Shown piece after piece: positions 1 through 64,000 of a stretch of 64,000 nucleotides of DNA. A model generated the notes under the pieces. That model did not search any database and had not been told where the DNA came from. It was given only the letters and a program-made list of their open reading frames with translations. The stretch comes from Patescibacteria group bacterium. Lineage in GTDB: Bacteria; Patescibacteriota; Patescibacteriia; Patescibacteriales; JBAZCA01. Both the position numbers and the translations under genes were made by a program. How positions within the stretch are numbered: position 1 is the first letter of the stretch; each line of letters begins with the position of its first letter. The stretch lies in contig JBAZUL010000006.1 in NCBI GenBank assembly GCA_041661405.1, positions 1,681-65,680 of the forward strand. The letters are read 5' to 3'.

Positions 1-3000
1 CCACACCTTGCGTAGGGCCGGATTGCCCGGGAAATTGCGAGCCGCCGTGCGCCTACGGGTTAACCTGCTGTCCCGGGGATTATTGCGCTGAAAGTTGCGG
101 AACTCCCCCGCCAGACGGTTCATTTCTTATAAACCGGACAATTCCGGGGAACGATGATGCTAATGTCATAAGAAATATCGTTATCAGGGCTTACTTTAAC
201 AAGCAGATTGACAACTCTACCAGCCAGACCGCGTTGGAAAATAATTTTAAGGTTGAAGATCTGGGCCAGGTCGCGAAAAACGGGGAATTAATCGCGAAAA
301 ATTATCCGCCGAAAATTATCGCCATGGAAGCAGAAGCCGCGAGCGACATCTCAGGAACCATAGCCACTTCTTCGGCCTGGCAAGAAATAAATTTTCGGCC
401 GCTCGCCGAATGCGGCGATGAAGATGATACGCCCAATTGTCTTCCCGGAAGCCGGCGGATCCAGGTAACTATAAACGGCGCCAGCGGAATTTTTTCAATC
501 GGCCGCCAGTCGCTTTCCTGCGCCGGGACGAGTTGCCGGTTTATTTTTACGACCGGAGAGTTAATTGATACTGAAGCGCCGACGTCAGGAATCATCCCGG
601 CTCAGATGTGCCGCGACGACGGCACCTTAAAGCCGGACGCTAATACGGTCGGCGGCTGGGGGCGGGATGATATTGCCATTGCCAAGCTGGAATTTTATTC
701 CCAAAAATCCGGCGGCCCGGAAAATCTCTCCCATCTTGAACCCGGCATTGGGCAAAAATATCAATACCTTGACTGGAAATATGATACTGCCGCCATGAAC
801 ATCGGCGACAACTACACTTTTAAAGTAAGAGCGGAAGATTTGGCCGCTTCGTCATCGGTAGCGAGTTTTGAAACGTCTATCAAACCCGGACATTGCTGTA
901 ACGGGAAAAAGGATGCTGATGAGGAAGACGTTGATTGCGGCGGTGATGATTGTTTAGCCTGCGTCGGACAGGTTTGTAACGTTCCGAAAACGCCTAACCA
1001 GTGCGCGTACAACGATAAGAATAATTGCCAGGATAATTTATGCGCTAGCTGGTTTTGCCCCTGCGCGACCGACGATTGTTTATGCAACGTAAAACCGATC
1101 ATTAAAGCCGTAACTCCGGAAGGAGGGTTCTGCAACGGTGACATTAACAGGTTTTGCCGGAGCAACGCGGATTGCATTGGCTCGGGCGACGGCACATGCA
1201 ACACCACTACCCCGAACGGGGCAATCGGCAATTTTATTACGATTCATGGAAACAATTTTGGGGCTCTAATTCCCGGGAGCGTTTATTTTTCCGGCGGATC
1301 AGGAGGATGGATTAAAGCAAAACTGGCAAACGACGGAACTAACGGCAATCCGCTCTGCGGAAGCGATGTCTGGAAGGACACGCAGGTCGTTGTTATTGTT
1401 CCGGCCGGCGCCCGACCGGGTCCGATTAAAATTGAAGCCTCGGGAAAAGAAGAATATCCCGATCTGACCAATGACGCTTATGGCCCTAACCTGGACGATT
1501 TTTTAGTAAATACAATTTCCCGGCCGGGAATCTGCAAACTGGATCCTGATCACGGGATAATGAACGGTCAAATCGGGTATTACGGCATAAAGATGGACGC
1601 CGGTTCAGCTTTTTTCGGTAATTTGATAAGCAATGTTGCCGGCCTGGAATCCCAGTTCAACGAAAAAATCGGCAACGTCAAGGTGCCGAACATAAGTCCC
1701 GGCCTTACTTCAAGTTTTGTAATTAAAAGCAACGTCAACAGTAATTTTCTTGATTTCACCAAAGACCAGGAACCGTATTTGGGGCCGCTTATTGAATCGT
1801 TTGATCCGCAAACCGGGACTTCAACCCAATACGTTACGATTTTGGGCCGCGGTTTTGGCAACTCGCGGGGAGAAAGCCGGGTATTTTTCGGGAATGAGAA
1901 CGGTAAAGAAGCCGGCTATAATTTTCCCAAAGTTTGCGCCTCGAGCGTCTGGACCGATAATCAGGTGATTGTAAAAGTCCCCGATCAAATCGCTGATGGA
2001 CTTTATTTACTAACCATGAAAATCGGAACTGTGGTTATAAATACATCTGAGCTGGCAACGCCAAAATTCAGGGTTGACAGTTCCGAACCGCTTAAGCCGA
2101 GCCTTTGTAAAATTCAGCCGGTCATGGGGCCGGTTGGCCAGCCGGTAAGTTTTTGGGGCGAATATTTCGGCGAGAAAGACGCAAACAGCAAGATAAAATT
2201 TTATCTGAATAAGTACCAGTCCGGTTCCTCAATCGGATTTTGGGGAACAGAAGACGCCCCTGATGGCATAGATCCTGACATAGCGACAACAACGGTTCCG
2301 GCTGGCGCCATAAGCGGACCGGTAAGGATTGTTAAGAATACGCCGGAACTGGCCGGAAACGGTTTGAATTTCAGGGTCGGAGAATGCTCCGAATCCGCGG
2401 AATGCGGAAGCGAAGCGGTATGCTGCCCTTCCGGCTCGGAGCGCCAGGGCCGCTGTATGGAAGGCGATAGCATTGAAGAAGCTTGCTACGACGTTTTCAG
2501 GTCCTGCGTTTATGAATGGGATTTTTCAACCGGAGCCAAAGTAGGCGACCCTTGTGATAAGGATAAAGACAAGGCCAAATGCCAGCCGGACCAGAACGTT
2601 TGCGGCAATGATTTGATATGCTACGTCGACGAAGAGAATCCCGAGCTGGATTGCACCTGCCAGTTGTCCTGCGATTTAAAACCCGGCGACGATCCCGTGG
2701 AAAACCAGGGGTGTCAGGCTGATGACAACAAGTGTAAAGACGAGCTTGGCGAGGATTATGTTTGCGATCCGAACAAAGGCTGTACCTGCCAGCCGACTTA
2801 CACTGAATCCTGTTCGGGTTATGATATAGAGCAGTGCGCCTATAATTATTGTTCGGGCCCGAAAAAACCGGGACAATGTAGTGTTAACGTTAAGCCTAAA
2901 GAAGGAAATAAATGCAACAATAAATATTGCAAAGATCTTTGCGGAGGCAAGTCCTGCGAGTATAACGAATCCCTGGATAAATGCGCGGATAAAACCGCGA

Positions 3001-6000
3001 TTTGCGGCTTATCCCACGAAGATACGATTCACGGAACTGACGGCAAAGATTATCCGGTTAATGAATATTGCGCCGCGTATAACGGAAAATCCCGCTGGCA
3101 GGTGAAAAATTTTGAGAATTGCAATCTGCTGGGCAATTCCTGGCGTAACGCCGGCAATAGCATTTGCGCCGATATCAGCTCTGAATGTGGGGGAGTCTGC
3201 GAAGTCGGGTTAAGTTGTGTCGGGGAAAACGGCAAAGACAATAACGGTGACGAGACTCCTGACGAGCCGTGGACCGGCATTTGCGGAGTTGACCGGTCGG
3301 TTTGCGGTTCGGATTATGAATGCAGAAACGGAACCTGTCAGCAGAAAGTTGAAGGCAGTTGCGAGTGTTGTTGCCAGAAAAGCGAGAACAAATTCGATCC
3401 GGCCGGAAACTTTAAATATAATCCCCAGTGTTGCGCGCCCCTAAAATGCGGAAGCGAGTGCGGAGAGAGCGTTGGCAAGCCGGATAAAGTCTGCAAAAAA
3501 TCCGACGGCACGCTAACAAAGAAAAAATGCGACACAGACCCGGATTGCGATTCCGCGGTCGGGGAAACTTGCGTTGAAAATTTGTTGGCAAAGGATTTCG
3601 GGCTTTGCTCCGCCTGCCGGATTGACAGCGATAATAACGGTGAAATTTCGCCCGAAGAACAGAACAAATCCGATGAAGCCTGTAATTGTCCCGGATCAAC
3701 CGGGAAATACTGCGATGCCGAGACTGACGCGAACGCTGACGGAAAGCTGGACAGCCAGGACGGAGTCTGCCGCGAATGTGGAGAATTAAGTTATTATCCC
3801 GCCGAGTGCACGGAGCATGATGCGTCCTGCTGTGTTGACGGCAAGGTTGGCAATGTCTGCCGGGGGATAACGCCCGGCGGAGGGACGGTTAAGGTTGATT
3901 CGGGAAAGGAAAAACTGTCTTATTGCGGCTATTATAAATGCGGAACCAGTATAGACCAATACCAATGCGACAGCGATAATCCAAGCGCCGCGCTTATTGA
4001 TCCGGACAATTATCCGTATGATAAACCAAATTGCAACGGCGAATGCGGATCTCCGCCCGGAGGCTCGTGCTATAACAAGAAAAAGGAACTTTGTTCGCTT
4101 AATTGCTGGATGGAAAATGTTTATAAATGTTTTGGTGAATCGGGGTGCGAAGACATGAATACCGATCCCGACCTGCCGCCAGCCTGTAATGCCGGAGACG
4201 GATCCTGCCTTTGCTGTTGCGACCCGAGTAAAACCGGAACAGATTCCTCTGATCTTAAAAATTACGACGCCTGCCAGGAATTGGATAACAAGAAATTAAA
4301 ATGCGAACCAGATAAAGAGCCTTGCACCTCTGAAAAAAGAGGGCTCTGTTGCGGTTGCGAAGCTGATACGGATTGTATCCGGCCGGACGAGAATGTGGCG
4401 GATCTTGTCGGTTGCGGATTTGACGCCTGTTGCCGGGCCCGGCCGGAGGTAGAAGATGGAAGTGAAATGCCTAAGAACGGCCAAAAAGACGCCTGCCGGA
4501 ACGCGCGGATCAGCGCGAAATTTACCGAGCGGATGGATATCCAAAGTTTTCCGAGCAGTATAATCGTAGCCGGCGAATATAACGGCAAATGCCCGGACGG
4601 AACCGTTTATCTCGCGTTCGGCGGCGAAGAACCCGGATTTTTTAAACGGATGATTGCGAGAATTTCCGGACTGGTAAAAAAAATATTGCATTTTAATTCA
4701 AAAGAAGCCATTGCCCTAGCTCCGGCATCGGATAAGAATTACTGCGCGGTTAAGGGAAGCGTCTCCGGTTATCAGACCGCCGGAAAGAAAACCGAAATAA
4801 TTTTTTCCGTAAGCAAACTTTTAGATCCGGGCCGGCAATATTATGTTATTATTAAAGGCGATGAAAAGCTGGACAGCCAATCCGGAGTATTCAGTTTCTG
4901 GAAAATCGGCATGAACGGCAAAGGCTATAACGACCCTTTTGACGATCTTGACGACGGCTGGAATGAACTGGAATCAGTCACTTTCAACGGCAAGACTTAT
5001 ACAAATTCCCATGTCTGGACTTTTAAAACCATGGACAGCAAGTCGGAAAATGAAGGCGTTTGCACGGTAAAAGACGTTACTATTGACCCGGATTCATATT
5101 TATATAAAACAAATATTGACGACCTGGCGGAAAACGACGCCGACCCGGCTGACCGGACTTTTGACACGGCCTATGATATTGATAAAGTTTTTCTTTCCAA
5201 AGCCTTGTCAAAAGACGGCCAGGTTTTAGTACCGGTTAAAGGTTATAGCTGGAACTGGAACTGGCTGATTGATAATCCCCGGGTAGCGAATATTTCTTCA
5301 GCTCCGGATCATATTTTTTCCAACAGTACCCCGGAGAGCGACCGCCAGCTCATTCGGGCTAACGATAAAATAACTGACGGGGAAACTTTCGCCAAAGCCG
5401 CGGTGAACTTTGACGATAAAAATACGGTCGGGCAAAAATCAGGTTCAGTCTCCGGCAAAGCCAATATTTGGGTTTTTATCTGCGATAACCCTTGGCCGGC
5501 GATTAAAAACGGTCTCTGGGCGCCGTGGATTGATAAGGGGGCGGAAGAGTTTTGCAATGCCGGAAAGACCGGCGCGGGCGCTTCGTGCCAGAATACCAAT
5601 TACGAACTCTATTACTGTCGCGACTCAGGCGCGGAAGGAACAGCCGATGATTTGCCGGTTATTAACGCGGACTCAATATTCCGGCGCGACCCGGACACGA
5701 AAATTCTTAAAGAAGTTTATTATTTAAGAGGCCAGCTGCCGGCCGGCGGGTATGATTTGTTTGGACTCAGCGGCACGACTGATTCGGCCGGTGAAAAGGT
5801 CGCCCTCCATTGGTCGCGCCAGGCTTATGTCGGCGGTTACAAAGTATATTACGGTATTAATTCCGGCGATTATATTTTTAATAAGACTCTTGACGCCATA
5901 GAGAGCGGAGATCCGGCTGATAAGCAAGTTATATGCACCGCTGCCGGGTGCGATTATGTGGTTTCCGCCCTGACTAATGGTCAGACTTATTACTTTGCCG

Positions 6001-6656
6001 TTACTTCTTATAGCAAGGAAACTTCTGCCGAGAGCGCTTACTCAAGCGAGATAAGCGCGAAGGCCGAGGATAAGGTTGGGCCGGGTAATGTTAAGGACAG
6101 CGAAATTAAAACGACATTGTCCAGCAATCAGGTGAAATTGGAATATACTCTGGCGACCGACGCGGTAAGCTCCGAAGTGTTTTATAAGGCGGTGGCGGAC
6201 AAGGATAGTTGCAACGGAGCAATCGTTTTCGGCGGTTCGGTTAAAAGCACGCAAAAGGACGGTAAAGGAACGGCAACGGTTAAGTCTTTAACTAACGGCA
6301 GCCGCTACTGTTTCGGCGTCGTCGCTTATGACTCTTCAATAAATCCGAGTGCCACAACGACTCTTACCGCTGTCCCTTTTTCAAACCTGAGCAATCTCAA
6401 GGCTGAGTCAGCCGAGACCGGAAAAGCGCGGTTAAGCTGGGGCGCGGCCAAAGGAATCGCCGAGTATGACGTTTATCAAAAGAAAGATGGTGACGCGGAC
6501 TACGCGAGAGTCAGAGAGGATCTTCCTTCCGATTATACCTATTACAATCTTGACAGCCTTGAGAACGAAAAGAAATATTATTTTAAAGTAAGCCCGAAGA
6601 ATATTGACGGAGTTGATAGCGCCTATTTGAATGAGGTAAATATAGTTATAAAATAA
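1..6656 (+). CDS. Giant cysteine-rich cell-surface protein, 5' end outside window (IPT/TIG-like repeats, Cys-rich core, Ig-like region, C-terminal FN3-like repeats)
   Basis: The frame is open from nt 3 (TPCVGPDCPGNCEPPCAYGLTCCPGDYC...) straight into tracked ORF 234..6656, so TTG-234 is not the start. Four units show a GxxxTIxGxxFG ... V.VP pattern (IPT/TIG-like). A core of about 700 aa is packed with CxxC/CC motifs. Three C-terminal units of about 90 aa end in YYFAV / YCFGVVAYD / YYFKV (FN3-like). Confidence 0.8.
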   Translation, partial: TPCVGPDCPGNCEPPCAYGLTCCPGDYCAESCGTPPPDGSFLINRTIPGNDDANVIRNIVIRAYFNKQIDNSTSQTALENNFKVEDLGQVAKNGELIAKNYPPKIIAMEAEAASDISGTIATSSAWQEINFRPLAECGDEDDTPNCLPGSRRIQVTINGASGIFSIGRQSLSCAGTSCRFIFTTGELIDTEAPTSGIIPAQMCRDDGTLKPDANTVGGWGRDDIAIAKLEFYSQKSGGPENLSHLEPGIGQKYQYLDWKYDTAAMNIGDNYTFKVRAEDLAASSSVASFETSIKPGHCCNGKKDADEEDVDCGGDDCLACVGQVCNVPKTPNQCAYNDKNNCQDNLCASWFCPCATDDCLCNVKPIIKAVTPEGGFCNGDINRFCRSNADCIGSGDGTCNTTTPNGAIGNFITIHGNNFGALIPGSVYFSGGSGGWIKAKLANDGTNGNPLCGSDVWKDTQVVVIVPAGARPGPIKIEASGKEEYPDLTNDAYGPNLDDFLVNTISRPGICKLDPDHGIMNGQIGYYGIKMDAGSAFFGNLISNVAGLESQFNEKIGNVKVPNISPGLTSSFVIKSNVNSNFLDFTKDQEPYLGPLIESFDPQTGTSTQYVTILGRGFGNSRGESRVFFGNENGKEAGYNFPKVCASSVWTDNQVIVKVPDQIADGLYLLTMKIGTVVINTSELATPKFRVDSSEPLKPSLCKIQPVMGPVGQPVSFWGEYFGEKDANSKIKFYLNKYQSGSSIGFWGTEDAPDGIDPDIATTTVPAGAISGPVRIVKNTPELAGNGLNFRVGECSESAECGSEAVCCPSGSERQGRCMEGDSIEEACYDVFRSCVYEWDFSTGAKVGDPCDKDKDKAKCQPDQNVCGNDLICYVDEENPELDCTCQLSCDLKPGDDPVENQGCQADDNKCKDELGEDYVCDPNKGCTCQPTYTESCSGYDIEQCAYNYCSGPKKPGQCSVNVKPKEGNKCNNKYCKDLCGGKSCEYNESLDKCADKTAICGLSHEDTIHGTDGKDYPVNEYCAAYNGKSRWQVKNFENCNLLGNSWRNAGNSICADISSECGGVCEVGLSCVGENGKDNNGDETPDEPWTGICGVDRSVCGSDYECRNGTCQQKVEGSCECCCQKSENKFDPAGNFKYNPQCCAPLKCGSECGESVGKPDKVCKKSDGTLTKKKCDTDPDCDSAVGETCVENLLAKDFGLCSACRIDSDNNGEISPEEQNKSDEACNCPGSTGKYCDAETDANADGKLDSQDGVCRECGELSYYPAECTEHDASCCVDGKVGNVCRGITPGGGTVKVDSGKEKLSYCGYYKCGTSIDQYQCDSDNPSAALIDPDNYPYDKPNCNGECGSPPGGSCYNKKKELCSLNCWMENVYKCFGESGCEDMNTDPDLPPACNAGDGSCLCCCDPSKTGTDSSDLKNYDACQELDNKKLKCEPDKEPCTSEKRGLCCGCEADTDCIRPDENVADLVGCGFDACCRARPEVEDGSEMPKNGQKDACRNARISAKFTERMDIQSFPSSIIVAGEYNGKCPDGTVYLAFGGEEPGFFKRMIARISGLVKKILHFNSKEAIALAPASDKNYCAVKGSVSGYQTAGKKTEIIFSVSKLLDPGRQYYVIIKGDEKLDSQSGVFSFWKIGMNGKGYNDPFDDLDDGWNELESVTFNGKTYTNSHVWTFKTMDSKSENEGVCTVKDVTIDPDSYLYKTNIDDLAENDADPADRTFDTAYDIDKVFLSKALSKDGQVLVPVKGYSWNWNWLIDNPRVANISSAPDHIFSNSTPESDRQLIRANDKITDGETFAKAAVNFDDKNTVGQKSGSVSGKANIWVFICDNPWPAIKNGLWAPWIDKGAEEFCNAGKTGAGASCQNTNYELYYCRDSGAEGTADDLPVINADSIFRRDPDTKILKEVYYLRGQLPAGGYDLFGLSGTTDSAGEKVALHWSRQAYVGGYKVYYGINSGDYIFNKTLDAIESGDPADKQVICTAAGCDYVVSALTNGQTYYFAVTSYSKETSAESAYSSEISAKAEDKVGPGNVKDSEIKTTLSSNQVKLEYTLATDAVSSEVFYKAVADKDSCNGAIVFGGSVKSTQKDGKGTATVKSLTNGSRYCFGVVAYDSSINPSATTTLTAVPFSNLSNLKAESAETGKARLSWGAAKGIAEYDVYQKKDGDADYARVREDLPSDYTYYNLDSLENEKKYYFKVSPKNIDGVDSAYLNEVNIVIK

Positions 6657-6717
6657 TATCCGCTGAATTTTGTGTTTAATTATTATTCGCGCGAGGCATC
6701 CTCGCTTTTTAACTTCT

Positions 6718-7476
6718 ATGTTTGACAACCAGAACCCAAACGCCAATCAAAAATTAACTCCTCCGACTCCTGGCCCGGCCAAACAGCCGGTGGAAGACAT
6801 TTTTTCCCAGATGGACGGCGGGACAAAGGCGTCTCGTCCGGAAATTTTAGCGCCAAAAGATCCCGGCCAGCCCGGTGAAAAAAGCGGCGAAGTTGATGTC
6901 TTTAAAAAATCAGTGGATTCAAAAAGGATAGTTCTGGCCGGTATCGGGCTTAGCGGAATAATTTTAATTTTTATCGGAGCATGGTATAGTTATAATATCT
7001 TTTTACCCAAGCGGCAAGAAACAAAAGAAAATCCGGCTGTTGCGGAGGAAAAGGATGAAGCAACCGATAAGGCGGTCGCGACCGATTCGCAAACAGCTTC
7101 CTCAACCGGAGCAACGGGCGAATCAGAAGAGCTGAATGAAGACAATTCTGGAGCGCTTTTTGGAACGGATGTCCTGGAAAACCCAGTTGAATCCGGCAAC
7201 GAGGAAAAAAACAGCGAAACAGACGCAACTGATTCCGTTCGCGATAGCGATAACGACGGCTTAAAAGACGCGGAAGAAGCGGAATTAGGCACTGATCCGG
7301 AAAAAATTGACACTGACGGCGACGGCCTTTTTGACAACGAAGAAGTTTCGGTCTATAAAACCGATCCCTTAAATCCCGACACTGACGGCGACAGCTATTC
7401 GGACGGAAGTGAAATAAAGAACGGTTACGACCCGAAAGGACCGGGTAAATTGTTTGGAGTTATACCAGCAGAATAG
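6718..7476 (+). CDS. Single-pass membrane protein with thrombospondin type-3-like (DxDxDGxxDxxE) repeats
   Basis: The tracked ORF starts at TTG 6670; the first ATG is at 6718 (MFDNQNPN). There is one hydrophobic helix (IVLAGIGLSGIILIFIGAWY) and an acidic linker. Repeats follow: DSDNDGLKDAEE, DTDGDGLFDNEE, DTDGDSYSDGSE. Confidence 0.55.
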   Translation: MFDNQNPNANQKLTPPTPGPAKQPVEDIFSQMDGGTKASRPEILAPKDPGQPGEKSGEVDVFKKSVDSKRIVLAGIGLSGIILIFIGAWYSYNIFLPKRQETKENPAVAEEKDEATDKAVATDSQTASSTGATGESEELNEDNSGALFGTDVLENPVESGNEEKNSETDATDSVRDSDNDGLKDAEEAELGTDPEKIDTDGDGLFDNEEVSVYKTDPLNPDTDGDSYSDGSEIKNGYDPKGPGKLFGVIPAE

Positions 7477-7479
7477 TTT

Positions 7480-8850
7480 ATGTTTAAATTTTTTAAAAAA
7501 TTTGGTTTTAAGGGCGGTTCCGCGAACACGGATCCGCCGGTTAAAGACGAAAAGAAAAAGGCGGAAGTAAGCGAGCCGTTAAATATCACCGTCCATGTAA
7601 TGCCTGAGCGCTTCCGGACCGCCGCTCATTTAGCGAGAAAATCAAAAAGCGCCGGGATGGTTATTCTTATCGGCGGAATCGTTCTGCTTCTTGTATCGGG
7701 CGGAGCGGGCTATTATTATATTTTTGTTAAACAAAAAGCCGGGACGGAAAAAAAATCCGCCACGGACGTCGCGGAAGACCAAAATAAAAATGCTCCGGCG
7801 GCTGAGGATGAAAATATCCAAGAAGAAAAGGTGGCGGCCCAGAAAATTGAAGACGCGAAAAAGAGCTACCTGGATTTTAAGAAAAGTTTGGCCGAAGCCG
7901 GTACTTTGGAAAATTACGAGCGCGTTTACGCAAGCCTGGCCGGGGCGGAGCTTTTGGCTGAGTGGCAGGCTTTGAAAGAGAAGATTGACAAGCTCGGCGA
8001 GGATGAAAAAGAAAAATTTTTGGCCCTGTTAAAAAATTTTCGGCCGGGAGCCGGGGAAATTGAGCAAGGTTTATCCGGGGAGGTAAGCGCTGCCGGAGTG
8101 AACCTCTCGGCCGGATCGGCCGCTTTCGCTATCACAGCCGGCCTTTCCGGCGATAACGGGAATTGGCGGCTTGTGAATGAATCGGGTTTTGAGTATTTTG
8201 ACGATAATAATGCCACGACGACTCTGGCCGAATGGCTCAGCGCCAATGAAACGCCTAAACTGCCGGAAAGCGATATTGAATATATTCCGGGAAGCGACTC
8301 GGACGCCGACGGCCTCATTGATAAGGAAGAGGCCATACTCGGGACGGATTCCGCCAGCGCCGATTCTGACGCTGACGGGTATCCTGATTCGGAAGAGCTT
8401 AATAATTTGTATAATCCCGCCGGGAGCGGCAAGCTTACCGATAACCAGGGGATAAAAAAATATTCTAACTCGTCTTTTAATTACGAATTTTTATACCCGG
8501 CCGGCTGGAGCGAAGAAAAATCGGGCGGCGAGGGAGTGATTTTTCGGTCGCCGGACAACCAATTTTTAGCAATGCTGGTTCAGCCTAACGCCGATAAGGA
8601 AGACATTGAAGCCTGGTATTTAAAGCAGTTTGATATTGCTTCGGCGCCGGCGGAATGGAAAACGGAAAAAGTCGGCCCGGACGGCGCGCCAATCTGGCAA
8701 GGCGTAAAGAGCCCGGACGCGCTCACGCTATATGTTACCGACGCGGATAAAGAATATATTTATGTTTTGACTTACAGTCCGGGAGAGGGACGGACGCTTG
8801 ACTATAAGAATATTTTTGAAATGATGATAAAAAGTTTTACCCTGTTTTAA
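7480..8850 (+). CDS. Membrane-anchored protein with charged helical region and thrombospondin type-3-like repeats
   Basis: Starts 4 nt after the preceding stop. TM helix GMVILIGGIVLLLVSGGAGYYYIF. Repeats DSDADGLIDKEE and DSDADGYPDSEE. Confidence 0.55.
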   Translation: MFKFFKKFGFKGGSANTDPPVKDEKKKAEVSEPLNITVHVMPERFRTAAHLARKSKSAGMVILIGGIVLLLVSGGAGYYYIFVKQKAGTEKKSATDVAEDQNKNAPAAEDENIQEEKVAAQKIEDAKKSYLDFKKSLAEAGTLENYERVYASLAGAELLAEWQALKEKIDKLGEDEKEKFLALLKNFRPGAGEIEQGLSGEVSAAGVNLSAGSAAFAITAGLSGDNGNWRLVNESGFEYFDDNNATTTLAEWLSANETPKLPESDIEYIPGSDSDADGLIDKEEAILGTDSASADSDADGYPDSEELNNLYNPAGSGKLTDNQGIKKYSNSSFNYEFLYPAGWSEEKSGGEGVIFRSPDNQFLAMLVQPNADKEDIEAWYLKQFDIASAPAEWKTEKVGPDGAPIWQGVKSPDALTLYVTDADKEYIYVLTYSPGEGRTLDYKNIFEMMIKSFTLF

Positions 8851-8911
8851 CCGTCCCGGATAATAGAACCCGATTTTTAGTGACTGGTGATAAAAACGTT
8901 TTCCCGGATAA

Positions 8912-9364
8912 TTGAAAATTTATTCAGGCCAATTTATCGCGAATCATAAAATTATTAGCGTGGTAGAAATCAACAATCAAACAAAAAATAAAATTGATTT
9001 GGCGCGGCTGAAAAGAATCGCCGAAATATTCCTGAAATCCCGTCATAAGGCCGGCCATGAGCTTTCCGTCGCGATTGTCGGCGACGCGGCCATGAGGAAA
9101 CTTAATCGCGCGTACCGGAAAATTGACAAGCCGACCGACGTTTTATCCTTTACGGGAGAGGGTAAATTTTTCGGCGAGATTATTCTTGATTACAACCAGA
9201 TCAAAAAGCAGGCAAAGGAGTTGAATAAAAGCGTTAAAGATGAGCTGGTTTTTATCCTTGTCCACGGACTCCTGCATTTAGAGGGGTATGACGATAAAGT
9301 GGAAAAAGACCGGCTTAAGATGATAAAGCTGGGGGAGGAATTTTTAGAGAATGTAAAAATTTGA
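8912..9364 (+). CDS. ybeY: rRNA maturation endoribonuclease YbeY
   Basis: 150-aa protein with a VHGLLHLEGYDD metal-site region typical of YbeY/UPF0054. The position normally holding the third His reads D. The TTG start is uncertain. Confidence 0.8.
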   Translation: MKIYSGQFIANHKIISVVEINNQTKNKIDLARLKRIAEIFLKSRHKAGHELSVAIVGDAAMRKLNRAYRKIDKPTDVLSFTGEGKFFGEIILDYNQIKKQAKELNKSVKDELVFILVHGLLHLEGYDDKVEKDRLKMIKLGEEFLENVKI

Positions 9365-9367
9365 ATC

Positions 9368-9429
9368 ATGAATTATGAATAATGAACCATGAAGTTTAAA
9401 ATCAGCATAATTCATGATTCATAATTCAT
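9368..9429. repeat. AT-rich imperfect inverted repeat between ybeY and dgkA
   Basis: atgaattatgaataatgaa (9368..9386) is complementary to ttcatgattcataattcat (9411..9429) with one mismatch. The arms extend to about 24 nt with 2 mismatches. Confidence 0.7.
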
Positions 9430-9443
9430 TATTCATTCATACC

Positions 9444-9809
9444 ATGATTCGCGTTAAACGCCTGGCAAAAAGTTTTACTTACGCTTTTAAGGGCCTCCAC
9501 AAGGTTTATCGGGAAGAGCAGAACATAAGAATTCTTTTCGCCGTTGCCCTGGGAGCAGTTATTTTAGCGGCCTATCTCCGGATCAGCCGGATTGAATGGT
9601 GCGTCCTGATTTTTTCTCTCACCCTGCCGATTTTAATGGAAACCATAAACAGCGCCGTGGAAAGGGTGGCCGACGTCTTAAAGCCCAGGATTGACCGGTA
9701 TGTCAAGGAAGTGAAAGATATCATGGCCGCCGCGGTTCTTTTAGCTTCGCTCGCGACCCTGATTATTGGAACAGTGATTTTTCTGCCCTATTTACTTGGC
9801 GGAAGTTAA
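9444..9809 (+). CDS. dgkA: Diacylglycerol/undecaprenol kinase family membrane protein
   Basis: Motifs SFTYAFKGL, EQNIRI and E..NSAVERVAD of the prokaryotic DAGK family, with about 3 TM helices. ATG 9444 is preferred over tracked 9414, which lies inside the upstream hairpin. Confidence 0.7.
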   Translation: MIRVKRLAKSFTYAFKGLHKVYREEQNIRILFAVALGAVILAAYLRISRIEWCVLIFSLTLPILMETINSAVERVADVLKPRIDRYVKEVKDIMAAAVLLASLATLIIGTVIFLPYLLGGS

Positions 9810-9824
9810 TAATTTTGGTATAAT
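9796..9824 (+). promoter_or_regulatory. Putative sigma70-type promoter for ftsA-ftsZ (TTGGCG-17-TATAAT with extended -10 TG)
   Basis: ttggcg at 9796..9801. TGgTATAAT has its -10 at 9819..9824. The promoter lies in the 3' end of dgkA. Confidence 0.5.
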
Positions 9825-9895
9825 GAATTAGACTTTAGGGTGTAGCGTTTAGTGTATAGGATAAAGCAGGCAGTATTAACCTGATGGAAATAATT

Positions 9896-9927
9896 CTAAA
9901 CGCTAAACGCTAAACGCTAAACGCTAA
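9896..9927 (+). repeat. Tandem heptamer (CTAAACG) x4 plus partial copy in the ftsA leader
   Basis: Read directly: ctaaacg ctaaacg ctaaacg ctaaacg ctaa. The complementary tagcgtttag lies at 9843..9852. Confidence 0.95.
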
Positions 9928-9943
9928 CCCCTTAAAATTAATT

Positions 9944-11209
9944 ATGAGAGAAAACATTGTTGCCGGGCTGGATATTGGATCTTCAAAGATTCGTCTTGTC
10001 ATCGGCCAGAAAAGCCTAAACCGCGAGGAGCGAGGGATCCAGATAATCGGCGCGGTCGAAACCCTGACCGAGGGGCTTTCCCGCGGAATAGTAAACAGCA
10101 TTGAAGACGCGACTTCTTCAATCTCGTCGTGTCTGGAAAAAGCCGAACGTCTTACCGGCGCGCCGGTAAAAAGCGTTTGGGTTGGGATAAATTTTCCTAA
10201 CATTAAATGCGAAAAGAGCCGGGGTGTTGTCGCGGTCGGCAAATCGGACGGCGAAATAACGCCGGACGACGTGGAGCGGGCGCTGGAAGCGGCCCGGGCC
10301 CTGTCAGTTCCGCCTAATTACGAAATTCTTCATGTCATACCGGTTAAATTCACGGTTGATAACCAGGAAGAAATAAAAGACCCGATCGGCATGACCGGCG
10401 TCAGGCTGGAAGTTGAAACCCTCATTATCCAGGGGCTTTCGTCGCAGATAAAAAACCTTACCAAAGCGATCTACCGGACCGGACTGGAAATTGAAGATTT
10501 GGTCTTGTCGCCTTTAGCCGCGGCCGAAGCAGTAATCAGCGCCAAGCAGAAAGAACTCGGCGCCGCCCTTATTAACATCGGCTCTTCAACTACCAGCCTC
10601 GCGGTTTTTGAAGAAGGCGAACTTTTGCATACCGCGGTTTTGCCGGTCGGCTCCGAACACATAACCGCCGATATCGCCATCGGGCTCCGCTGTCCCATTA
10701 ACCTGGCCGAAAAGATAAAAATTGAATACGGCAGCGCCAGGCCGGATCAGTTCTCAAAAAAAGACGAGATTGATTTAAACCTCATGGCCGAAGAAGGCGA
10801 ACAGGGTGAAGATAATCAGGTCTCTCAAAAGTATATTTCCGAAATAATTGAGGCCCGGGTTGAAGAAATTTTTGACAAAGTTGACGCGGAATTTAAAAAA
10901 ATTGACCGTTCGGGCATGCTCCCGGCCGGAGTGTTTTTAGTCGGCGGCGGCGCTAAGCTCGCCCATATTACCGAGATTGCAAAGAAGAAATTAAGGCTCC
11001 CGGCCTGCCTGGGAAGCAATAAAGCGGCACGAACCGTAATAGACAAAGTGGACGACGCGACTTATCTTACGGCGCTCGGGCTTTGTGTTTGGGGTAATCA
11101 GGCGCTGGAACACGAAAGCGTCAGGAAGGTTGACTGGCTTAGGGGCGCCGGGGCGGTCAATAAATCGGTAGACAAGATTAAGAAGTGGATATCATCGCTC
11201 ATGCCCTAG
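9944..11209 (+). CDS. ftsA: Cell division protein FtsA
   Basis: Actin-like ATPase motifs VAGLDIGSSKIR, LINIGSSTTSLAVF and VFLVGGGAKL. The gene is directly upstream of ftsZ. Confidence 0.9.
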   Translation: MRENIVAGLDIGSSKIRLVIGQKSLNREERGIQIIGAVETLTEGLSRGIVNSIEDATSSISSCLEKAERLTGAPVKSVWVGINFPNIKCEKSRGVVAVGKSDGEITPDDVERALEAARALSVPPNYEILHVIPVKFTVDNQEEIKDPIGMTGVRLEVETLIIQGLSSQIKNLTKAIYRTGLEIEDLVLSPLAAAEAVISAKQKELGAALINIGSSTTSLAVFEEGELLHTAVLPVGSEHITADIAIGLRCPINLAEKIKIEYGSARPDQFSKKDEIDLNLMAEEGEQGEDNQVSQKYISEIIEARVEEIFDKVDAEFKKIDRSGMLPAGVFLVGGGAKLAHITEIAKKKLRLPACLGSNKAARTVIDKVDDATYLTALGLCVWGNQALEHESVRKVDWLRGAGAVNKSVDKIKKWISSLMP

Positions 11210-11281
11210 GGGTCTTGCAAAAATTCGGGCAATGCTATAAACTTATTTTACTAAAATATTACTCATAAAATCTCAATAAAT

Positions 11282-12466
11282 ATGCCTGAAATAAAACCGG
11301 CGATTGAGACAATCGCCAAAATCAAGGTAATCGGCGTTGGCGGCGGCGGCGGAAGCGTTGTTAACCGGATGGTTGACGCCGGGGTTAAAGGCGTTGAATT
11401 TATCGCCGTAAATACCGATGTTCAGGCTCTGCATTACAATAAAGCCTCTAAAAAGCTCCATATCGGCAAGGCCGTCACCCGGGGCCTCGGCGCCGGCATG
11501 AACCCGGAACTGGGGCGGAACGCGGCCGAAGAATCCCAGAATGAAATCAGGGATCTCCTTAAAGATTCGGACATGGTTTTTATTACCTGCGGCTTGGGCG
11601 GCGGAACCGGGACCGGAGCCGCTCCGATTGTCGCCGAGCTCGCCAAGGACATCGGCGCCCTTACCATTGCCGTCGTAACCAAACCTTTCGCTTTTGAAGG
11701 ATCGCAAAGGAAAAACATTGCCGAGCGCGGACTTTCCGAATTAATTGACAAAGTGGATACTATAATTACCATCCCGAACGATAAACTCCTGCAGGTTATA
11801 GACAAAAAAACCTCGCTCTTAGACGCTTTTATGGTCGTGGACGATGTCTTGCGCCAAGGCGTCCAGGGCATTTCCGAACTGATTACGGTTCCCGGTTTGA
11901 TAAACGTTGATTTTGCCGACGTAAAAGCCGTCATGTCCAATGCCGGATCGTCCTTGATGGGTATTGGTTTCGCCGGAGGAGAAAATAAAGCCATTGAAGC
12001 GGCCAAGATGGCCATCAATTCGCCCCTTTTGGAAATGTCCATTGAAGGCGCCCGCGGCATCCTCTTTACCATAACCGGCGGACCGTCCCTTAGCATGGCC
12101 GAAGTTTCCGAGGCGGCCAAAGTAATCACCGCGTCGGCCGACGAGGAAGCGAAAATCATCTTTGGCGCCGTGATTGATGAAAAAATGAAAGACGAAGTTA
12201 AAATAACCGTTGTCGCCACCGGATTTGATTTTAAAAACGGCAAAAGGGAAGAGGCCGGAAAAGAGCGGGCTTACTCCCCAAGTTCGTTCATGATTAATGA
12301 GGAGCGCAAAGACGAAGTTAAAGAATTCGCCGTTCCCGAGCGGAAAAAATCCAAAGTCTCCTCCCTGAAGCAGGCTCAGGCCGAACCGGCGAAGAAAAAA
12401 TCCGATTACGCCGAGGAAGACGACGAACTCTCCATTCCGGCGTTTATTCGGAAGAAGATGATGTAG
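11282..12466 (+). CDS. ftsZ: Cell division GTPase FtsZ
   Basis: [13 protein letters not shown], the tubulin signature [10 protein letters not shown], and the C-terminal anchor peptide [13 protein letters not shown]. Confidence 0.97.
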
Positions 12467-12510
12467 CAATGCTGAAAATTAGCTAAAGTTGGTTAATTAT
12501 ATAAGACTAC

Positions 12511-12534
12511 AGACAAAAATCTGTTGTCTTTTTT
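12511..12534 (+). terminator. Putative intrinsic terminator after ftsZ
   Basis: Stem agacaa/ttgtct, 7-nt loop, then a T-run (tttttt). Confidence 0.55.
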
Positions 12535-12585
12535 GTCGGTTTTTTGCCTTGTATTTGAGCTGGTAAAATGTTAAATTTAGGTTAG

Positions 12586-12795
12586 ATGAAAAAGAATATG
12601 AAAATAAAGCAGTTATTCTACAAATGCAAAAATTGCGGTGATGTTATTAGTGCTAATACGAATAGCCAGCTGGTTTATTGCCAATGCGGCAAGCTAGGCG
12701 TTGACGGGAATGAATTTTATGTCCGAGTAATAGGGGATAAAAAAGATTTTGAGTTGGTAAATAAGTCAAATATATATGCTGGAATTTCTGGGTAA
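12586..12795 (+). CDS. Small zinc-ribbon protein (hypothetical)
   Basis: 69 aa with CKNC ... CQC cysteine pairs. AT-rich. First gene after the ftsZ terminator. Confidence 0.4.
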   Translation: MKKNMKIKQLFYKCKNCGDVISANTNSQLVYCQCGKLGVDGNEFYVRVIGDKKDFELVNKSNIYAGISG

Positions 12796-12860
12796 AAATT
12801 CAGCCAATTACGAGCTTTTGGACAAAAAGGCCGGAAAACAGGCGGAAGAATTTCAAATTA

Positions 12861-12869
12861 GGGGGGGGG
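12861..12869 (+). repeat. G9 homopolymer tract
   Basis: Read directly: attaGGGGGGGGGctgg. Confidence 0.95.
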
Positions 12870-12980
12870 CTGGAAGGCGATGAAAACGCGGCGGAAGTCC
12901 ACGATAAGATAAACTGGAGTTTTTCTGACTATAATAATAAAGTCCGGGAAGTATTTAGCGCCATTGATTTTAGCCGGGAG

Positions 12981-14036
12981 TTGCCGGAAAAACAGAAAAA
13001 AGAAATTAAGGCACTTTTGATAAGGAGAAAGGAACTGCTGTCTAATTTGTATGATGGCGTGGAAAAAAACGGGGCGCTCGCGGAGATTGAAAAGAAAGAA
13101 TTAAATTTTGAAGCCGATCTGTTCATGGTCATGCACTGCTATTTCAGCAAACTTAAAATAAATTCAAGGAATTACACAAGAAGAACCGTAAGGGGATATA
13201 ATGGAAGAGAGAGAAAAATATACAGCGACAACCAAAGGAACGTGGCTTTGGCTGAAACCCAGCAATTTCTAGCCATGCTGATTATTGCCAGCGGCAAACA
13301 TAGTTTAGAGAGTATTACGGCTTACGCGGGCAAGATTAAAGGACTCTATTACGACGGCGGAGAGCAGGATTTATCCAAAGACGAAGAGGATGATCCGGCG
13401 AGGCAGCTGGAAAAAGGAATTTCAGGACTGGCCGCGGCTTACTATTATTATCAGTCCAAAGGCTACTCGGTTATTATTTCCAGTCCGGCAATGGATGCCA
13501 ATCAGGGAATTGATTTATTTTTGGCGGATACCAAAAGAATGCGCCATGATCATGTAGTGGAACAAAAATTTGATTTTAAAAACATGAAAACTTTGGACGA
13601 GACACCTTCCGCTTTAAGACCGTATATAACCATCGTCCAGGTTAAGTGCCACGCCGACAAGACCGGCAGGGAATCAAAAGAGTTGATTTACAGCCCTCAA
13701 CTGCTCGCGGACTACGTGGAAAAAATAAACCACCACCGGCTGATTAAATATTACGAAAAGCGCTTCGGCTCGGCCGGGGAAAACCCGCATGGCGAATCGG
13801 GAGAAAACGGCGATAAGTGGGAAGATTTTGAAGAAAAATTCAGAGAGCTGGAGTTCCCTCAAACCGTTAAGATTGAAGATTTGGAGATACCGAGTGGCTT
13901 TTGCGCGCGGTATATTGATCTAAAAATGAAAGATGCCAAAGAACTCATTGATTCGGCTGGCGTGGCAGACCGGGGTTGGAACGATATTCATCAGGAAAGA
14001 GTGATCGGCCGGGCGATTTATCCGGTTAAGAGGTAG
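12981..14036 (+). CDS. PD-(D/E)xK (Mrr-cat-like) nuclease-fold protein; probable real start ATG 12776, separated by a frameshift at the G9 tract
   Basis: The pattern E...GY-x-V...D-x-x-GIDLFL ... ITIVQVKCH matches the restriction-endonuclease-like core (D ... (D/E)xK). The tracked TTG start has 216 nt of open frame upstream with no start codon. Confidence 0.5.
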   Translation: MPEKQKKEIKALLIRRKELLSNLYDGVEKNGALAEIEKKELNFEADLFMVMHCYFSKLKINSRNYTRRTVRGYNGRERKIYSDNQRNVALAETQQFLAMLIIASGKHSLESITAYAGKIKGLYYDGGEQDLSKDEEDDPARQLEKGISGLAAAYYYYQSKGYSVIISSPAMDANQGIDLFLADTKRMRHDHVVEQKFDFKNMKTLDETPSALRPYITIVQVKCHADKTGRESKELIYSPQLLADYVEKINHHRLIKYYEKRFGSAGENPHGESGENGDKWEDFEEKFRELEFPQTVKIEDLEIPSGFCARYIDLKMKDAKELIDSAGVADRGWNDIHQERVIGRAIYPVKR

Positions 14037-14193
14037 CTGGCCGGAATTGGCGTTGTAATTGATTTTACCGCTAAAAAATGCTAATTTTAAGAAAGAAATG
14101 ATAAAGAACCGACAAGAAAATTGATGAGGAGGTTTGTGGGCTTTATGGGTTGGGGGAGGAGGAGAGTTGGAATAATAAACGGAGATTAAAAGA

Positions 14194-14952
14194 ATGTATA
14201 GAAAATTTTCAAAAGAAAATGTCTATGATTTAATAAAGAATGCATGGTCTTTTTTTTGTAGGGTGAATTATTCGCTTATTGTTGCCATTATAGCCCTGTA
14301 TTGGTCATTTCATACATATAACCAACTCATGCCCTTGAATAGGGCAAAGATTATTTTTTCGGATTCGGATATTCATATAGTCCAGGACAACAATTGTTGC
14401 AAGATGCAGAGTAAAAAATGCGACGTAGCAGTTATCAATCTAAAGAATATTGGCAAGGCTTCTGCTAAAAAAATAATTTTCAAAAGTTATGTTTTCCAGC
14501 CCGGCGAAAACAGTGCCCAAATGTTCAACGATTGGTCGGTTAACGAATTATCGCCGGAAACAAGTATGAAGATTGGCCAAATATATCTCGACCACACGGC
14601 AATAGACAATTTAAACAAAAAACAGGTTGATATTATTGGGTCAAGAGTGATATTAGCCTTTTCTTTAAAATATGAAGACGAGATAACCAAGGAGGAGATA
14701 AAAAATTATTACTTTTTTACCTATGCCTTAGGCACCCCCGATGTATATTCATTGATCGGAGCTGATTTTGAAGCCAGTAAAAGTAGTTTTATAAATGAGT
14801 TTCAACAAAAAGATGCCGATTTTTTAAGCTATATAAGGAGTATTGACCTGCAAGAAAATAAAACATTTTCAGGCTTTGGGGACAGGTTTTTAGGAAAATC
14901 TAAAAGCAAACTTGGAAGCTTGATTATTTTTTTAAAAAATTACATTAAATAA
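14194..14952 (+). CDS. Hypothetical single-TM protein
   Basis: 252-aa ORF, very AT-rich. One N-terminal hydrophobic helix (YSLIVAIIALYWSF). No motif recognised. Confidence 0.4.
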   Translation: MYRKFSKENVYDLIKNAWSFFCRVNYSLIVAIIALYWSFHTYNQLMPLNRAKIIFSDSDIHIVQDNNCCKMQSKKCDVAVINLKNIGKASAKKIIFKSYVFQPGENSAQMFNDWSVNELSPETSMKIGQIYLDHTAIDNLNKKQVDIIGSRVILAFSLKYEDEITKEEIKNYYFFTYALGTPDVYSLIGADFEASKSSFINEFQQKDADFLSYIRSIDLQENKTFSGFGDRFLGKSKSKLGSLIIFLKNYIK

Positions 14953-14962
14953 TCTTGTTTTT

Positions 14963-15796
14963 ATGCGCCGGGTAAAAAATCACACTAAAGAAAAGCTAGA
15001 TTATTTTAGGAAATATATTGAGGCTTATTTAGTGGCCACAAAAAAATTACCAATTAAATATTATATAGATGCTTTTGCCGGAACAGGTAAGTGCGTACTA
15101 TGCGGAGAAAGCTGTAGCTCTAGAGGAGGAAAAAGGTGCGTTGTGTGTGGGAAAGGTAAAATTATTGACGGTTCAGCTTTAATATCTTTAAAAACAAAAA
15201 ATCAGTTCAACGGTTATGTATTTATTGAGTTAGATGATAGGAGAATTAACAGATTAAATAAATTTATACGTGCTGAAGTAAGCGAGGAAATACTGAAAAA
15301 AATTGCTACTAAAAAGGCTGATTCAAATTTATTATTGAAGAATTTTCATCAATTTGTTTCTCCGTACGCCGGATGCTTGATATTGCTAGATCCTGAAGGT
15401 CCGGAATTACTTTGGGAAACCATAGAATATTTGTCTAAAATTAAAAAAGCCGAATTATTGATATTGTATCCGTATGATATGTCTTTAGTTAGGTTGACAA
15501 AAGATTACGGCGATAAGTTAGATAGATTTTATGGCACGGCTGAATGGTCGAAAATTTATAATGACAAAAACAATATAAACGCAGACTCAACTAAAAATAG
15601 ATTATTGGAATTTTATTGTGGTAATTTAAAAAAATTGGGTTTTGAATATGTGGTTTATAAGCAGATACGAAGAAAATTAAGGGACGGGAAGCCTCTATAT
15701 CATTTTATTTTAGCCACCCACCACCATGCAGGAGAAAAAATTATGAAAGATATTTTTAATAAGGAGCTTGACGGGCAAACTAAAATGAAATTTTAA
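14963..15796 (+). CDS. TcmP-like (three-Cys-motif partner protein family) with SAM-methyltransferase-like motif and an inserted zinc ribbon
   Basis: The N-terminus HTKEKLDYFRKYIEAYL...YIDAFAGTGKC resembles TcmP (TIGR04474, recalled from memory). DAFAGTG resembles MTase motif I. The CVLC..C...CVVC insertion follows. Confidence 0.55.
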   Translation: MRRVKNHTKEKLDYFRKYIEAYLVATKKLPIKYYIDAFAGTGKCVLCGESCSSRGGKRCVVCGKGKIIDGSALISLKTKNQFNGYVFIELDDRRINRLNKFIRAEVSEEILKKIATKKADSNLLLKNFHQFVSPYAGCLILLDPEGPELLWETIEYLSKIKKAELLILYPYDMSLVRLTKDYGDKLDRFYGTAEWSKIYNDKNNINADSTKNRLLEFYCGNLKKLGFEYVVYKQIRRKLRDGKPLYHFILATHHHAGEKIMKDIFNKELDGQTKMKF

Positions 15797-15843
15797 TCAA
15801 TCTGGATTTATGGTACAATATTAATAACGATCCACCACCCCCC

Positions 15844-16674
15844 ATGCTTAAAATTCAACGAAAATCTCTCCTTTATAAAAGCGGCGTTGAGTACGCTGAT
15901 TATTGCGTTAATCACGCGGAAGGGTGTTCGCATGGCTGTAAGTTTCCCTGCTACGCCATGAACATGAAAAAAAGATGCGGGGTGATAAAGGACTATAGCG
16001 ATTGGATTAGGCCGAAAATCGTGGAAAACGCGCTGGAGCTCTTAGACAAGGAAATTCCGAAGCTAAAAGATAAAATCAAAGTCGTGCATTTATGCTTTAC
16101 GACCGACCCATTCATGTACGGCCAGAAAGAAATTTCTGATTTATCGCTAAAAATTATAAAAAGGTTTAATCAGGATGATATTAAATGCACCGTCCTTACT
16201 AAGGGAATTTATCCGAAAGATTTGACTGATACGGATATTTACGGCAAAAATAATGAATACGCGATTACTTTGGTTTCATTGGACGATAATTTTAAAAAGA
16301 GTTTTGAGCCAGGAGCAGCGCCTTATAGGGAGCGGATAGAATCGCTTAAATATTTGCATAATAAGGGGCTGAAAACTTGGGTAAGTATGGAGCCTTACCC
16401 AACGCCTAACCTGGTAAAACAGGATTTAAAGAAAATTCTTGAAAGAATCAAGTTTGTTGATAAAATAATTTTTGGCAAGCTGAATTATAACGTTAGAGTC
16501 TCGGATTTCGGGAACAACGCGGATTTCTATGAAGAACAGGCTGATATTGTCGTGAATTTTTGCCGGAATAACGGCATTGATTATCACATTAAATATGGAA
16601 CCAAAAAAATTGACGATAAAAAAACCGAGGGGATTTTCAGGGCGACAGATAGGTTATTTAGTTTCGCGGTCTGA
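15844..16674 (+). CDS. Radical-SAM-like protein of the SPL / DNA-repair-photolyase (COG1533-like) type with variant CX3CX3C motif
   Basis: NHAEGCSHGCKFPCYA sits near the N-terminus. A downstream LCFTTDPFMYGQKE resembles the TDpYqP.E block of SplB-like enzymes. Confidence 0.5.
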   Translation: MLKIQRKSLLYKSGVEYADYCVNHAEGCSHGCKFPCYAMNMKKRCGVIKDYSDWIRPKIVENALELLDKEIPKLKDKIKVVHLCFTTDPFMYGQKEISDLSLKIIKRFNQDDIKCTVLTKGIYPKDLTDTDIYGKNNEYAITLVSLDDNFKKSFEPGAAPYRERIESLKYLHNKGLKTWVSMEPYPTPNLVKQDLKKILERIKFVDKIIFGKLNYNVRVSDFGNNADFYEEQADIVVNFCRNNGIDYHIKYGTKKIDDKKTEGIFRATDRLFSFAV

Positions 16675-16750
16675 TTATGCGGGGGCTTTAAAAATAATAT
16701 GACAAATCTTTAAATCAAAAAGCCCCTGTCAAGAACAGAGGCATTTTAAA

Positions 16751-17977
16751 ATGACCCAATCCCAAGCCATGAAAATTCTGCAGTCGGGAGAGAATGTCTT
16801 TCTGACCGGGTCGGCCGGGACGGGAAAGACTTTTTTACTGAATGAATTTATCGGCGATCTGAAAAATAAAAAAATCAAAGCCGGGATTACCGCTTCAACC
16901 GGCATCGCCGCCACCCACATCGGCGGCCGGACTATCCATTCCTGGGCAGGGATGGGCATTGAGAAAAATTTGAGTCCGAAGAAAATGAACAAATTAGTCA
17001 GGAACAAAAAAACAAGGCAGAGAATAGAAGAAACGCAAACGCTCGTTATTGACGAAATATCAATGCTGGACGCTGACCGCCTTAACCTGGCGGACAAAAT
17101 ATGCAAAGCGATTAAAAATCCTTTTTTGCCGTTCGGCGGAATCCAGGTTATTATGAGCGGCGATTTTTTCCAGCTTCCGCCGGTGGAAAAGGACGCGAAG
17201 TTTGCTTACGAGTCTTTGGCCTGGAAAGAAGCTAAGGTGAAGGTATGTTACTTAGACGAACAGTTCAGGCAGAATGATTTGGTTTTTACGGGTCTTCTTA
17301 ATAAAATCAGGAATAATTCGGCCGGAGCGGATGAGATGAACTCGCTGAAGTCGCGCCTTTTTAAGTCCATTAACGGTTTTTCTAAGCCCACCAAGCTCTA
17401 TACCCATAACGCCGACGTTGACGCGGTTAACAGCTACGAACTCTCGCGCGTTCCCGGGAAGGAGATGGTTTTTAGTATGACTTCCAAAGGTCCGGCGGAA
17501 CTGGTAAAATTTTTAAAGAAGTCCTGCCTCGCGCCCGAAGATCTAAAATTAAAAACCGGCGCCATGGTAATGTTCGTAAAAAATAATTTTGAGGCCGGCT
17601 ACGTAAACGGCACTTTAGGCGTTGTAACCGGTTTTAACGAGGATAATTACCCGCTCGTAAAAATAAAATCCGGCGAAGAAATAGCGGCAACGCCGTCCGG
17701 CTGGAACATTGAAGAGAATGAGGAAATCGTCGCGTCGGTAAATCAGATTCCTCTGCGCCTCGCTTGGGCGATTACGGTTCATAAAAGCCAGGGCATGAGC
17801 TTGGACGCGGCGGAAATTGATTTGTCGCGGTCGTTTGAATACGGCATGGGATACGTCGCGCTCTCAAGGGTTCGGACTTTGGCGGGCATGCGGCTTATGG
17901 GAATAAACGAGGGAGCATTGCGGGTTGACCCGAAAGTTTTAGAAAAAGACCGGGAGTTTAAAAATTTATCAATATAA
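16751..17977 (+). CDS. Pif1/RecD-type SF1B DNA helicase
   Basis: Walker A GSAGTGKTF, Walker B LVIDEISML, GDFFQLPPV, and HKSQGMS near the C-terminus. Confidence 0.8.
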   Translation: MTQSQAMKILQSGENVFLTGSAGTGKTFLLNEFIGDLKNKKIKAGITASTGIAATHIGGRTIHSWAGMGIEKNLSPKKMNKLVRNKKTRQRIEETQTLVIDEISMLDADRLNLADKICKAIKNPFLPFGGIQVIMSGDFFQLPPVEKDAKFAYESLAWKEAKVKVCYLDEQFRQNDLVFTGLLNKIRNNSAGADEMNSLKSRLFKSINGFSKPTKLYTHNADVDAVNSYELSRVPGKEMVFSMTSKGPAELVKFLKKSCLAPEDLKLKTGAMVMFVKNNFEAGYVNGTLGVVTGFNEDNYPLVKIKSGEEIAATPSGWNIEENEEIVASVNQIPLRLAWAITVHKSQGMSLDAAEIDLSRSFEYGMGYVALSRVRTLAGMRLMGINEGALRVDPKVLEKDREFKNLSI

Positions 17978-17982
17978 TCATT

Positions 17983-18690
17983 ATGCCAAAATTGATTTTT
18001 GACATTGAAACCATTGGGGAGAATTTTGACGAGCTGGACAAAACAACGCAGAGCGTCATGACTAAATGGGTAAAAGGCGAAGCAGGCGAGGAAGAGCATG
18101 ACGCGGCAGTAGAGGATATAAAAAAAACCCTCGGCCTTTCGCCTTTAACCGGCGAGATTGTCGCTATCGGCGTCCTGGACGGCGATAAGGACAGGGGCGC
18201 GGTTTATTATCAGTCGCCAGGAACTAAAGAAAAAGATTCGGAAGAGGACGGCGTAAAATTCCGGCCCATGGATGAAAAAGAAATGTTGAAAACTTTCTGG
18301 GAAGTCGCGAAAAATTACGACGAATTCATAAGTTTTAATGGCCGCGGTTTTGACGCGCCATACTTAATGATTCGTTCGGCTATTCACGGCCTTCGCCCGA
18401 GCCAGGATCTCATGTTTAACCGTTATTTAACGAGCCAGAAATATAACAGCGCCAGGCATATTGATTTAATGGATCAATTGTCATTTTACGGCGCGACCCG
18501 GAATAAAAGCCTGCACCTATTTTGCCGGGCGTTCGGCATAAAAAGCCCTAAAGCGGGCGGGGTAGCCGGGGATGATGTGGCTGGATTATTCAAAGACGGC
18601 CGGTTTTTAGACATCGCCCGCTATAATGCCGGCGATTTAATCGCGACCAAAGCTTTATATGAATATTGGGAGAAATATTTAAGGTTTTAG
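17983..18690 (+). CDS. 3'-5' exonuclease, PolB-exonuclease-like (RNase H fold, DEDDy)
   Basis: FDIETIG (Exo I), SFNGRGFDAPYL (Exo II), YNAGDLIAT (Exo III). Starts 5 nt after the helicase stop. Confidence 0.7.
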   Translation: MPKLIFDIETIGENFDELDKTTQSVMTKWVKGEAGEEEHDAAVEDIKKTLGLSPLTGEIVAIGVLDGDKDRGAVYYQSPGTKEKDSEEDGVKFRPMDEKEMLKTFWEVAKNYDEFISFNGRGFDAPYLMIRSAIHGLRPSQDLMFNRYLTSQKYNSARHIDLMDQLSFYGATRNKSLHLFCRAFGIKSPKAGGVAGDDVAGLFKDGRFLDIARYNAGDLIATKALYEYWEKYLRF

Positions 18691-18776
18691 CCGCTGTTTA
18701 TTCTTTTTTTCAGCCGGAATATATTTAACCGGCGATATTTGTCCGCTTAGCCGCGGAAGATGTTTTTACGCCGGAC

Positions 18777-18814
18777 TTTTCCACAGTTTGAACCAAAGAT
18801 TTTAGTTATCCACA
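18777..18814 (+). promoter_or_regulatory. Two DnaA-box-like nonamers (TTTTCCACA, TTATCCACA)
   Basis: ttttccaca at 18777..18785 and ttatccaca at 18806..18814, in the same orientation, followed by an A/T-only run. Confidence 0.45.
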
Positions 18815-18911
18815 GGGCAAAAAAATTAAAATTTTTAAAGCCGCAGAGGTCGTTTTTGAATCCGCATTTTTTTCTCTAACCTTAAAACAAATTTTATTAA
18901 TACAGCGCGTC

Positions 18912-18939
18912 TTGACGGATTCAAAGATGGTGATATAAT
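18912..18939 (+). promoter_or_regulatory. Near-consensus promoter of the nrd operon (TTGACG-16-TATAAT, extended -10)
   Basis: ttgacg at 18912..18917. TGaTATAAT has its -10 at 18934..18939. Confidence 0.6.
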
Positions 18940-18954
18940 TAATACAAGACGTAA

Positions 18955-19003
18955 ACACTATATATTGTGTTGATAATAAAAATGAGTCCTCAATATATGG
19001 GAA
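18955..19003 (+). promoter_or_regulatory. Tandem NrdR boxes
   Basis: Box 1, acactatatattgtgt (18955..18970), is a near-perfect match to the palindromic NrdR-box consensus acaCwAtATaTwGtgt. Box 2, cctcaatatatgggaa (18988..19003), is weaker. The centres are 33 bp apart. Confidence 0.7.
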
Positions 19004-19128
19004 AGGCTAAATTTTAATATAATTTAAGAATTTAGTCAAATGCGGTTGGAATTAATTTTATTTTAATCAACTTTGGGTAAAATCCGTTTATAATTTATTA
19101 GAAATTATACGCGGGAGGGGAAGTCCTT

Positions 19129-19605
19129 ATGAAATGCCCTATCTGTTATTACAAAGATACTAAAGTGGTTGATTCAAGGGTAGCATCGGACGGGTTTTCC
19201 ATAAGAAGGCGGCGGGAATGTTTAAAATGCGGCTTCCGTTTTTCCACCTATGAAGAGCTGGAAATCCTGGAACTTACGATTATTAAGCGGGACGGCCGGA
19301 AAGAAGCCTACCAGCGGGAAAAACTGGAAAGAGGCCTTAAAAAAGCTTTGGAAAAACGCCCCATAACCAAAGACAATTTCAAAAAACTCGTTAACCTTAT
19401 AGAGCGGGATTTGCAGAAACTCAGGAAAAGCGAAATCACTTCCAACCAGATCGGCCTTTTTATAATGAAGCACCTGAAAAAAATGGACAAGGTCGCTTAT
19501 ATCCGCTTCGCGAGCGTTTACCAGTCGTTTAAGGACGTGGAAGAATTTTCAGAAGAACTTAGTAAGCTGGTTTCAAAGCGGAAAGAGAATAATCCAGGAA
19601 AATAA
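19129..19605 (+). CDS. nrdR: Transcriptional repressor NrdR
   Basis: MKCPICYYKDTKVVDSR zinc ribbon plus an ATP-cone. A purine-rich SD (gggagggg) lies upstream. Confidence 0.95.
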   Translation: MKCPICYYKDTKVVDSRVASDGFSIRRRRECLKCGFRFSTYEELEILELTIIKRDGRKEAYQREKLERGLKKALEKRPITKDNFKKLVNLIERDLQKLRKSEITSNQIGLFIMKHLKKMDKVAYIRFASVYQSFKDVEEFSEELSKLVSKRKENNPGK

Positions 19606-19643
19606 AATTAGCAGTTTTAAAGTCAATTGAAAATTTGAAATTG

Positions 19644-19664
19644 CCTGCCTGTCCGGTAGGCAGG
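19644..19664. other. GC hairpin CCTGCCT-N7-AGGCAGG in the nrdR-nrdD spacer
   Basis: cctgcct gtccggt aggcagg. Flanked by the near-direct repeats gaaaatttgaaatt and aaaattgaaaatt. Confidence 0.7.
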
Positions 19665-19688
19665 AAAATTGAAAATTAATATATCCCC

Positions 19689-21842
19689 ATGCAACCTTCC
19701 AAAGAAATAAAAAACAGCATAACAAAGATTATAAAGCGCTCCGGAGAAATCGCGCCATTTCTCCCGGAAAAAATCGCTGAGGCTATTTTCAAAGCGACCG
19801 AAGCCGTTGGCCAGCCTGACCGGGCGCTCGCGGAAAAATTAACCGCTGAAGTGATTGCCGCCGTAGCCGCGAAGTTTCACGAAAGATCCATTCCGGCGGT
19901 TGAAGAAATCCAGGACATGGTTGAAGAAGTTCTTATCGCCAACCGGCAGATTAAAGCCGCGAAATCCTATATCCTCTACCGGGATCAAAGGGCTCGGCTC
20001 CGGGACATGCGGTCGCTCGTTGATTACGCTACGCTCGTTGAATCCTACATCAATAACTCGGACTGGCGGGTTAAGGAAAATTCCAACATGAGCTACAGCC
20101 TCCAGGGTTTAAATAACCACATCGCTTCGGACATTTCTTCCAACTACTGGCTTAATAAAATTTACACGGCCAATATCCGCGAAGCCCATAAAGACGGCGA
20201 TTTGCATCTGCATGACCTGCAGATCATCGCCCCTTACTGTGCCGGCTGGGATTTAAGGGATTTGCTCACGCGCGGCTTTGGCGGAGTTTCGGGAAAAATT
20301 GAATCCGGGCCGGCCAAGCATTTTCGCACGGCGCTCGGGCAGGTGATAAATTTCTTCTATACCGTGCAGGGCGAAGTGGCCGGGGCCATGGCCTTTTCCA
20401 ACTTTGATACCTATCTCGCGCCTTTTATCCGCCATGACAATATGACCAAAAAAGAAGTCCGGCAAAGCCTGCAGGAATTTTTATTCAACATCAACGTCCC
20501 GACCCGGGTCGGATTCCAGACGCCTTTTACCAACATCACCCTGGATTTGACGGTAACCGGCGCGTTAAAGGATGAGCATGTAATCATCGGCGGAAAGCCC
20601 CAGATTGAAACTTACAAGGAATTCCAGAAAGAAATGGACATGTTCAACGAAATTTTCGCCGAGCTGATGATGGAGGGCGACGCTAAGGGGCGGGTTTTTA
20701 CCTTTCCCATTCCGACTTACAATATTACTAAAGATTTTAACTGGGATTCGCCGGTAACCGAAAAAGTTTTTGACATGACCGCTAAATACGGCATCCCCTA
20801 TTTTTCCAACTTTATTAATTCTGATATGAGTCCGGACGACGCCCGGTCAATGTGCTGCCGCTTGCGGCTTGATAACCGGGAACTGAGAAAGCGCGGCGGC
20901 GGACTTTTTGGCGCCAACCCTTTAACCGGCTCCATCGGCGTCGTAACTATCAACCTGCCGCGGATCGGCTACCTCGCGAAAACTGAAGGCGAATTCTTTG
21001 ACCGTTTGTCCGACCTGATGCAAATCGCCCGGGAAAGCCTTGAAATAAAAAGGAAAGTTTTAGAAGACTTAACCGACGGCGGGCTTTATCCTTACGCCAG
21101 GCATTATCTTGATAATATTAAAGCGCGTTTCGGCGGTTACTGGAATAACCATTTTTCAACCATCGGCATTATCGGCATGAATGAAGCCCTCCTGAATTTT
21201 AATCCGCTCCGCACCGGCATTTCCACCCCGGCTGGCCGGATCTTTGCCGAAAAGACATTGTCTTTTATCCGGGAGAAAATGATGGATTACCAAAATTCCA
21301 CCAACCACCTATACAATCTTGAAGCGACGCCGGCCGAGGGAACGACAAGGAGGCTTGCTAACCTTGATAAGAAAAAATACGCCGATATCATCGTGGCTAA
21401 CGATAAAGAGGTTAAGGCTGGCGTTGCCGCTCCGTTCTATTCCAACTCCACCCAATTGCCGGTGAGCCATACTGACGATATGTTTGAAGCGCTGGATTTG
21501 CAGGACGGACTGCAAACCCGGTACACCGGCGGAACCGTATTCCACGGCTTTGTCGGCGAGGCTCTGCCTTCGGCTGAATCAGTAAAAAATCTTGTCCGGA
21601 AAATCGCTTACAACTACAAACTGCCTTACTTTACGATCACCCCGACTTTTTCCATTTGCCCGAAGCACGGCTATCTTGCCGGCGAACACCATTACTGCCC
21701 GAAATGCGACGAGGAAAACGGAACCGGCGGGATATTAACAGCGGAAAAAAAGATTGAAGAAAAGCCGTTAGGGCGGGAAAATCCGGAAAACGCGGCCAGC
21801 CAGGGAAATTTGGAAAGGGATTTAATAACTTTATTAGCATAA
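19689..21842 (+). CDS. nrdD: Anaerobic (class III) ribonucleoside-triphosphate reductase NrdD, large fragment lacking the glycyl-radical motif
   Basis: N-terminal ATP-cone and a class III RNR body. C-terminal ICPKHGY...YCPKC zinc site. The ORF ends in a low-complexity tail and tandem stops (taataa). Confidence 0.9.
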   Translation: MQPSKEIKNSITKIIKRSGEIAPFLPEKIAEAIFKATEAVGQPDRALAEKLTAEVIAAVAAKFHERSIPAVEEIQDMVEEVLIANRQIKAAKSYILYRDQRARLRDMRSLVDYATLVESYINNSDWRVKENSNMSYSLQGLNNHIASDISSNYWLNKIYTANIREAHKDGDLHLHDLQIIAPYCAGWDLRDLLTRGFGGVSGKIESGPAKHFRTALGQVINFFYTVQGEVAGAMAFSNFDTYLAPFIRHDNMTKKEVRQSLQEFLFNINVPTRVGFQTPFTNITLDLTVTGALKDEHVIIGGKPQIETYKEFQKEMDMFNEIFAELMMEGDAKGRVFTFPIPTYNITKDFNWDSPVTEKVFDMTAKYGIPYFSNFINSDMSPDDARSMCCRLRLDNRELRKRGGGLFGANPLTGSIGVVTINLPRIGYLAKTEGEFFDRLSDLMQIARESLEIKRKVLEDLTDGGLYPYARHYLDNIKARFGGYWNNHFSTIGIIGMNEALLNFNPLRTGISTPAGRIFAEKTLSFIREKMMDYQNSTNHLYNLEATPAEGTTRRLANLDKKKYADIIVANDKEVKAGVAAPFYSNSTQLPVSHTDDMFEALDLQDGLQTRYTGGTVFHGFVGEALPSAESVKNLVRKIAYNYKLPYFTITPTFSICPKHGYLAGEHHYCPKCDEENGTGGILTAEKKIEEKPLGRENPENAASQGNLERDLITLLA

Positions 21843-21853
21843 TAAACAAAACT

Positions 21854-22000
21854 ATGAGTCCAGTTGAAACAAAAAGACAACCTTGCGAAGTTTACAGCCG
21901 GGTTTGCGGTTATCTCCGGCCGGTAAGCCAGTGGAATGATTCAAAGCAGGCCGAGTTCGTTAACCGGAAGATGTATAAAACCGAAAATAGCGATAAATAA
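21854..22000 (+). CDS. Stand-alone NrdD glycyl-radical domain (48 codons, below the ORF-track cutoff)
   Basis: Translates to MSPVETKRQPCEVYSRVCGYLRPVSQWNDSKQAEFVNRKMYKTENSDK. RVCGY...W..(G/S)K..EF is the class III RNR glycyl-radical signature. Its TAA overlaps the nrdG ATG (TAATG). Confidence 0.75.
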   Translation: MSPVETKRQPCEVYSRVCGYLRPVSQWNDSKQAEFVNRKMYKTENSDK

Positions 22001-22773
22001 TGAAAATCGGCGGTTTGCAAAAATTCAGCCTTCTTGATTATCCGGGAAAAATTTCCGCCATCATATTCACGAAGGGTTGCAATTTCCGCTGTCATTATTG
22101 CTATAATCCCATGCTTGTTGAGCCTAAAGGCGGACGTGTCCTGACCCGACGGCAAGGCAAGGTAGTATATTCTTCGCCCGATCCCGAGAAATCGGGAGAG
22201 GGCGAAGAGCAGGAAGGTCATCCCCTAAAAGAGGGTGATCTTTTTGTTTTTCTAAAAAAACGGATCAAAAAATTGGACGCTGTCGTAATAACCGGTGGCG
22301 AGCCGACAATCCAGCCGGATTTGCCGGAGTTTCTCGCGAAAATCAAAGCTTTGGGCTACCTTATTAAACTGGACACAAATGGGTCTAACCCGGAAATGCT
22401 TAAGAAAATACTGGATAAAAAATTAGCGGATTACATTGCCATGGATTTAAAAACCGCTTTGCCGGCTTACGAAAAAGCCTGCGGAATTAAATTCAATTTG
22501 GAAAAATTGGAAAAAAGTATTAAAATAATTAAGGAAAGCTCTCTGCCGCATGAATGGCGGACGACGCTTGTTCCGGGAATCGTGGAGGCGGCTGATATTA
22601 CGGCCTTGGGGAAATTGATTAAAGGCGAATCCGTCTGGTATTTGCAGGAGTTTAAAAGCCAGACCCCTTTGGTTAACGCGGAATTCCAGGGAAAGAACTC
22701 GCATACCGGGAAAGAAATGGAAAAGATGCGAAAGATCGCCATGAAATATGTTAAGAAGTGCGAAATAAGATAA
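22000..22773 (+). CDS. nrdG: Anaerobic RNR activating radical-SAM protein NrdG
   Basis: CNFRCHYCYN (CX3CX2C), GGEPT, and operon position after nrdD. Confidence 0.9.
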   Translation: MKIGGLQKFSLLDYPGKISAIIFTKGCNFRCHYCYNPMLVEPKGGRVLTRRQGKVVYSSPDPEKSGEGEEQEGHPLKEGDLFVFLKKRIKKLDAVVITGGEPTIQPDLPEFLAKIKALGYLIKLDTNGSNPEMLKKILDKKLADYIAMDLKTALPAYEKACGIKFNLEKLEKSIKIIKESSLPHEWRTTLVPGIVEAADITALGKLIKGESVWYLQEFKSQTPLVNAEFQGKNSHTGKEMEKMRKIAMKYVKKCEIR

Positions 22774-22833
22774 TCAATTGTCAATTACGAATTTTTATAA
22801 ATTAATTCGAAATTGTCTATTGTAAATTGAATT

Positions 22834-23145
22834 ATGGACGGCGAAAAACCAAAAGAAGAAAGGCTCGCTGAGCTTTTGGAAAGAAACCTCGCGTTAACCG
22901 AGGAAATTTATAAAATGACTAAGAGCGTCAAAGGTTATGTTAATTTTCAAAAAGTCATGAGCGTGATTTATTTCCTTTTGATTGTAGTGCCGATAATTCT
23001 AAGCGCGATTTATCTTCCGCCGCTTTTAAAAGGGATTTTCAGCCAGTACGGATCGGCGCTCGGCGGAGACGATTTTTTAAAAACCGTAAACCCGTCTGAT
23101 TTAAGGAACGTATCGCCGGAAATCAGGAATCTGCTGGAAAATTAG
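22834..23145 (+). CDS. Hypothetical membrane protein
   Basis: 103 aa with one hydrophobic helix (VIYFLLIVVPIILSAIYL). Confidence 0.4.
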   Translation: MDGEKPKEERLAELLERNLALTEEIYKMTKSVKGYVNFQKVMSVIYFLLIVVPIILSAIYLPPLLKGIFSQYGSALGGDDFLKTVNPSDLRNVSPEIRNLLEN

Positions 23146-23158
23146 TAAGCTTAACTAT

Positions 23159-23482
23159 ATGAAGAGAGATAAAAATCTTACCGCTTTTGAAAAACGGGTT
23201 TTAAGGGCGATAAAAGCGGTAAAAAAAGGAAGGGTTGCCACTTATAAAGAAGTGGCGCGAAAAATCGGGGCGCCGGGAGCCGGACGGGCGGTTGGCAACG
23301 CTTTAAGTAAAAACCCATGGGCGCCGAAAGTCCCTTGCCATCGGATCGTTAAAGCTGACGGCCGGATCGGCGGATACGCCGGCGGAGTAAAGAAAAAGAT
23401 AAGGCTTTTAAAAGAAGAAGGCGTAATTATGCGTAATAACAGGGTGGCGGGGTTTAATAAGATTTTAATGAGGCTAAGTTAG
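23159..23482 (+). CDS. ogt: Methylated-DNA-protein-cysteine methyltransferase (AGT domain only)
   Basis: PCHRIV active-site motif within VPCHRIVKADGRIGGYAGG. Confidence 0.8.
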   Translation: MKRDKNLTAFEKRVLRAIKAVKKGRVATYKEVARKIGAPGAGRAVGNALSKNPWAPKVPCHRIVKADGRIGGYAGGVKKKIRLLKEEGVIMRNNRVAGFNKILMRLS

Positions 23483-23492
23483 CCTTAAATTT

Positions 23493-24722
23493 ATGCATAA
23501 TGAGCAGAAAAAATTATTAATTTCAGTAGTCATTACTTCCATAATCGTCAGTTCTTTGTTCGGCGGGGTGGTCGGTTTTTGGGCTGGAGCGGTTTCGCGG
23601 GAGACTCCATTTAGCCTGTTAAAAGGCAGTATGTTCGGAGCGGAAAAGGTGGTAAAAGTTGAAGAAGAATCCTCAGTCATTTCAGCGGTGGAAAAAGTTT
23701 CGCCGGCCGTAGTGAGCATAATTATTTCCAAAGATTTGCCGATTATTGAAGAATTCCGGGAGACTCCGCCCGGATCGGATTTTTTCCGGCAATTCTTCGG
23801 CGATGATTTTGGATTGGATTTTAATACCCCCCAATTCCGTCAAAACGGAACTGAGAAGCGGGAGATCGGCGGCGGCAGCGGGTTCATAATTTCGTCCGAC
23901 GGGTATGTCGTTACTAACCGGCACGTAGTTTCTGATGAGTCCGCCGATTATACTGTCCTGACTAACAGCGGAAAAAAATACCCGGCCAAAGTCCTTGCCC
24001 GGGACGCGGTAAATGACCTGGCTGTCTTAAAAGTTGACGCTTCGGGCTTGCCGGCCGTAGAATTCGGCGACAGCGCGAGCCTTAAGGCGGGACAGTCGGT
24101 AATCGCCATTGGCAACGCTTTGGGAGAATTCCGCAATACGGTTTCGGTCGGCGTTATTTCCGGACTCGCGAGATCAGTCGTCGCGAGCGGCGGGCTTTCG
24201 GGAAGCGAACAATTGTCCAACGTCATCCAGACCGATGCTTCTATTAATCCCGGCAATTCCGGCGGGCCGCTTTTGAATCTTGCTGGCCAGGTTATCGGCA
24301 TTAATACGGCCATTGTCGCCGGGGCGCAGAATATCGGTTTTGCCCTGCCGATCAACGAAGTTAAGTCTTCAATCGAAAGCGTCCGGCAAACCGGAAAAAT
24401 CGTCCGGCCCTGGCTCGGGGTGCGCTATGTTTTAATTGATGACGCTTTGGCTGAAACGCGGAAATTAGCGGTAAAGGACGGAGCGCTTGTTATTAAAGGG
24501 GAAAACGAAAACGAACCAGCCGTGATTTCGGGATCGCCGGCCGATAAGGCGGGCTTAAAAGAAAACGACATAATCCTGGAGCTTGACGGTACGGCCATAA
24601 ACGAAAGCAATCCGCTCGCCAACGCCCTCGGGCGCTTTAAGCCGGGCGACGAGGTAACTCTTAAAATCCGGAGCGGGGAAGAGGAAAAGGAGGTGAAAGT
24701 CAGGCTGGAAGAATTGAAGTAG
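23493..24722 (+). CDS. htrA: HtrA/DegP family serine protease with PDZ domain
   Basis: Catalytic triad contexts TNRHVV, DLAVLKV and GNSGGPLLN. N-terminal TM anchor and C-terminal PDZ. Confidence 0.9.
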   Translation: MHNEQKKLLISVVITSIIVSSLFGGVVGFWAGAVSRETPFSLLKGSMFGAEKVVKVEEESSVISAVEKVSPAVVSIIISKDLPIIEEFRETPPGSDFFRQFFGDDFGLDFNTPQFRQNGTEKREIGGGSGFIISSDGYVVTNRHVVSDESADYTVLTNSGKKYPAKVLARDAVNDLAVLKVDASGLPAVEFGDSASLKAGQSVIAIGNALGEFRNTVSVGVISGLARSVVASGGLSGSEQLSNVIQTDASINPGNSGGPLLNLAGQVIGINTAIVAGAQNIGFALPINEVKSSIESVRQTGKIVRPWLGVRYVLIDDALAETRKLAVKDGALVIKGENENEPAVISGSPADKAGLKENDIILELDGTAINESNPLANALGRFKPGDEVTLKIRSGEEEKEVKVRLEELK

Positions 24723-24887
24723 CCGGAAAGATTAGCCGGCTATGTTCAAATTTATAAACATATAAGGATTAATTTTTTATCCCGCTTGCTACTCTTAGCC
24801 GGATTAGAACTGATTGATAAAGCTCTTTAAAAAGTGTAAAATATAAATAGCTTAAATTAGTTTCCAGTCTTACTAGGCCATAACATT

Positions 24888-25583
24888 ATGTCATCACCCG
24901 AAAACATCATAGAAACATCCGGCAATAAACCTCAAATTCCGAATGATGTTAAGGTCGGCGATTTTGTTGTAGCGAAATTTAAAAGCTCGGAATGGGCAGA
25001 ACATCTCCCTTGGGAAGATTGGCATCATGTCGGCATGATTTCTCAGCTTCAACCGCTGAAAGTAATTGAAGTCAGCGGCATTCTCTTGCAAAAGAAGGAT
25101 AAAAAAGCCGGTAAAAAAGAGATTCGCGAGGGAGTCGTTGAGTATGAAATGGAAAAAAGACGAACAGTCACATTGCCAAACGAAACAAAAAATACTAATG
25201 GGAATTTATGGCTTCTCGACGACTTACTGGAGACGGCATGGCTAAAGCCTGTTTTTCCGAGTCCAATCCGAGAAATTGATAAATGGCATGTGCCGCGGCA
25301 TAAAAGAAAAATAATTACAGAGGAAGAAGCCCGTAAACGCGCAGTTTCATACGCGCGCGAACAGCTAGGTGAATCCTACAGCGTCACGGCAACTAAATGG
25401 AGCGAATCTAAATGGTACTGTTCCTTATTAATATATAAAAGCTACTCGCGATCGGTAACTGGCATGTATTTAGAAACATACGGTCGTTCATACGACATAA
25501 AAGCTGGTCCGATAGTAACGCCGGAAGATTTAGCCGACAGTCCCCGAAGCCAAGCATATTTCTCATGGAAAAAGAAACAATGA
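24888..25583 (+). CDS. Putative permuted papain-fold (YiiX / NlpC-P60-like) peptidase
   Basis: The order WHHVGMI ... VIEVSG ... then WYCSLLIYKSY resembles the His-before-Cys permuted family. Confidence 0.4.
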   Translation: MSSPENIIETSGNKPQIPNDVKVGDFVVAKFKSSEWAEHLPWEDWHHVGMISQLQPLKVIEVSGILLQKKDKKAGKKEIREGVVEYEMEKRRTVTLPNETKNTNGNLWLLDDLLETAWLKPVFPSPIREIDKWHVPRHKRKIITEEEARKRAVSYAREQLGESYSVTATKWSESKWYCSLLIYKSYSRSVTGMYLETYGRSYDIKAGPIVTPEDLADSPRSQAYFSWKKKQ

Positions 25584-26242
25584 TTATAATGAGAAAAAAA
25601 ATACTGATCAGAGGATTGGCAGGCGCGTTCGCGCTGTTGCTTATGTATTTATTTTTAAGTTTAAACGTCAAACCAAAAATTGACACAACGGTAATTAGAG
25701 AAAGCGCCTTCATTGAGTATCCGGCAGAGTTTAATTACAGGCAATCAAAAAATGACTGCGGGCCGTTTAATACAGCCGCGGCGGTAAGAGTTCTTAAGGG
25801 CGAAAACGCAGATTCAGCATCGTTCGCTAAAGAAATAGGCTGGCGTCTTCCCAATAAATATACCCTGCCTTGGGGTCTTGAAAACCAGCTCAAGGAACAC
25901 GGTGTCCGCGTTGAGAAGCCCGATTTCAAACTCTTAACAGACGATGAAAAAATTACGCTTATTCAGGAATACCTTTCCCTTGGCATGCCTGTTATCATCC
26001 TTGGCGAACGAGACGGCTATGAACATTACATAACTATATTGGGATTTGACTCTAACTTGGATCAGTATTACATATATGATAGCCTTCAAGCGCCTTTGCC
26101 TGAACAAAAAGATATGACAATAGATGAGAACGCGGATTTTTCCGGAAATAAATCCATGAAATCACGGGAACTTATGGATTTTTGGCGCGGCGGCGGGATG
26201 TATGGACTCTGGAAATGGTACGGGCTTGCCGCGGATTTATAA
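25580..26242 (+). CDS. Putative C39-like papain-fold cysteine peptidase, membrane anchored
   Basis: QSKNDCGPFNTAAAV (Cys) and EHYITILGFD ... YIYDS (His/Asp). N-terminal TM. ATG 25580 overlaps the upstream TGA (ATGA). Confidence 0.45.
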   Translation: MIIMRKKILIRGLAGAFALLLMYLFLSLNVKPKIDTTVIRESAFIEYPAEFNYRQSKNDCGPFNTAAAVRVLKGENADSASFAKEIGWRLPNKYTLPWGLENQLKEHGVRVEKPDFKLLTDDEKITLIQEYLSLGMPVIILGERDGYEHYITILGFDSNLDQYYIYDSLQAPLPEQKDMTIDENADFSGNKSMKSRELMDFWRGGGMYGLWKWYGLAADL

Positions 26243-26254
26243 AAATTTAAGTAA

Positions 26255-27376
26255 ATGGAAAACCTCTTAAAACAACTGGAAGAGCTAAGGGAAAAAATCG
26301 CGGCTACGGCCGGGATTTTGGATATTGAAAAAAAGAAAGTTGAGGCCAAGGAGCTGAGACTTGAGACCGGCAAGGCCGGATTTTGGAATGACCGCGAGCG
26401 GGCGGTGGAAATCGGCCAAAAGCTCCAAGGCCTGGAATCGGAAGTCCAGGAATGGGAGGAGCTCCGAAAAGAGATCCGCGAGCTGGAAGAGTTTGTCGCT
26501 ATGGCGCAAAATGAGGCGAAAAAAAACGGGGATGGCGATAACGGTGAAAACAAAGGATTGCATGATGAAATGGAGAAAAAATTTCATGAGCTTAAAATAA
26601 AATTTGAAGCCTTGGAATTCCTGGTTTTATTTTCCGGAAAATACGACCGCCAGAACGCCATTCTTTCCATCCACGCCGGAACCGGCGGAACCGACGCGCA
26701 GGACTGGGCGCAAATTTTGCAAAGGATGTATTTAAGGTTTAGCGAGAAAAAACGCTGGAAAGCGGAAATTTTAGATACTACCTACGGAAGCGAAGCCGGA
26801 ATAAAAAGCGCGACCCTAAGAATAAAAGGCGATTGGGCTTACGGCTATCTCCGGTCGGAAAACGGGGTGCACCGGCTAGTTCGCATTTCGCCTTTTGACG
26901 CCGAAGCCATGCGCCATACTTCGTTCGCTTTAATAGAAGTTATTCCTGAACTGCCGGAAACCGAAGACGTGCCGTTGAAAGACGAGGACTTGCGCGTTGA
27001 TGTTTTTCGCTCTTCGGGGCCGGGCGGCCAAAGCGTTAATACGACTGATTCAGCCGTGCGCATAACCCACTTGGCTACCGGTTTAGTCGCGACCTGCCAG
27101 ACCGAACGCTCCCAGCATCAAAACCGGGAAAACTGTTTAAAAATTTTAAAATCAAAAATCGCCAAGCTCGCCGAAGACGAGCGGCGAGTCGAAGAATTAA
27201 AACTCCGGGGCGAAGCGCAAAAGGCCGAATGGGGAAAGCAAATCCGCTCTTACGTCATGCAGCCCTATAAAATGGTAAAAGATCACCGCACCAAGCACGA
27301 AACCCAGGACGTGGACGCGGTTTTAGATGGCCGGCTGGAAGAATTTATGGAAAGTTATTTGAGGAAAAGTATTTAG
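26255..27376 (+). CDS. prfB: Peptide chain release factor 2
   Basis: SPF (RISPFDA) and GGQ (SGPGGQSVNTTDSAVRITH). The ORF is uninterrupted. Confidence 0.95.
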   Translation: MENLLKQLEELREKIAATAGILDIEKKKVEAKELRLETGKAGFWNDRERAVEIGQKLQGLESEVQEWEELRKEIRELEEFVAMAQNEAKKNGDGDNGENKGLHDEMEKKFHELKIKFEALEFLVLFSGKYDRQNAILSIHAGTGGTDAQDWAQILQRMYLRFSEKKRWKAEILDTTYGSEAGIKSATLRIKGDWAYGYLRSENGVHRLVRISPFDAEAMRHTSFALIEVIPELPETEDVPLKDEDLRVDVFRSSGPGGQSVNTTDSAVRITHLATGLVATCQTERSQHQNRENCLKILKSKIAKLAEDERRVEELKLRGEAQKAEWGKQIRSYVMQPYKMVKDHRTKHETQDVDAVLDGRLEEFMESYLRKSI

Positions 27377-27379
27377 TGC

Positions 27380-27406
27380 TTGGAATTTGGAATTTATTGC
27401 TATAAT
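27380..27406 (+). promoter_or_regulatory. Putative promoter for comEC (TTGGAA-15-TATAAT, extended -10 TGc)
   Basis: TGcTATAAT has its -10 at 27401..27406. This argues against the tracked TTG 27409 start. Confidence 0.45.
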
Positions 27407-27453
27407 TTTTGAAAGAAATTTTAGTAAAGTCAAGCCAGTGTCGGCTTGTGTTT

Positions 27454-29049
27454 ATGAAAAATTATAAGGAGGGGGAAGCCTTTACCAAATCAAAAATTTT
27501 ATTGGCAGGCTGTCTTAGCTTTATTGCCGGAGTGGGACTGGCTTCTTTTTTACCGGCCGGACTTTTAGTGAAAGACTTATGGTTTTTTAGCGGATCCCTA
27601 GTCAGCGCGATTTTACTCATAACTCTCAGGGGTTTTAAAAAAGAAAGTAAATTATTCAGGGCCATGACCCTGATTTTTTTGTTTTTTACCTTTTTATTTT
27701 TAGGAATCTGGCGGTATTCCGTTAGCCTGCCGAAAGATTATCCGGATCAGATTTGGCGCTATAACGGAGAAAAGGTAAAAGTTATAGGAAGAGTGGCGGA
27801 CGAGGCTGATACTCGGGAGGCGAACAGAAAGCTAAAAATTGAGGCTGAATATCTCGTAATAAACGCCGAAGGTGAAAAGCAAAACCGGGAAATAAAAATG
27901 CCGGTTAAGGGAAAAATTCTTACGACCGTAAACCTTTATCCGGAATACGGTTTTAGGGATCGGTTGGAACTCTCCTGCGAATTAAAAAAACCTGAACCTG
28001 TTGAAGATTTTTCCTATGACCGCTATCTTTCGCGCTATGATATTTATTCGCTTTGCTATTACCCGGAAATAAAATTTTTGGAAAAAGAAAATTTCGGAGG
28101 TTTTTCCGTTGGCCGGTTTTATGAAGAAGTGCTTAGAGTGAGAAAGGGGATAAAATCGGTTATTGACCGCGGCATGGGCGATCCGGAAAGCTCCATCGCC
28201 CAGGCCATAACTTTCGGCCTTAGAAATTATCTTCCGCAGGAATTAAAAGACGCGTTTTCTCAGACCGGCCTTACCCATATCATGGCGGTTTCCGGCGCGA
28301 ACATCAGTATCCTTACAATGATTGTCATGAATTCCCTTATGGCGCTCGGCGCGAAACGGAAACTGGCCTTTCGGATAACCGCGGCCTGGATAATTTTTTT
28401 CGTCATCCTCGTCGCCGCTCCGGCCTCGGCCGTGCGAGCCGGGGTGATGGGCTTTATTGTCCTTTGGGCGTTAAATCTCGGGCGGTTAAATAAGACTATT
28501 GGCGCGATACTCCTCGCCGCCGGCATCATGCTTTTTTTTAATCCTAAAATTCTCCGGGACGACCTCGGCTTTCAGCTATCTTTCCTCGCGACTCTGAGCC
28601 TTGTTTATTTTTATCCGATTTTCAGCGCCTGGCTCGCGCGCCGGGAAAAGTTAAGCCGCGTCCCGAAAATTATCAGCGAGACGCTTCTTATTACTCTCGC
28701 CGCCCAGGTTTTGACTTTGCCGGTTTTGGTTTTTAATTTTCATTTTATTTCGCTTTCCGCGCCGCTCGCGAACCTTTTAGCGCTTTGGGCCATACTGCCC
28801 ATTACTTTTTTTACTTTTTTCGGCCTGATTTTTTCTTTACTCTTTAGCGGACATGAAAATATTATATTTTTTCCGGCCTGGGCTTTTGTTAAGTATCTGG
28901 TAATACTCGCGAAGAATTTAGCCGACCTGCCTTTTTCCCATCCAAAAACCGGGTATATTAGCGGCTATGTTTTTCTTATATATTATTTAATTTTAGCCAT
29001 TTATTTAAAACGCCGGAAAAATGAGCCGATTTCTATTGACTTCTCATGA
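27454..29049 (+). CDS. comEC: DNA internalisation competence protein ComEC/Rec2 (no beta-lactamase domain)
   Basis: Polytopic membrane protein. GLTHIMAVSGANISIL competence-domain motif. ATG 27454 preferred. Confidence 0.85.
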   Translation: MKNYKEGEAFTKSKILLAGCLSFIAGVGLASFLPAGLLVKDLWFFSGSLVSAILLITLRGFKKESKLFRAMTLIFLFFTFLFLGIWRYSVSLPKDYPDQIWRYNGEKVKVIGRVADEADTREANRKLKIEAEYLVINAEGEKQNREIKMPVKGKILTTVNLYPEYGFRDRLELSCELKKPEPVEDFSYDRYLSRYDIYSLCYYPEIKFLEKENFGGFSVGRFYEEVLRVRKGIKSVIDRGMGDPESSIAQAITFGLRNYLPQELKDAFSQTGLTHIMAVSGANISILTMIVMNSLMALGAKRKLAFRITAAWIIFFVILVAAPASAVRAGVMGFIVLWALNLGRLNKTIGAILLAAGIMLFFNPKILRDDLGFQLSFLATLSLVYFYPIFSAWLARREKLSRVPKIISETLLITLAAQVLTLPVLVFNFHFISLSAPLANLLALWAILPITFFTFFGLIFSLLFSGHENIIFFPAWAFVKYLVILAKNLADLPFSHPKTGYISGYVFLIYYLILAIYLKRRKNEPISIDFS

Positions 29050-29166
29050 ATTTTGTGTCATATTAGACACACTCTAAATACGGTCATCCCCATTGCATTG
29101 ATGGCGCAAGCTCGCCCATCATAATTAATTAACGCGTAAAATCCCGATGGGGAAAATTTTTATCGT

Positions 29167-30396
29167 ATGGAATCCGTAAAAATAAACATAAACAACCTCG
29201 GCGAAATCAAACCAGCGGAAATAATTAATGAATTGCTTTCCCGGCTAAAAGAGCGGGAAAGGGATATTATTATTCGTCGGCACGGCCTTAGCGGATCGGA
29301 AAAGGAAATTTTGGAAGGAATCGGCAAAGCCCATAACCTTACCCGGGAAAGGGTCAGGCAGATTGAATCTGTCGGCCTCAAAAAAATCCGGGAGGCGAGG
29401 GAAAAAGAGATATTGTCCAAAATCAGAAAATTGATCCAGGAGCTTATAGAAAGCCACGGCGGAATCATGGAAAAGGAACATCTTTTTGAAGTGCTTTCGC
29501 ATTACGGATTGGACGGAGCGATTGATTCGGATCGGGCGGTTTTCAGGAATTTTTACAACTTCCTCATTTTAAAGGTGCTTGACGGCTTTACCGAAGTCAG
29601 CAAGTCGGATGAATTTTTAAACCATATAAAAATGGCCGGCAAGGAAACCGGCCATCTTGACGGACTCGTCCGCGCCATTAAAAAGGCTATCGCGGATAAA
29701 GGAAAAATTCTTACCACCAAAGAGCTTTTTGACGTCGCCGAAGAGGCGGCTCGGGAGCTTGGGATTACAATCGTTAATTCCGAAGATTTGGATCTGAGCC
29801 GTTATTATGAAAAGCATTTTTCCAGCGACGAACCAAAAGTATTAACGGAAAAGAAGTCCCTCTTTTCGGTAATCAGAGCCGCCAAAACCATCAGCCAAAA
29901 TGTTTTCGGCCATTGGGGGCTTTCCAACTGGCCGGAAATCAAACCGAAGAATTTAAACGAAAAAATTTACTTGGTTCTAAAAAATCATGGCAAGCCGCTC
30001 CATTTTTCCGATATCGCCAAAAAAATTGACGATGTGCTTTTTGACCGCCCGCCTGCCGTCCGCCTGCCGGACAATCAGGGACGGGCAGTAAAAAAAACCA
30101 ACGTGGCTTCGGCCCATAACGAACTGATTCTTGATAATAAATTCGTTTTAGTGGGGAGGGGCATGTACGGACTTTCCGAATGGGGATTAAAAGAAGGCAC
30201 GGTCGCCGAAATTATTATGGAAATCATGAAATCGGCCGGCTCTCCTTTAACCAGGGAAGACGTGATTGAACGGGTGCTCCGGGAGAGGATGGTAAAGAAA
30301 ACCACCATCGCCCTGGCCCTGTCCGATAAAGAGAAATTTGAGAGAAGCGGCAATGCTTTTTTCATCAAAGCCGATAATGTTGAAGCAACCGGATAG
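29167..30396 (+). CDS. Sigma-70 region-4-like HTH protein with C-terminal winged-helix (HARE-HTH-like) domains
   Basis: ERDIIIRRHGL...LEGIGKAHNLTRERVRQIESVGLKKIR resembles sigma region 4. The C-terminal assignment is a guess. Confidence 0.5.
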   Translation: MESVKININNLGEIKPAEIINELLSRLKERERDIIIRRHGLSGSEKEILEGIGKAHNLTRERVRQIESVGLKKIREAREKEILSKIRKLIQELIESHGGIMEKEHLFEVLSHYGLDGAIDSDRAVFRNFYNFLILKVLDGFTEVSKSDEFLNHIKMAGKETGHLDGLVRAIKKAIADKGKILTTKELFDVAEEAARELGITIVNSEDLDLSRYYEKHFSSDEPKVLTEKKSLFSVIRAAKTISQNVFGHWGLSNWPEIKPKNLNEKIYLVLKNHGKPLHFSDIAKKIDDVLFDRPPAVRLPDNQGRAVKKTNVASAHNELILDNKFVLVGRGMYGLSEWGLKEGTVAEIIMEIMKSAGSPLTREDVIERVLRERMVKKTTIALALSDKEKFERSGNAFFIKADNVEATG

Positions 30397-30424
30397 CTTA
30401 CCGGAAATAAACGATAAACACGAC

Positions 30425-30447
30425 ACCCCGTTAACGCGGGGTTTTTG
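30425..30447 (+). terminator. Putative intrinsic terminator
   Basis: accccg ttaacg cggggt followed by ttttt. Confidence 0.6.
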
Positions 30448-30482
30448 TTTATTCCGGCGAATTATGGTAAAATAATTATTGA

Positions 30483-30534
30483 ATAGAAATAAGAAAATAG
30501 TAAATAGAAAATAGAAAAAAATAGAAATTCTATT
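30483..30534 (+). repeat. ATAGAAA heptamer array ending in a palindrome (aatagaaAttctatt)
   Basis: atagaaa at 30483, 30504, 30511 and 30521, plus atagtaa at 30497. The inverted copy ttctatt is at 30528..30534. An extended -10-like TGgTAAAAT lies at 30465..30473. Confidence 0.8.
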
Positions 30535-30565
30535 CTCTATTTTGTGCCCTCTGTTTACTAATAAT

Positions 30566-32110
30566 ATGGATGTAGTTATTAACATAACTCCAATTCTTGA
30601 ATTTACCCGGCTTCCGGCCGATCAGATGTTTTTAAGCGTCTTTTTTACGGTGGGCTGGCTGCCGCTTTTCATCCTTTATTTATACGCGGCCAGGATACTA
30701 TGGCTCTATTATATTCAGATGAAATGGGGAGGAAAACAGAAATACGTTTTTCTTGCCATTGACGTTCCGCGCGGCAACGAGCAGTCGCCCAAAGCGGTGG
30801 AAAATATTTTTTCCTACCTCGCCGGCGGGCACATGACCATTAATTTCTTTGAAAGATGGTGGCTTGGCGAGTGGCAGGTGCGTTTTTCCCTTGAAGTCGT
30901 TTCCATTGAAGGCTATATTCAGTATATCATCCGGAGTCCGATTAAATACCGCGACTTAACCGAAGCGGCGGTTTATTCCCAGTATCCGGACGCGGAAATC
31001 ACCGAAATAAACGACTATTCCAAAGATCCGTCCTTGCCGGAGCGTTTTCCGAACGAGAATTGGGACTTAAACGGCGGGGAATTTACTTACACCAACCCCA
31101 TGGCTTTTCCAATTAAGACTTATCGCCAGTTTGAAGTCCAGAGCCCGGGAGAAGACGAGGCGATTTTTAAAGATCCGAACGCGGCCTTGATGGCGCTTTT
31201 ATCCAGCCTCGGACCGGGCGAGCAGATCTGGTATCAGATACTTATCCAGCCTATCGGCTTTGACTGGATGGGCATGGCGGACGACGAGATAAAAAAAATA
31301 TTCGGCGAGGCGGTGAACGGTAAAAAAGGCATTTTTGAAAATCTGGCCGACATGTTCCTGCAGATGCTTCATGATTTAAGCGAGGCGATTTATGAGCTTT
31401 GGGGCGATATTAAGGACGAGGAAAAAAAGACGGAAGAAAAAAAACCAAAGACCATGATAGAGCTGAATCCGGCGGAAAAGAAAAAAGTTGAGGCTATTCA
31501 GGAGAAGGTTTCCAAGGTTGCCTTTAACGTAAAAATCAGATATATTTATCTCGCCCGAAAAGAAGTGTTTAACAAGGGCAAAGCTTTCGGCGGTTTTGTC
31601 GGTTATATGAAACAGTTCATTGACCTGGATCTAAACTCCCTGAAGCCGGATATGGAGCAGACCGTAACCCGGGCGCATTATTTTTATATTGAATCGCGGA
31701 GAAATTCTAAAAAAAATAACATATACGGGGGATACCGCGGCCGGGACGGAGTAATCGGCAAACTTCCCGTAATCATGAACGTGGAAGAACTGGCTACGCT
31801 CTGGCACTTCCCGCTTGAGAGCGCCGTAAAAGTTCCGCTCCTGCAGAAAGCGCCGGGACGCAAAGCCGAAGCGCCGATGAGCCTGCCGGTTCCGGCCGAA
31901 GCCCGGGACGAAGAATTATCCGATTTTTTCGTTGATATCCGGCCGTCTTTTGTTTCCTCTTCCGCGAAGGCGGTAAAAGGCGACGGCGAGGAGGAAAAGC
32001 CGGAATTGTTTGAAACAGGCGGCGAGCGGCCAAAAGCGCGACAGGCTGGCGAGTTTTCCGGCCAGAAGCGGCCCGATGGCCATGCGCCGGAGAATCTGCC
32101 GTTTGTATAA
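30566..32110 (+). CDS. Hypothetical two-TM membrane protein, partner of the T4CP-like ATPase
   Basis: N-terminal hydrophobic helices followed by a large soluble domain. The stop lies 8 nt before the next gene. ATG 30566 is preferred to GTG 30542. Confidence 0.5.
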   Translation: MDVVINITPILEFTRLPADQMFLSVFFTVGWLPLFILYLYAARILWLYYIQMKWGGKQKYVFLAIDVPRGNEQSPKAVENIFSYLAGGHMTINFFERWWLGEWQVRFSLEVVSIEGYIQYIIRSPIKYRDLTEAAVYSQYPDAEITEINDYSKDPSLPERFPNENWDLNGGEFTYTNPMAFPIKTYRQFEVQSPGEDEAIFKDPNAALMALLSSLGPGEQIWYQILIQPIGFDWMGMADDEIKKIFGEAVNGKKGIFENLADMFLQMLHDLSEAIYELWGDIKDEEKKTEEKKPKTMIELNPAEKKKVEAIQEKVSKVAFNVKIRYIYLARKEVFNKGKAFGGFVGYMKQFIDLDLNSLKPDMEQTVTRAHYFYIESRRNSKKNNIYGGYRGRDGVIGKLPVIMNVEELATLWHFPLESAVKVPLLQKAPGRKAEAPMSLPVPAEARDEELSDFFVDIRPSFVSSSAKAVKGDGEEEKPELFETGGERPKARQAGEFSGQKRPDGHAPENLPFV

Positions 32111-32118
32111 TTAAAATT

Positions 32119-34272
32119 ATGAATAACGACATAACATTATTCGGCATAACCACGTTCCGCAATAAGAACCGCGTTTTCGGCATCAAGCTTGATGACCGGC
32201 GGCGGCATATGTATGTTATCGGGAAGACTGGAATGGGAAAATCCACCCTTTTGGAAAACATGATTGTCGGCGACATCCGGGCCGGCCGGGGAGTGGCGGT
32301 CGTTGATCCGCACGGCGACCTGGCGGAAAAGGTTATTGACTTTATTCCGAGCGATCGGATTAATGATGTCATTTATTTTAATCCATCCGACATGGAATAC
32401 CCGATTGCTTTCAATATCCTTGAACGGGTGGAGCCGCATTTAAGGCATCTTGTCGCTTCGGGACTCATCGGAGTTTTTCAGAAACTCTGGGCCGATTCCT
32501 GGGGGCCGCGGCTGGAATATATATTAAGGAATACTATTCTGGCGGTTTTGGACTATCCCGGGGCGACCCTTTTAGCCGTCACCCGGATGCTTTCTGATAA
32601 AGATTTTCGGAAAAAGGTAGTGGATAAAACCCTGGATCCGGTAGTGAAAACTTTTTGGACCAAGGAGTTCGCCGGTTACGCCGACAAGTTCGCGTCAGAA
32701 GCGGTTTCGCCGATCCAGAACAAAGTCGGCCAATTTTTATCCAGTTCGCTCATAAGAAATATTATCGGCCAGGTCAAGTCTTCCATTGATGTCCGAAAAG
32801 TCATGGACGAAGGAAAAATACTGATCATGAACCTTTCCAAAGGCCGTATTGGCGAAGATAATTCGGCTTTGCTCGGCAGTATGATGATTACAAAAATCCA
32901 GCTGGCGGCCATGAGCCGGGTTGACGTTCCGGAAACCGAACGCCATGATTTTTACCTTTACGTTGACGAATTCCAGAATTTCGCCACTGACAGCTTTGCC
33001 AATATTTTATCCGAAGCCCGGAAGTACCACCTTAATCTCATCATGGGCCACCAATACGTTGAACAGTTAGGCGACGTTGTCAAAGCCGCGGTTTTCGGCA
33101 ACGTCGGGACTTTGGTCGTTTTCCGCATCGGCGCCACTGACGCCGAAGAGTTGGTTAAGGAATTTACCCCGACTTTTACCGAAGAAGATCTTGTTAACCT
33201 GCCAAAATACGAAATGTATTTAAAATTGATGATTGACGGAGTGTCTTCAGATCCTTTTTCCGCCCGGGGCCTGCCGCCGATCGGCGAAGAGGTAAAAACC
33301 GGTAGCGCCGGAAAAGTAATCAGGGTTTCCCGTGAGCGCTATGCCAGGAAAAAAGACGAAGTTGAGGAGAAAATAATGAAATGGCACGCCATTGACGAGC
33401 CCATAAATAAGGCGGAGAGGGCCGGAGCCAGAAACGCTCCGTCTGGGTTCGGAAAGAATTCGTCCGCCGGGAAAAATATATCCGCTGAACCCGCCAGTCG
33501 GCGGAACGCCGGGAAAGGAAAAGAGGGCGGGAAAAAATCCCCGCCTCTCCCGAGGGGCGGGAACGCGGGAGGAGAATCATCTTCCACCTTCCTTGGCGCT
33601 GAAACCGTTAAAAATATGAAAATTGCGGACGATAAGCCCCGTCCGCCGTCCGCCGCGTTTCGCCAGCCAACGGACATGACGGATAAGCCGGAGAAAAGGC
33701 CGCTCGTTATTTCTTCCCACGAAGTTTTAGAAAATGACAAAACTGTCCAGGATAAGCCCCGTCCCGAACCGCTCGGGATTTCACCGGACAAGCCGAAAGG
33801 GGGCGAGGCGTATAAGTATGACGCGGTTTGCTCCCGCTGTTCCAGCGCGGCCAAAATTTCATTCCCGCCGGACGGCATCCGGCCGGTTTTTTGCAAAAAC
33901 TGTCTCGTGGAAATAAAAAAGGAAAAAATAAGTGAGATGGAGGAACGGAAAAAAGAGAAGCGGAAAGAACTGGAAAAACTTGAAAAAAGAGAAGCGGAAA
34001 AAAGAGAAGCATTGTCCGGCCGACGAACGATAACCGATAATAGCGGTACTGCCGGCAGATCAGCTTTTGGGGAAAGAAATGTATCGGGCGGAACTGAGGC
34101 CGAAACCGGAAAAAAAAGCCTCTTTACCAATAAAGAATTTGACAAAGACTGGAGAGAAATTTCCTTAAGCGAACTTGCCAATTTAGTTCCGGCAAGATTC
34201 GGGAATCATAAAAAGGAAAACGGCAAAGGGGCGAAAAAAATGATCCCCGGGGAGTCTGTTAAGATCGGATAA
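32119..34272 (+). CDS. VirD4/TraD-like (type IV coupling protein-like) P-loop ATPase with C-terminal zinc ribbon
   Basis: Walker A GKTGMGKST and Walker B FYLYVDEFQNF. K/E/P-rich linker with DKPRP repeats. C-terminal CSRC-x18-CKNC. Confidence 0.7.
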   Translation: MNNDITLFGITTFRNKNRVFGIKLDDRRRHMYVIGKTGMGKSTLLENMIVGDIRAGRGVAVVDPHGDLAEKVIDFIPSDRINDVIYFNPSDMEYPIAFNILERVEPHLRHLVASGLIGVFQKLWADSWGPRLEYILRNTILAVLDYPGATLLAVTRMLSDKDFRKKVVDKTLDPVVKTFWTKEFAGYADKFASEAVSPIQNKVGQFLSSSLIRNIIGQVKSSIDVRKVMDEGKILIMNLSKGRIGEDNSALLGSMMITKIQLAAMSRVDVPETERHDFYLYVDEFQNFATDSFANILSEARKYHLNLIMGHQYVEQLGDVVKAAVFGNVGTLVVFRIGATDAEELVKEFTPTFTEEDLVNLPKYEMYLKLMIDGVSSDPFSARGLPPIGEEVKTGSAGKVIRVSRERYARKKDEVEEKIMKWHAIDEPINKAERAGARNAPSGFGKNSSAGKNISAEPASRRNAGKGKEGGKKSPPLPRGGNAGGESSSTFLGAETVKNMKIADDKPRPPSAAFRQPTDMTDKPEKRPLVISSHEVLENDKTVQDKPRPEPLGISPDKPKGGEAYKYDAVCSRCSSAAKISFPPDGIRPVFCKNCLVEIKKEKISEMEERKKEKRKELEKLEKREAEKREALSGRRTITDNSGTAGRSAFGERNVSGGTEAETGKKSLFTNKEFDKDWREISLSELANLVPARFGNHKKENGKGAKKMIPGESVKIG

Positions 34273-34307
34273 TTTAGTTTCTAGTAATAATTATTTCTCA
34301 TTAAAAT

Positions 34308-35060
34308 ATGCGTTTTAAAGTAAGCTTGCATACCCACACCAAAGAGGATGTTTCAGATGGGCACGCGATAAATTATAATGTTTATGAACTTATTGACCGG
34401 GCAGAAGAGCTCGGATTTGATGTTTTAGGGCTTACCTGCCACCGGAAATTCGTTTATAAGGAAGAACATGGCGAATACGCCCGGAGAAAAGGAATAACGC
34501 TTATACCGGGAATAGAATTGGCATTGAATTTTTTTCTCCGCCAAAACCATGTCCTCGTATTAAACTGCGATAAGTCGGCCGAGGAAGTAAAAAGTTTTGC
34601 CGGGCTGTCCCGCTACAAAAAAGACAATCCTCATGTTTTTGTGATCGCTCCTCATCCGGCCTCGGCCTCGGGAATCCTCGGCTCAATCGGCAGAAAAAAA
34701 TTGAAAAAATTTATTCATATTTTTGACGCGGTTGAACATTGCTGGCTTTATACCGCCCGGGTTAATCAAAACGCTAAAGCCGAAGAAATTGCCAGGGGGC
34801 GCGGCCTTCCCTTTATCGCCACTTCCGATATTCATACCATGAAGTATTTTAATACCGACTACCTTATGGTGGACTCGCCTGACAGGGAAGCAGCCTCGGT
34901 TTTTGCCGCTATCCGGGACGGAAAATATATAAGTTGCACCCGGCCCAAAAGATTGTTAAGCGTCGCTCTCATGCTCTCAGCTTTTTATCTTATATACATG
35001 TTAAAAATTCCTTTGAAATTTTACCGCCAAAAGACGCTGAAAGTCTCGGCTCACGAATAA
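34308..35060 (+). CDS. PHP-domain phosphoesterase
   Basis: The N-terminal SLHTHTKEDVSDGH histidine cluster is typical of PHP. A C-terminal hydrophobic helix is present. Confidence 0.6.
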   Translation: MRFKVSLHTHTKEDVSDGHAINYNVYELIDRAEELGFDVLGLTCHRKFVYKEEHGEYARRKGITLIPGIELALNFFLRQNHVLVLNCDKSAEEVKSFAGLSRYKKDNPHVFVIAPHPASASGILGSIGRKKLKKFIHIFDAVEHCWLYTARVNQNAKAEEIARGRGLPFIATSDIHTMKYFNTDYLMVDSPDREAASVFAAIRDGKYISCTRPKRLLSVALMLSAFYLIYMLKIPLKFYRQKTLKVSAHE

Positions 35061-35126
35061 CAGAATATATTTTTCGCGAAATATGAAATAGATCTAAGTA
35101 CGAAATTTGGTATTTTCCGTTAAACC

Positions 35127-36656
35127 ATGGAAAAATCGGATTATTTAAAAATAGGCAAGGCCACCGATCTCATCGGATCTGACCGGAAGCTTTACCGGGC
35201 TTTTGAGATGCTGCCGGGCATCCTTTCCTGGGCAACCCTTTTCGGGCTGGTGTTATTCTCTTTTCTAAAGCCGGTCTGGGTGGCTTATTTCATTATCGCC
35301 TTTGACGTTTACTGGCTGCTTCTTGTTGTTTATCTTGGCATCCATCTTTTTGTTTCTTACCGGAAAATGAAAGAAAATCTCCGGATTGACTGGGAAGCCC
35401 GGTGCCGGGTTTTGCGGGGCTGGGACGAGATTTACCACCTTATCATACTGCCCACTTATAATGAGTCTTACGAAGTCATCCGTCCGAGCATTGAGGCGCT
35501 TCTAAAGGATGGTTATCCGCGCGAAAGAATGATCGTGGTTTTAGCCATTGAAGAGCGGGAAGGGCTTGCGGGCGAGGAAAAAGCCCGGCGGCTGGAAAAA
35601 GAGTTCGGAAGTTCTTTTAGGAGATTCCTCGTTACCCGCCATCCGGACGGCATTCCCGGCGAGCTGAAAGGCAAAGGCGCCAACCAGTCGTTCGCCGCCC
35701 GGGAAGCCAAGGAAAAAATTATTGACCGGGAAAAAATTGATTATGATAAAATTCTCGTAAGCGTTTTTGACATTGACACTATTATTTATCAGGGGTATTT
35801 TTACCGGCTGACGCACGCTTTTTTGACTGTCCCCGATCCTTACCGCGCGAGCTATCAGCCCATACCGCTTTACCATAACAATGTCTGGCGGGCGCCTTTT
35901 TTCGCCCGGGTGGCGGCTTCGTCCAATACTTTTTGGCAGATGATGCAACAGGTGCGGCAGGAAAAACTCGCGACCTATTCTTCCCATTCCATGACCTGGC
36001 GGGCGCTTTATGAAATGGGATTCTGGTCAACCAACATGGTTTCCGAAGACTCGCGCATTTTTTGGCACGGCTTTTGCCATTATAACGGGAATTACCGGGT
36101 AGAGCCGCTTTACTTTCCTTTATCCATGGATGTCACCATGGATAAAAGCCCGATCGCGACCATGAAAAGCCTTTACCTCCAGCAGCGGCGCTGGGGCTGG
36201 GGGGTGGAAAACGTTCCGTATCTCTGTTTTAACTTCATTAAGAATTTTAAAACCGCTCCTAAGGGCAAATATTTTGGCCGGATTTTCGTCCAGCTTTATG
36301 GTTTTCATTCCTGGGCGACGAACGCCCTCATCATCGGCGTTATCGGCTGGCTGCCGGTTTTGATCGGCGGCCATGATTTTAACGCCATGGTCATATCTTC
36401 CAATCTGCCTTTTGTCACCCGGATGCTCATGACTTTCGCCATGATTGGCCTCGTTTTTTCCGCAGTCATCTCCACCTTGCTTCTCCCGTCGCGCCCCGCG
36501 AACGCGGGGTTCGGCAAAAGTCTGGCCATGTTTTTACAGTGGTTGGTTCTGCCGGTTAGTATTATTGTTTTCGGTTCCATCCCGGGCATAGAAGCCCAGA
36601 CCCGCTTGGCGCTCGGGAAATATCTCGGATTTTCCGTAACGCCGAAGGAGAGGTAG
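35127..36656 (+). CDS. Membrane-embedded family-2 glycosyltransferase (processive, cellulose-synthase-like)
   Basis: ILPTYNES, QQRRWGWG (Q(Q/R)xRW), and flanking TM helices. Confidence 0.75.
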   Translation: MEKSDYLKIGKATDLIGSDRKLYRAFEMLPGILSWATLFGLVLFSFLKPVWVAYFIIAFDVYWLLLVVYLGIHLFVSYRKMKENLRIDWEARCRVLRGWDEIYHLIILPTYNESYEVIRPSIEALLKDGYPRERMIVVLAIEEREGLAGEEKARRLEKEFGSSFRRFLVTRHPDGIPGELKGKGANQSFAAREAKEKIIDREKIDYDKILVSVFDIDTIIYQGYFYRLTHAFLTVPDPYRASYQPIPLYHNNVWRAPFFARVAASSNTFWQMMQQVRQEKLATYSSHSMTWRALYEMGFWSTNMVSEDSRIFWHGFCHYNGNYRVEPLYFPLSMDVTMDKSPIATMKSLYLQQRRWGWGVENVPYLCFNFIKNFKTAPKGKYFGRIFVQLYGFHSWATNALIIGVIGWLPVLIGGHDFNAMVISSNLPFVTRMLMTFAMIGLVFSAVISTLLLPSRPANAGFGKSLAMFLQWLVLPVSIIVFGSIPGIEAQTRLALGKYLGFSVTPKER

Positions 36657-36684
36657 GGGGGTGATGAAATAGATGTAAAATGTA

Positions 36685-37755
36685 ATGTTAAGATTAACTA
36701 AAACACTTATCGCGTTCGCCTGGTTTTCGCTAGTTTTAAAACTCGTAACCATGTCCCTGCCGTATTATCCCGAAGCGATTGAGCAAATTACCCTGGCTGA
36801 TAAGCTGGTTCATTTTATTTTGTTTGGCGCGCTCTTTTATCTTTTAACGGACGCGGTTTTAAAAAAAGATTTTTCTAAATGGAGATGGGCGGTTTACCCG
36901 AGCCTGATTTTCAGCGTCCTTTTTGCTTTTTTCACCGAGTATCTTCAGCTTTATATTCCGAGCCGCACCTCTTCTTTGTTTGACACTTCAGCCGGACTGG
37001 CTGGCATTGCTTTTTTCGGTTGGCTGGTCCGGAAGCGGATCAGAAGCGCTTCGGCGGCCGTCGAGGCGAATACGACGAACATAAAAAAATCCGGCGTCAA
37101 ACCGGAATTAAACAAGCCAAAACTGCTTTTGCATATCTGCTGTATCGGTTGCGGAGCTTTTGTAAGCCAGTCGTTAAAAGATGAATTTAAAATTACTCTG
37201 TTTTATTACAACCCCAATATTTTTCCGGTCGAAGAGTACGAAAAAAGGCTGGAAGAAACCCGAAGGATCGCGAAAAAATTCCGCCTGCCGCTGTTGGCCG
37301 GAGAATATGACCATAAAAAATGGCTGAAAAAAATTAAAGGTTTGGAAAAAGAGCCGGAAAAGGGTAAACGATGCCTTGTCTGCTATCGAGACCGGCTTAC
37401 GATGGCCGCCCGGACGGCCAAAGAAAAAGGGGATGATTTTTTTACTTCAACTCTTACCGTCAGTCCGCACAAAGACGCTAAAGCCATTAACGCGATCGGC
37501 AGAAAACTGGAGAAAAAATATAAGGTGAAATTTTACGAGGCGGATTTTAAGAAAAACGACGGCTTTAAAAAATCCTGCGCCCTGTCCCGCGAATTAGACC
37601 TTTACCGCCAGGATTACTGCGGGTGCGAATTTTCCCGGGAAAAACAGCCGCCGAAAAAAGGCCGGGTTGTTTCCGAAAAGCCGCTGGTTAAAACATCCGC
37701 GGGTAAAACCTCCGGAAAAATAAAGCCCGCCAAGCCATTGATAAATAACACATAA
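36685..37755 (+). CDS. queH: VanZ-like membrane domain fused to epoxyqueuosine reductase QueH (DUF208)
   Basis: N-terminal DKLVHF... and EYLQLYIPSRTSSLFD (VanZ-like). C-terminal LLLHICCIGCG, YYNPNIFPVEEYEKR, CLVCYRDRL and DYCGCEFS (QueH). Confidence 0.75.
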   Translation: MLRLTKTLIAFAWFSLVLKLVTMSLPYYPEAIEQITLADKLVHFILFGALFYLLTDAVLKKDFSKWRWAVYPSLIFSVLFAFFTEYLQLYIPSRTSSLFDTSAGLAGIAFFGWLVRKRIRSASAAVEANTTNIKKSGVKPELNKPKLLLHICCIGCGAFVSQSLKDEFKITLFYYNPNIFPVEEYEKRLEETRRIAKKFRLPLLAGEYDHKKWLKKIKGLEKEPEKGKRCLVCYRDRLTMAARTAKEKGDDFFTSTLTVSPHKDAKAINAIGRKLEKKYKVKFYEADFKKNDGFKKSCALSRELDLYRQDYCGCEFSREKQPPKKGRVVSEKPLVKTSAGKTSGKIKPAKPLINNT

Positions 37756-37794
37756 GAAGTTATAATTCAGTTATAAGTTATAAGCCACAAACCT

Positions 37795-38838
37795 ATGGAT
37801 TTGTCAAAATATTTTCAGGAAGCGATTGACAATAAAGCGTCGGATATTCATTTAGTTTCCGGAAGCATACCAGCCCACCGGATTAACGGCGAACTCATAA
37901 AATTAAACCACCATCCGCTGGACGGAAAAGAGCTGGAAAAGGCGATTTATTCGCTGATTGACAATGAGACTATGGAAAAATTCAAGCGGAAAAAAGAGCT
38001 GGATTTTTCCCGGGAATTTTTCGGTTCCCGCTTCCGTTTAAACCTCCATTTTCAGGAAGGAAAAATAGCTTTGGCCGGCCGGCTGGTCCCGAAGTATGTC
38101 CCCAAGCCGGAGGAAATTGACTTTAGCGAAGTGATTTACAAACTCACCCATCTGCAGGACGGACTGATTCTCGTTACCGGGCCTTCGGGTAACGGGAAAT
38201 CAACGACCCTCGCCACCATGATTGATATTATTAACCAGGAACGAAAGTCGCACATCATCACCATTGAAGATCCGATTGAATATATGTTTGAGGAAAAGCA
38301 AAGCATTATTGAGCAGAGAGAAGTCGGTTCAGACACTAACAGTTTCGCCCGGGCGTTAAAATACGCCTTGCGCGAAGACCCGAACGTAATTATGGTCGGA
38401 GAAATGCGGGATATTGAAACAATTTCCGCCTGCTTGACGGCGGCCGAGACCGGACATCTCGTCCTCTCCACTCTCCATACTTCAACCGCGCCGGAAACGA
38501 TTTCCCGCATCGTTGATGTTTTTCCCGCCCATCAGCAACAGGAAGTTCTAAACATGCTGTCCACGGTTTTGCGCGCCATCATCACCCAGCAGTTATTGCC
38601 GAAGAAAGGCGGCGGCCGGGTTGTAGCGCGGGAACTGCTTTTAAATAACCAGGCGGTCGCCAGCTTAATCAGAAGAAATCAGATCGGCCAGATTTTGACT
38701 GTCATCCAAACGAGCCATCAGGACGGGATGATTACCATGAACAAATCCATTGACCGGCTTTTGAGTAAGGGGCTCATAACCGAGGAAACGGCCAATAACC
38801 GGAAAAGAAACCTGGAAACCCAGGCGGTTTATTACTAA
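37795..38838 (+). CDS. pilT: Type IV pilus retraction ATPase PilT
   Basis: Walker A GPSGNGKST, an EDPIE Asp box, MVGEMRD, and STLHTS. Confidence 0.9.
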   Translation: MDLSKYFQEAIDNKASDIHLVSGSIPAHRINGELIKLNHHPLDGKELEKAIYSLIDNETMEKFKRKKELDFSREFFGSRFRLNLHFQEGKIALAGRLVPKYVPKPEEIDFSEVIYKLTHLQDGLILVTGPSGNGKSTTLATMIDIINQERKSHIITIEDPIEYMFEEKQSIIEQREVGSDTNSFARALKYALREDPNVIMVGEMRDIETISACLTAAETGHLVLSTLHTSTAPETISRIVDVFPAHQQQEVLNMLSTVLRAIITQQLLPKKGGGRVVARELLLNNQAVASLIRRNQIGQILTVIQTSHQDGMITMNKSIDRLLSKGLITEETANNRKRNLETQAVYY

Positions 38839-38843
38839 AACGT

Positions 38844-39173
38844 ATGGCTCCTGAACGCTGGAAAGACATTCTCGGGAATGTCAAAGATAAATTTAAGGTG
38901 GAAGACGAAGGAAGCTTTCATGACGAAGAAGAAGGCGGGGTTGACGTTGAGTTTATTATTTTTGCCGGTCCGCTCGGCCGGATGAGGCTTGAGTATTCGG
39001 TAAAACCGGCGGTGATTGACAAGAAAGTGAGTTTTTCCAACCGCATCGGATCAAGAAGCGAGGTAAAATATGTTTACAGCGATACGGAAAAAGTCCAGAA
39101 AATGAAAGCCTATAAATGGGACGATAATGATGAAAATTGGGTGGAAATGGAAGCGAAAAAATTTGATTTATAG
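38844..39173 (+). CDS. Hypothetical protein
   Basis: 109-aa ORF starting 5 nt after pilT. No motif recognised. Confidence 0.4.
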   Translation: MAPERWKDILGNVKDKFKVEDEGSFHDEEEGGVDVEFIIFAGPLGRMRLEYSVKPAVIDKKVSFSNRIGSRSEVKYVYSDTEKVQKMKAYKWDDNDENWVEMEAKKFDL

Positions 39174-39287
39174 GGCGTTGGAAAATATACTCTGTAAGGT
39201 TAATGTTTATGTTAAACTGTTATGTAAATATCATAAAACGCGGATATTTCGCGGACTAAAACGCGGGTTAACGCGGAAGAATAATGT

Positions 39288-39701
39288 ATGACAAGGAGAT
39301 ATAAACTGGTTAGCTACACCCTGATCGTCGGCCTCTTAGTTATGGTTTCGGCCGTCATCCTAACGTCCCGGCAACGGGCAAAGGGCCCGGACGGCGCCAT
39401 GCCCCCGGCCGGCGGCGAGAAGCTCACCGCTGATGGTTATAAAGAGAAGGCCCGGACAACGCTGGCCGGATACTCGGCAATAGCGGCTGGAGGGAATTTC
39501 ACCAGCGCGGAGATAAGTAAAATAAAGGATGATTTTCTCGCCATCAAAGGAATGCCGGGAGAATTTAAGGATCTTCACCTCCAATTAGTCATGGCCCTGA
39601 TTCAAATAGAAGACTCTTTAATAAGCGGCGACCAAAAAGCCCTGGCAGAAGGGCAAAAAAAAATTAACGAGGCCAAAGCGGCCAATATATGGCTGGAATA
39701 A
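39288..39701 (+). CDS. Hypothetical N-terminally anchored protein
   Basis: 137 aa with one TM helix (LVSYTLIVGLLVMVSAVIL). Confidence 0.4.
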   Translation: MTRRYKLVSYTLIVGLLVMVSAVILTSRQRAKGPDGAMPPAGGEKLTADGYKEKARTTLAGYSAIAAGGNFTSAEISKIKDDFLAIKGMPGEFKDLHLQLVMALIQIEDSLISGDQKALAEGQKKINEAKAANIWLE

Positions 39702-39702
39702 A

Positions 39703-40458
39703 ATGAAAAAACCATATTTTTTATCGGTAATAATTCCATTTTTTCTTTTTTTCTCGGCGGAACTTATTAATTTCCTTCCCGGGTCCATTTACTTTATCCT
39801 GCCGCTAGCGAACGCTTTAATTGTTTTCGCGATTTATGGCATCGTGAAGACATCATTTTACGGGCGACTGGACTTTCTTATTTTCCCGCTGGTTTTTTTT
39901 AACAGTTCCGTCGCTAATTTGCTCGTCCTTAATAATGAATTTTTAGTTCAAGGATTAATTTTTTTTTCCACCGGAATGGTCTGGTATTATCTCAAAGCCG
40001 TTTATTTTTTCCATCACGAGCCGCTTCTTTACAAGAGTTTTCAGATAAGAAACATTTCGGTTTACGGAAATTTTCTCGCGGTTTTTTTCTCTTCTTCGGC
40101 TCTTTTCGGAATGAGGTCGTTCCTTAACTGGCCGGTTTGGGGAATTATCCTGGTTTTGACATTTCTTCTTCTTGTTGTTATATATCAACTTAACTGGGCC
40201 CATAAAATCCCGCCGACTGATTCAAGCGTCCATATATTGGTCGGCTCTTTAATCCTTATTGAAATAGCCTGGTCACTCTCTTTTTTACCGCTTCGTTATT
40301 ATATTCTCGGCTTGCTTTTTTCCGCCGCTTACTACGTAATTACCGGGTTGACCAGACATTATCTTTCCGGAACGCTTAACGCGAAAAATGTCAAGGCGTA
40401 TATCGGCATCGGATTGTTCAGCGTAATTATAATACTTCTATCCGCCAGATGGATTTAG
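39703..40458 (+). CDS. Hypothetical polytopic membrane protein
   Basis: 251 aa, multiple hydrophobic helices, starts 1 nt after the previous stop. Confidence 0.45.
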   Translation: MKKPYFLSVIIPFFLFFSAELINFLPGSIYFILPLANALIVFAIYGIVKTSFYGRLDFLIFPLVFFNSSVANLLVLNNEFLVQGLIFFSTGMVWYYLKAVYFFHHEPLLYKSFQIRNISVYGNFLAVFFSSSALFGMRSFLNWPVWGIILVLTFLLLVVIYQLNWAHKIPPTDSSVHILVGSLILIEIAWSLSFLPLRYYILGLLFSAAYYVITGLTRHYLSGTLNAKNVKAYIGIGLFSVIIILLSARWI

Positions 40459-40574
40459 TCCGATTTACAACCCCGCAAATGCGGGGCAGGTTGAAAACCC
40501 GTAAGCCGGTTCGTCTGAACGGCGGGCGGGCGAGACAGATGATTAATTATTAATTAAGCCTGAATTAGCGATTT

Positions 40575-41711
40575 ATGTTTATAAAAATAAGGGAGAAAAA
40601 AAATTTCATACTAACGGTTTTACTTTCGCTCGTCTTCGGAATGGCGGGCGGACTGGGAATAATTATTATTTTTCAAAATTATCAGATCGGCGGGTTCGGT
40701 TCGCCTTTCGGTTCATTTGACGTTTCGTCAACCTTGGACGGGGGCCGGGTAATAATCCGCGAGCCGAAAAATTTAATTGTCCAGGAGGACGTTAAGATTA
40801 AAGAAACCGCGGATTCGGCGGCTGAAAGTTTGGTCGGTATATTTAAGAAAAAAGATATCCCTAAAACCGCGTCCCCGGCCGATGATTATACTGATTATTA
40901 TGTCTTGCCCGGAAGCGCGTCCGAGGGGCTCATTATTACCGGAGACGGCTGGATTATCGCGAAAAGTTTTGAGGCGAACGAAAAAAATATAGCCGCCAAT
41001 TACGCCGTGATTACGGCCGATAAAAAAATATTTCCCGTTGACTCGGCGGTGATGGACAAGGTAAGCGGTTATACTTTTTTAAAAATCAAAGCTAACGGAC
41101 TGCCGGTTAAAAGTTTTTCCCGTCTCGCCGGAGTTTATTCCGGTCTTTCGGTTTTGGCGGTCGGCCGGTCCGGAGAAATTTTTCCCGCTTACGCGACGGA
41201 AATAAAAATTCCGGCCGCGCCGGTTATGTCAAGCGACTATAATCCAAGGGAGATAATAGTCAGTTCCGCGGTAAAGGACGGGCTGAAAGGAACTTTCCTT
41301 TTTACTCTCGGAGGGGAGGCGGCCGGTTTTGTTAATCAGGACGGAAAAATTGAACATGCCAATAACTTCCTGCCTTCCGTTGAAAGCCTGCTTAAGTACG
41401 GAGTCGTTAAAAGGCCTTTCTTCGGCGCGAGTTACGTAAACTTAAAAGATCTGGCGGGTTTTCCCGAAGAGAAAGGCGCGCTAATCTCGTCCGCGGCCGG
41501 TTTAGAAGCCGTAAAAAAAGACAGCCCGGCGGCCAAGACCGGACTAATGAAAGGCGACATAATACTGGCAATAAACGGACTGGAAATTGACAAGAATAAC
41601 GACTTGGAGGCGGTTTTGGCCCAGTACCGGATCGGAGATAAAATAAAAGTAAAATTCAAGAGAAATACGGAAATAAAAGAGGTTGAAGCAATAATGGCAG
41701 AGATGAAATAA
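40575..41711 (+). CDS. HtrA-like membrane protein with PDZ domain but no recognisable catalytic triad
   Basis: The architecture parallels htrA (TM, trypsin-like body, PDZ). However, the TNxHV, DLAVLK and GNSGGP positions read IITGDGW, YTFLKIK and FTLGGEAAG. Confidence 0.55.
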   Translation: MFIKIREKKNFILTVLLSLVFGMAGGLGIIIIFQNYQIGGFGSPFGSFDVSSTLDGGRVIIREPKNLIVQEDVKIKETADSAAESLVGIFKKKDIPKTASPADDYTDYYVLPGSASEGLIITGDGWIIAKSFEANEKNIAANYAVITADKKIFPVDSAVMDKVSGYTFLKIKANGLPVKSFSRLAGVYSGLSVLAVGRSGEIFPAYATEIKIPAAPVMSSDYNPREIIVSSAVKDGLKGTFLFTLGGEAAGFVNQDGKIEHANNFLPSVESLLKYGVVKRPFFGASYVNLKDLAGFPEEKGALISSAAGLEAVKKDSPAAKTGLMKGDIILAINGLEIDKNNDLEAVLAQYRIGDKIKVKFKRNTEIKEVEAIMAEMK

Positions 41712-41722
41712 GGGATAAAAAA

Positions 41723-41760
41723 CTGCGGGGAACAAAAATTTTTGTTCCCCGCAGTTTTTT
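41723..41760. terminator. Strong intrinsic terminator (perfect 32-nt palindrome plus T6; A-run upstream makes it potentially bidirectional)
   Basis: ctgcggggaacaaaaa|tttttgttccccgcag, then tttttt. Confidence 0.85.
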
Positions 41761-41826
41761 ATTGGCGGAAATTATGTTATACTGGAATAAGGCATAGGGA
41801 ACTTTATTAATTCAAGGTTAGCGCGT

Positions 41827-43062
41827 ATGAAAGTAAAATCATTAAGAAAAATAAAGAATATCAGGAACAAAAAAGTTTTTTTAAGGCTGGATTTAAACGT
41901 CCCGTTAAAAAAAGGCAAGGTGCTAGATGATTTTAAAATCGCGGCCAGCCTGCCGACTATCCGCTATCTCCTGCGCTATAACTGCCGGATAATAATCGCG
42001 AGCCATCTTGAGCCGGTCGGCGGAGAAAAAAATACTTCCTTAAGGGGTGTGGCTAACAGGTTAGCGGAGATGCTTGGAAAAAAAGTGGCCTTTGTTCCGG
42101 ATTGTATCGGCGAAAAAGCCGAAAAAGCCGCGGAAAAACTCCGATTCGGGGAAATCCTTGTTCTTGAAAACCTGCGGGCGCGTAAAGGAGAAAAAGCCAA
42201 TGATAGAGCGTTTGCCCGGTCTCTAGCCGAGCTGGTTTGCGGGAGTTGCGGCTCCAGGACAAAAAGAATATTTAATAAATTATCCGGAAAAGAAAGCGAG
42301 GGAATCTATGTTAATGATTCTTTCGGGGTAGATCACCGCAAGCACGCTTCGGTCTCGGCCATAAAAAAATATTTGCCCGCTTACGCCGGACTGCTCGTTC
42401 TAAAAGAAATTGAGAATTTAAACCGAGCCATGAACCCGGCCCGGCCGGCCGTAGCGATTGTCGGCGGCGCCAAGATTTCTACGAAGATCAGCCTGATAAA
42501 AAGCCTTTTGCCGAAATACGACGCCATACTTATCGGTGGAGCCATGGCCAATAATTTTTTCGCGGCCCAGGGAATGGAAGTCGGGAAATCGCTCGTATCA
42601 AAGGAAGATATCGCTTTGGCCGGAAAATTAATTCCGTACGTTTTAAAGAAGAAAATAATCTTGCCCGTTGATGTCATTGCCTCTTCGGGAAAAACCAAGC
42701 CGGTTATAAGGCGCGTTACTCCGGATAAGGTAAAAAAGAGCGAATGTATTTTTGATATCGGTCCGGAAACCGTAAAACTCTACGCCAAGCATATCCGCGA
42801 AGCCAAAACCATTATCTGGAACGGCCCTATGGGAAAATTTGAAGAAAGGTCTTTTTCGCACGGCACCATGGCCATAGCGAGCGTTGTCGGCAGCCGTTCA
42901 AGCGGACACGCGTTCGGTATAGCCGGCGGGGGCGAAACCATGGACGCTTTAAAAAAGAGCCGGATGATGGAATATCTTGACTGGGCTTCAACCGGCGGCG
43001 GAGCCATGCTTTCTTATCTCGGGCGGGAAAAAATGCCGGGGCTGGAGGGGATCGTGAAATAA
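41827..43062 (+). CDS. pgk: Phosphoglycerate kinase
   Basis: LDLNVP, VNDSFGVDHRKHAS, GGAKISTKI, WNGPMGKFE and STGGGA. Confidence 0.9.
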   Translation: MKVKSLRKIKNIRNKKVFLRLDLNVPLKKGKVLDDFKIAASLPTIRYLLRYNCRIIIASHLEPVGGEKNTSLRGVANRLAEMLGKKVAFVPDCIGEKAEKAAEKLRFGEILVLENLRARKGEKANDRAFARSLAELVCGSCGSRTKRIFNKLSGKESEGIYVNDSFGVDHRKHASVSAIKKYLPAYAGLLVLKEIENLNRAMNPARPAVAIVGGAKISTKISLIKSLLPKYDAILIGGAMANNFFAAQGMEVGKSLVSKEDIALAGKLIPYVLKKKIILPVDVIASSGKTKPVIRRVTPDKVKKSECIFDIGPETVKLYAKHIREAKTIIWNGPMGKFEERSFSHGTMAIASVVGSRSSGHAFGIAGGGETMDALKKSRMMEYLDWASTGGGAMLSYLGREKMPGLEGIVK

Positions 43063-43089
43063 TAATAATTCATTAGGATTCAGACATCT

Positions 43090-44457
43090 ATGCCAAGGAT
43101 AAAAAATATCATTGCCCGGGAGATTTTGGATTCCCGGGGCAACCCAACGGTGGAAACGAGAATCGCGCTTGATAACGGGATAGCGGCTCGGGCCAGCGCG
43201 GCTTCGGCTTGTTCTTTTTGCGCGCCCGGAGCCGTTGGACTAAAGGATAATGACAAGAAAAGATATAACGGAATGGGCGTTTTAAAAGCCGTGGAAAATG
43301 TCAATAAAGTTATCGGCTCAAAATTGGTCGGCCTGGAAGCGGAAGAACAGGAAAAAATTGATAAGCTGATGATTGAACTGGACGGAACGGAAAATAAGAA
43401 AAAGCTCGGCGCTAATGCCATACTGTCGGTTTCTCTGGCATGCGCGCGGGTCGCGGCAAAGAGTTGTAAAAAAGAATTATATGAGTATATTGGTACAAAA
43501 TTCCAAATTCCACCCGCCCGAACGACTGTTCAGTCGGTCGGGAATCCCAAATCCCAAGGATTACCGGTTCCGTGTTTTAATATGTTTAATGGAGGAGAGC
43601 ATGGCGATACGAATTTGGATTTTAAGGAATACATGGTAATTCCGCTCATGTCCGGTTCTTCTGCCGCAACCCCCCTCACCCCCGACCCCTTTCCCGCTCA
43701 TGCTTCGCGGGCGAGGGGAGCTGAAATAAAAAGTTTTTCCGATATGGTTCGCATGGGGGCGGAAATTTATCATGAACTTGGGCGGGTTTTAAAAGAGGCC
43801 GGTTATGACACGGACACGGGGACGGAAGGCGGTTACGCGCCGGACATGCATTCTTCAATCCAGGCCATGGAGTTAATCATGGCCGCGGGGGTCCGCGCCG
43901 GGTATAAGCCGGGAGAAGATTTCGGGCTTGGTATTGATATCGGTTCCGGGAGCCTGTATAATAAGGAAACCGGAAAATATATTTTTAAATTGGATCAGGC
44001 TAATTTTACGAGCGCTAATCTAACCGGATTGTATTATGAGTGGTTTCGGAAATACCCGATTGTTTATCTTGAAGACGGACTTTCCGCTGATGACCTTTCC
44101 GGCTGGAAAGACTTAACCCGCTCGCTCGGGCCGGAAATCGCTCTGGCCGGCGATAACTTTTTCGCGGCCGGCATAAAGCGGGTAAGAGAGGCGCTAAAAG
44201 AAAAAATCGCCAACACGGTTGTATTGAAACCCGGACAAGCCGGCACCCTTACCGAAACCATTGAATGCGCTTTGCTCGCGAAAAAACACGGCTATAAAAT
44301 TGCCGTATCAGCGCGGGGCGGCGAAACAAACGACGATTTTATTTCCGATCTGGCCGTCGCCCTTGGCGCCGAATATTTTAAAGCCGGATCATTGTCCAGA
44401 GGTGAGAGAGTTTCAAAATACAATAGGTTGATGGAGATTGAGGAAAATGTAAAATGA
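43090..44457 (+). CDS. eno: Enolase homologue (divergent, with in-frame insertion)
   Basis: DSRGNPTVE, NGGEHGD, TEGGYAP, LEDGL, GGETND and SKYNRLMEIEE. Confidence 0.85.
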   Translation: MPRIKNIIAREILDSRGNPTVETRIALDNGIAARASAASACSFCAPGAVGLKDNDKKRYNGMGVLKAVENVNKVIGSKLVGLEAEEQEKIDKLMIELDGTENKKKLGANAILSVSLACARVAAKSCKKELYEYIGTKFQIPPARTTVQSVGNPKSQGLPVPCFNMFNGGEHGDTNLDFKEYMVIPLMSGSSAATPLTPDPFPAHASRARGAEIKSFSDMVRMGAEIYHELGRVLKEAGYDTDTGTEGGYAPDMHSSIQAMELIMAAGVRAGYKPGEDFGLGIDIGSGSLYNKETGKYIFKLDQANFTSANLTGLYYEWFRKYPIVYLEDGLSADDLSGWKDLTRSLGPEIALAGDNFFAAGIKRVREALKEKIANTVVLKPGQAGTLTETIECALLAKKHGYKIAVSARGGETNDDFISDLAVALGAEYFKAGSLSRGERVSKYNRLMEIEENVK

Positions 44458-44535
44458 CAATGCTGAAGAATTTAAAATTTTAAATTTAAAATTAATCATC
44501 AATCGTTTCGCATTATTCTGTTATTGAATTCATTT

Positions 44536-46104
44536 ATGCCAAAAGACAAAAAATATAAAAATGTCCTTCCCATGATTCTAGTAATTTTGGACGGCTGGGG
44601 AATCGCTCCGGCTTCCAGGGGCAACGCCGTTACTCTTTCCCGGACGCCGGTGATGGACGCGATAACAAAAAAATATCCTTATACGCTCCTTAAAGCCAGC
44701 GGCCGGTCAGTCGGCCTTCCCCCGAAGCAACCCGGCAACTCGGAAGCCGGACACATGAACCTCGGCGCCGGAAGGGTTGTTAATCAGGACGCGGTAATAA
44801 TTTCCAAAAGCATAAACCAGGGAACGTTTTTTAAGAACCCGGCTTTTCTGGAGGCAATAAAAAATGTCCAGGAAAAAAAATCCAACCTCCATATCATGGG
44901 CATGCTTTCTAACGGAGAAAGCGCCCATAGCGATCCGGATCATCTTCTCGCGCTTCTTACTCTGGCTCGCCTGAAAAAAATCCATAACGTCTATCTGCAT
45001 TTGTTCACCGACGGCCGGGACTCGCCGAGATACGCCAGCCTGAAACTGATAGAAGACATTAAAAAAACCTTTAAGAACGGCGAAGCAATCGCGACTATAA
45101 TGGGCCGTTATTACGCCATGGACCGGAAAAAGAAATGGTCCAATACGGAAAAAGCCTATAACGCTTTGGTGCTTGGAAAAGGCAGAAAAGCCGGGTCGGC
45201 CGAAGCGGCCATCACCGAAAGCTATAACCGGGGGGACTCGGATGAGTTTATTGAGCCCTACGTCATCACCCATAAAGGCAAACCCTGGCCGAGGATCAGC
45301 GATAATGACAGTGTTATTTTTTTTAACCTTCGTTCGGACCGAGCCCGCCAGCTCGCCAAAACATTCGCGCAAAAACATTTTTGCGAAAAAAATTGTTCCT
45401 GCTTTATCCCGGCAAAAAGGCTTAAAGATATCATTTTTATTGCCATGACCGATTTTGGGCCGGATCTGGGAAATATTATTTCGGCATTTCCGGGCGCCGA
45501 TATTAAAGACACGCTTCCCATGGTCTTAAAAGATTTGAGCCAGGCTTATATCGCCGAAACCGAAAAGTACGCCCATGTCACCTATTTTTTTAACGGCGGC
45601 TATTCGGGAAAGGTTAACGGCGAAGAGCAGATCATGATTCCGTCGCCTGACGTTAAATCCTACGACAAGACACCGCTTATGAGTTCGGAGGCGCTTACCG
45701 ACGCCGTGCTTTTGAGTTTGAAAGAAAAAAAGTACGAGTTTACTGTTCTTAACCTGGCGGCTCCGGACATGATTGGGCATACCGGCAACTTGAAAGCCGG
45801 AATTGAATGCGTCGCCGGAGTGGATCGCTGTCTCGGGAAAATTATTGACGCTTACCGGAAAGCCGGCGGAACCGTCCTGGTTACCGCCGATCACGGCAAT
45901 ATTGAAGAGATGATCAACCTTGAAACCGGGGAGATTAATACCGAGCATAGTTCCAATCCCGTCCCTTTTGTCCTGGTGAGCGACAGCCTTAAAAAAACGG
46001 CGCTTAAATCCGGCCGGGCGCTCTCCGACATCGCGCCGACCGCGCTTAGCCTCTTAGAAATAAAAAAGCCCCCTTTAATGAAAGGGGAAAGTCTCATAAA
46101 ATAA
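44536..46104 (+). CDS. gpmI: 2,3-bisphosphoglycerate-independent phosphoglycerate mutase, copy 1
   Basis: LDGWG, GNSEAGHMNLG and TADHGN. ATG 44536 is preferred to TTG 44524. Confidence 0.9.
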   Translation: MPKDKKYKNVLPMILVILDGWGIAPASRGNAVTLSRTPVMDAITKKYPYTLLKASGRSVGLPPKQPGNSEAGHMNLGAGRVVNQDAVIISKSINQGTFFKNPAFLEAIKNVQEKKSNLHIMGMLSNGESAHSDPDHLLALLTLARLKKIHNVYLHLFTDGRDSPRYASLKLIEDIKKTFKNGEAIATIMGRYYAMDRKKKWSNTEKAYNALVLGKGRKAGSAEAAITESYNRGDSDEFIEPYVITHKGKPWPRISDNDSVIFFNLRSDRARQLAKTFAQKHFCEKNCSCFIPAKRLKDIIFIAMTDFGPDLGNIISAFPGADIKDTLPMVLKDLSQAYIAETEKYAHVTYFFNGGYSGKVNGEEQIMIPSPDVKSYDKTPLMSSEALTDAVLLSLKEKKYEFTVLNLAAPDMIGHTGNLKAGIECVAGVDRCLGKIIDAYRKAGGTVLVTADHGNIEEMINLETGEINTEHSSNPVPFVLVSDSLKKTALKSGRALSDIAPTALSLLEIKKPPLMKGESLIK

Positions 46105-46108
46105 TTTC

Positions 46109-47707
<1,599 letters not shown>

Positions 47708-47780
47708 TCTCCAATCTGCAATTATCAATCTACAATTGATGATGCGCAAAATGAGAGTAGATTGAAGATTGACTGATTGA

Positions 47781-48209
47781 TTATAGATAGTATCCGATTA
47801 CGCTCACGAAGAATCCGATGGCCGCGCCGGCTAAGACCTGGGCCGGGGTGTGGCCGATTTTTTCCAGAAGCCTCGGATAATTGCGATCCAGTAGATCGTC
47901 TTCTTTTAAATCCCGGACTAAAACGTTTAAGACTTTTCCCTGGTCGCCTAAGTATTGCCGGAGACCGAACGCGTCCCGAATAATAAAAATCGCGAGAAAA
48001 AAACTCAGGGCGAACGACGGCGAATAAAAGCCCTGTTCCAGTCCCATGATGGCGGCGAGCGATACGACAATGGCCGAATGCATGGAGGGCATGCCGGAAT
48101 AAGCGACAAGACTGCGCCAGTTCCATTTGTAGCGGTTGGAGGGGATGAATAATTTCGCCAGCTGGGCGATCGTGCCGGCAATCACCGGAAAGAGAAGGAT
48201 GTTGTACAT
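47781..48209 (-). CDS. Divergent PAP2 (DUF212) family membrane protein
   Basis: YSGMPSMHSA motif and 4 TM helices. This is the only convincing minus-strand gene. Confidence 0.75.
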   Translation of the reverse strand: MYNILLFPVIAGTIAQLAKLFIPSNRYKWNWRSLVAYSGMPSMHSAIVVSLAAIMGLEQGFYSPSFALSFFLAIFIIRDAFGLRQYLGDQGKVLNVLVRDLKEDDLLDRNYPRLLEKIGHTPAQVLAGAAIGFFVSVIGYYL

Positions 48210-48218
48210 AATTATTTA

Positions 48219-48316
48219 GAACTGGCTGGCATTTTAAGTTTTTTCACTGCGGAAATGTCCCGCCCTTCGCGAAGGGCGGGATCCTCGCTTCAAAAACTTA
48301 AAATACCAGCCAGTTC
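48219..48316. repeat. Nested inverted repeat (25-nt outer arms, perfect 24-nt GC-rich inner palindrome)
   Basis: gaactggctggcattttaagttttt (48219..48243) pairs with aaaaacttaaaataccagccagttc (48292..48316) with 1 mismatch. The inner palindrome tcccgcccttcgcgaagggcggga is at 48258..48281. Confidence 0.9.
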
Positions 48317-48377
48317 TTGGGTTAATGTGTCCTTGTATATTATATCATAATATCTGAAAAACACGCCATGGTCTTAA

Positions 48378-48405
48378 TTGAAAATTTTATTAAATCAGCT
48401 ATAAT
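48378..48405 (+). promoter_or_regulatory. Putative promoter TTGAAA-16-TATAAT placed for a leaderless mltG mRNA
   Basis: The -10 at 48400..48405 ends 6 nt before ATG 48412. No SD is possible. Confidence 0.45.
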
Positions 48406-48411
48406 AGAATT

Positions 48412-49467
48412 ATGCTTAAAAAAATATTTTTAATTATTATCATTGCTACCGCCGTATTTTTCGGCCTGGCCTGGAAAAAATTAAATAATCCGGCCGATCC
48501 GGACGGCGCGGACCGGATCTTTACGGTGAGCGCGGGCGAAGGCACCAACCAAATCAGCGACAATTTATTCGGCCAAAAATTGATTAAATCAAAACTGGCT
48601 TTTGAAACTTACGTTTGGGCCCGGGGCTGGGAAGGGACGATTAAGGCCGGAGAGCACACGCTCAGCCCGAAATTAAATATCCGGGAAATCGCGCAATCGC
48701 TCGTCAGCGGCAACACAATTTCCAGCGAAGAAAAAATAATTGTCAAAGAAGGCTGGAATATTGGGGATATTGATAGTTATTTAAGCGAAAAAAACATTTT
48801 AGCTTCCGGTGAGTTTAAGAACGTAGTTGACAAAATCTCCAATTTCCCCGCCCGAGACGGATCCGCCCCGGGCGGACAATCTTCAATTCCCAAATCCTAT
48901 ATTTTTTTAAATGCTCTTTCGGAAAATACCAGCCTTGAAGGTTATTTATTTCCTGACACCTATCGCGTTTTTAAGAATTCTTCGGCCGAAGAAATTGCCG
49001 GGAAAATGCTCGCTAATTTTGACCGGAAGCTTAATCCGGAATTGCGGGTCGAAATTGAAAGACAGGGAAAAAGCGTCCATGAAATAATCACCATGGCTTC
49101 GCTCATAGAAAAGGAAGTCCGGGCGACGGAAGACATGAAAATCGTTTCCGGGATTTTCTGGAACCGGATTAATAACGGCCAGGCGCTCCAGTCCTGCGCC
49201 ACGCTGGCTTATGTTCTTGGGGTCAATAAGCCCCAGTACAGCGAAGCGGACACAAAAATAGATTCCCCTTATAATACTTATCAAAACAAAGGCTTGCCGC
49301 CCGGGCCGATCGCCAATCCCGGAATGAACGCGATTAAGGCGGCGATTTATCCGACTGCTAACGATTATAACTTTTTTCTTACCGCCGAAGTAAACGGCGA
49401 AAGCAAAACCATCTATTCAAGAACTTTTGAAGAGCACGTCCGGAATAAGGGGATTTACCTTAAATAG
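48412..49467 (+). CDS. mltG: Endolytic murein transglycosylase MltG (YceG-like)
   Basis: N-terminal TM helix and YNTYQNKGLPPGPIANPG. Confidence 0.9.
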   Translation: MLKKIFLIIIIATAVFFGLAWKKLNNPADPDGADRIFTVSAGEGTNQISDNLFGQKLIKSKLAFETYVWARGWEGTIKAGEHTLSPKLNIREIAQSLVSGNTISSEEKIIVKEGWNIGDIDSYLSEKNILASGEFKNVVDKISNFPARDGSAPGGQSSIPKSYIFLNALSENTSLEGYLFPDTYRVFKNSSAEEIAGKMLANFDRKLNPELRVEIERQGKSVHEIITMASLIEKEVRATEDMKIVSGIFWNRINNGQALQSCATLAYVLGVNKPQYSEADTKIDSPYNTYQNKGLPPGPIANPGMNAIKAAIYPTANDYNFFLTAEVNGESKTIYSRTFEEHVRNKGIYLK

Positions 49468-49539
49468 GATTTAAGGCATTTCCTATAATCAGGCGGTTCG
49501 GTTTGTGGTTTTAAACCTCCCTATGTTATAATAACGCAT

Positions 49540-51840
49540 ATGAAGATGAAATTTTTCATCGGTTTTTTAATGGTGGCAAGCATCTTCGCGATGCCTGCCG
49601 GTTTTAGCGTTTTTGGCATCCGCGCCGGGAAAGGAAAAGACGTGTTTTTAAAACCGGCAATCGCGGCCGCGGCCGGCGGCAATACGCAACCGGGTAAGGC
49701 CGAATATGAAGACCATGAAATAATCGTTAAATTTAGAAGCGCCGAAAAGCCGGTAAAAGTCTTTTTGGCCCCGGACGAAAAATTGAAAGACGCGATAGAG
49801 GAATATGAAAAAAAACCCGGCGTGGAATACGCCGAATTGAATTATAAATACCGGGCTTCCATCATCCCTTCGGATACTTATTACGGCGAGCAGTGGTATT
49901 TAAAAAAAATAAAAGCTCAGGAGGCCTGGGACCTTAAGCGGGAAAGCCCGAACGTCGTCATCGCGATCATTGATTCCGGAGTCCAGATCAGCCATCCGGA
50001 TTTAAAGGAAAATATTTGGGCCAATAGCGGTGAAATTCCCGCCAACGGGATTGACGATGACCGCGACGGTTATATTGATGATATTAATGGCTGGGATTTT
50101 GTCAATAACGAGGCTGATCCTTCGCCAAAATTTCAGGAAGGCTTTACGGAAGGCGGGATTAACCACGGGACCATTGTCGCGGGAATCGCGGCCGCTTCCG
50201 GAAATAACGCCACGGGCATTGCCGGAGTTACCTGGAGAGCGAAAATAATGCCTTTAAAAGTTTTAGGGGACGCCGGCGAAGGGTCAACCCTGAATGTTGT
50301 CCGCGCTATAGATTACGCGATAAAGAAAGGCGCTAATATCCTTAATTTCAGTTTTGTCGGTTTCGGCTACAGCGAAGCTTTGAATGAAGCTATTGGCCGG
50401 GCGCACGCGGCCGGCCTTATTATCGTGGCGGCGGCCGGTAACGAGTCTGACGATGGAGAAGGGTATTTTTTAGACGACACTCCCATGTATCCGGTCTGCC
50501 ACGACGGTCCGGCCGGTAAAAATTGGATAATCGGCGTGGCGGCGGTTGACGCGATAGACCAAAAATCAAAATTTTCCAGCTACGGATTTAAGTGCATTGA
50601 CATAGCCGCGCCGGGCGAGAGCGTTTTCGGAACAGTGGTTTACGCTCCGGAAAAATCAATCGGCGAAAAGAGCTTTAATAAATATTATGACGGCTATTGG
50701 TCCGGAACATCAGTAGCCGCGCCTCAAGTTTCCGGCGCTATTTCTTTACTGCTTGAAGCCGATTACGAGTTGGGGAGAGACAAAATAATCGCGCTACTGC
50801 TTGATAACAGCGATAACATCAGCCGGGTCAATCCGGCGCACCTCGGCCAGCTTGGCCGGGGGCGGCTGAATGTCCTGAATTCAATGCGAATGGCGCTTTC
50901 GGGAGTGAGCGCTTTTAAAGGCGGAATCATGAGCGTCCCTTTTTCCGGCGCCGAGGCCAGCCTGAAAATTTCCGATAAGGACGGAAAAATAGAAGCTGAT
51001 TTTCCGGTTTTTGATCCGCTTTTCCGCGGCGGGGCGAATGTTACCGGCGGAGACATTGACGGCGACGGAAAAGATGAAATAATCGTTGGCCCTGGATCGG
51101 GCGGCGGACCGCATGTCCGGATTTTTTCCGCTGACGGAAAAGTCAGAGGACAGTTTTTCGCCTATGACAGCCGGTTTAGGGGCGGAGTGAATGTCGCGGC
51201 CGGAGACATTGACGCTGACGGAAAAGATGAAATAATCGTTGGCGCAGGACCGGGCGGCGGACCGCATGTCCGGATTTTTTCCGCTGACGGAAAAGTCAGA
51301 GGACAGTTTTTCGCCTATGACAGCCGGTTTAGGGGCGGAGTGAATGTCGCGGCCGGAGACGTTGACGGCGACGGAAAAGATGAAATAATCGTTGGCGCAG
51401 GACCGGGCGGCGGACCGCATGTCCGGATTTTTTCCGCTGACGGAAAAGTCAGGGGACAGTTTTTCGCCTATGACAGCCGGTTTAGGGGCGGAGTAAGAGT
51501 GGCGGCGGGGAACGTTTATAATTCAGCCCGCAAATTCGGCGACCAGATTATAACCGCTCCCGGTTCCGGACTTATCGCGGAGATTAAAATTTTTGATAAT
51601 AAAGCCGGTCTTTTAAGCCGTTTTAACGCTTTTAACAGTTATTTTCGCGGCGGAATAAGCGTTTCGGCCGGCGACCTGGACGCCGACGGCCGGAGCGAAA
51701 TAATCGCCGGCGCCGGACCGGGCGGCGCGCCCCACATCCGTTCTTTTGATTCGGATGGCAATCTTTTCGGCTCCTATTACGCGCTGGCGGCTGATTTTAA
51801 CAAAGGGGTGAACGCGGGATACGTTAAGATCGGGAAATGA
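49540..51840 (+). CDS. Secreted subtilisin-like (S8) protease with C-terminal FG-GAP/VCBS-like beta-propeller repeats
   Basis: Triad contexts IDSGV, HGTIVAGI and GTSVAAPQVSG. The 51-aa repeats read GDIDGDGKDEIIVGxGxGGGPHVRIFSADGK...FRGGVNVAAGD. Confidence 0.85.
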   Translation: MKMKFFIGFLMVASIFAMPAGFSVFGIRAGKGKDVFLKPAIAAAAGGNTQPGKAEYEDHEIIVKFRSAEKPVKVFLAPDEKLKDAIEEYEKKPGVEYAELNYKYRASIIPSDTYYGEQWYLKKIKAQEAWDLKRESPNVVIAIIDSGVQISHPDLKENIWANSGEIPANGIDDDRDGYIDDINGWDFVNNEADPSPKFQEGFTEGGINHGTIVAGIAAASGNNATGIAGVTWRAKIMPLKVLGDAGEGSTLNVVRAIDYAIKKGANILNFSFVGFGYSEALNEAIGRAHAAGLIIVAAAGNESDDGEGYFLDDTPMYPVCHDGPAGKNWIIGVAAVDAIDQKSKFSSYGFKCIDIAAPGESVFGTVVYAPEKSIGEKSFNKYYDGYWSGTSVAAPQVSGAISLLLEADYELGRDKIIALLLDNSDNISRVNPAHLGQLGRGRLNVLNSMRMALSGVSAFKGGIMSVPFSGAEASLKISDKDGKIEADFPVFDPLFRGGANVTGGDIDGDGKDEIIVGPGSGGGPHVRIFSADGKVRGQFFAYDSRFRGGVNVAAGDIDADGKDEIIVGAGPGGGPHVRIFSADGKVRGQFFAYDSRFRGGVNVAAGDVDGDGKDEIIVGAGPGGGPHVRIFSADGKVRGQFFAYDSRFRGGVRVAAGNVYNSARKFGDQIITAPGSGLIAEIKIFDNKAGLLSRFNAFNSYFRGGISVSAGDLDADGRSEIIAGAGPGGAPHIRSFDSDGNLFGSYYALAADFNKGVNAGYVKIGK
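51049..51507 (+). repeat. Three near-identical 153-bp tandem repeats inside the S8 protease gene
   Basis: Units start at 51049, 51202 and 51355 (ggagacattgac...). They differ at only a handful of positions. Confidence 0.9.
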
Positions 51841-51884
51841 ATTTTTAAATTATAAATTTTAATTAAATTTTAAATTATCTGCAT

Positions 51885-52898
51885 ATGTCCCATCGCGCGA
51901 TATTCGGCAAGAAAAATATTTTAGTGGCCGGCGGCGCCGGCTTTATCGGCTCCCATCTTTGCGAAGAGCTTATTAAAAACGCCAAGGTTATCTGCCTGGA
52001 TAATTTTTCGACCGGGGATGAAAGGAACATTGACCATCTTTTATCCAATCCGGATTTTGAATTTGTCCGCCACGACATTACCGAACCGCTTGAGCTTGAA
52101 AGCCTGCCGGAATTGGAGAAATTCAGGATTAAATTCCAGGGCGTCCAGGAAATTTACAACTTGGCTTGCCCGGTATCGCCGAAGAATTTCGCGGAAAACA
52201 AGCTGGCCATGCTGATTGCCAACTCCTACGGGACGAAAAACCTCCTGGATCTCGCGATAAAGCACGGCGCGAAATTCATCCAGTTTTCCTCATCCGTCGT
52301 TTACGGCCAAAGCCGGGGATCCGGGGAAAAAATCAGCGAGGACGACCTTGGACAGGTGGACGCGGTCTCTTCCCGCAGTTCCCATGAAGAAGGAAAAAGG
52401 TTTTCCGAGACGCTAGTCGCCAATTACCGCGAAATCCACGGCCTGGATACAAAAATCATCCGGGTGTTCCGGACTTACGGCCCGAGAATGAGATTAAACG
52501 ACGGGCACATGATTCCCGATTTTATCGTTAACGCCTTGGACGGAAAAGACCTCGTCATCCACGGCGGCGAAGATTTTGCTTCTTCGTTCTGCTATGTTTC
52601 CGACTTGGTTGACGGGGTGATTAAGATTGCCGAATCCGGGATGAACGTGCCGGTTAACCTTGGATCGGAGATTGAAGTTAAGTTCCGCGAAGTGGCGGAA
52701 AAAATTATCAAGGCGCTTGATTCGGGTTCCAAAATAACTTATGATGATTCAATTAAATACCTTACTCCGGCCTGCCTGCCGGATACTTCGCGCGCCCGCC
52801 AGGAGTTCGGCTGGCTGCCGGTCGTTACGCTTAACAAAGGCATTGAAAAAACCATTGATGATTTAAGGGCGAGCAAAGGACTTTTGCGGGCGGGATAA
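51885..52898 (+). CDS. UDP-glucuronate decarboxylase-like extended SDR (NAD-dependent epimerase/dehydratase family)
   Basis: VAGGAGFIGSHLCEEL Rossmann motif. Close overall resemblance to UXS/RmlB-type enzymes. Confidence 0.75.
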   Translation: MSHRAIFGKKNILVAGGAGFIGSHLCEELIKNAKVICLDNFSTGDERNIDHLLSNPDFEFVRHDITEPLELESLPELEKFRIKFQGVQEIYNLACPVSPKNFAENKLAMLIANSYGTKNLLDLAIKHGAKFIQFSSSVVYGQSRGSGEKISEDDLGQVDAVSSRSSHEEGKRFSETLVANYREIHGLDTKIIRVFRTYGPRMRLNDGHMIPDFIVNALDGKDLVIHGGEDFASSFCYVSDLVDGVIKIAESGMNVPVNLGSEIEVKFREVAEKIIKALDSGSKITYDDSIKYLTPACLPDTSRARQEFGWLPVVTLNKGIEKTIDDLRASKGLLRAG

Positions 52899-52913
52899 GC
52901 TCATGATTAATCT

Positions 52914-53576
52914 ATGAAAGTATTTTGTGTCATCCCCGCTTTTAACGAAGAGGAAACAATCGTGGAAGTAATAAAATCCGTCAAGCCGTTCGCGGACGGA
53001 GTGATTATCGTTGACGACGGTTCGGTTGACAAGACTTTTGAGCTGGCTAAGGCTCAGGGGGTTATCGCGCTTAAACATGTAATTAACCGCGGCCAGGGCG
53101 CCGCCTTAGAGACCGGCAACCGATACGCTATAAAAAAAGGCGCGGACATTATCGTCCATTTTGACGCCGACGGGCAATTTTCAGCCGAAGAAATAAATGA
53201 GCTTGCTTCTCTGATAAAATCCGGGCAGGCGGATATTGTTTTTGGTTCGCGGTTTTTAGGCCGGGAATCCAACATGCCGGCTTTTAAAAAACTGATTATA
53301 ATGCCTTTGGCCAGGTTTATGAACCGGATATTATTCGGGGCGGATTTAAGCGATCCCCAATGCGGCTTCCGGGCGATGAGTGCCAAAGCCGTCCGGGAAA
53401 TCCGGATAAAAAACGACGGTATGGCTCACTGCTCGGAAATAATCGGCAAAGCTTTTCGCTCCGGCCTGAAAATAAAAGAAGCGCCGATAACGGTCGTTTA
53501 CCGCGAGTTCGGCCAGAACATGTCCGGCGGAATAAGGATTATAAAGGATTTGATATATTCAAAATTCATCGGATGA
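52914..53576 (+). CDS. Family-2 glycosyltransferase (polyprenyl-phosphate sugar transferase-like)
   Basis: VIPAFNEEETI, IIVDDGSVDKT and FDADGQF. Confidence 0.8.
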   Translation: MKVFCVIPAFNEEETIVEVIKSVKPFADGVIIVDDGSVDKTFELAKAQGVIALKHVINRGQGAALETGNRYAIKKGADIIVHFDADGQFSAEEINELASLIKSGQADIVFGSRFLGRESNMPAFKKLIIMPLARFMNRILFGADLSDPQCGFRAMSAKAVREIRIKNDGMAHCSEIIGKAFRSGLKIKEAPITVVYREFGQNMSGGIRIIKDLIYSKFIG

Positions 53577-53580
53577 AAAT

Positions 53581-53907
53581 ATGATCCAACAAATTTTAGC
53601 GATTGCCGTCATCCTTTTTTTCATCGCGCGGCTTTATTGGCAGAGGAAAAAGGACGAGATAAGCCGGGCGGAGCTTTCATTCTGGCTGGCTTTTTTTCTT
53701 TTAGCCGGGCTGGCGATTGTTTTCATAAAATATATTGACGAGTTCGTCGCCGGTCTCGGATTTTCCGCCACCGGCATCAACGTCCTTTTTTACGCCGCCG
53801 TGGTTCTTCTTTTTTACGTTGTTTTCCGCCTGCGCCTCCGCCAGGAAAAAATAGAAAGGAACATAACGAAAATCGTCCGCGAAATCGCGCTGAAGGGGAA
53901 GGAGTAG
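53581..53907 (+). CDS. Small membrane protein (DUF2304-like)
   Basis: 108 aa, 3 TM helices, in the typical position after a GT2 gene. Confidence 0.55.
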   Translation: MIQQILAIAVILFFIARLYWQRKKDEISRAELSFWLAFFLLAGLAIVFIKYIDEFVAGLGFSATGINVLFYAAVVLLFYVVFRLRLRQEKIERNITKIVREIALKGKE

Positions 53908-53942
53908 GGGGTTGAATATTACCTGGTTTCAGTAAAAGCGCT

Positions 53943-54611
53943 ATGAAAAACACCATCAAAAACCAAATAATCATATATGAAGGCGATGATGGACAATCTC
54001 ATGTAGAGGTTAGGTTTGAAGGTGAAACAGCTTGGCTTTCGCAACGACAAATGTCGGAGCTTTTTGATTGTACTCCGGAAAATATATTATTGCATCTTAA
54101 AAATGTTTTTGAAAGCGGTGAATTAGATGAAAGGGCAACTGCTAAGGAATCCTTAGTAGTTCAAAAAGAAGGAAATAGAGCCGTAAATAGAACCATAAAA
54201 TTTTATAATTTGGATGTCATAATTTCCATAGGTTACCGCATAAATTCTTTGCGTGGGACGCAATTTCGAATTTGGGCAACGCAAAAAATCAAAGAGTATA
54301 TTATCAAAGGTTTTACGATCGATTCGGATCGATTAAAAAATCTTGGCGGCGGGAATTACTGGAAAGAATTGCTTGACGAGATTCGAGATATCCGTAGCAG
54401 TGAAAAGGTGCTTTATCGCCAAGTGCTGGATTTGTATGCGACCGCTATTGATTACGATCCGCAAGCCAGCGAGTCTTTTGAGTTTTTTAAAACCGTTCAA
54501 AACAAACTTCATTTTGCGGCTCACGGGCATACGGCGGCAGAAGTTATTGTATTGGCCGGGCAGGGGAGGGAAAAGTTCAGCCAGGCGGTTCATCGCAGAA
54601 TCGCGCTGTAG
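53943..54611 (+). pseudogene. RhuM-family protein, 3'-truncated
   Basis: IIIYEGDDGQSHVEVRFEGETAWLSQRQMSELF...FRIWAT...HGHTAAEVI matches RhuM. After that point the sequence turns unrelated and stops, about 100 aa short of the length I recall for the family. Confidence 0.6.
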
Positions 54612-54642
54612 CTGATTTTTCAACGGCTCGCAGGAAACGGCC

Positions 54643-54666
54643 GATGAGCCGTTGAAGGGAGCGAGT
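54643..54666 (+). repeat. 24-nt junction motif GATGAGCCGTTGAAGGGAGCGAGT, copy A
   Basis: Identical to 55599..55622. There are 3 differences from 59485..59508. Confidence 0.9.
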
Positions 54667-54890
54667 TTCTAAAAGCAGCTTGTTTTTCGGACGTTGTTTT
54701 GCTACTATTTTAATAGTAGAGGACGGGCTGGCTAGACGCCTTATATGGAATAAAACTCCCGCCGGAGTTTCCCGCTTTTTTATCTTGGCCGGCTCGCCAA
54801 TGAAAAAGCTGATTTTATTTTGTAAATATTCGGGGTATTTCACTTCGCTGAATCATTTCAGGGATATGAGATCGTCCCAAAAAGGGAGTT

Positions 54891-55244
54891 ATGAAATTAG
54901 TGGATAGAAAAATCCCGGTTCACGAGCTTAAAGAAATGGCCTCAAAGATGTACGGAGATCTGGTTAAGGCCGTAGTTGACATTGAAAAAGAAATTATGTC
55001 AGTAGACGCGGAGCTCCATGCCGACGAAGAAAAGTTTTTACTGGAGAACGGGTCAAAGCAGGAAAATTTGTGGGGAATTAATTTGTATCCGGATACTAAA
55101 GGGGAAAATTTTTTAGAATACGACTCCATGATAAATCTGCGGCCGTCTCAGGGCAACCGCAGCCGGGGAGTGGATGATGAAAAGATAAGGGAAAGGATAC
55201 GGGAGGTCGTTCATAAACTAATTGAAAATGGCATACCAGCATAA
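54891..55244 (+). CDS. Conserved hypothetical (resembles DUF5674-type proteins, from memory)
   Basis: 117-aa ORF with blocks VDAELHADEE...LWGINLYPD...INLRPSQGNRSRG. Confidence 0.45.
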   Translation: MKLVDRKIPVHELKEMASKMYGDLVKAVVDIEKEIMSVDAELHADEEKFLLENGSKQENLWGINLYPDTKGENFLEYDSMINLRPSQGNRSRGVDDEKIRERIREVVHKLIENGIPA

Positions 55245-55560
55245 AAAACAAGCCGGAGGAGAGTGGAGCAAGTCTTCCTTTTTTTCCCAGATGGCCAATA
55301 TCGGTTCGGAAGTCGGGAGGGCCATTAACTGGCGCCGCAAAGAAAACAAAGCCTACGCCCGAGGCGCGTTTGAACGGTCTTTGGAATTATTTGATCTGAC
55401 CGCGGCTGATCCGAGGAATATTGGGCGCTTAAAAGAAATTCTTCGAGCCCGGGAGGCTTGGGTGGATTTTTTCGCCTATGACAATGAATATAATTCCACG
55501 GCCGGGCAATGGGAAAAATATTTTTTAGCCTTTAATTACGCGGCGAACTTGAACCGTTAA
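55228..55560 (+). CDS. Hypothetical helical protein
   Basis: ATG 55228 overlaps the upstream ORF by 17 nt. The last 23 nt are shared with ORF 59162..59446. Confidence 0.4.
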   Translation: MAYQHKKQAGGEWSKSSFFSQMANIGSEVGRAINWRRKENKAYARGAFERSLELFDLTAADPRNIGRLKEILRAREAWVDFFAYDNEYNSTAGQWEKYFLAFNYAANLNR

Positions 55561-55855
55561 TTTAAATCCGGCCGGTTTACAAAATAAAGGCGGGGCTTGA
55601 TGAGCCGTTGAAGGGAGCGAGTCTTTGATAGTATTATTGCCGGGTTTCAGTAAAAGCGCTATAATAAAACAAAAAAACTTAATACAGCTTAATTAATTCA
55701 TAGCCCTAAGGAGGTATGAAAAACAATTTTTTAAAGCGTTGCGGGAACATGCCCCGCAAGGCAAAGCATGCCATTAAAATCAATCTGTCCATTCCCGGAA
55801 AAGTTTTACTGACCCTCGCTATCGCGGGGTTTTTTGTTTTTGGGGGAGTTTTTGG
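55538..55855 (+). repeat. Segmental duplication, copy 1 (junction repeat + promoter + SD + first ~47 codons of lipase-like gene)
   Basis: Aligns to 59424..59761 with about 8 substitutions and one 20-bp indel. Contains TTGCCG-17-TATAAT (55637..55665) and the aaggagg SD. Confidence 0.9.
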
Positions 55856-57977
55856 TTTAGCGATTTTCTGCGTCCCCGAAGCCCGGGCCGAAGGCATAAT
55901 GATTTCAGAGGACACGGTCTGGGAAAAAGGCGAAGTCCGGGTAGTTGACGACCCCATGAACGGCCTCGCGATTATGCCCGGAGTTAAGCTCACGATCAAT
56001 CCGGGCGTGATTATTAAGCTCGGAAAAAATACGCCGATTCTCGCCATGGGCGAGCTGGATATTAAGGGAAGCGAAACCGAGCCGGTGATAATCACCTCGC
56101 TGAAAAATGATACCGTTGGCGGCGATACCAACGGAGACGGAACGGCGACCGCCCCGATGCCGGGCGACTGGTACGGGATTATGGCTAACGGTCCGGACTC
56201 TAAAATCAATATTGACTACGCCGAAATAAGCTATGGCGGCGGGTATGAGGATATGACGGTCACCCTTATTGCCGCGTTTCAGATCAGCGGTTTTAATATA
56301 GCCCATAGCTCGTTTATCCATGACGCGGGAGTGATTTTTATCAACGAAGTTCCTGACCCTAAAATAAATTATAGCAATATTTACCTTGAGGAAGACTATT
56401 GCCGGGAAGAAGAAGGGGAAAGAATCTGCGAACACCTGTCGCTATTTTTCTTAGGATCCGAGCCGCTGGACGCTATAAATAATTATTGGGGTCACGCGGA
56501 AGGCCCGTCGCTGGAAGGGGCGGAGGACGCTAAAGGCATATTTATTTCCGGTAACGTCAATTACGAGCCATTTTTGACCGAACCCTGGGAGCCGGAGGTT
56601 GATGATGTTTTAGATCCTGTCATTATTGTTCCGGGGATTATGGGGAGTTGGAATGTTTCGGGCAGATGGCAGATTGATCCGATTTTCCATACTTATGATA
56701 ATTTAATGGAAGCGCTGATCGCGGCCGGGTACAAGGAAGATTCTTTACTTGAACCGGAACCGAATCTGTTTACTTTTTCTTACAATTGGCGGAATGACAA
56801 CAATGCTACGGCCGGCCTGCTCAGAGAGAAAATAGAGGAAGTAAAAAACCTGACCGGCGCGGATAAAGTTGATTTAGTCGCTCACTCAATGGGCGGCCTT
56901 ATCGCGCGTTCATATATTCAGGGGAGCGATTATCAGAATGACGTGGATCAACTTGTGTTTTTAGGAACGCCGCATTTGGGTTCGCTTGAAAGCTATTTGA
57001 AGTATGAAGGGGGAGACGGTTTTTTTAGCACAGGTGAAAAATTGACTAAATATTTATTCCAAATTGAAGCCGCCACCCAAGGCTACCTCAATTTAACCGA
57101 CTATATCCGGGCAGAAGTATTGTCAGTAGAGCAGTTACTGCCGGTTTTTAATTATCTAAAAGACAAACAGCCGGATAATTCCTGGCAATCGCGGCCATAC
57201 CCGCTAAATTATCCGCAGAATAATTTTCTGGAAAATTTAAACAGCCAAAGCGGGGTTGATTTACTGAAAGAGCGGGTGAATATAACCAATATAGTCAGCG
57301 ATTTAGGAAGCGAAAGCACCCTGAATTACCTCCGGGTAGTACCCGATCCTGATCCGGGCGACAACAAATGGCAAAGCGGCTATCCGGAAAATCTTGAGAG
57401 TAGCCTTGACAGCCTGGAAAAAGGCAACGGCGACAGCACAGTGCCGCTACTGAGCGCCGATAGTTTAAGCGGAGTAGAAATAATAGAAACTAATAATTCG
57501 GATCATGAAAACCTGCCGACAATCATGCAGAAAGAGATCATAAAAGTTTTAACCGGAAAAACGCCGGATAACTATTTTAACAGTAAAATCACTTCAACCA
57601 TAAAAAAATGGTTTTTTTTCCGGGTCTATTCTCCGGTTGATTTCGTAATTATCGCTCCGGACGGAAGAAAGATCGGCAAGGACATAAACAACAACGCGGA
57701 AATAAACGAAATTTCCGACGCGTTTTACAGCGGTTTTAGCGGCGAAGCCGAGTTTGTTCTGATTCCTAATCCCGAAGACGGAGAATATAAAGTGAGTGTC
57801 CAAGGCGTTGATAACGGCGGGCAGTACAAACTCTCGGCCAGTCTGATTAACGATGAAAAAGAAAGCGACAAAGAATTCAGCGGGACTATTACTGCCAATC
57901 AAATTCAGGAATTTAACCTGAATTACGCCGAAGAAGCCGAAGACCCGATCAGCGAGCTGGATGGAACCCGAAGATGA
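55716..57977 (+). CDS. Secreted/anchored lipase-like alpha/beta hydrolase (LCAT/PGAP1-like), N-terminal beta-helix-like region
   Basis: Signal anchor, DPVIIVPGIMGSW, and the nucleophile elbow VAHSMGGLIAR. Confidence 0.7.
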   Translation: MKNNFLKRCGNMPRKAKHAIKINLSIPGKVLLTLAIAGFFVFGGVFGLAIFCVPEARAEGIMISEDTVWEKGEVRVVDDPMNGLAIMPGVKLTINPGVIIKLGKNTPILAMGELDIKGSETEPVIITSLKNDTVGGDTNGDGTATAPMPGDWYGIMANGPDSKINIDYAEISYGGGYEDMTVTLIAAFQISGFNIAHSSFIHDAGVIFINEVPDPKINYSNIYLEEDYCREEEGERICEHLSLFFLGSEPLDAINNYWGHAEGPSLEGAEDAKGIFISGNVNYEPFLTEPWEPEVDDVLDPVIIVPGIMGSWNVSGRWQIDPIFHTYDNLMEALIAAGYKEDSLLEPEPNLFTFSYNWRNDNNATAGLLREKIEEVKNLTGADKVDLVAHSMGGLIARSYIQGSDYQNDVDQLVFLGTPHLGSLESYLKYEGGDGFFSTGEKLTKYLFQIEAATQGYLNLTDYIRAEVLSVEQLLPVFNYLKDKQPDNSWQSRPYPLNYPQNNFLENLNSQSGVDLLKERVNITNIVSDLGSESTLNYLRVVPDPDPGDNKWQSGYPENLESSLDSLEKGNGDSTVPLLSADSLSGVEIIETNNSDHENLPTIMQKEIIKVLTGKTPDNYFNSKITSTIKKWFFFRVYSPVDFVIIAPDGRKIGKDINNNAEINEISDAFYSGFSGEAEFVLIPNPEDGEYKVSVQGVDNGGQYKLSASLINDEKESDKEFSGTITANQIQEFNLNYAEEAEDPISELDGTRR

Positions 57978-58644
57978 TGTCCCTCCGGTTATCGCGATTA
58001 GCGCTCCGGCCGATAACGCCGAGTATTTGCATAGCGGAAAGCTGGTAGTTGATTACGTTGTCTCTGACGATTTTTCAGGCATCGCATCATCAACGATTAA
58101 ACTGGACGGCGGGGAAATATTTAGTTCAGAAAATTCAGGACAGTCAACAACGACCATTGATTTATTTTACCTAAAAACCGGAGAGCATACGATGGAAATC
58201 ATCGCCGAAGACAAGGCCAGGAATATTGCCAGTTCAACGGTGAATTTTAGAATCATTGCCACCCCGGACAGCATGATTTCGGACATAAAAAGGCTCTATG
58301 ATTTAAGGTGGATAACTGACCGGACAATATCAAAGATTTTAATCAAAGAGATTGAGGAAATAAAATGGCGGCTCAGGCTGACGGACGAAGCGAAAAAGCT
58401 CATTTTAAAAGCCATTGAGAAAACCGAAAAAAACCGTTTTCTTCCGAAAAAACTCAAGGCTAAGATGATTGAGAAATTTAATGAGGAACTTTTGCGGCTT
58501 GACCGGGAAAGTGAAAAGAAACTCAATATTGTTTATGATCGGATTGAGCGGTCTTTGGGCAAGTATATAAAGAGAGGGTTAATTAACCAGGAGGCTTATG
58601 ATATAATATTGGATAGCGTTAATTTTTTAAGAAATAATTTGTAA
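57961..58644 (+). CDS. C-terminal module of the lipase-like protein, encoded in the +1 frame (split gene or frameshift)
   Basis: Colinear with the last ~220 aa of the 1293-aa paralogue: DLFYLKTGEHTMEIIAEDKARN vs DLFYEKTGEHRINIIAEDNAGN, and both end ...VNFLRNNL / VNYLRDNL. Confidence 0.6.
   Translation: MEPEDDVPPVIAISAPADNAEYLHSGKLVVDYVVSDDFSGIASSTIKLDGGEIFSSENSGQSTTTIDLFYLKTGEHTMEIIAEDKARNIASSTVNFRIIATPDSMISDIKRLYDLRWITDRTISKILIKEIEEIKWRLRLTDEAKKLILKAIEKTEKNRFLPKKLKAKMIEKFNEELLRLDRESEKKLNIVYDRIERSLGKYIKRGLINQEAYDIILDSVNFLRNNL
58351..58398 (+). repeat. 48-bp perfect direct repeat, copy 1 (inside CDS)
   Basis: attgaggaaataaaatggcggctcaggctgacggacgaagcgaaaaag is identical to 59032..59079. Confidence 0.95.
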
Positions 58645-58648
58645 ATGT

Positions 58649-59044
58649 ATGACTAATAATAAACGAAGCAAAAAAATTGTTAATCTACTGCTATCTTTTA
58701 GCGGAGCAATAGTATTTTCATTAATGTTTTTATTTGTATTTAATAATTTTTACGTTAGCCAATTTAACCCGGTGATGTTTAATAGTATGTTTTCATTGTG
58801 GAGTTACGGGTTTGACATAAAGTTAAATAGTTTTATCTTTGCATATTCTTTCTTCCTCCCCCTGTTTATAACGATATTCGTTTCCAAAAGGCAATGGCTG
58901 GCTTGGTTGATTCTGATTTTTATTCCTTTTACCATGGTTTTAGTTGGCGGCCAAAAGCATTTGCTCTGGTTTTTTATCTTTACTGTCGCCGGCGGTTTGA
59001 TTGGCTGGCTGATAAAAATGATGATTGAGAAATTGAGGAAATAA
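58649..59044 (+). CDS. Hypothetical polytopic membrane protein (AT-rich)
   Basis: 131 aa, 4 hydrophobic helices. The 3' end runs into repeat copy 2. Confidence 0.4.
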   Translation: MTNNKRSKKIVNLLLSFSGAIVFSLMFLFVFNNFYVSQFNPVMFNSMFSLWSYGFDIKLNSFIFAYSFFLPLFITIFVSKRQWLAWLILIFIPFTMVLVGGQKHLLWFFIFTVAGGLIGWLIKMMIEKLRK

Positions 59045-59079
59045 AATGGCGGCTCAGGCTGACGGACGAAGCGAAAAAG
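59032..59079 (+). repeat. 48-bp perfect direct repeat, copy 2 (mostly non-coding)
   Basis: Identical to 58351..58398. Confidence 0.95.
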
Positions 59080-59161
59080 AGGATTAAGGCATAATTCCGG
59101 TAATTCGGCGCATCGGTCAAAGGTTAAGAAATGTGATAATTAAATCACTTAAAATAATTCC

Positions 59162-59446
59162 ATGCATAACAAAAAAGGGGGCAGTAAACAGGTTGCGTTT
59201 TTTGAGGGCCGGAGTATCCGGCGGATTTGGGATGGAAAAAAGGAGAAGTGGTATTTTTCGGTGATTGATGTTATTTCTGCTCTTACCGAGCAGATAGATT
59301 TTAAAAAAGCGCAAAGCTATTGGACTACCCTAAAAAGCCGTTTAAAACAGGAAGGGAATGAGTCTGTCACAAAATGTGACAAACTGAAAATGCAATCCTC
59401 CGATGGTAAATATTACGCTACTGACGCGGCGAACTTGAACCGTTAA
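59162..59446 (+). CDS. BRO-N / prophage-antirepressor-like domain protein (short)
   Basis: FFEGRSIRRIWDGKKEKWYFSVIDVISALT resembles the Bro-N domain. Confidence 0.5.
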   Translation: MHNKKGGSKQVAFFEGRSIRRIWDGKKEKWYFSVIDVISALTEQIDFKKAQSYWTTLKSRLKQEGNESVTKCDKLKMQSSDGKYYATDAANLNR

Positions 59447-59761
59447 TTTAAATCCGGCCGGTTTACAAAATAAAGGCGGGGCTTAATGAGCCGTTGAGCG
59501 GAGCGAGTCTTTGATAGTATTATTGCCGAGTTTCAGTAAAAGCGGTATAATAAAACAAAAAAACTTAATACAGCTTAATTAACCCGCCTGCCGGCCGGCA
59601 GGTTCATAACCCTAAGGAGGTATGAAAATTAATTTTTTAAAGCGTTGCGGGAACATGCCCCGCAAGGCAAAGCATGCCATTAAAATCAATCTGTCCATTC
59701 CCGGAAAAGTTTTACTGACCCTCGCTATCGCGGGGTTTTTTGTTTTCGGGGGAGTTTTTGG
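59424..59761 (+). repeat. Segmental duplication, copy 2
   Basis: See copy 1. Promoter TTGCCG-17-TATAAT at 59523..59551. Confidence 0.9.
59583..59602. repeat. 20-bp GC-rich insertion containing a perfect 16-bp palindrome CCTGCCGGCCGGCAGG
   Basis: Present here but absent at the orthologous point of copy 1 (between 55692 and 55693): cagcttaattaa|ttcata. Confidence 0.9.
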
Positions 59762-62700
59762 CGCGCAGCCGGTTCTGGCTGATTCATCGCCGGACAATCT
59801 CTGGCATTTTAATGAATGTTCGGGCGCTTCCGCGGCTTCATTCCAGGGAACTGACAACCTGAATTTGGGAGGTAGCGCCTGGAGCGTTGGCAAATGGAAC
59901 TGCTCCATGGAATTATTTTGGTCTTACGCTCCCATGAAAGTTAATTTTAATGAGCCGCTATCGGCCGGCGATCTTACTGTGAGTGCGTGGTTCCGTTTTC
60001 CCCATGATAATTCCCGCTTTTCTTTCCGGCTGGTTGACGCGTCCGGCAAAGCGGCCAAGCTGTCAATTGACCAATATTATGCTGACGCGGAAAACCTTAC
60101 CGGTTCTTTTCTCCGTCTGCCGCCGGTCTGGCCGGCTGACGACGGCTGGCATCAGGCGGTTTTTTCAATCAATTCGTCCGAAGGGCAATGGAGAATCTAC
60201 TTTGATGGCTCAGAAGCTATTAGTTCAAGCCTTGAAGATTATGATTTTTCCCAATTTTCCCGCCTTGAAATCGGGACTAACAATAATTACACCCTGGTTG
60301 ACGAAGTGGCTGTCTGGCGCCGAACTCTGAGCGGAACGGAAATAAATGAAATTTACGGCTTAAACCAGGAAATGCCTCCGGCCGCTCCGATTATTCCAGC
60401 CGCGGAAAAAACAATGATTCATCTTTGGCAGTTTGACGAAGGAGACGGGAGCGCAATCCATGACGCCGCCGGAGAAATCGATTTAAGCCAAAACGCTGCT
60501 TTTGGCGAAGGAAAATGGGGAACAGGACTTTTACAATCTTGGCCTGCCGACCAGAGGATTGACGCCAATTTTAATGAACCGGTAAACGCCAGGGACTTGA
60601 GCCTTGAATTTTGGTTTAAAAATTCAAGCCACCCGAACGAAGGCCGCGGGTCAATATATCTCTCCGGCACGGGAGGAAATTTCGGCATCCGGCCGTCCCC
60701 ATCCGCCCTAACCGTCTATACGCCTTACGGCAATAAGAATTTTGGCGCCCGACCAGAACTGGCGGATAATAACTGGCATTATTTTACTCTGGTTTTTAAT
60801 TCTCATGATTACCGCTATGATTTTTACATAGACGGCCAAAATATTTATTCCGAAGAAAGCCTTCCGCTCGCGAATTCGGTTTTTGACCAAATTCACATCC
60901 GCGGCGAAAATTTTCCCTATTCTATTGACGAACTCGCCATCTTTCAAGGCGCTCTTTCGCAGGATGAAATACGGGAATATTACAACTCAAACGAGCCCCG
61001 AAAAAAATCCACCCTTGATCCGGTGATTCTTGTTCCGGGGATAATGGGGAGCTATCTTGTTAGGGAAAATACTTACGAAGAAATTTGGCCGAGAATTTCC
61101 ACCATGCTCATTGATCCCTGGGACGGGTATCTTAATGAGCTGGCAATGGGCGCGGACGGGATGCCTAATCCAGAGAGCGGCAATTTACAGGCCGCTGATA
61201 TTTTCCGTAATTTGTACGGAGAAGATTTTTTTGCCGGTTTGATAAACGAATTGACAGCGAGCGGCTATGAAGAGGGCGTGAATTTATTTGTTTTTCCCTA
61301 CGATTGGCGGCTGGATCTAAATATTATCGCCGGTGATGACAGCAGACTGCCGCGAACAGAAACTTTAAAAGAAAAAGTAGAGTCAGTAATAACCCAGACC
61401 GGGGCTGAAAAAGTTGACATTGTAGCTCATAGTATGGGCGGCTTAATTGCCAAACTCTACATGCAAAAATACGGCGGCGATAAAGTTAATAAGTTTGTTG
61501 ACATAGCGACGCCGCACTTAGGTTCAGCATCCGCGCTAAGAACATTAATGTATGGAGATGATTTGGGATTTAGAATTAAGAAGCTATCAATTCTAAACCT
61601 CAATGAAATAAAATCCATTTCACAAAACGTCCCTTCAATTTATCAGCTGCTACCAAGTCAAAACTATTTTGACGATAGTGACCCCAATTATGCCTATTAC
61701 ATCTACGACATGTTTGATTTTGATAATAATGGTGTTAAGGGGCGGCTGGATTATGGCCAATCCATTGAATTTCAGACTAATAGCGGCCGCAATCTGAATT
61801 TACTGCCCTTAAATAATCAACTGCATCAGGAAATTGACAATTTTAATTCCGAATCTTTTAGAATAAAAACTTATAATATCGTCGGTTGCGGCCGGCCGAC
61901 GATCGGGCAGATATATATCCTCAATAAGGAAAAATCCGGTGGATATGAATATGGTTTAAAATACATAAACGGCGATGGAACAGTGCCTTTGCGAAGCGCC
62001 GAATATTTATCCGCAACCAACGTTTACTATAGTACCGGAGCTGACCACCCGTTTTTGCCGAGTTTTAGCGGAGTTAGGCAATTGGTCTCATCAATATTGC
62101 ATGGAGAAGAAGGTAGCTTTAGCTTCTCACAGCATGCCAATATCCGGACGGACACCAACAGTTGCGCTCTAAACGGAACACAGATTAGCTTTCATAGCCC
62201 GATTGATCTGCATGTTTATGATGATAACGATAATCACACCGGACCGGACGAGAATGGCGATATTGAATTAAATATTGACGGCGCGGCTTACGATATAATT
62301 GACGAAAACAAATTTATTTTTCTTCCGTCCGGACATGATTATAAAGTCGCCGGAAAGGCGAGCGATGCCGGGAATTTTAATGCGAGAGTCCAGAAAATAG
62401 AAAACGGAGAAACAGTATCAACCGCTTATTTTAACGAAGTGCCGCTCAGCTTAGTGAGTACGGCCGTGAAAATAGATATTTCCGATGAACAAGCCAGCTA
62501 TGCGCTTAAAATAGATCAGGACGGAGACGAAGTTTTTGAAGAAAGCGAACAGCCCGACTCAATACTGAACTCCGAAGAATCGCTGGATTTTATCCCTCCG
62601 GATACCGCGATAAGCTTAGAGGGGGTAAGAGGAAATGAAAGCTGGTTCGTCTCCGAAGTCGCAGTAGATCTCGCCGCCGAAGACGATAATTCCGGAGTAT

Positions 62701-63503
62701 TGAAAACCGAATACAGTCTGGATAACGGCCAAAGCTGGACAGAATACCAAAGCCAATTTACGCTGTCGCTGGAAGGGGAAAACAAGTTAATCTATTCTTC
62801 AGCCGACAGGGCCGGAAATAGGGAAGCGGAAAAGGAAATTGTGATAAAAATTGACAAAACCGGGCCGGAAATACTCGTATTGGTTCCGGACGAGATCAGT
62901 CATGACAAAAAATTTAGTATTGAATATCTGGCTGATGATAATATCTCCAGCATTGCCACTGACACGATCGAGATATATTTGGACGAAAAATTGCTATCAT
63001 CCGGAACGATTGATCTATTTTACGAAAAAACTGGCGAACATCGGATAAATATAATCGCCGAAGACAATGCCGGAAACATAACCGAGGAAATAAAAATTTT
63101 CAGCGTAATTACCGACATTCAGGGAACGATTTCGGACGTAAACCGGGCTTATCTTGAAAAAATGCTAAACGAAAAAGCTAAAAAAGAACTGGTAAAAGAC
63201 CTAAAAAAAATAGAGGATTATATTAAAAAATACGGCAAAAGAGAAGAAAAAAGAGATAAAAGACAGGAGAATATATTAAATAGGTGCGTTAAGAAAAAGG
63301 GGAAAACCTGGTGCGAAAATAAGCTGGGAAAATTGTTTACGAAAATCAATTTCCGGCTGAATGTAATCCATGAAAAAATCGTAAAGTTGCAATACAGCCT
63401 GATCTTAAAAGAGCTTGAACTTTACCGAAAAAAGGGCTGGGTGACGGAAACAGGGTATGGTATAATTAAGGAGGACGTTAATTATTTAAGGGATAATTTA
63501 TAA
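59622..63503 (+). CDS. Large secreted protein: 2x LamG-like jelly-roll + LCAT/PGAP1-like lipase + Ig-like modules + helical tail
   Basis: LamG-like signatures LWHFNE...VDEVAVWRRTLSGTEINEIY and LWQFDE...IDELAIFQGALSQDEIREYY. Lipase signatures DPVILVPGIMGSY and VAHSMGGLIAKLY. Confidence 0.8.
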   Translation: MKINFLKRCGNMPRKAKHAIKINLSIPGKVLLTLAIAGFFVFGGVFGAQPVLADSSPDNLWHFNECSGASAASFQGTDNLNLGGSAWSVGKWNCSMELFWSYAPMKVNFNEPLSAGDLTVSAWFRFPHDNSRFSFRLVDASGKAAKLSIDQYYADAENLTGSFLRLPPVWPADDGWHQAVFSINSSEGQWRIYFDGSEAISSSLEDYDFSQFSRLEIGTNNNYTLVDEVAVWRRTLSGTEINEIYGLNQEMPPAAPIIPAAEKTMIHLWQFDEGDGSAIHDAAGEIDLSQNAAFGEGKWGTGLLQSWPADQRIDANFNEPVNARDLSLEFWFKNSSHPNEGRGSIYLSGTGGNFGIRPSPSALTVYTPYGNKNFGARPELADNNWHYFTLVFNSHDYRYDFYIDGQNIYSEESLPLANSVFDQIHIRGENFPYSIDELAIFQGALSQDEIREYYNSNEPRKKSTLDPVILVPGIMGSYLVRENTYEEIWPRISTMLIDPWDGYLNELAMGADGMPNPESGNLQAADIFRNLYGEDFFAGLINELTASGYEEGVNLFVFPYDWRLDLNIIAGDDSRLPRTETLKEKVESVITQTGAEKVDIVAHSMGGLIAKLYMQKYGGDKVNKFVDIATPHLGSASALRTLMYGDDLGFRIKKLSILNLNEIKSISQNVPSIYQLLPSQNYFDDSDPNYAYYIYDMFDFDNNGVKGRLDYGQSIEFQTNSGRNLNLLPLNNQLHQEIDNFNSESFRIKTYNIVGCGRPTIGQIYILNKEKSGGYEYGLKYINGDGTVPLRSAEYLSATNVYYSTGADHPFLPSFSGVRQLVSSILHGEEGSFSFSQHANIRTDTNSCALNGTQISFHSPIDLHVYDDNDNHTGPDENGDIELNIDGAAYDIIDENKFIFLPSGHDYKVAGKASDAGNFNARVQKIENGETVSTAYFNEVPLSLVSTAVKIDISDEQASYALKIDQDGDEVFEESEQPDSILNSEESLDFIPPDTAISLEGVRGNESWFVSEVAVDLAAEDDNSGVLKTEYSLDNGQSWTEYQSQFTLSLEGENKLIYSSADRAGNREAEKEIVIKIDKTGPEILVLVPDEISHDKKFSIEYLADDNISSIATDTIEIYLDEKLLSSGTIDLFYEKTGEHRINIIAEDNAGNITEEIKIFSVITDIQGTISDVNRAYLEKMLNEKAKKELVKDLKKIEDYIKKYGKREEKRDKRQENILNRCVKKKGKTWCENKLGKLFTKINFRLNVIHEKIVKLQYSLILKELELYRKKGWVTETGYGIIKEDVNYLRDNL

Positions 63504-63530
63504 TTTAGCCAACTAATTAAGAAAAATTTT

Positions 63531-63851
63531 ATGAAACTAATAAAAGAAATAAGTAATAAAAATGCAAAAATTAATTATTCGTTAATCAGCCTATTGTTTT
63601 GGGTTGTTGTAGTAATTTTGCCGTATAAGTATTTCTATTTATTAAGTGATAATGGCAGCTTGTTAATAGATTATATGATTGTGATTCCTCCCGTAATGGT
63701 GTTTTTAGCTTATGCTTTAATAAAACCAAAAGAAAAATTAAACAGAAATTATTTTTTAATAGTAGGCTTAATAATGCCTTTAATTTTTCATTATGCTTAT
63801 TTAGCCTTTATGATTATGGAAGCAATAAAAGGTTTTCGTCCTTCTCTATAA
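63531..63851 (+). CDS. Hypothetical membrane protein (AT-rich)
   Basis: 106 aa, 3 hydrophobic helices. Positionally analogous to 58649..59044. Confidence 0.35.
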   Translation: MKLIKEISNKNAKINYSLISLLFWVVVVILPYKYFYLLSDNGSLLIDYMIVIPPVMVFLAYALIKPKEKLNRNYFLIVGLIMPLIFHYAYLAFMIMEAIKGFRPSL

Positions 63852-63866
63852 AGTGATGAAAAAATT

Positions 63867-64000
63867 ATGAAATTAAATCTATTCAATCGTTTGAGCCTGT
63901 TTATTTTATTCTCTTTATTTTTTAGTGTTATTTTAATTCTTATTATCGAAAAAACAAAATTTTCACATATAAATTTAGCGCCATTTGGCGGGTACAGCTG
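63867..64000 (+). CDS. Hypothetical membrane protein, 3' end outside window
   Basis: ATG 63867 opens a frame (MKLNLFNRLSLFILFSLFF...) that runs to the window edge. Confidence 0.25.
   Translation, partial: MKLNLFNRLSLFILFSLFFSVILILIIEKTKFSHINLAPFGGYS

Follow-up and report, generated by a model that had tools for sequence, protein, structure and literature searches.

How is a gene to be read when its start codon and the bulk of its coding sequence lie in different reading frames, with a run of nine guanines at the point where the two meet? The case arises at locus WC745_02740, which lies on a 78-kb contig of a MAG deposited in the public record as 'Patescibacteria group bacterium'; the whole 64-kb stretch of DNA analysed here is referred to as the window. 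The run of guanines (G9) covers nt 86-94 of the ORF opened by ATG 12776 (Table 1). This frame reads MLEFLGKNSANYELLDKKAGKQAEEFQIRGG, crosses G9 and ends at TGA 12881-12883, after 35 codons. The +1 frame is open from 12765 to TAG 14034-14036, and its earliest ATG, GTG or TTG is TTG 12981, which leaves an ORF of 351 codons. Both public gene models use this second frame, the one at JGI starting at TTG 12981 (351 aa) and the one at NCBI at TTG 13017 (339 aa). The first-pass annotation of this DNA had reported the tract, ATG 12776, TGA 12881, the frame open from 12765 and TTG 12981, all of which we confirmed, and had claimed that one G fewer would join both frames. This is true: with one G removed in silico, a fused ORF of 419 codons results (12776-14036). 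The tract of such an in-frame G8 allele is read as AGG GGG GGG (R-G-G) at codons 29-31, flanked by ...CAAATTA on the 5' side and CTGGAAGG... on the 3' side, and the junction peptide of the full-length product across the tract is QIRGGLEGDENAAEVHDK.

Table 1. Features of the split gene and its upstream neighbour, in window coordinates
Feature	Position	Strand	Remarks
Upstream 69-codon zinc-ribbon gene (DUF7695)	12586..12795	+	Pfam PF24749, E 7e-13; stop TAA 12793-12795
5' gene fragment	12776..12883	+	ATG 12776, 28 native codons, G tract, 4 out-of-frame codons, TGA 12881
G9 homopolymer, frameshift site	12861..12869	+	G9 also in contigs L001 and L002; G8 in contigs L003-L006
Remainder of the gene, +1 frame	12870..14036	+	388 codons and stop; holds the surrogate starts TTG 12981 and TTG 13017
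Codons 32-68	12870..12980	+	Coding in homologues; here 5' of any start codon; most of helix 38-62
Conserved alpha/beta core	13473..13646	+	Invariant or near-invariant D240, D246, Q288, K290; from alignments A1 and A3 and models

Tracts of this kind are exceptional in the window. Runs of G or C with lengths of 3 to 9 nt number 990, 212, 35, 7, 0, 0 and 1, respectively, which makes G9 the sole G or C run of at least 7 nt in the 64 kb. If the approximately five-fold decay per added nucleotide is extrapolated by eye, well below 0.1 such runs would be expected per window, or about one in a genome of ~1 Mb, so that a single G9 per genome is not far from chance. The codons involved are also unusual in combination: none of the 129 other Gly-Gly pairs in the long ORFs of the window is written as GGG-GGG, where about 4 are expected from the share of GGG among Gly codons (18%; AGG accounts for 16% of Arg codons). 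In the DNA of the homologues that were read (three out of three), there is no G tract at this site, and Gly-Gly is absent from the tract columns in all of the aligned homologues; the tract is thus not required by the protein. The codon choice and the lack of a tract in homologues could point to a tract maintained by selection, but about one G9 per genome is close to the extrapolated chance figure. In the AlphaFold2 model, the tract lies where a disordered N-terminus (residues 1-27, pLDDT <50) gives way to the first confident helix.

The position of the true start can be judged from homologues. When the reconstructed protein was run exhaustively with HMMER against 1.84 billion representative proteins, 17 proteins were returned, of which 14 are full-length homologues (335-386 aa) and one, P0010 (284 aa), is without the N-terminus. 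Several of the homologues are colinear with the query from near their own N-termini and span the frameshift position. For example, residues 6-328 of P0003 align with residues 7-329 of the query at 37% identity. The N-termini of these proteins, such as MLENL in P0003, MLEKL in P0011 and MFE in P0005 and P0006, resemble the MLE... encoded from ATG 12776, and none of the HMMER homologues has a start equivalent to residue 69 (TTG 12981). The first-pass annotation had named homologues that begin at the equivalent of 12981 as one part of what would refute its reading; they begin at the equivalent of 12776, and the 68-codon N-terminal extension that it postulated is therefore real. In the AlphaFold2 model built on the homologue alignment (mean pLDDT 70.8), residues 38-62 form the first of three long confident helices, with block-mean pLDDT of 80-91 over residues 31-60, and the next modelled helices comprise residues 71-97 and 103-129. 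Residues 38-62 are absent from any TTG-initiated product.

On these alignments, the N-terminal extension is ancestral and ATG 12776 is the true start. The ancestral protein has ~415-420 aa and belongs to a rare family without a name. Those members of the family whose source is known come from Patescibacteria, or are found in similar AT-rich housekeeping contexts. A word-indexed protein search, using the reconstructed protein and alignment A1, returned essentially nothing besides the gene itself. When a three-sequence alignment was used for a locus search, relatives were found in metagenomes and none in GTDB genomes, and the exact pattern of the tract with its 5' flank had no match in genome contigs or in viral contigs.

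The G8 allele does exist. Scanning JGI metagenome contigs, we found a sister strain in which the locus is syntenic (contig L003; ftsA-ftsZ-DUF7695-gene-...-pif1) and whose nucleotide identity to the window ranges from 88 to 98%, block by block. At the site, this contig reads ATTA-GGGGGGGG-CTGG, that is, G8, and the equivalent ATG opens an intact ORF of 414 codons, the N-terminus of which (MLESLGKSSANYELLDKK...) matches the 5' fragment in the window. Two other contigs, L005 (Logan assembly of SRR6214011) and L006 (JGI 3300027373), match L003 without a difference over 6.2 kb. A further contig, L004 (JGI 3300001881), also has G8; it starts 4 nt before the tract and carries a separate 1-nt deletion in the middle of the gene. 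G9 is found in three assemblies, namely the NCBI/JGI contig, an ENA MEGAHIT contig with 3 SNPs relative to the window in 6.9 kb, and a Logan contig of SRR6484324. Data sets of the G9 strain are SRR6484324, the library behind ERZ27249449 and the metagenome from which the MAG came; those of the G8 strain are SRR6214011, 3300027373, 3300001881 and Ga0074197. The read sets behind these three G9 and four G8 assemblies may overlap, so their independence is limited. The claim that the G tract splits the gene is thus borne out by a sister strain that carries the predicted G8 allele and an intact 414-aa ORF, and because G8 is intact there, the locus is an ON/OFF tract-length polymorphism between close strains.

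The explanation that we favour, with modest confidence, is that the allele in the window is the OFF form of a gene with a hypermutable 5' poly-G tract, and that the gene is a candidate phase-variable locus. In the ancestral allele, translation would have started at ATG 12776, with G8 in frame at codons 29-31. Slipped-strand mispairing during replication would then have added one G in the lineage of the window. With G9, the frame from ATG 12776 closes after 35 codons, and the remaining 388 codons lie in the +1 frame, the first 37 of them without a start codon. The gene would thus be silent in the window strain, with reversion expected at a high rate, and the sister lineage, having retained G8, would be ON.

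Homopolymeric phase-variable loci are known from several bacteria, for example the poly-G genes of Campylobacter jejuni, hmbR/hpuAB in Neisseria and the poly-A tract of inlA in Listeria. Such loci are recognised by a G/C homopolymer of ~7-8 nt or longer near the 5' end of the ORF, by a change in its length that toggles the ORF, and by tract-length polymorphism in close genomes. The split gene resembles them on these counts: its ORF contains, in the first ~90 nt, a G/C run of 8-9 nt; a one-base change toggles between the full-length product (419 or 414 codons with G8) and one of 35 codons (G9); and the ON (G8) and OFF (G9) alleles are found in close strains, the 5' gene flanks being 98% identical. 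Phase variation itself is defined by frequent, reversible switching within a clonal population, of which the break of the L004 contig 4 nt before the tract is the only indirect hint. For G8-G11 tracts in C. jejuni, switching rates are 1e-4 to 1.6e-3 per division and insertion is favoured at G8, so that the change from G8 to G9 proposed here is in the direction favoured there (PMC8355987). In diverse prokaryotes, homopolymers at 5' gene ends have been described as switches that inactivate genes reversibly (PMC2831843). The split gene differs from the established cases in that its host belongs to the uncultured Patescibacteria, its alleles are seen at the level of strains only and its relatives occur in housekeeping contexts. 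It also differs from 'phasome' organisms, as there is a single such tract in the 64 kb examined.

The rival explanation to be taken most seriously, although we regard it as unlikely, is that this is a young pseudogene, in which a one-off insertion of a G has permanently inactivated a dispensable gene and the tract was a mutational weak point without any role in switching. Tract length follows lineage, all of the G9 contigs being from one strain and all of the G8 contigs from the other, and a fixed mutation predicts the same. Moreover, a separate frameshift, at a T7 run, is seen in three contigs in the sister strain's adjacent DUF7695 gene (the window reads TTTATT there), and genes in this region may thus be lost generally through homopolymer indels. 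The further 1-nt mid-gene deletion in L004, as well as the rarity of the family, with 17 matches in 1.84 billion representatives, are also in keeping with this explanation. However, a decaying pseudogene is expected to show several lesions and relaxed constraint, and here there is a single lesion, with 388 codons open past the tract and no second one among them. The two alleles share 98.3% identity over 12870-13695, and their 9 synonymous versus 5 non-synonymous codon differences fit purifying selection until very recently. Taken together, the sole lesion, the open 388 codons and the pattern of codon differences from the ON allele indicate that the G9 shift is recent or reversible. A G9 tract should in any case revert readily (PMC8355987), and a permanent inactivation is hard to sustain when the remaining ORF is intact.

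The first-pass annotation had left the choice between a sequencing or assembly error and slippage of the tract. That the true genome has G8, with the additional G introduced by a systematic homopolymer error, is in our view improbable. Sequencers are known to be weak at poly-G, reads may be common to the three G9 assemblies, and the L004 contig breaks 4 nt before the tract, as if assemblers struggle at this site. However, G9 is agreed on by three assemblies and G8 by four sister-strain contigs, and a minority of indel reads is tolerated by consensus calling. When the two strains are compared, the coding sequences of ftsA, ftsZ, pif1 and the PolB-exo gene are free of indels; the sole single-base coding indels are the G tract in the window and the T7 in the sister's DUF7695 gene. 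The window also has ~30 other runs (>=6 G/C or >=8 A/T, including A8/A9 and T8/T9), none of which is associated with a comparable gene split, and the assemblies are therefore not noisy. Because G9 and G8 each recur across assemblies and the conserved genes are free of coding indels, an assembly artefact is unlikely, and of the two options in that annotation the evidence leans to genuine variation in tract length.

Even less probable is a recoding of the G9 allele, by which the full-length protein would still be made through slippage of RNA polymerase on the G9 template, yielding some G8 transcripts, or through a +1 slip of tRNA-Gly on GGG GGG G. Perfect re-pairing is possible after a +1 shift on the tract, and the downstream ORF is entirely intact. 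Transcriptional slippage is known to rescue homopolymer frameshifts in some bacteria, examples being the poly-A tracts of endosymbionts and slippage of the IS-element and dnaX type, and the split gene is similar to these systems in that a long homopolymer sits at the frameshift between two otherwise intact frames. The best-documented cases of such rescue are A/T runs of at least 9 nt, whereas the tract of the split gene is G. Programmed frameshifting or slippage is further marked by a conserved site and a stimulatory element, and neither was found here. The shift site is not conserved, as the sister is in frame at G8 and the more distant homologues whose DNA was read have no tract, and the 120 nt downstream showed no stimulatory RNA structure when compared with shuffles (z = -0.35). 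Nor is there a rare or stop codon for the A-site, the next 0-frame codon being GCT, and the product would probably amount to a small fraction of the normal level. Finally, it is scarcely credible that an N-terminally truncated protein from TTG 12981 or TTG 13017 is the functional product here: gene callers picked these codons and a GGGAG motif is directly 5' of TTG 12981, but this motif touches the TTG with zero spacer, the promoter-like signal is not above chance, the missing 68 residues are kept by every full-length homologue, and helix 38-62, which is modelled with high confidence beside helices 71-97 and 103-129, would be lost.

The gene had also been described as encoding an Mrr-like nuclease, and this label did not hold up. 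Searches of the protein against Pfam and NCBIfam gave no match at E up to 1, and Pfam, including Mrr_cat, gave none for any of the 17 family members. Neither single-sequence nor profile searches of PDB sequences returned a match, and the only PADLOC match, to GajB, was at chance level (16 bits). In a direct hhalign comparison of the family alignment A3 (C-terminal half) with EcoKMrr, the probability was 0.09% and the E-value 0.59, and Foldseek searches of the PDB with the full-length and domain models (domain pLDDT 76) returned none at E <0.28. The split gene is thus not demonstrably an Mrr nuclease.

The family nevertheless shares several motifs, namely AExQQY, GxxGLxxAYxYY, DAxxxTDL (with the Asp pair D240 and D246) and VQVKCH (with Q288-x-K290), and the invariant D246 and Q288-x-K290 lie on predicted strands. 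A D...QxK variant of the PD-(D/E)xK site is attributed to Mrr. Compared with Mrr/Mrr_cat (PF04471), the placement of D246 where a beta-strand begins and of Q288/K290 in a later strand recalls this variant; unlike Mrr, the N-terminal half is modelled as long helices, without a match to a known DNA-binding domain. Against predicted viral structures (BFVD), the best low-rmsd Foldseek matches were of PD-(D/E)xK type, namely a NOV_C-like protein, an entry named 'PD(D/E)XK endonuclease' and PfWMP3_05, with probabilities of 0.30-0.77. The superpositions cover ~90-100 residues at 3.4-5.3 A, with query-normalised TM-scores of 0.22-0.25 and E >=0.36, so that the domain model superposes weakly on phage PD-(D/E)xK domains (NOV_C/DUF3883-like). 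A restriction-endonuclease-like PD-(D/E)xK core at the conserved residues is therefore a possible lead and no assignment, because all of the viral-structure matches have E of at least 0.36.

In the window, the split gene is located between ftsZ/DUF7695 and a strain-variable island. ATG 12776 sits 20 nt within the DUF7695 ORF, which had been taken for a typical operon overlap. The overlap is present in the window, whereas the sister strain has a 25-nt gap between its DUF7695 gene and its homologue of the split gene, so this description holds only in part. Promoter or terminator signals above chance level were not found at the locus. We considered whether DUF7695 is tied to the split-gene family and rejected this, as it is alaS or lspA that lies upstream of the homologues looked up. 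Homologues with readable contigs adjoin the housekeeping genes alaS, lspA, tsaE and tyrS. The usual setting of contingency loci is surface or restriction-modification genes, and the housekeeping context of the homologues is unlike it. Elsewhere in the window, an open-frame test flagged the A9 run at 39655 as a second homopolymer-split gene; this looks like two adjacent genes of 137 and 251 aa, and the 251-aa gene has its own ATG right behind the stop of the 137-aa gene.

The split gene is thus a new example of the well-known homopolymer frameshift polymorphism, and is unusual only in its host and its uncharacterised product. The immediate practical value lies in a corrected gene model. The public annotation is wrong, in that the 339-aa and 351-aa TTG products are frameshift artefacts and the real start is at 12776, and the gene model should be flagged as frameshifted or phase-OFF. 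The functional label is likewise corrected, as there is no evidence for an Mrr-type restriction enzyme. Beyond annotation, G8 and G9 provide a clean natural ON/OFF pair for a rare, uncharacterised protein family of Patescibacteria.

Patescibacteria (the Candidate Phyla Radiation, CPR) are ultra-small, probably episymbiotic bacteria, and in the literature searched we found no report of phase variation in Patescibacteria/CPR, nor any relevant paper on the sample accessions. A stronger form of our reading would hold that this is a true patescibacterial contingency locus, at which a maintained 5' poly-G tract turns a lineage-restricted gene, perhaps with a nuclease fold, ON and OFF within populations. 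We think this rather doubtful. If it is true, no phase-variable gene would have been described in Patescibacteria before this one, and the T7 frameshift in the sister's DUF7695 gene would act as another switch within this two-gene unit. If reads show mixed tract lengths, homopolymer phase variation would extend to a major uncultured radiation.

The strain in which the gene is ON, with the G8 tract, carries a frameshift of its own in the DUF7695 zinc-ribbon gene immediately upstream, at a run of seven T residues. Removal of one T from this run would restore the frame (...LVFCQCGKLG...), whereas the window reads TTTATT at the equivalent site and its DUF7695 gene is whole there, encoding 69 aa. 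Together with the G9 break in the window's split gene, this leaves each strain with exactly one homopolymer-broken gene of the adjacent pair.

A fourth G8 contig, L004 (JGI 3300001881), starts a mere 4 nt upstream of the tract, which indicates an assembly break at that point. This contig has a second, separate lesion, a 1-nt deletion (CCGGCAATGG to CCGCAATGG), as a result of which the gene is called as two pieces of 232 aa and 160 aa.

Positions of the homopolymer runs and strain-variable segments
Feature	Window	Other contigs	Content
T7 run in sister-strain DUF7695 gene	12674-12679 (equivalent)	L003 5865-5871; L005 and L006 2365-2371
Start of L004, at G8 tract		L004 1-20
1-nt deletion in L004		L004 ~630
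Divergent 3' segment of split gene	13696-14036	L003 6920-7245
Island, window version	14166-16749		252-aa unknown protein; TcmP "three-Cys-motif partner" protein; radical SAM protein
Island, sister version		L003 7375-8997	unrelated 191-aa ORF; 259-aa protein weakly DUF3800-like
A9 run in P0005 gene		L009 340-348 (gene nt 43-51)
A9 run near 3' end of 137-aa ORF	39655-39663

A9 runs occur elsewhere as well. The gene of the distant homologue P0005 (32% GC) has one in frame, read as Lys codons and about as far from the start codon as is the tract of the split gene. Another is found in the window, close to the 3' end of a 137-aa ORF; with one A fewer, this ORF would be joined to the 251-aa membrane protein ORF that follows it. 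A single split gene was nevertheless rejected here; these are probably separate neighbors, since the 251-aa ORF has its own ATG immediately past the 137-aa stop.

Downstream of the split gene, the island that precedes pif1 differs by strain. The TcmP protein of the window version matches TIGR04474 (E 5e-44) and the PADLOC candidate PDC-M41A (E 7e-33).

Divergence is also seen within the split gene itself. Its initial 920 nt are 98% identical between the strains, exceeding ftsA (88%) and ftsZ (90%), but the final ~110 codons are just 74-78% identical. Within 13873-14036, 27 codon differences from L003, the intact sister-strain copy, are non-synonymous and 3 synonymous, and there are indels as well. 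This mosaic of identity along the gene suggests either recombination or a fast-diversifying C-terminus.

Follow-up and report, generated by a model that had tools for sequence, protein, structure and literature searches.

A probable two-subunit anaerobic ribonucleotide reductase with its glycyl-radical loop encoded as a separate 48-residue peptide

Results

The anaerobic (class III) ribonucleotide reductase (RNR) encoded in the 64,000-nucleotide stretch of Patescibacteria DNA analysed here (the window) is, judging from its sequence, very probably a genuine two-polypeptide enzyme with two obligate subunits: a 717-residue core without the glycyl-radical motif, and a 48-residue peptide that carries it. 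The two ORFs are separately terminated and separately initiated, and this layout is conserved across many species and has arisen repeatedly. Jointly they span the NrdD family profiles exactly, and the break leaves the zinc ribbon on one side and the glycine loop on the other: as in a naturally split RNR, two adjacent, conserved ORFs together make up one single-chain homologue.

The core subunit and its tail

The core ORF, nrdD (19689..21842, + strand), comprises an ATP-cone (residues 13-102), an alpha/beta barrel, a zinc ribbon and a tail, as delineated by Pfam, NCBIfam and AF2. Its residues 130-677 match positions 1-531 of the 562 in the Pfam NRDD profile (598.6 bits, cut-off 26.2), and NCBIfam NF006126 is matched over positions 2-651 of 684 (1046.5 bits, cut-off 548); both family models, above their thresholds, place the protein among the class III RNRs. 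A Patescibacteria MAG encodes P0121, whose sequence is 100% identical. The active-site cysteines lie in an SCCR-type motif of the T. maritima-like subclass (S387-M-C-C-R391, 20847..20861, +), which occupies invariant columns of our alignment A3 (100 fused plus 44 tail-bearing homologues) and is of the type described for tmNrdD (PMC4493059). The zinc ribbon that is expected ahead of the glycine loop in NrdD is present at residues 657-673 and stays on the core; read directly from the sequence, it is C657-P-K-H660 ... C670-P-K-C673 (21657..21707, +), with C657, C670 and C673 invariant in alignment A3.

Beyond the ribbon, the core continues into a 44-aa C-terminal tail (21708..21839, +), made of a variable low-complexity linker and a conserved ERDLITLLA (21813-21839), such that the chain ends in ...NLERDLITLLA. 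Among 120 homologues of the core the tail measures 19-65 aa, and most tails end in E-R-[DE]-[LIV]-I-x-[AS]-[LIM]-[AI] or a near variant, a motif that is kept right up to the stop codon. The radical glycine (RVxGY) is absent from the C-terminus of the core chain, which stops at tandem stop codons first.

The small ORF and its neighbours

These stops, TAA TAA (21840-21845), together with the remainder of an 11-nt spacer, fill positions 21840..21853 (+), after which ATG 21854 opens an ORF in another frame, +2 (equivalent to -1) relative to the core. Its 48-aa product (21854..22000, +) begins MSPVETKRQPCEVYSRVCG19YLRPVSQWNDSKQAEF... and contains the glycyl-radical loop RVCG19Y, in which G19 (codon 21908-21910) is the radical glycine. 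Residues 8-41 match positions 531-562 of 562 in Pfam NRDD (E 1.8e-10), and NF006126 is covered at positions 649-683 of 684, giving the same join as Pfam; the product is a small homologue of a glycyl radical enzyme's radical domain, and it holds the only glycine motif within the 64-kb window. Its frame is open upstream to 21758, which gives it an 82-nt overlap with the last part of the core ORF. No Shine-Dalgarno site precedes the window's small ORF, which is weak evidence against separate translation since only ~7 of 40 genes here have one. A tryptic peptide to be expected from the window's small protein is VCGYLRPVSQWNDSK.

The cognate activase expected for a class III RNR follows directly: nrdG (22000..22773, +), a radical-SAM protein matching TIGR02495 NrdG2 (E 4.8e-60), whose ATG (22000) has one base in common with the TAA of the small ORF (21998-22000) in a TAATG overlap. 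Upstream lies nrdR (19129..19605, +; Pfam Zn_ribbon_NrdR and ATP-cone), a transcriptional repressor of RNR genes, which opens a conserved cluster nrdR-nrdD-small ORF-nrdG and holds the same place in L001-L003 and L200-L203. The initial annotation had described the 717-aa ORF with its CPKH...CPKC site, low-complexity tail and tandem stops, the glycyl-radical signature behind ATG 21854, the small-ORF stop overlapping the nrdG ATG and the frame open back to 21758, and all of this is borne out. Its description of a radical domain on an ORF of its own needs narrowing, however: the glycine-loop half of the canonical C-terminal domain is encoded separately, whereas the zinc ribbon is kept on the large ORF.

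Conservation, spread and repeated origin

An independently assembled ENA contig (L203, 4,254 bp) has a junction identical to that of the window, from which it differs by 6 mismatches, all inside nrdD at positions 1500-1750 of L203. The glycine motif is missing in all of the best 120 core homologues (70-100% identity), and stand-alone homologues of the small ORF, 39-84 aa long, form at least 124 clusters. The initial annotation had proposed looking for the same split in the nrdD loci of related genomes, and it is there: of 80 loci, each from a related GTDB species, 45 have the split arrangement in the order core, small ORF, nrdG, another 33 have the fused one, and 2 loci are truncated. Glycine loops were typed by tblastn and a pattern wider than R[VIL].GY, which on its own misses the RVCGF, RVVGW or RPVGF variants of 27 loci. 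Every cellular locus examined has exactly one glycine motif, and none has an extra copy of the peptide gene. In fused relatives the sequence across the join reads CPxC-x3-(C/T)EVYSRVVGY. An nrdG lies directly downstream in 75 of the 80 loci; four of the five exceptions sit on contigs that end within ~360 nt of nrdD, and the fifth (L047) shows no nrdG match in the 3 kb downstream of nrdD.

Strong purifying selection acts on the small ORF, its dN/dS being 0.04-0.11 at saturated dS (0.09 in the window clade). Its MSP... start is conserved across relatives and an ATG start is called for 118 of 120 small proteins; gene callers leave the ORF uncalled in L202 and L203. On the tree, split lineages are interspersed with fused ones – fused L081 and split L059 are sisters (bootstrap 100, 86% identity), fused L032 falls with split Elusimicrobia (bootstrap 84), and fused L012/L013 fall with the window clade (bootstrap 80) – which means that fission happened several times, with at least 4-5 well-supported independent events, all at the same structural site. 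Once split, the gene has stayed so through whole clades, such as the best 120 core homologues and the Desulfuromonadales, and a separate radical peptide is the fixed state in large sections of four groups: Patescibacteria, DPANN archaea, Desulfuromonadales and Elusimicrobia.

Apparent docking features and structure models

From their sequences, several lineages appear to have acquired docking devices of their own, which look as if they made up for the break. Heptad helices, a predicted pair in Elusimicrobia, occur on both new termini, with a core ending in ...EEIEKQIALLEEQLYSK at its stop codon and a partner beginning MTTQERNNIENKISELKTKLENTKG...; the Desulfuromonadales chain is broken within the second zinc knuckle (CPH... 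then stop, with M-x-x-K-C on the partner), which shifts a zinc ligand onto the peptide; and the window clade has the conserved ERDLIxxLA C-terminus on the core.

A first AF2 run on the concatenated core and peptide gave a poor model (pLDDT 55.9), as its alignment (A1) was shallow and partly misaligned. With alignment A3, a second run on the concatenated chain folded the core (pLDDT 74.6, pTM 0.71; mostly pLDDT 80-97 within the core), with the ten-stranded alpha/beta barrel of class III RNRs, and the top 36 matches of this core in a Foldseek search of the PDB are all class III RNRs (target-normalised TM-scores ~0.6-0.74). A helix is predicted at residues 708-716 of the core tail with low confidence; tail and peptide have pLDDT 22-31 in this run, and neither the peptide nor ERDLITLLA is placed on the core. 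A PDB search with an 86-aa synthetic C-terminal query returned noise only.

Radical modules in viruses

The radical module stands alone in 30 of 31 phage contigs (L089-L119) and, as a 144-aa protein (AJP62049), in the apparently complete archaeal virus ANMV-1; neither a core nor an activase was found near the viral radical modules of the phage contigs or ANMV-1. Among the annotated phage genomes of INPHARED there are two matches only, a fused nrdD (L205) and the ANMV-1 module. The latter had been reported as an RNR.

Discussion

Could the two ORFs be an accident of sequencing, or be rejoined by the cell? The initial annotation had set a frameshift or assembly error against a genuinely split enzyme, and a single-base indel could in principle give the same picture in one MAG; the uncalled small ORFs of L202 and L203 might be read in the same way. 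Yet the junction is identical in an independent assembly, dozens of species share the architecture with different spacers and frames, the dN/dS of the small ORF is far below 1, and the core is undamaged, its catalytic residues being invariant, such that an artefact or a recently inactivated pseudogene is effectively refuted, with a likelihood that we regard as negligible. Recoding, whereby a programmed -1 frameshift, bypass or stop readthrough would join both ORFs into a canonical NrdD, deserves a closer look, as the window has the 82-nt frame overlap and, at 21803-21809, a G GGA AAT heptamer that conforms to the slippery X XXY YYZ pattern and lies in the right frame, a -1 shift there yielding a fused protein. 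Against it, spacers in the relatives range from 0 to 194 nt and are unconserved, and all three frames occur among 48 split loci (24 at +2, 14 at 0 and 10 at +1). In fifteen of the 48, among them L001 and L009-L011, the window's nearest relatives, the frames do not overlap and no single shift can fuse the ORFs, and the 14 in-frame loci have 1-8 stop codons between the ORFs. L001, the closest relative (core 91% identical), has an 85-nt spacer, a different frame offset and no such heptamer, and it is not fusable by a single frameshift because its open frames do not overlap. Nor does the RNA point to a stimulatory structure, the predicted fold of the junction (21700-21900) being nothing unusual (z = +0.75) and an Rfam search of the whole window empty. 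The tandem TAA TAA terminates the core, whose C-terminal motif is conserved up to its stop codon, and in Desulfuromonadales, Elusimicrobia, Goldbacteria and archaea the ATG of the small ORF is preceded, at 6-10 nt, by a strong Shine-Dalgarno site, GGAGG. The constant frame relation, slippery site and stimulatory structure of a programmed frameshift are thus not what these loci present, and recoding appears highly improbable. As unlikely as an artefact, in our estimation, is a self-splicing intron or (split) intein that would reconstitute a single chain, by acting on either the RNA or the protein. Introns, inteins and homing endonucleases classically reside in RNR genes, an example being the intron of phage T4 nrdD; but the short, AT-rich spacers match no Rfam family and have no stable fold, neither ORF has an intein or endonuclease domain in Pfam, and the tails (19-65 aa) and the N-terminal extension of the peptide (~10 aa) are too short for intein halves. 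What stands, therefore, is the genuinely split enzyme, with its conserved layout, its purifying selection and, in lineages that use such sites, a Shine-Dalgarno site of its own for the small ORF; the viral modules, too, show the radical module as a gene by itself.

A harder question is why the split exists, and here a neutral fission competes with any functional account, while leaving the two-subunit architecture itself untouched. The linker between zinc ribbon and glycine loop may simply tolerate a break, with the products of the adjacent, translationally coupled ORFs still assembling into the same enzyme, in which case the split would bring no benefit and would not be selected against. In every case there is one copy of the peptide gene, immediately 3' of the core, as simple fission predicts, and the interleaving over short distances, as between L059 and L081, suggests that the state switches easily. 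On the other hand, at least 4-5 well-supported independent events struck one structural site, whole clades have retained the split, docking features have apparently been acquired, and phages carry the module alone; together these points suggest more than drift, none of them being decisive, and we give neutrality somewhat short of an even chance.

How might the two-subunit enzyme work? The core lacks a glycine loop, which makes the peptide an obligate subunit, as opposed to a spare. We posit that it binds the core non-covalently, its RVCG19Y loop entering the barrel at the place that a single-chain NrdD fills with its C-terminus, and that NrdG, from the overlapping next gene, would abstract a hydrogen from G19 to form the glycyl radical, with catalysis presumably proceeding onward as in an ordinary NrdD. 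ERDLITLLA, an amphipathic motif on a flexible linker, probably tethers the peptide or NrdG. Known enzymes are in keeping with this: the radical glycine of tmNrdD lies buried, and its activation requires a movement of the C-terminal domain (PMC4493059), and a 7-mer peptide is a substrate for the activase of pyruvate formate-lyase (PFL) (PMC13450708). Perhaps a detached loop could ease the access of the activase, and also allow the replacement of 48 residues after O2 cleavage at the radical glycine, a suggestion that we offer tentatively. Taken further, and with the same reserve, the peptide might be an exchangeable protein-radical cofactor: charged by NrdG, possibly free or loosely tethered by the C-terminal motif of the core, it would plug into the barrel and be replaced after O2 cleavage without resynthesis of the 717-aa core, and phages and archaeal viruses would bring their own copy to keep or boost host dNTP synthesis. 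The free-standing phage copies make the idea of a replaceable peptide more plausible; against it stands the finding of no additional peptide gene at any cellular locus.

An obligate, separately encoded radical peptide would be an arrangement new to glycyl radical enzymes, and virus-borne radical modules a new kind of auxiliary metabolic gene. The split loci also offer a natural experiment: how does the radical domain leave the barrel to meet its activase, what is the shortest polypeptide on which an activase can act, and could O2 damage be repaired by subunit exchange? For annotation, the consequence is that the large ORF is labelled a complete RNR despite having no radical site, and that the small ORF is sometimes missed by gene callers.

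In the literature that we searched, no split NrdD and no NrdD-type spare part is described, every described glycyl radical enzyme has its radical glycine on the catalytic chain, and the only trans-acting radical proteins are GrcA/YfiD, back-ups for PFL. The single-chain NrdD/NrdG systems of phage T4 (1H79), Thermotoga maritima (4COI/4U3E) and Prevotella copri (8P23) have the same ATP-cone, barrel, SCCR-type motif, zinc ribbon and RVxGY loop, and likewise an adjacent radical-SAM activase; here, in contrast, a second chain of 48 aa with its own start codon bears the glycine loop, and a linker and a conserved C-terminal motif, both missing in fused enzymes, have been added to the core. Phage T4 Y06I is an autonomous glycyl-radical spare part for PFL, and phage-encoded versions thus exist for both enzymes, those for NrdD being L089-L119 and ANMV-1. 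Like the 48-aa peptide, E. coli GrcA/YfiD is a small homologue of a radical-bearing C-terminus that is presumed to act in trans with a barrel, albeit for a different parent enzyme family. The initial annotation had drawn this analogy, which survives for the small radical-domain homologue and fails for its role: in PFL the radical domain stays part of the enzyme and GrcA serves as a back-up, whereas this core has no glycine loop and the peptide, encoded in the operon, is obligate and no spare copy. A 2026 review knows spare-part proteins for formate lyases only (PMC13450708).

Split RNR chains do have precedents, at other break points. NrdJa/NrdJb of Pseudomonas aeruginosa, a split class II RNR attributed to Crona et al. 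2015 as cited in PMC9669993, is alike in that the catalytic chain is encoded in two adjacent genes with the C-terminal module on the second polypeptide; it differs in its class, its B12 cofactor, its break point and a second piece without a radical-generating residue. The RNR large subunit is likewise made as two polypeptides in Aeromonas phage Aeh1. There, as Friedrich et al. reportedly found in 2007, the class Ia NrdA is split by the mobE homing endonuclease and reassembles into an active enzyme. The Aeh1 split stems from an endonuclease gene inserted within the barrel, whereas the two halves described here have no mobile gene between them and part at a point that leaves the radical loop by itself.

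A class III reductase encoded in two parts

The window carries nrdR (19129-19605), nrdD (19689-21842), a 48-codon ORF (21854-22000) and nrdG (22000-22773), all on the plus strand. The 717-aa NrdD, here called the core, comprises an ATP-cone and positions 1-531 of the 562-position Pfam NRDD profile, a match that stops at aa 677, four residues past the zinc ribbon (C657-PKH...C670-PKC673); the ribbon is followed by a 44-aa tail, DEENGTGG...NLERDLITLLA, and then TAA TAA. The small ORF begins 11 nt downstream of the nrdD stop, in the +2 frame, and takes up the profile where the core leaves off (aa 8-41, positions 531-562); its radical glycine is G19, within MSPVETKRQPCEVYSRVCGY, and its own stop overlaps the nrdG ATG in the sequence TAATG. 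NCBIfam NF006126 shows the same contiguity (core, positions 2-651; small ORF, 649-683 of 684), and the layout of small ORF, nrdD end and nrdG overlap described in the initial annotation is correct. Its description of the radical domain as a separate ORF holds only for the glycine loop: the zinc ribbon is still part of the core, which leaves just half of the canonical domain detached.

A protein 100% identical to the core is encoded in a Patescibacteria MAG, and the core keeps the family's invariant residues, the SMCCR motif included. A PDB fold search with its AlphaFold2 model returned only class III RNRs among its top matches, whilst the core tail and the peptide reached pLDDT of only 22-31 and neither was placed. 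The window nrdG contains a low-complexity insertion of ~35-40 aa (EPKGGRVLTRRQGKVVYSSPDPEKSGEGEEQEGHPLKEGD) directly after the CxxxCxxC cluster motif, and its TIGR02495 match falls into two stretches; NrdG length differs between relatives (238-265 aa). Elsewhere in the window (1-64000), in which all 40 long ORFs lie on the plus strand and no tRNA genes or Rfam matches were found, are two large surface-type proteins (324-6656, 2110 aa, TIG/fn3; 49540-51840, subtilase and FG-GAP), a TrwB-like coupling ATPase (32119-34272) and two LCAT/lipase-domain proteins (55716-57977 and 59622-63503) with an identical ccctaaggaggt sequence 5' of each.

Error, recoding or a genuine split

A frameshift or assembly error had been left as an alternative to a genuinely split enzyme. 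Error is ruled out by an independently assembled ENA contig, L203, with an identical junction and six mismatches elsewhere in nrdD, together with the same split in relatives: in the nearest, L001 (core 91% and small ORF 94% identical), the spacer is 85 nt and the frame offset another, and in L002 core and small ORF are in frame with stops intervening. Among the 120 top-ranking database homologues of the core (P0121-P0240, 70-100% identity), none contains a glycine motif. Could the two frames instead be joined by recoding? The window does offer two slippery-like heptamers in the tail-coding region: at G GGA AAT (21803-21809) a -1 shift would enter the small-ORF frame and give a fused chain, and at A AAA AAG (21746-21752) it would run into a TGA at 21755-21757. 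Neither is conserved in L001, so that frameshifting at G GGA AAT would be at most a local, minor route. Across 48 split loci the offsets are +2 (24), 0 (14) and +1 (10); 1-8 stops intervene in the 14 in-frame loci; and open frames fail to overlap in 15, including L001 and L009-L011 of the window clade, making fusion by any single shift impossible there. Spacers range from 0 to 194 nt, AT-rich and unconserved, and the junction RNA has no stable fold beyond shuffled sequence (z = +0.75) and no Rfam match. Taken together, these features make a recoding site very unlikely.

No ribosome-binding site precedes the window small ORF, which is uninformative as Shine-Dalgarno sequences are rare in this genome (~7 of the 40 long ORFs, all on the plus strand); the 11-nt spacer and TAATG overlap suggest that core, peptide and activase are translated in coupled fashion. 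Lineages that use Shine-Dalgarno sequences have a strong GGAGG 6-10 nt 5' of the small ORF, e.g. ttggaggaggagcagcATG (L051) and aaaggaggtaataaATG (L029). Small-ORF dN/dS, taken over a 28-codon core, comes to 0.04 for Desulfuromonadales, 0.07 for Elusimicrobia and 0.09 for the window clade, with synonymous sites saturated. Judging from these ratios and from the invariant residues and fold of the NrdD core, core and small ORF both appear functional.

Distribution and repeated fission

Stand-alone homologues of the small ORF (39-84 aa) form at least 124 clusters, confirming its conservation elsewhere. Scanning GTDB, with each species represented by one genome, yielded 80 loci that have exactly one glycine motif each: 45 split, which bears out the genuinely split enzyme, 33 fused and 2 interrupted by contig ends. 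In 75 of them nrdG lies directly downstream; four of the other five are on contigs ending ~360 nt or less from nrdD, and L047 has no nrdG match in its 3 kb downstream. In two public contigs (L202:3663-4050 and L203:3307-3463) the small ORF was overlooked by gene callers, so the operon seems to lack a radical site, and the large ORF still bears the name of a complete ribonucleoside triphosphate reductase. No NCBIfam model exists for the small subunit.

In a tree of NrdD cores (neighbour-joining only), split and fused forms are interleaved. Split L059 pairs with fused L081 (bootstrap 100, 86% identity), fused L032 with split Elusimicrobia (84), fused L012/L013 with the window clade (80; the clade by itself, 99) and Desulfuromonadales with L068 (100). 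The split thus arose repeatedly, and break point and new termini vary by clade.

New termini

In Elusimicrobia (L035-L037) and Goldbacteria (L029), heptad-like helices occupy both new ends (core terminus ...EEIEKQIALLEEQLYSK before the stop; peptide N-terminus MTTQERNNIENKISELKTKLENTKGSNCEVY..., also given as MTTQERNNIENKISELKTKLENTKG...), with neither helix in the fused sister L032; they have the look of a natural clamp, in which a helix pair would hold a split protein together. In Desulfuromonadales (L039, L051, L054, L055, L057, L060, L062, L065, L067, L069, L073, L075-L078, L080, L082-L084 and L088) the break lies inside the second zinc knuckle, with the core ending CPxH...CPHxxxAA, the peptide beginning M-x-x-K-C-x-x-K-TEVYSRVCGFF and a strong GGAGG before the small ORFs. 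Alignment with the fused CPYC-SKE-CEVY would assign the fourth of the zinc ligands to the peptide, and the zinc site would then draw on both chains.

The window-clade core tail is a variable acidic/lysine-rich linker of 19-65 aa whose end is a motif both amphipathic and conserved, E-R-[DE]-[LIV]-I-x-[AS]-[LIM]-[AI]-COOH (window 21813-21839 and the 120 homologues). Under a strict pattern, 54 of these are ERDLIxxLA-like, 30 EKEVEQILI-like and most others similar; the motif may bind the peptide, NrdG or the barrel. Fused L046 reads ...EEIHVKELAGHRQPCEVY..., which suggests that the motif preceded fission, possibly as an ancestral-like state. Such clade-specific termini argue that core and peptide associate as separate chains.

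Viral radical modules

An IMG/VR scan with the small ORF returned 31 loci (L089-L119), mostly on incomplete viral contigs. In 30, the glycine motif lies within an ORF of 43-145 aa, with neither NrdD core nor NrdG detected within ±3.5 kb. The genes around them are of phage type, with roles in replication, tail and connector. Examples are L089:3501-3638 (near DnaB helicase, primase and a UvsX/RecA-like protein), L105:3279-3620 (adjoining a tail lysozyme protein) and L100:3492-3623 (adjoining a head-tail connector). Sixteen loci encode loop-only peptides resembling the window's, and 11 (L097, L098, L105, L107, L108, L110-L113, L118, L119) encode whole radical domains of 84-145 aa with their own four-cysteine ribbon, CHDC...KCxxC, then ...NYQPCEVYSRVVGY; L105 covers NRDD positions 511-562. 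The family extends to Moranbacteria (L020:3853-4161), where the protein sits 3' of a truncated nrdD, whereas its viral counterparts stand alone. ANMV-1 (L206, KP703175), a 38.5-kb archaeal virus genome that is apparently complete according to its authors, encodes a 144-aa protein of the whole-domain kind (KP703175.1, 25525-25959, minus strand). This protein has a zinc ribbon and a glycine loop and nothing more; its annotation and the publication give it as 'nrdD' or 'an oxygen-sensitive ribonucleotide reductase', and tblastn found neither NrdD core nor NrdG anywhere in that genome. We consider the free-standing IMG/VR genes candidate virus-encoded radical modules.

Viral nrdD is itself split in L131 and L133 (probably also L126, L128-L130 and L132) at the same site, with core terminus ...CPLCDKEIIEKYKAKECCK and peptide start MISEVDIEQKILKEHAEERQPCEVWSRVMGY. 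The 153-aa viral ORF L106:3162-3623 corresponds to the final ~150 NrdD residues, from ...PYYTNSTQLPV to zinc ribbon and glycine loop, with no upstream core detected within 3 kb; it represents either another site of breakage or a remnant.

Function and comparison with known systems

In single-chain NrdD the glycine loop enters the barrel, facing the finger loop, and the glycine is buried, so that activase access needs movement of the whole C-terminal domain (PMC4493059). Oxygen breaks the polypeptide at its radical-bearing glycine (PMC12288474), and a peptide of only seven residues can be activated by the PFL activase (PMC13450708). We propose that the 48-aa peptide would bind the core non-covalently, that NrdG would activate it at G19, and that activated peptide and core would then carry out normal catalysis. 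Detachment may be adaptive, whether by making activation easier, by allowing a cheap exchange of the damaged piece after oxygen exposure or by viral supply, or fission may be neutral and tolerated, a reading to which we give a little less than an even chance; the viral modules and the recurrent, long-kept fissions lean to function.

A full-text literature search found neither a split NrdD nor an NrdD spare part, although the former may be informally familiar to RNR database curators, and a June 2026 review knows spare-part proteins for formate lyases only (PMC13450708). The known analogues of the split NrdD are GrcA/YfiD of PFL and the split class II NrdJa/b.

Follow-up and report, generated by a model that had tools for sequence, protein, structure and literature searches.

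Comparison with described systems

Foreign DNA that enters a genome by homology-facilitated illegitimate recombination usually replaces or deletes recipient DNA. According to the summary given in PMC6382021 of the original studies (de Vries & Wackernagel 2002; Prudhomme et al. 2002), in natural transformation the foreign end joins at stretches of 3-10 bp. The 64-kb stretch of DNA analysed here (the window), from an uncultured member of the Patescibacteria, resembles the outcome of this process in having a join with a conserved signal-peptide h-region at one end and 4-7 nt of microhomology (ACGC / ATTACGC) at the other, in a genome that encodes ComEC and a pilus ATPase, but its 24-318-nt target duplications would need an extra step.

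Genomic islets and att-site accretion offer another parallel, with lineage-specific accessory and phage-type genes at a fixed intergenic position, direct repeats bounding the block, and degraded contents. Unlike att-site accretion, the window has no integrase and no tRNA or other classic target site, and its repeats vary by boundary and have no match elsewhere in the collections searched. Small co-oriented blocks with a recurring sequence between them recall integron arrays and CALINs, but three of the four copies of that sequence lack an attC-like hairpin, a predicted promoter lies within it, IntI is absent from the window, and the blocks do not consist of one promoterless ORF each. The locus also resembles a segmental duplication of promoter, ribosome-binding site and signal peptide between paralogs: the putative -35 and -10 hexamers, 17 nt apart, have a position that is conserved in relatives, a strong Shine-Dalgarno sequence follows, and the paralogs share 97% identity in the 5' module against 29% elsewhere. 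Unlike in a simple promoter duplication, one copy (53917) is stranded, decayed, and overlapped by a pseudogene's start codon. The locus is a patchwork of recombination scars, a new example of an already known kind and not a new cassette-capturing system.

Gene content of the variable region

To its left, the variable region is bordered by conserved GT2 (52914-53576) and DUF2304 (53581-53907) genes, assigned by Pfam and located, like all genes and repeat copies described below, on the plus strand. Their collinearity with three relatives (L014, L018 and L021) extends to the stop codon of DUF2304. Homology between the window and L014 ends at 53910 and restarts at 59603, and the intervening 5.7 kb or so (53911-59602) is extra DNA in the window lineage. 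The original prediction of a build-up of DNA behind DUF2304, ahead of a lipase gene, is borne out by the 5.7 kb found there in the window versus 535 bp in the closest relatives.

Several of the inserted genes are degraded. The RhuM remnant (53943..54611, matching positions 1-141 of 252 of Pfam Virulence_RhuM) loses homology near 54557, whereas a full-length homolog has 346 aa; its GC content is 38.5% versus 45.7% for the window, and no Shine-Dalgarno sequence was found upstream of it. A DUF5674 gene (54891-55244, Pfam) and an overlapping conserved 110-aa ORF (55228-55560) constitute a widespread two-gene module (540 homologs found) that occurs in unrelated contexts, with homology limited to 54886-55547. 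A truncated DinD-like phage-type gene (59162..59446, positions 6-85 of 274 of phrog_15286) retains ~86 N-terminal residues of a protein of ~286 aa (viral homologs, 286 aa); its homology stops at ~59420, where the last codons of the 110-aa ORF are fused to it via a duplication border. This gene had been taken for a BRO-N ORF, but Pfam Bro-N is unmatched even at E = 10. Homologs of both RhuM and phrog_15286 are found on viral contigs.

Lipase-like gene 1 (55716..58644, with Pfam LCAT/PGAP1 and Big_7 domains after a beta-helix-type N-terminal domain) is split by a frameshift at 57961-57977 into ORFs of 753 and 227 aa, and the same frameshift is present in an independent contig (L001); intact homologs have 943-969 aa. 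Its protein is 70% identical to a copy at another locus in L023 and 51% identical to the copy at the same locus in L021. Lipase-like gene 2 (59622..63503, with two LamG domains and LCAT) has orthologs after DUF2304 in L014 (73% amino acid identity; 82% nucleotide identity over 3.5 kb) and L018 (58% amino acid identity), and is the native gene of the locus. The two paralogs, 29% identical overall, are 97% identical across their first 37 residues, and lipase 1 has a lipase-2-type 5' untranslated region and signal peptide (77% identical to lipase 2 of L014 versus 59% to lipase 1 of L023). The lipases are not the unrelated cargo that they had been thought to be. Both lack the upstream coiled-coil ORF. 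The lipases of L014 show an exchange of C-terminal modules.

A membrane ORF, TM1 (58649..59044), is the usual follower of lipase-1-type genes, and shares 50-55% identity with the ORFs of 127 and 129 aa behind lipase 1 in L023 and L024. Its C-terminus, conserved among homologs, runs into a 52-nt scar (59028..59079; family D11) that is 98% identical to the lipase-1 C-terminal coding sequence at 58347-58398; the first ~17 nt of the scar are the natural end of TM1, and the remainder is copied from lipase 1.

Repeats at four sites

A single discrete 65-bp junction had been proposed to delimit equivalent cassettes. The repeats are genuine, but the four sites (copies 0, A, B and C) do not repeat a single junction: three distinct, partly overlapping pieces are each common to one pair of sites. 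Copies 0 and B share a promoter ("right") piece of 31-34 nt (53917 / 55635), copies A and B share a "left" piece of 24-33 nt (54643 / 55599), and copies B and C share a 318-nt block (55538-55855 / 59424-59761) that includes both. As originally reported, the 24-mer GATGAGCCGTTGAAGGGAGCGAGT is exact at 54643 and 55599 and has three changes at 59485, where chance would be expected to yield none; the gap from it to TATTATTGCC is 9 nt rather than 7 nt. Sites 53925, 55643 and 59529 carry the right-hand piece with no more than two mismatches, and an exact 20-mer, again with a chance expectation of none, is common to 53925 and 55643.

The suggestion of a degenerate full junction at 53891 holds for its right 31-34 nt, which are homologous to the other copies (30 of 34 positions match between copies 0 and B, including the exact 20-mer), and fails for its left half. 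The best local alignment of that half with the left half of copy B is CG[C/T]TGAAGGG, with a score of 15 that just exceeds the 90th percentile (14) across all 70-nt windows tested; this similarity is at chance level.

Copy A (54619..54675) has the left piece only, exact at 54643-54666 and similar as far as 54675 (five of the nine positions after the 24 exact ones also match). Eleven nucleotides of the piece recur in inverted orientation upstream at 54619-54629 (GAGCCGTTGAA), and the two can form a 13-14-bp hairpin (fold z = -2.9). The 33-nt left piece has no match in any relative. Near copy A, a 15-mer at 54594-54608 resembles the 3' end of DUF2304 (13/15), a weak indication.

Copies B and C both belong to one duplication, 55538-55855 corresponding to 59424-59761 with nine substitutions and a 20-nt insertion at 59583-59602. 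Copy B (55538..55855) starts 23 nt before the end of the 110-aa ORF and continues through the left piece (55599-55631), putative -35 (55637-55642) and -10 (55660-55665) hexamers and a Shine-Dalgarno sequence (AAGGAGG, 55708-55714) to the first 47 codons of lipase 1, its signal peptide. Copy C (59424..59761) comprises the left piece (59485-59517), the putative promoter (59523-59551), the 20-nt insertion, which includes the 16-nt palindrome CCTGCCGGCCGGCAGG at 59587-59602, and the lipase-2 signal peptide. The junction is the least conserved stretch of the duplication, with five of the nine substitutions within 67 nt (Fisher p = 0.02). Copy B has an intact left context (the complete 110-aa ORF) and copy C a native right context (lipase 2), which places the novel joints at 55855/55856, between signal peptide and lipase-1 body, and at ~59420, between the DinD-like gene and the end of the 110-aa ORF. 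No homology flanks the duplication at its left border, where there is only the ACGC / ATTACGC microhomology; the right border falls where the signal-peptide h-region ends, a region that is conserved between lipases of different types (90% over 52 nt with L023).

A predicted resident promoter

From its sequence and position, the right half of the junction is predicted to be a resident sigma-70-type promoter that lies immediately behind DUF2304 in this Patescibacteria clade and would drive the secreted-lipase operon downstream. The reported TTGCCG-17-TATAAT is present at 55637-55665 and 59523-59551, and hexamers with 17-nt spacing are kept at the same position in four relatives, with variable spacer sequences. 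In L014 and L018 the DUF2304 stop codon is followed by TTGACC-17-TATAAT, the coiled-coil ORF and lipase 2, and in L021 by TTGATG-17-TATAAT and a lipase-1-type gene. Copy 0 (53917..53947) occupies the orthologous position, at the same distance past the DUF2304 stop codon as TTGACC-17-TATAAT in the relatives, and contains TTACCT-17-TATGAA, a decayed predicted lipase-operon promoter. Since relatives carry the promoter after DUF2304, the 53917 copy is apparently the native promoter, still in place; the ATG of the RhuM remnant overlaps its former -10. To call the junction a portable promoter module was an overstatement for what appears to be a resident promoter, locally duplicated.

Searches for a site-specific system

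No recombinase Pfam domain was found among the non-overlapping ORFs of at least 80 aa in the 64-kb window, in agreement with the earlier report of no integrase. The junction forms no hairpin (z = +1.2), and copies B, C and 0 fold no better than shuffled sequences on either strand (z = +1.2, +0.8). Outside its own population, the junction has no real copies in the viral, metagenome and GTDB representative-genome collections; its halves matched only one viral, one metagenome and three GTDB-genome contigs, in unrelated sequence and taken as chance. A mobile or recombinase-recognised element was considered and rejected, there being no structure, no copies elsewhere and no recombinase in the window.

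Origin of the inserted DNA

The junction is probably, for the most part, the ordinary promoter of a secreted lipase, recopied with each upstream insertion in a series of three nested insertions. Three blocks of DNA would have nested within the short promoter and 5' region, each duplicating a different target stretch. A RhuM segment would have entered the promoter and duplicated 31-34 nt, leaving the upstream copy (53917) stranded to decay; the DUF5674/110-aa module would then have duplicated 24-33 nt at the right end of the first insert (54643 / 55599); and a 3.6-kb segment (55856-59423) carrying the lipase-1 body, TM1, the lipase fragment and the truncated DinD-like gene would have duplicated 318 nt, from the end of the 110-aa ORF through the left piece, promoter and Shine-Dalgarno sequence to the signal peptide. 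Nested insertion would thus leave each lipase paralog with a separate copy of one promoter, ribosome-binding site and signal peptide. Further scars that fit this model are the 52-nt lipase fragment behind TM1, the inverted 11-mer of copy A, the truncation of the RhuM and DinD-like genes and the exchange of C-terminal modules in L014. The order and mechanism are proposed from one genome. The joins may have arisen by homologous recombination on short conserved stretches (signal-peptide h-region, promoter) together with template switching or with joining that was illegitimate or guided by microhomology, perhaps following DNA uptake, and a site-specific recombinase would not be involved. Target duplications of 24-318 nt flanking inserts are not the textbook outcome of transformation with linear DNA; they would require a circular intermediate, sister-chromatid joining or replicative template switching.

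An ancestral tandem of lipases 1 and 2, with 5' ends later homogenised by gene conversion, small selfish genes arriving independently and copies 0 and A as incidental leftovers, is unlikely. The lipase-1-type gene of L021 lies directly behind DUF2304, on a contig that ends inside it, which would allow for a tandem in the ancestor that L014 and L018 no longer have; a lipase-1-like C-terminal module in L014, together with an additional fragment of it, points to the former presence of lipase 1, and absence of the coiled-coil ORF ahead of both window lipases is a shared derived state. However, gene conversion requires homology on both sides, whereas the left border of the 318-nt block adjoins the unrelated 110-aa ORF and DinD-like remnant; lipase 1 is closer to its homolog at another locus (L023) than to that of L021; and the exact 24-mer of copy A and 20-mer of copy 0 are left unexplained. 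Tandem accretion of integrative elements, the junction being the att core of a tyrosine or serine integrase since deleted or outside the window, is distinctly improbable. Direct repeats flank every block, the cargo is of island or phage type (RhuM, phrog_15286) with viral homologs, and the truncation of the RhuM and DinD-like genes attests to deletions that could have removed an integrase, but a site-specific system would leave the same core at each boundary and not a right piece at 0/B, a left piece at A/B and 318 nt at B/C. The last of these extends into two coding regions with the junction as its most diverged portion, and the lack of an integrase domain in the 64 kb, of a tRNA or other classic target, and of junctions in the viral, metagenome and GTDB collections beyond the own population is also unfavourable.

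An integron-like array with the junction as a folded attC-type site is scarcely credible. Its ORFs would be co-oriented and its blocks small, as they are here, and the ends of the copy A hairpin (TTTCAAC ... GTTGAAG) each fit six of the seven positions of the RYYYAAC / GTTRRRY consensus. However, that hairpin is a perfect 43-nt stem-loop with neither the bulges nor the spacing of attC, copies B, C and 0 have no inverted partner and no folding above shuffles, IntI is absent from the window, and a predicted promoter in the junction and blocks of one to three ORFs or pseudogenes do not match promoterless single-ORF cassettes. Chimeric assembly of two loci via the 318-nt repeat is very unlikely. 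Independent assemblies cover 43428-59383 (L001, 99.8%) and 59500-64000 (L010, 100%), so that only the window's own contig contains the link between them, and with it the join of the DinD-like gene to copy C. Nevertheless, copy C has variants of its own, the first 66 nt from the border and within one read or 141-mer, lipase 2 is expected behind DUF2304 from synteny with L014 and L018, and copies 0, A and B occur together on one independent contig of 29.8 kb.

Organization of the locus

The cassette-like array predicted downstream of the GT2 and DUF2304 genes (52914-53576 and 53581-53907, both assigned by Pfam) proves to consist of scars of recombination and of the native promoter and 5' module, duplicated locally. 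Accretion of genes at this spot and the promoter in the right half of the junction stand as originally predicted, but the single reiterated junction delimiting cassettes gives way to local duplication and scars. The event is of a known kind, a genomic islet or segmental duplication, and not a new mobile-element or cassette system.

The DUF2304 gene is followed by a RhuM remnant (53943-54611, covering Pfam positions 1-141 of 252; a full-length homolog has 346 aa), the DUF5674 gene (54891-55244, Pfam), a 110-aa ORF (55228-55560, with 540 homologs and no Pfam family), lipase-like gene 1, which is split by a frameshift (55716-57977 and 57961-58644, ORFs of 753 and 227 aa), the small membrane ORF TM1 (58649-59044), a 94-aa DinD-like remnant (59162-59446, phrog_15286 positions 6-85 of 274) and lipase-like gene 2 (59622-63503). 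The 94-aa ORF had been taken for a BRO-N ORF, but Pfam Bro-N (PF02498) does not match it even at E = 10, and its sole Pfam match is a weak, sub-threshold one to Csd3_N2; it corresponds to DinD-like viral proteins of 286 aa reduced to their N-terminal third, the break falling immediately after "...DGK..TD". The RhuM remnant and the DinD-like ORF are pseudogenes, with GC contents of 38.5% and 40.5%, respectively, versus 45.7% for the window. The lipase-1 frameshift (57961-57977) is present in two independent assemblies, and in intact homologs the gene encodes one protein of 943-969 aa; lipase 1 is probably a pseudogene as well.

The overlapping DUF5674 and 110-aa genes form a two-gene module (54891-55560) that is widespread in Patescibacteria in varied, unrelated contexts, including two other loci (L025, 3300-4186; L027, 4664-5327), and that may act in defence or in a toxin-antitoxin-like manner. 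A tRNA-like 3' end lies upstream of the module in L025.

Repeated segments and their borders

Exact matches to the 24-mer of the left piece were confirmed at both 54643 and 55599, along with a version bearing three changes at 59485, and the right-hand motif GGTTTCAGTAAAAGCGCTATAAT was found with at most two mismatches at 53925, 55643 and 59529; neither is expected to occur in shuffled sequence. The spacing between the 24-mer and TATTATTGCC, given as 7 nt in the original prediction, is 9 nt by count. The four copies (0, A, B and C, from left to right) are not equivalent, because three different segments are repeated: the right piece in 0 and B, the left piece in A and B, and 318 nt in B and C.

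Copies B and C constitute one 318-nt duplication (55538-55855 = 59424-59761) with 9 substitutions and a 20-nt insertion in copy C (59583-59602), extending from 23 nt before the stop codon of the 110-aa ORF to nucleotide 140 of the coding sequences of the lipases. Alignment is lost beyond either border, and the pair has the high identity and the sharp borders in diverged genes or flanks that define a segmental duplication. Five of the nine substitutions fall inside the 67-nt junction (Fisher p = 0.02), and the junction is therefore under less constraint than the neighbouring part encoding the signal peptide. Copy A (54643-54675) consists of the left piece only, with 24 exact nucleotides followed by 5 matches in the next 9, and copy 0 (53917-53950) of the right piece only, with 30 of 34 matches including an exact 20-mer. 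A degenerate version of the whole junction had been placed at 53891; its right piece (30/34) is genuine, but its left half is unsupported because its local alignment with the left half of B scores 15, barely exceeding the value of 14 that marks the 90th percentile among the windows tested across the 64 kb. Derivation of the left half from a diverged DUF2304 3' end was considered; the match is collinear and in frame (E-x-L-K-G-stop), yet its alignment score is no higher than chance would give. The left piece was also rejected as a flank of the DUF5674/110-aa module, whose homology with other genomes ends at the coding sequence.

The native promoter and the locus in relatives

The right half of the junction is, as judged from its sequence, a sigma-70-type promoter, with hexamers close to TTGACA / TATAAT and a spacer within 16-18 nt. 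The predicted TTGCCG-17-TATAAT is present at 55637-55665 (copy B) and 59523-59551 (copy C), each with 10 of 12 consensus matches and accompanied by a perfect AAGGAGG Shine-Dalgarno (SD) sequence. Both hexamers of copy 0 (TTACCT-17-TATGAA) have decayed to a total of 7 of 12 matches, and what used to be its -10 now provides the start codon (ATG) of the RhuM remnant, a gene that lacks an SD. Four relatives (L014, L018, L021 and L023) have TTGACC or TTGATG, 17 nt and TATAAT just past the stop codon of the upstream gene, and in L014 and L018 TTGACC-17-TATAAT is directly 3' of the DUF2304 stop. Since both hexamers and their 17-nt distance are kept while the spacers vary, this is the phylogenetic footprint of a real promoter, and its location just after the DUF2304 stop in relatives identifies copy 0 as the native promoter in its orthologous position.

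In the relatives L014 (GT2 89% identical at the amino acid level) and L018/L019 (81%), the locus consists of GT2, DUF2304, the promoter, a coiled-coil ORF (118-143 aa), a LamG-LCAT lipase (~1285 aa) and small ORFs. In the more distant L021 (72%), TTGATG-17-TATAAT is followed by a lipase-1-type gene, and another locus of a different genome from the same sample (L023) has TTGACC-17-TATAAT, the coiled-coil ORF, a lipase-1-type gene (70% identical to window lipase 1 at the amino acid level) and a TM ORF. The coiled-coil ORF (106-143 aa; L014 3627-4058, L018 11076-11432, L023 7655-7975), which is located between promoter and lipase and ends in ...AHDRFEERIGVLEEKTGISPVSV, forms with the lipase and the TM ORF a conserved three-gene unit of the relatives; tblastn found no match to it in the window. 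The lipase-1-type gene of L021 contains an in-frame TAG (11762-11764) where the window has TGG (Trp), due to a pseudogene, a sequencing error or recoding.

Collinearity between the DNA of L014 and that of the window extends as far as 53910, at the DUF2304 stop, and begins again at 59603, 19 nt before the lipase-2 ATG, so that 535 bp of L014 occupy the same interval as 5.7 kb of the window. The contig of L021 ends within lipase 1, so that the two lipases may have formed a tandem pair in an ancestor, with subsequent reduction in L014 and L018; we consider this an unlikely course of events, and insertion into the lineage of the window is preferred. The window is part of a 78-kb contig of a Patescibacteria MAG. 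An independently assembled contig from a second sample (L001) carries the same haplotype (99.8% identity over 43428-59383), and look-ups of exact proteins (DUF2304, DUF5674, lipase 2 and the 94-aa ORF) for insert-less strain variants returned the same haplotype or nothing. The join at 59383-59500 is seen in the window's own contig only; variants specific to copy C start at a distance of 66 nt from the border, and lipase 2 is expected at this place from the gene order of relatives.

Mosaic structure of the lipases

Lipases 1 and 2 of the window share 97% identity over residues 1-37 but only 29% in the catalytic region. The 5' untranslated region and signal peptide of lipase 1 are 77% identical to those of the lipase-2-type gene of L014 versus 59% to those of the lipase-1-type gene of L023; its 5' end thus groups with lipase-2-type genes, indicating that lipase 1 took over the 5' module of the resident lipase 2. 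The right border of the 318-nt duplication coincides with the end of the signal-peptide h-region that is common to both lipase types (90% identity over 52 nt with L023). The left border, between the 110-aa ORF and the DinD-like remnant, has no flanking homology, only ACGC / ATTACGC microhomology. On its left, copy B has retained the pre-duplication neighbour, an intact 110-aa ORF; on its right, copy C has retained the native lipase 2. TM1 is 50-55% identical to ORFs that follow lipase 1 in L023 and in another relative (L024); being the usual partner of lipase-1-type genes, it indicates that lipase 1 and TM1 arrived as a unit.

The C-terminal ~220 residues of L014 lipase 2 are 59% identical to the C-terminal ORF of window lipase 1, but only 34% to window lipase 2, and L014 has a second fragment of this C-terminal module (L014 7479-7966 and 8491-8658, versus window 57961-58644); C-terminal modules appear from these comparisons to have been exchanged among lipase paralogs. 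N-terminal domains (beta-helix, LamG, Kelch and others) are extensively swapped among homologs of lipase 1 such as P0135, P0138, P0143 and P0146, of which the lipase core is 60-72% identical to that of window lipase 1. These patterns suggest a secreted or surface lipase that is diversifying rapidly across Patescibacteria, and the locus illustrates the shuffling of N-terminal domains, C-terminal domains and signal peptides in this large family.

The 20-nt insertion in copy C, which lies in the 5' untranslated region of lipase 2 and is absent from copy B and L014, includes a perfect palindrome (CCTGCCGGCCGGCAGG) and could form a hairpin affecting translation or transcript stability.

Comparison with dedicated recombination systems

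As originally predicted, no integrase is visible: none of the non-overlapping ORFs of at least 80 aa in the window has a recombinase, transposase or integrase domain, although the deletions by which RhuM and the DinD-like gene became truncated may have removed one. The window contains no tRNA or tmRNA, which rejects a tRNA-derived att site, and neither half of the junction occurs elsewhere within it. The proposal of a portable promoter module was not borne out beyond the window, where exact patterns searched in IMG/VR, JGI metagenomes and GTDB representative genomes matched contigs of this population plus unrelated sequences (a high-GC deformylase gene, a soil contig, and Syntrophobacteraceae, Muribaculaceae and Porphyromonadaceae MAGs). 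As all matches outside the population are in such unrelated sequence and were taken as chance, a dispersed repeat was rejected; a fuzzy search of all retrieved relative loci found no copy of the left piece. An RNA element was likewise rejected, there being no Rfam family at gathering score and, in a relaxed search of 53800-59700, a chance snoRNA (E = 0.38). Compared with shuffled sequences, the B junction folds no better (plus-strand z = +1.2, minus-strand z = +0.8) and copy 0 has z = -1.3; copy A alone folds (z = -2.9), owing to a local exact inverted 11-mer (54619-54629) that makes a hairpin at this copy only.

Integron attC sites are foldable imperfect inverted repeats (R''-L'' ... L'-R') at each boundary, whereas here only copy A folds, and an integron has IntI, attI and Pc beside its array, whereas no ORF of at least 80 aa in the 64-kb window has a recombinase domain. 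Integron cassettes are mostly single promoterless ORFs, whereas here the junction holds the promoter and the blocks comprise 1-3 ORFs or pseudogenes. Integrative elements have one attL/attR core at both ends of every element and an integrase inside or adjacent; here the segments differ from pair to pair, and the window has no integrase. Transposons, insertion sequences and MITEs have terminal inverted repeats, which do not bound these blocks, and dispersed copies with short target duplications of fixed length, whereas these duplications vary from 24 to 318 nt and neither half of the junction has further copies in the window or, apart from the matches in unrelated sequence and the contigs of this population, in the public collections. 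A site-specific system would repeat one core everywhere, and the repetition of three different segments argues against a dedicated site. Our literature search found nothing pertinent on integrons or islands of CPR bacteria. It is very improbable that the promoter/5' region behind DUF2304 is a preferred capture site of Patescibacteria, used in repeated duplicative insertions by a recombinase encoded elsewhere or independently of any recombinase; if so, each captured block would gain or leave a promoter copy, an integron-like outcome without integron machinery.

Proposed history of the locus

Promoter identity and position, the borders of the repeats, insertion relative to the relatives and the pseudogenized cargo are established directly. 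By the simplest reading, a 3.6-kb segment (55856-59423) comprising the body of lipase 1, TM1, a scar and the DinD-like remnant would have entered the locus, and 318 nt of the target would have been duplicated in the process. The A/B pair would be a 24-33-nt repeat flanking an inserted DUF5674/110-aa module, and the 0/B pair a 31-34-nt repeat (the promoter) flanking an insert from the RhuM remnant through the left piece, so that the "left half" of the junction would be the right end of the first insert. The locus would then have undergone three nested insertions, of the RhuM block, the DUF5674/110-aa module and the lipase-1 segment, each duplicating a different stretch of target.

The joins may have been made by RecA-type recombination at short conserved stretches together with illegitimate or microhomology joining; replicative template switching would be an alternative mechanism. 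Homology-facilitated illegitimate recombination has been described for transformable bacteria (PMC6382021). It combines a homologous anchor with a 3-10-nt microhomology joint, to which the h-region at the right border and ACGC / ATTACGC at the left may correspond, but target duplications of 24-318 nt are not its classic product and would call for template switching, for a circular intermediate or for the involvement of a sister chromatid. The window encodes a ComEC-type competence channel (27409-29049) and a T2SSE/PilB-type (type IV pilus) ATPase (37795-38838), which makes DNA uptake a plausible route of insertion.

Further scars fit an error-prone history driven by homology or microhomology, among them the inverted 11-mer at copy A; the somewhat lowered GC content of the inserted segments and the mosaic make-up of this neighbourhood in relatives agree with it too. 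A 52-nt piece of the lipase-1 C-terminal coding sequence is located just 3' of TM1, joined via ~17 nt of similarity, and a 15-mer at the stop of the RhuM remnant weakly resembles the DUF2304 3' end (13/15, equalled by 6 of 100 shuffles).

The streamlined genome of this uncultured Patescibacteria bacterium thus offers a case of the remodelling of a locus for surface or secreted enzymes, in which a diverged lipase paralog has come to use a copy of the promoter, ribosome-binding site and signal peptide already resident there, and fragments of phage- and island-type genes remain as scars. The 318-nt repeat is also relevant to assembly, as it interrupts metagenome contigs.

Other differences and features were observed nearby. 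TM2 (63531-63851), a small membrane ORF of very low GC content (25%), is absent from L014, in which the lipase-2 stop is directly followed by sequence 95% identical to window 63859-64000, another small indel. Two tandem paralogs of cofactor-independent phosphoglycerate mutase (Metalloenzyme / iPGM_N; 44524-46104 and 46109-47707) are conserved in L001 and L018. An S8 protease / FG-GAP gene (49540-51840) contains 153-bp tandem units (repeats 51028-51516), three in the window and two in the otherwise 99.8%-identical L001 (766 versus 715 aa), a copy-number polymorphism between samples.

Follow-up and report, generated by a model that had tools for sequence, protein, structure and literature searches.

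The shared block and the genes that carry it

The window, by which we mean the entire 64-kb stretch of Patescibacteria DNA that was analysed, contains two putative secreted lipase genes on the + strand, as are all features below unless stated: lipase A (55716..57977, 753 aa) and lipase B (59622..63503, 1293 aa). Each begins within a copy of the same block, here called the 5' module, and the two copies (A, 55533..55855; B, 59419..59761) are direct repeats that differ by 11 substitutions over 323 aligned nt (96.6% identity; blastn E-value 6e-142) and by a single 20-bp indel. Together they form the longest dispersed repeat of the window. Copy A takes in the last 28 nt of the upstream ORF, 155 nt between the genes and the first 47 codons of lipase A; copy B has the same composition plus the 20 bp, and 46 of the 47 shared residues match. 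The edges are sharp, identity dropping from 97% to 35% (left) and 27% (right) in the 60 nt outside the repeat. The original prediction had described near-identical blocks with about 8 substitutions and a 20-bp indel that take in the last 23 nt of two unrelated ORFs ending in AANLNR, a promoter and codons 1-47, with identity that stops abruptly. All of this was confirmed, the substitutions numbering 9 over its narrower span, 55538-55855.

The 20-bp indel (CCCGCCTGCCGGCCGGCAGG; 59583..59602, no strand assigned) is present in copy B only and is a perfect palindrome (CCTGCCGGCCGGCAGG) just 5' of the leader element described below. A similar hairpin (CCTGCCGACAGGCAGG) occupies the equivalent place upstream of the B-type gene P0126 in GCA_964408925.1. 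There are also two partial third copies. One, of the promoter segment (53917..53950, 88% to copy A), directly follows a DUF2304 gene, at the place where relatives carry the promoter of the B operon; the other, matching the stretch that immediately precedes the promoter (54643..54675, 88%), comes after a fragment of a RhuM gene (profile positions 1-141 of 252).

The ORFs that run into the two copies (55231-55560 and 59162-59446) are not homologous, and both end in AANLNR*, with their final 23-28 nt inside the block. The first, ORF112 (55231..55560), is a full-length member of a widespread ~110-aa family of unknown function. The C-terminal FNYAANLNR is the family's own: in an alignment of 957 homologues, coverage extends to query residues 106-109 of 109, and homologues end in FNYAAALQR, FNYAANIHK and similar. 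The second (59162..59446) is a truncated phage-type gene, Bro/antirepressor-like (phrog_15286 positions 6-85 of 274, E = 6.6e-21), whose last 8 codons derive from the module.

After the signal peptide, lipase A has a beta-helix-like N-domain, an LCAT/Lipase_2 alpha/beta hydrolase domain and a beta-sandwich, while lipase B has two LamG domains (two Laminin_G_3 stretches downstream of the shared block), an LCAT-like hydrolase domain, OmpL47/Ig-like domains and a B-type coiled-coil tail. Past the N-domains, the proteins are 29% identical over 503 aa of the lipase part and 34% identical in the tail, encoded in A by an ORF of its own; identity between the catalytic domains is 29-43%. Both the LamG domains and the return of much-diverged homology in the lipase and C-terminal parts had been predicted. 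For the predicted beta-helix-like region of A, a confident all-beta structure model was obtained (pLDDT 89) and the top PDB matches were all beta-helix proteins, but none was significant (E of at least 0.019, TM of at most 0.4).

Lipase A has been shortened by a frameshift. A 4-nt tandem duplication, TGGATGGA (57958..57965), both shifts the frame and creates the ATG of the detached tail, a 227-aa ORF (57961..58644) with an Ig-like domain and a coiled-coil tail ending in NFLRNNL. Orthologues of lipase A are single ORFs of 957-971 aa that read GAG TTA GAG CCA GAA at this site; the duplication is also found in ENA contig L015. The tail ORF is followed by a 131-aa membrane ORF (58649..59044) of a kind that accompanies A-type lipases, being homologous to the 127-aa ORF after P0003 in contig L010.

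Both lipases score above the Pfam cut-offs for LCAT (44.5 and 76.7 bits; cut-off 21) and Lipase_2 (44.3 and 23.8 bits; cut-off 20.3), and the PGAP1 profile likewise exceeds its gathering score. Both match class 2 lipase/LCAT-like profiles and have the nucleophile elbow AHSMGG, and each also shows an aspartate motif, GDxTVP, and a histidine motif, DH. The best PDB sequence matches are LipA-type lipases (7e-07 to 5e-05), over only ~60 residues around the nucleophile. We regard A and B as LCAT/class-2-like putative lipases with predicted lipolytic activity. They share the AHSMG nucleophile motif with Bacillus subtilis LipA and other class 2 lipases and with LCAT/PGAP1-like hydrolases; unlike LipA, they are proteins of 750-1300 aa that begin with a swapped beta-helix or LamG domain and also contain Ig-like domains and a tail of coiled-coil type.

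Promoter, leader and signal peptide

A promoter-like site, TTGCCG-17-TATAAT, lies at 55637..55665 in copy A (10 of 12 consensus positions) and at 59523..59551 in copy B, identified in both by consensus match only. Downstream is a near-invariant leader element, TTCATAGCCCTAAGGAGGTATG at 55697..55718 in copy A and the same element, TTCATAACCCTAAGGAGGTATG, at 59603..59624 in copy B. In both copies and in five related genes, TAAGGAGGT stops 1 nt 5' of the ATG. The Shine-Dalgarno sequence of the original prediction is thus present as an AAGGAGG motif, but the 1-nt spacing between AGGAGG and the ATG is non-canonical, and in neither copy does an anti-16S motif lie at the canonical distance of 5-10 nt from the start codon. 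The SD motif is absent at 39 of the 44 gene starts checked in the window, and relatives that have no second Met, such as P0123, must start at the ATG 1 nt past TAAGGAGGT. A small hairpin could cover the SD-like motif and start codon in the leader element of copy A. A terminator-like hairpin followed by a T-run, CCTCGCTATCGCGGGG (55814..55839; 59720-59745 in copy B), lies within the signal-peptide codons for LAIAGFFVF. Its stem is unchanged in seven of seven related genes, and the conserved peptide may by itself account for the hairpin.

The original prediction had called the shared N-terminus a signal-anchor. In a rule-based check, its net charge was +8 over residues 1-29 and its best 15-aa hydropathy window was 2.3-2.5, and candidate signal-peptidase sites were found at ARA|EG in lipase A and VLA|DS in lipase B. 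Because these sites fall right after the shared block in both proteins, the block more likely encodes a cleavable signal peptide than an anchor, although the long h-region of lipase A (~25 aa) leaves room for the latter. Taken at their predicted activities, the elements of the block would give both lipase genes the same sigma-70-like promoter, unusual leader and export signal, so that co-expression and a single export route would be expected.

Support from independent assemblies

A repeat of this kind might have been created by the assembler, or the assembler might have joined two lipase loci through it, and the original prediction had flagged such an artefact as a threat to its reading. Two other assemblies of the site do break here, contig L015 ending at 59383 and contigs L001 and L014 starting at 59500, and the interval in between (59384-59499), which holds the left junction of copy B, is present only in the window's own assembly. 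The breaks may also hint at recombinant molecules in the population. However, copy A with both of its flanks is reproduced at 100% in JGI contig L002 and in L015, and L001 and L014 match copy B at 100% from 59500 on, its five private substitutions there and its 20-bp hairpin included. Even the 116 nt covered by a single assembly contain five B-specific differences (59421, 59423, 59485, 59498 and 59499); this stretch was therefore not taken over from copy A. Comparable sharing occurs inside long contigs of GCA_028703305.1, where two paralogues, within contigs of 164 kb and 70 kb, have 109 nt in common at 95% (22 codons and the 41 nt before them), followed by unrelated N-domains and then by 2.4 kb at 87%. 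Since each copy is recovered with its own variants by independent assemblies, the objection largely fails, and we consider an artefact extremely improbable.

Conflicting histories of module and lipase domain

As the original prediction had advised, separate trees were built for the module and the lipase domain, by neighbour joining with bootstrap. The comparison covers three or four related genomes, and in the case of GCA_964408925.1 and SO_2017_GW1_125, metagenome binning is the basis for placing two genes in the same genome. In the module tree, genes group by genome, with 100% bootstrap for each group: the two genes of the window (winA and winB); GCA_A, GCA_B2 and L004_B; and L010_A with L006_B, the last on long branches. 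In the lipase-domain tree, genes group by type, with 100% bootstrap for the A-types and 100% for the B-types.

Pairwise identities agree with the trees. In module DNA, winA and winB are 96% identical, while winA is 76% identical to its orthologue GCA_A and winB is 80% identical to its orthologue L004_B. GCA_A and GCA_B2, both from GCA_964408925.1, are 88% identical; L010_A and L006_B, both from SO_2017_GW1_125, are 72% identical to each other, versus 61-67% to all others. The lipase domains, on the other hand, are 79-82% identical among A-types and 89-94% among B-types, and only 37-45% between A and B. In other words, paralogues of one genome are closer to each other than to their orthologues within the module, the pattern that defines concerted evolution, and outside it the lipase genes follow orthology.

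The 3' end gives further evidence of exchange. The B-type genes L004_B and GCA_B2 carry an A-type coiled-coil tail, 87-89% identical to that of GCA_A and 26-28% to that of winB; in one sister lineage, the B type has taken over the 3' tail of the A type. By contrast with the rest of the module, the leader 21-mer and the GCGGGGTTTTTTGTTTT stretch are common to all genomes, which suggests purifying selection on these two elements and not conversion.

Genomic context and the origin of the arrangement

The window is collinear with L006 and L004 from 44.7 to 53.9 kb. In these relatives a small ORF and then the B-type lipase come straight after the collinear stretch, and in SO_2017_GW1_125 the A unit is at a different locus. 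Lipase A of the window lies in a 5.5-kb block of gene remnants in front of B, and this block is missing from the same site in relatives. In the ancestral site, lipase B would have stood right after the DUF2304 gene, and the remnant block carrying A now intervenes. The genes of the neighbourhood comprise iPGM, YceG, an S8 protease, an epimerase, GT2, DUF2304, the RhuM fragment, DUF5674, ORF112, LTD, a sortase and SecA. A 52-nt repeat also occurs in the region.

The two edges of the module seem to have different sources. The left one is, to judge from the ORF112 family, native to ORF112, which precedes A. The right one, which encodes GGVFG, is found in the B orthologues P0122 and P0123 and missing from the A orthologues P0002, P0003 and P0008; this edge and, given its counterpart upstream of P0126, the 20-bp hairpin are native to the B lineage. 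With the left edge from one side and the right edge and hairpin from the other, the present structure would need either one duplicative insertion (module, body of A through the truncated phage gene, module, B) or a minimum of two exchanges, one in each direction.

A single complex event, for instance template switching during replication or integration of a circular intermediate, could have brought the A unit to its place before B with duplication of the 343-bp block; the copies, now 3% apart, would since have diverged in the ordinary way. The module-insert-module structure fits this account, with a homologous junction in the signal peptide and an illegitimate one in the truncated phage gene, as do the absence of the 5.5 kb from the same site in relatives and the abundance of scars (the RhuM fragment, the 52-nt repeat, the partial module copies and the frameshift in A). 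Nevertheless, one such insertion explains neither the grouping of modules by genome in two other genomes, where the genes are on different contigs, nor the exchange of 3' tails. We regard it as an unlikely explanation of the whole, though it is compatible with recurrent exchange as the latest event of that process, and the arrangement in the window could come from one event without continuing homogenisation.

Probable recombination between paralogues

We infer that the two copies are probably the product of homologous recombination (gene conversion, broadly understood) between two secreted-lipase genes that are old paralogues. The leader and the Sec-type signal peptide at the start are similar in all members of the family, as is the tail at the end, and because these conserved gene ends would provide homology for exchange among paralogues, concerted evolution of the promoter, leader and signal peptide would follow in each genome. 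Passenger domains at the N-terminus (beta-helix, LamG, Kelch and others) retain a history separate from that of the block, and so does the catalytic core. The proposal of the original prediction, that recombination or gene conversion homogenises the module for expression and export while the passengers diverge, is supported in this form by the conflicting trees, the 3' tail exchange and the recurrence in GCA_028703305.1.

The block could instead be an expression site, or a mobile promoter or MITE-like element, moved by dedicated machinery, and the original prediction had seen a resemblance to cassette switching. The promoter, leader and signal peptide do precede different passenger domains, N-domains are shuffled rampantly across the lipase family, and partial copies of the upstream half of the block, in permuted order, flank the RhuM fragment. 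Yet both copies head complete genes, each with its own promoter-like site, leader and start codon, and orthologues have native signal peptides to which the coding half of the block is homologous. A scan of the window and one metagenome found only two full copies, both on homologous genes, and no promoterless silent cassettes; there is no recombinase, invertase or integrase among the neighbouring genes, no terminal inverted repeat or inverted repeat flanking the block, and no Rfam match. The locus thus lacks the silent cassettes and the nearby recombinase or inverted sites of a switching system, and the block lacks the terminal inverted repeats and dispersal beyond homologous genes of a mobile promoter or MITE-like element. 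We think either form of this explanation very unlikely, and the likeness to cassette switching is one of resemblance only.

In the vsp, vlp and vsa families of Mycoplasma, a conserved block of 5' UTR and signal peptide stands before divergent mature regions in several members per genome; the clusters have many members, and these switch by site-specific inversion or promoter slippage. The lipase genes similarly have a conserved promoter-proximal and signal-peptide block ahead of divergent regions, but in two copies, with neither a recombinase nor a lipobox and with no sign of on/off switching.

Recombination between paralogues remains our preferred reading; as segmental concerted evolution, the process is already known and is met here in a new lineage, an uncultured member of the Patescibacteria. 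In Helicobacter pylori, the pairs babA/babB, homA/homB and sabA/sabB have a terminal segment that is near-identical within a strain and a middle that diverges, and intragenomic recombination between loci of outer membrane protein (OMP) paralogues gives chimeras (PMC3960876). The lipase genes are similar to these OMP paralogues in that the module follows the genome and the core follows the gene type, with 3' tails exchanged as well. They differ in that the concerted part in the window is the 5' end with promoter and leader, rather than the 3' end as in bab and hom; in that the products are enzymes (putative lipases) encoded by adjacent genes of the window, not beta-barrel adhesins; and in that the case for exchange here is built, unlike in H. 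pylori, on assembled sequences. Wang and Chen 2018 (PMC6053082) define concerted evolution as within-species paralogues being closer than orthologues, the same definition and test as ours; their survey concerns whole genes of core pathways, whereas in the lipases only terminal modules of a secreted, fast-evolving family are affected.

Extent and content of the shared block

The two secreted-lipase genes of the window, A (55716-57977, 753 aa) and B (59622-63503, 1293 aa), are each headed by a near-identical 5' module. Alignment by three methods (MAFFT, a repeat finder and blastn) places the two copies at 55533-55855 and 59419-59761, where they differ by 11 substitutions in 323 aligned nucleotides (96.6% identity; blastn E-value 6e-142) and share an identical run of up to 116 nt. 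The original prediction had counted about 8 substitutions and one 20-bp indel; the indel stands, as CCCGCCTGCCGGCCGGCAGG in copy B only (59583-59602), and it is the sole one, while the substitutions number 9 within 55538-55855. As had been claimed, identity is lost abruptly, falling to 35% and 27%, the random level, in the 60 nt outside the two edges. The pair is the longest dispersed repeat of the 64-kb window.

Each copy has four parts: the last 28 nt of an upstream ORF, the two ORFs being non-homologous and both ending in AANLNR before the stop codon, in agreement with the original prediction; 155 nt of intergenic DNA, including a promoter-like TTGCCG-17-TATAAT site; the leader string TTCATA(G/A)CCCTAAGGAGGTATG; and codons 1-47, of which 46 of the 47 residues are identical between A and B.

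Support from other assemblies

The alternative named at the outset, that the repeat is an artefact of assembly, is largely excluded by other contigs in which the copies are recovered. A JGI contig (L002, metagenome 3300014208) reproduces window 53954-56443 with only three mismatches, all in the RhuM fragment, and an ENA contig (L015) is identical to 45596-59383 except for a tandem repeat in the protease gene; each of them covers copy A with both flanks. To the right, JGI contig L001 and ENA contig L014 match 59500-64000 at 100%, and both hold the 20-bp hairpin and the copy-B-specific substitutions right of 59499. The weak spot is the left junction of copy B, 59384-59499, which is found only in the window's own assembly. 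It differs from copy A at five positions, and so copy A did not serve to fill it in. The breaks of two other assemblies at the same two points would fit population variants that give rise to a branching assembly graph.

The lipase contigs of GCA_964408925.1 (L012 and L013) both start 56-121 nt upstream of the ATG; therefore in that assembly too a break falls at the shared 5' block or close to it.

Conflicting histories of module and lipase domain

We compared the two window genes with P0002 (A-type) and P0126 (B-type), both from MAG GCA_964408925.1; with P0122 (B-type), from ENA and JGI contigs L004 and L005; and with P0003 (A-type) and P0123 (B-type), both in MAG SO_2017_GW1_125. Module identity, computed on DNA over the leader and 47 codons, is 96% between A and B of the window, within one genome, against 76% between A and its orthologue P0002 and 80% between B and its orthologue P0122. 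Within one MAG it is 88% for P0002 and P0126 and 72% for P0003 and P0123, and either of the latter two reaches 61-67% with all others. The lipase domain gives the opposite grouping, with 79-82% among A-types, 89-94% among B-types and 37-45% between types. In neighbour-joining trees, the module groups by genome and the lipase domain by type, each at 100% bootstrap. As read from the sequences, this discordance is the very definition of segment-restricted concerted evolution, and the conflict between the separate trees supports the proposal that recombination or gene conversion homogenises the module while the passenger domains diverge.

The 3' end has a similar history. The B-type genes P0122 and P0126 bear an A-type coiled-coil tail, 87-89% identical to that of P0002 and 26-28% to that of window gene B, and their Ig domain is still B-type despite this tail. 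By these alignments, the lipase family swaps its 3' end as well as its 5' end. In GCA_028703305.1, two paralogues within contigs of 164 kb and 70 kb have 109 nt in common at 95% (41 nt upstream and 22 codons), followed by unrelated N-domains and then by 2.4 kb at 87%.

Segmental concerted evolution among the Helicobacter pylori outer membrane protein paralogues babA/babB and homA/homB is the closest parallel; in these, intragenomic recombination homogenises one end per strain and chimeras arise (PMC3960876). A general definition of concerted evolution is given in PMC6053082. The process is already known, and it is the lineage and the protein family that are under-studied; because segmental concerted evolution is a textbook process, the surprise is modest. 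The original prediction had likened the arrangement to cassette switching. The likeness holds insofar as a 5' block stands before differing domains, but programmed switching is not supported: copies A and B are both complete expression units, they are the only two copies in the data searched, neither a recombinase nor inverted repeats lie nearby, and there are no Rfam matches.

Predicted promoter, leader and putative signal peptide

A sigma-70-like promoter, identified as a consensus match only, precedes the ATG by about 50 nt. The invariant leader TCATAACCCTAAGGAGGTATG forms a perfect anti-16S 9-mer, the last base of which lies 1 nt before the start codon, so that TAAGGAGGT within it stops 1 nt short of the ATG, a non-canonical Shine-Dalgarno (SD) spacing. 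Of the promoter and SD originally proposed, the former has a consensus match and the latter lacks canonical spacing. SD-like motifs of any kind are scarce in the window, with 39 of the 44 gene starts checked lacking one and 5 having it. The 21-mer TCATA(A/G)CCCTAAGGAGGTATG is near-invariant in all seven of seven lipase genes from three or four genomes (55697-55718 and 59603-59624 in the window; also L004, L006, L010, L012 and L013), and in relatives that have no second Met, translation must begin at the leader-adjacent ATG. The exact 21-mer is absent from IMG/VR; among GTDB representatives, which exclude the window's own genome, it occurs only in MAG SO_2017_GW1_125, besides one chance match in Paenibacillus. 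RNAalifold folds the leader into a small hairpin that can cover the SD-like motif and the start codon, and it finds no covariation; because every pair is invariant, covariation lends support neither way. The leader may serve these lipase genes as a translational control element of their own.

An Rfam scan of 53.5-60.0 kb with permissive filters returned a single chance snoRNA match, and the upstream half of the module is therefore not a known RNA. A GATGAG motif there had suggested a hammerhead-like element.

In the peptide shared by A and B, the n-region is strongly basic (+8) and the core hydrophobic, and rule-based signal-peptidase sites fall just past the shared block, between ARA and EG in A and between VLA and DS in B. 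For these reasons we read it as a putative cleavable Sec signal peptide, in preference to the signal anchor first proposed; the shared N-terminal peptide itself is confirmed. A terminator-like hairpin with a T-run lies within the LAIAGFFVF codons, its stem conserved everywhere, and may be a mere by-product of the conserved peptide.

The lipase genes and their family

For LCAT, Lipase_2 and PGAP1, both A and B score above the Pfam thresholds, and an AHSMGG nucleophile motif is present in each. Among solved structures, Bacillus LipA-type lipases are the nearest in sequence, with the match confined to the surroundings of the nucleophile. Past the passenger domains, diverged homology between A and B resumes in the lipase part, as had been noted, at 29% identity over 503 aa (BLASTP) and 43% in aligned columns of the catalytic domain. 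Of the predicted passenger domains, LamG in B is confirmed by two Laminin_G_3 stretches. The N-domain of A is modelled with confidence as all-beta (pLDDT 89), and the top Foldseek matches of this model in the PDB are all beta-helix proteins, none of them significant; a beta-helix-like fold, as modelled, is plausible rather than proven.

The family is large (934 of 8000 scored candidates at E <= 1e-5) and, among the matches listed, found in Patescibacteria only. Its members join a similar lipase and tail to varied N-terminal domains (beta-helix, LamG, Kelch, DUF1080 and others). Each orthologue of A is one unbroken ORF (957-971 aa); in the window, a 4-nt tandem duplication, TGGATGGA, at 57958-57965 frameshifts lipase A, whose frame stops at 57977, and itself makes the ATG (57961) of a 227-aa tail ORF. 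ENA contig L015 has the same duplication. Exact-sequence look-ups of the 753-aa lipase A and of P0008, another A-type orthologue, found no match on record.

Patescibacteria (CPR) are thought to rely on host cells for lipids, and secreted lipases with interchangeable N-terminal domains, in so large a family, are therefore a plausible part of the Patescibacteria-host lipid interface. The 5' promoter/leader/signal module and the 3' coiled-coil tail, conserved family ends, may serve as built-in homology arms and so allow these episymbionts to exchange the target-binding N-terminal domains (beta-helix, LamG, Kelch and others) joined to a lipid-harvesting enzyme. If so, natural populations would hold alternative arrangements at the locus, and these would be the source of the coinciding breaks at 59383 and 59500 in the assemblies. 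We regard this reading, taken with the leader control element proposed above, as unlikely. Free recombination of gene ends between paralogues would offer a simple route to new domain combinations and would account for the fragmentation of these loci in metagenome assemblies. Reads already available from one groundwater and landfill site make the recombination question directly testable at this locus.

Downstream of the B-type lipase is a conserved cluster of secreted or surface proteins (L014 5151-8300; L006 15197-22516) with an LTD domain protein, Pur_ac_phosph_N and a sortase, to which relatives add Peptidase_M73 and an S26 signal peptidase; it hints at a cell-surface assembly locus.

History of the locus

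The genes at 44.7-53.9 kb (two iPGM, DUF212, YceG, S8 protease, epimerase, GT2 and DUF2304) are collinear with their counterparts in relatives, to which they are 80-90% identical in amino acids. The relatives run on from DUF2304 to a promoter, then a small coiled-coil ORF and then a B-type lipase. At this point the window has an extra 5.5 kb, comprising a RhuM fragment (profile positions 1-141 of 252), a DUF5674 gene, ORF112 directly 5' of lipase A, the lipase A unit with a partner membrane ORF, and a truncated phage-type ORF (phrog_15286 positions 6-85 of 274), which matched only unannotated gut-phage sequences in a phage collection. In SO_2017_GW1_125, the A unit lies at another locus.

The full-length ORF112 has an end, FNYAANLNR, that agrees with its family, so the left edge belongs natively to copy A; at copy B, where it cuts the phage-type gene short, it is derived. 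The right-edge GGVFG is common to B orthologues down to 58% identity and missing in A orthologues, and a counterpart of the 20-bp hairpin lies upstream of the B-type P0126; the right part thus belongs natively to B and is derived at A. These edges would fit either of two histories: a single duplicative insertion, giving the order module, A body through truncated gene, module and B, or at least two exchanges running in opposite directions. A search for clean microhomology at the illegitimate junction (59410-59424) found only an ambiguous ATTACGC/ACGC motif.

Scars at 53917-53950 and 54643-54675 are 88% partial copies of two pieces that adjoin each other in the upstream half of the module. They flank the truncated RhuM gene in permuted order, the promoter piece on the left and the upstream piece on the right, and a 9-bp-stem hairpin (CAACGGCTC...GAGCCGTTG), of which the module retains the right arm only, precedes the right-hand piece. 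An integron-like or att-site reading of these pieces cannot be supported, because there are three copies only and no integrase. A 52-nt repeat (98%) joins 58347-58398, in the coiled-coil tail of A (KEIEEIKWRLRLTDEAKK), to 59028-59079, overlapping the stop codon of a 131-aa membrane ORF, and has the look of a scar left by a further recombination with a lipase tail.

Small coiled-coil ORFs of 79-143 aa precede A-type and B-type lipases alike in relatives (L004 3627-4058; L006 9596-9952; L010 9655-9975 and 13449-13688). Their ends are near-identical (...AHDRFEERIGVLEEKTGISPVSV before the stop codon), and the relatives' conserved 5' block extends into the upstream gene too. The ORF has been lost before both lipase genes of the window.

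The S8 protease gene contains three 153-nt tandem units (51028-51516; FG-GAP repeats) at 90-93% identity; contig L015, which is from the same organism, lacks one of these units (715 aa vs 766 aa), through either copy-number variation or assembly collapse. The tandem iPGM paralogues share a 51-nt tract at 98% (45550-45600 and 47117-47167), the pair being far more diverged elsewhere and its other common tracts at 71-82%, and this is possibly a small gene-conversion tract.
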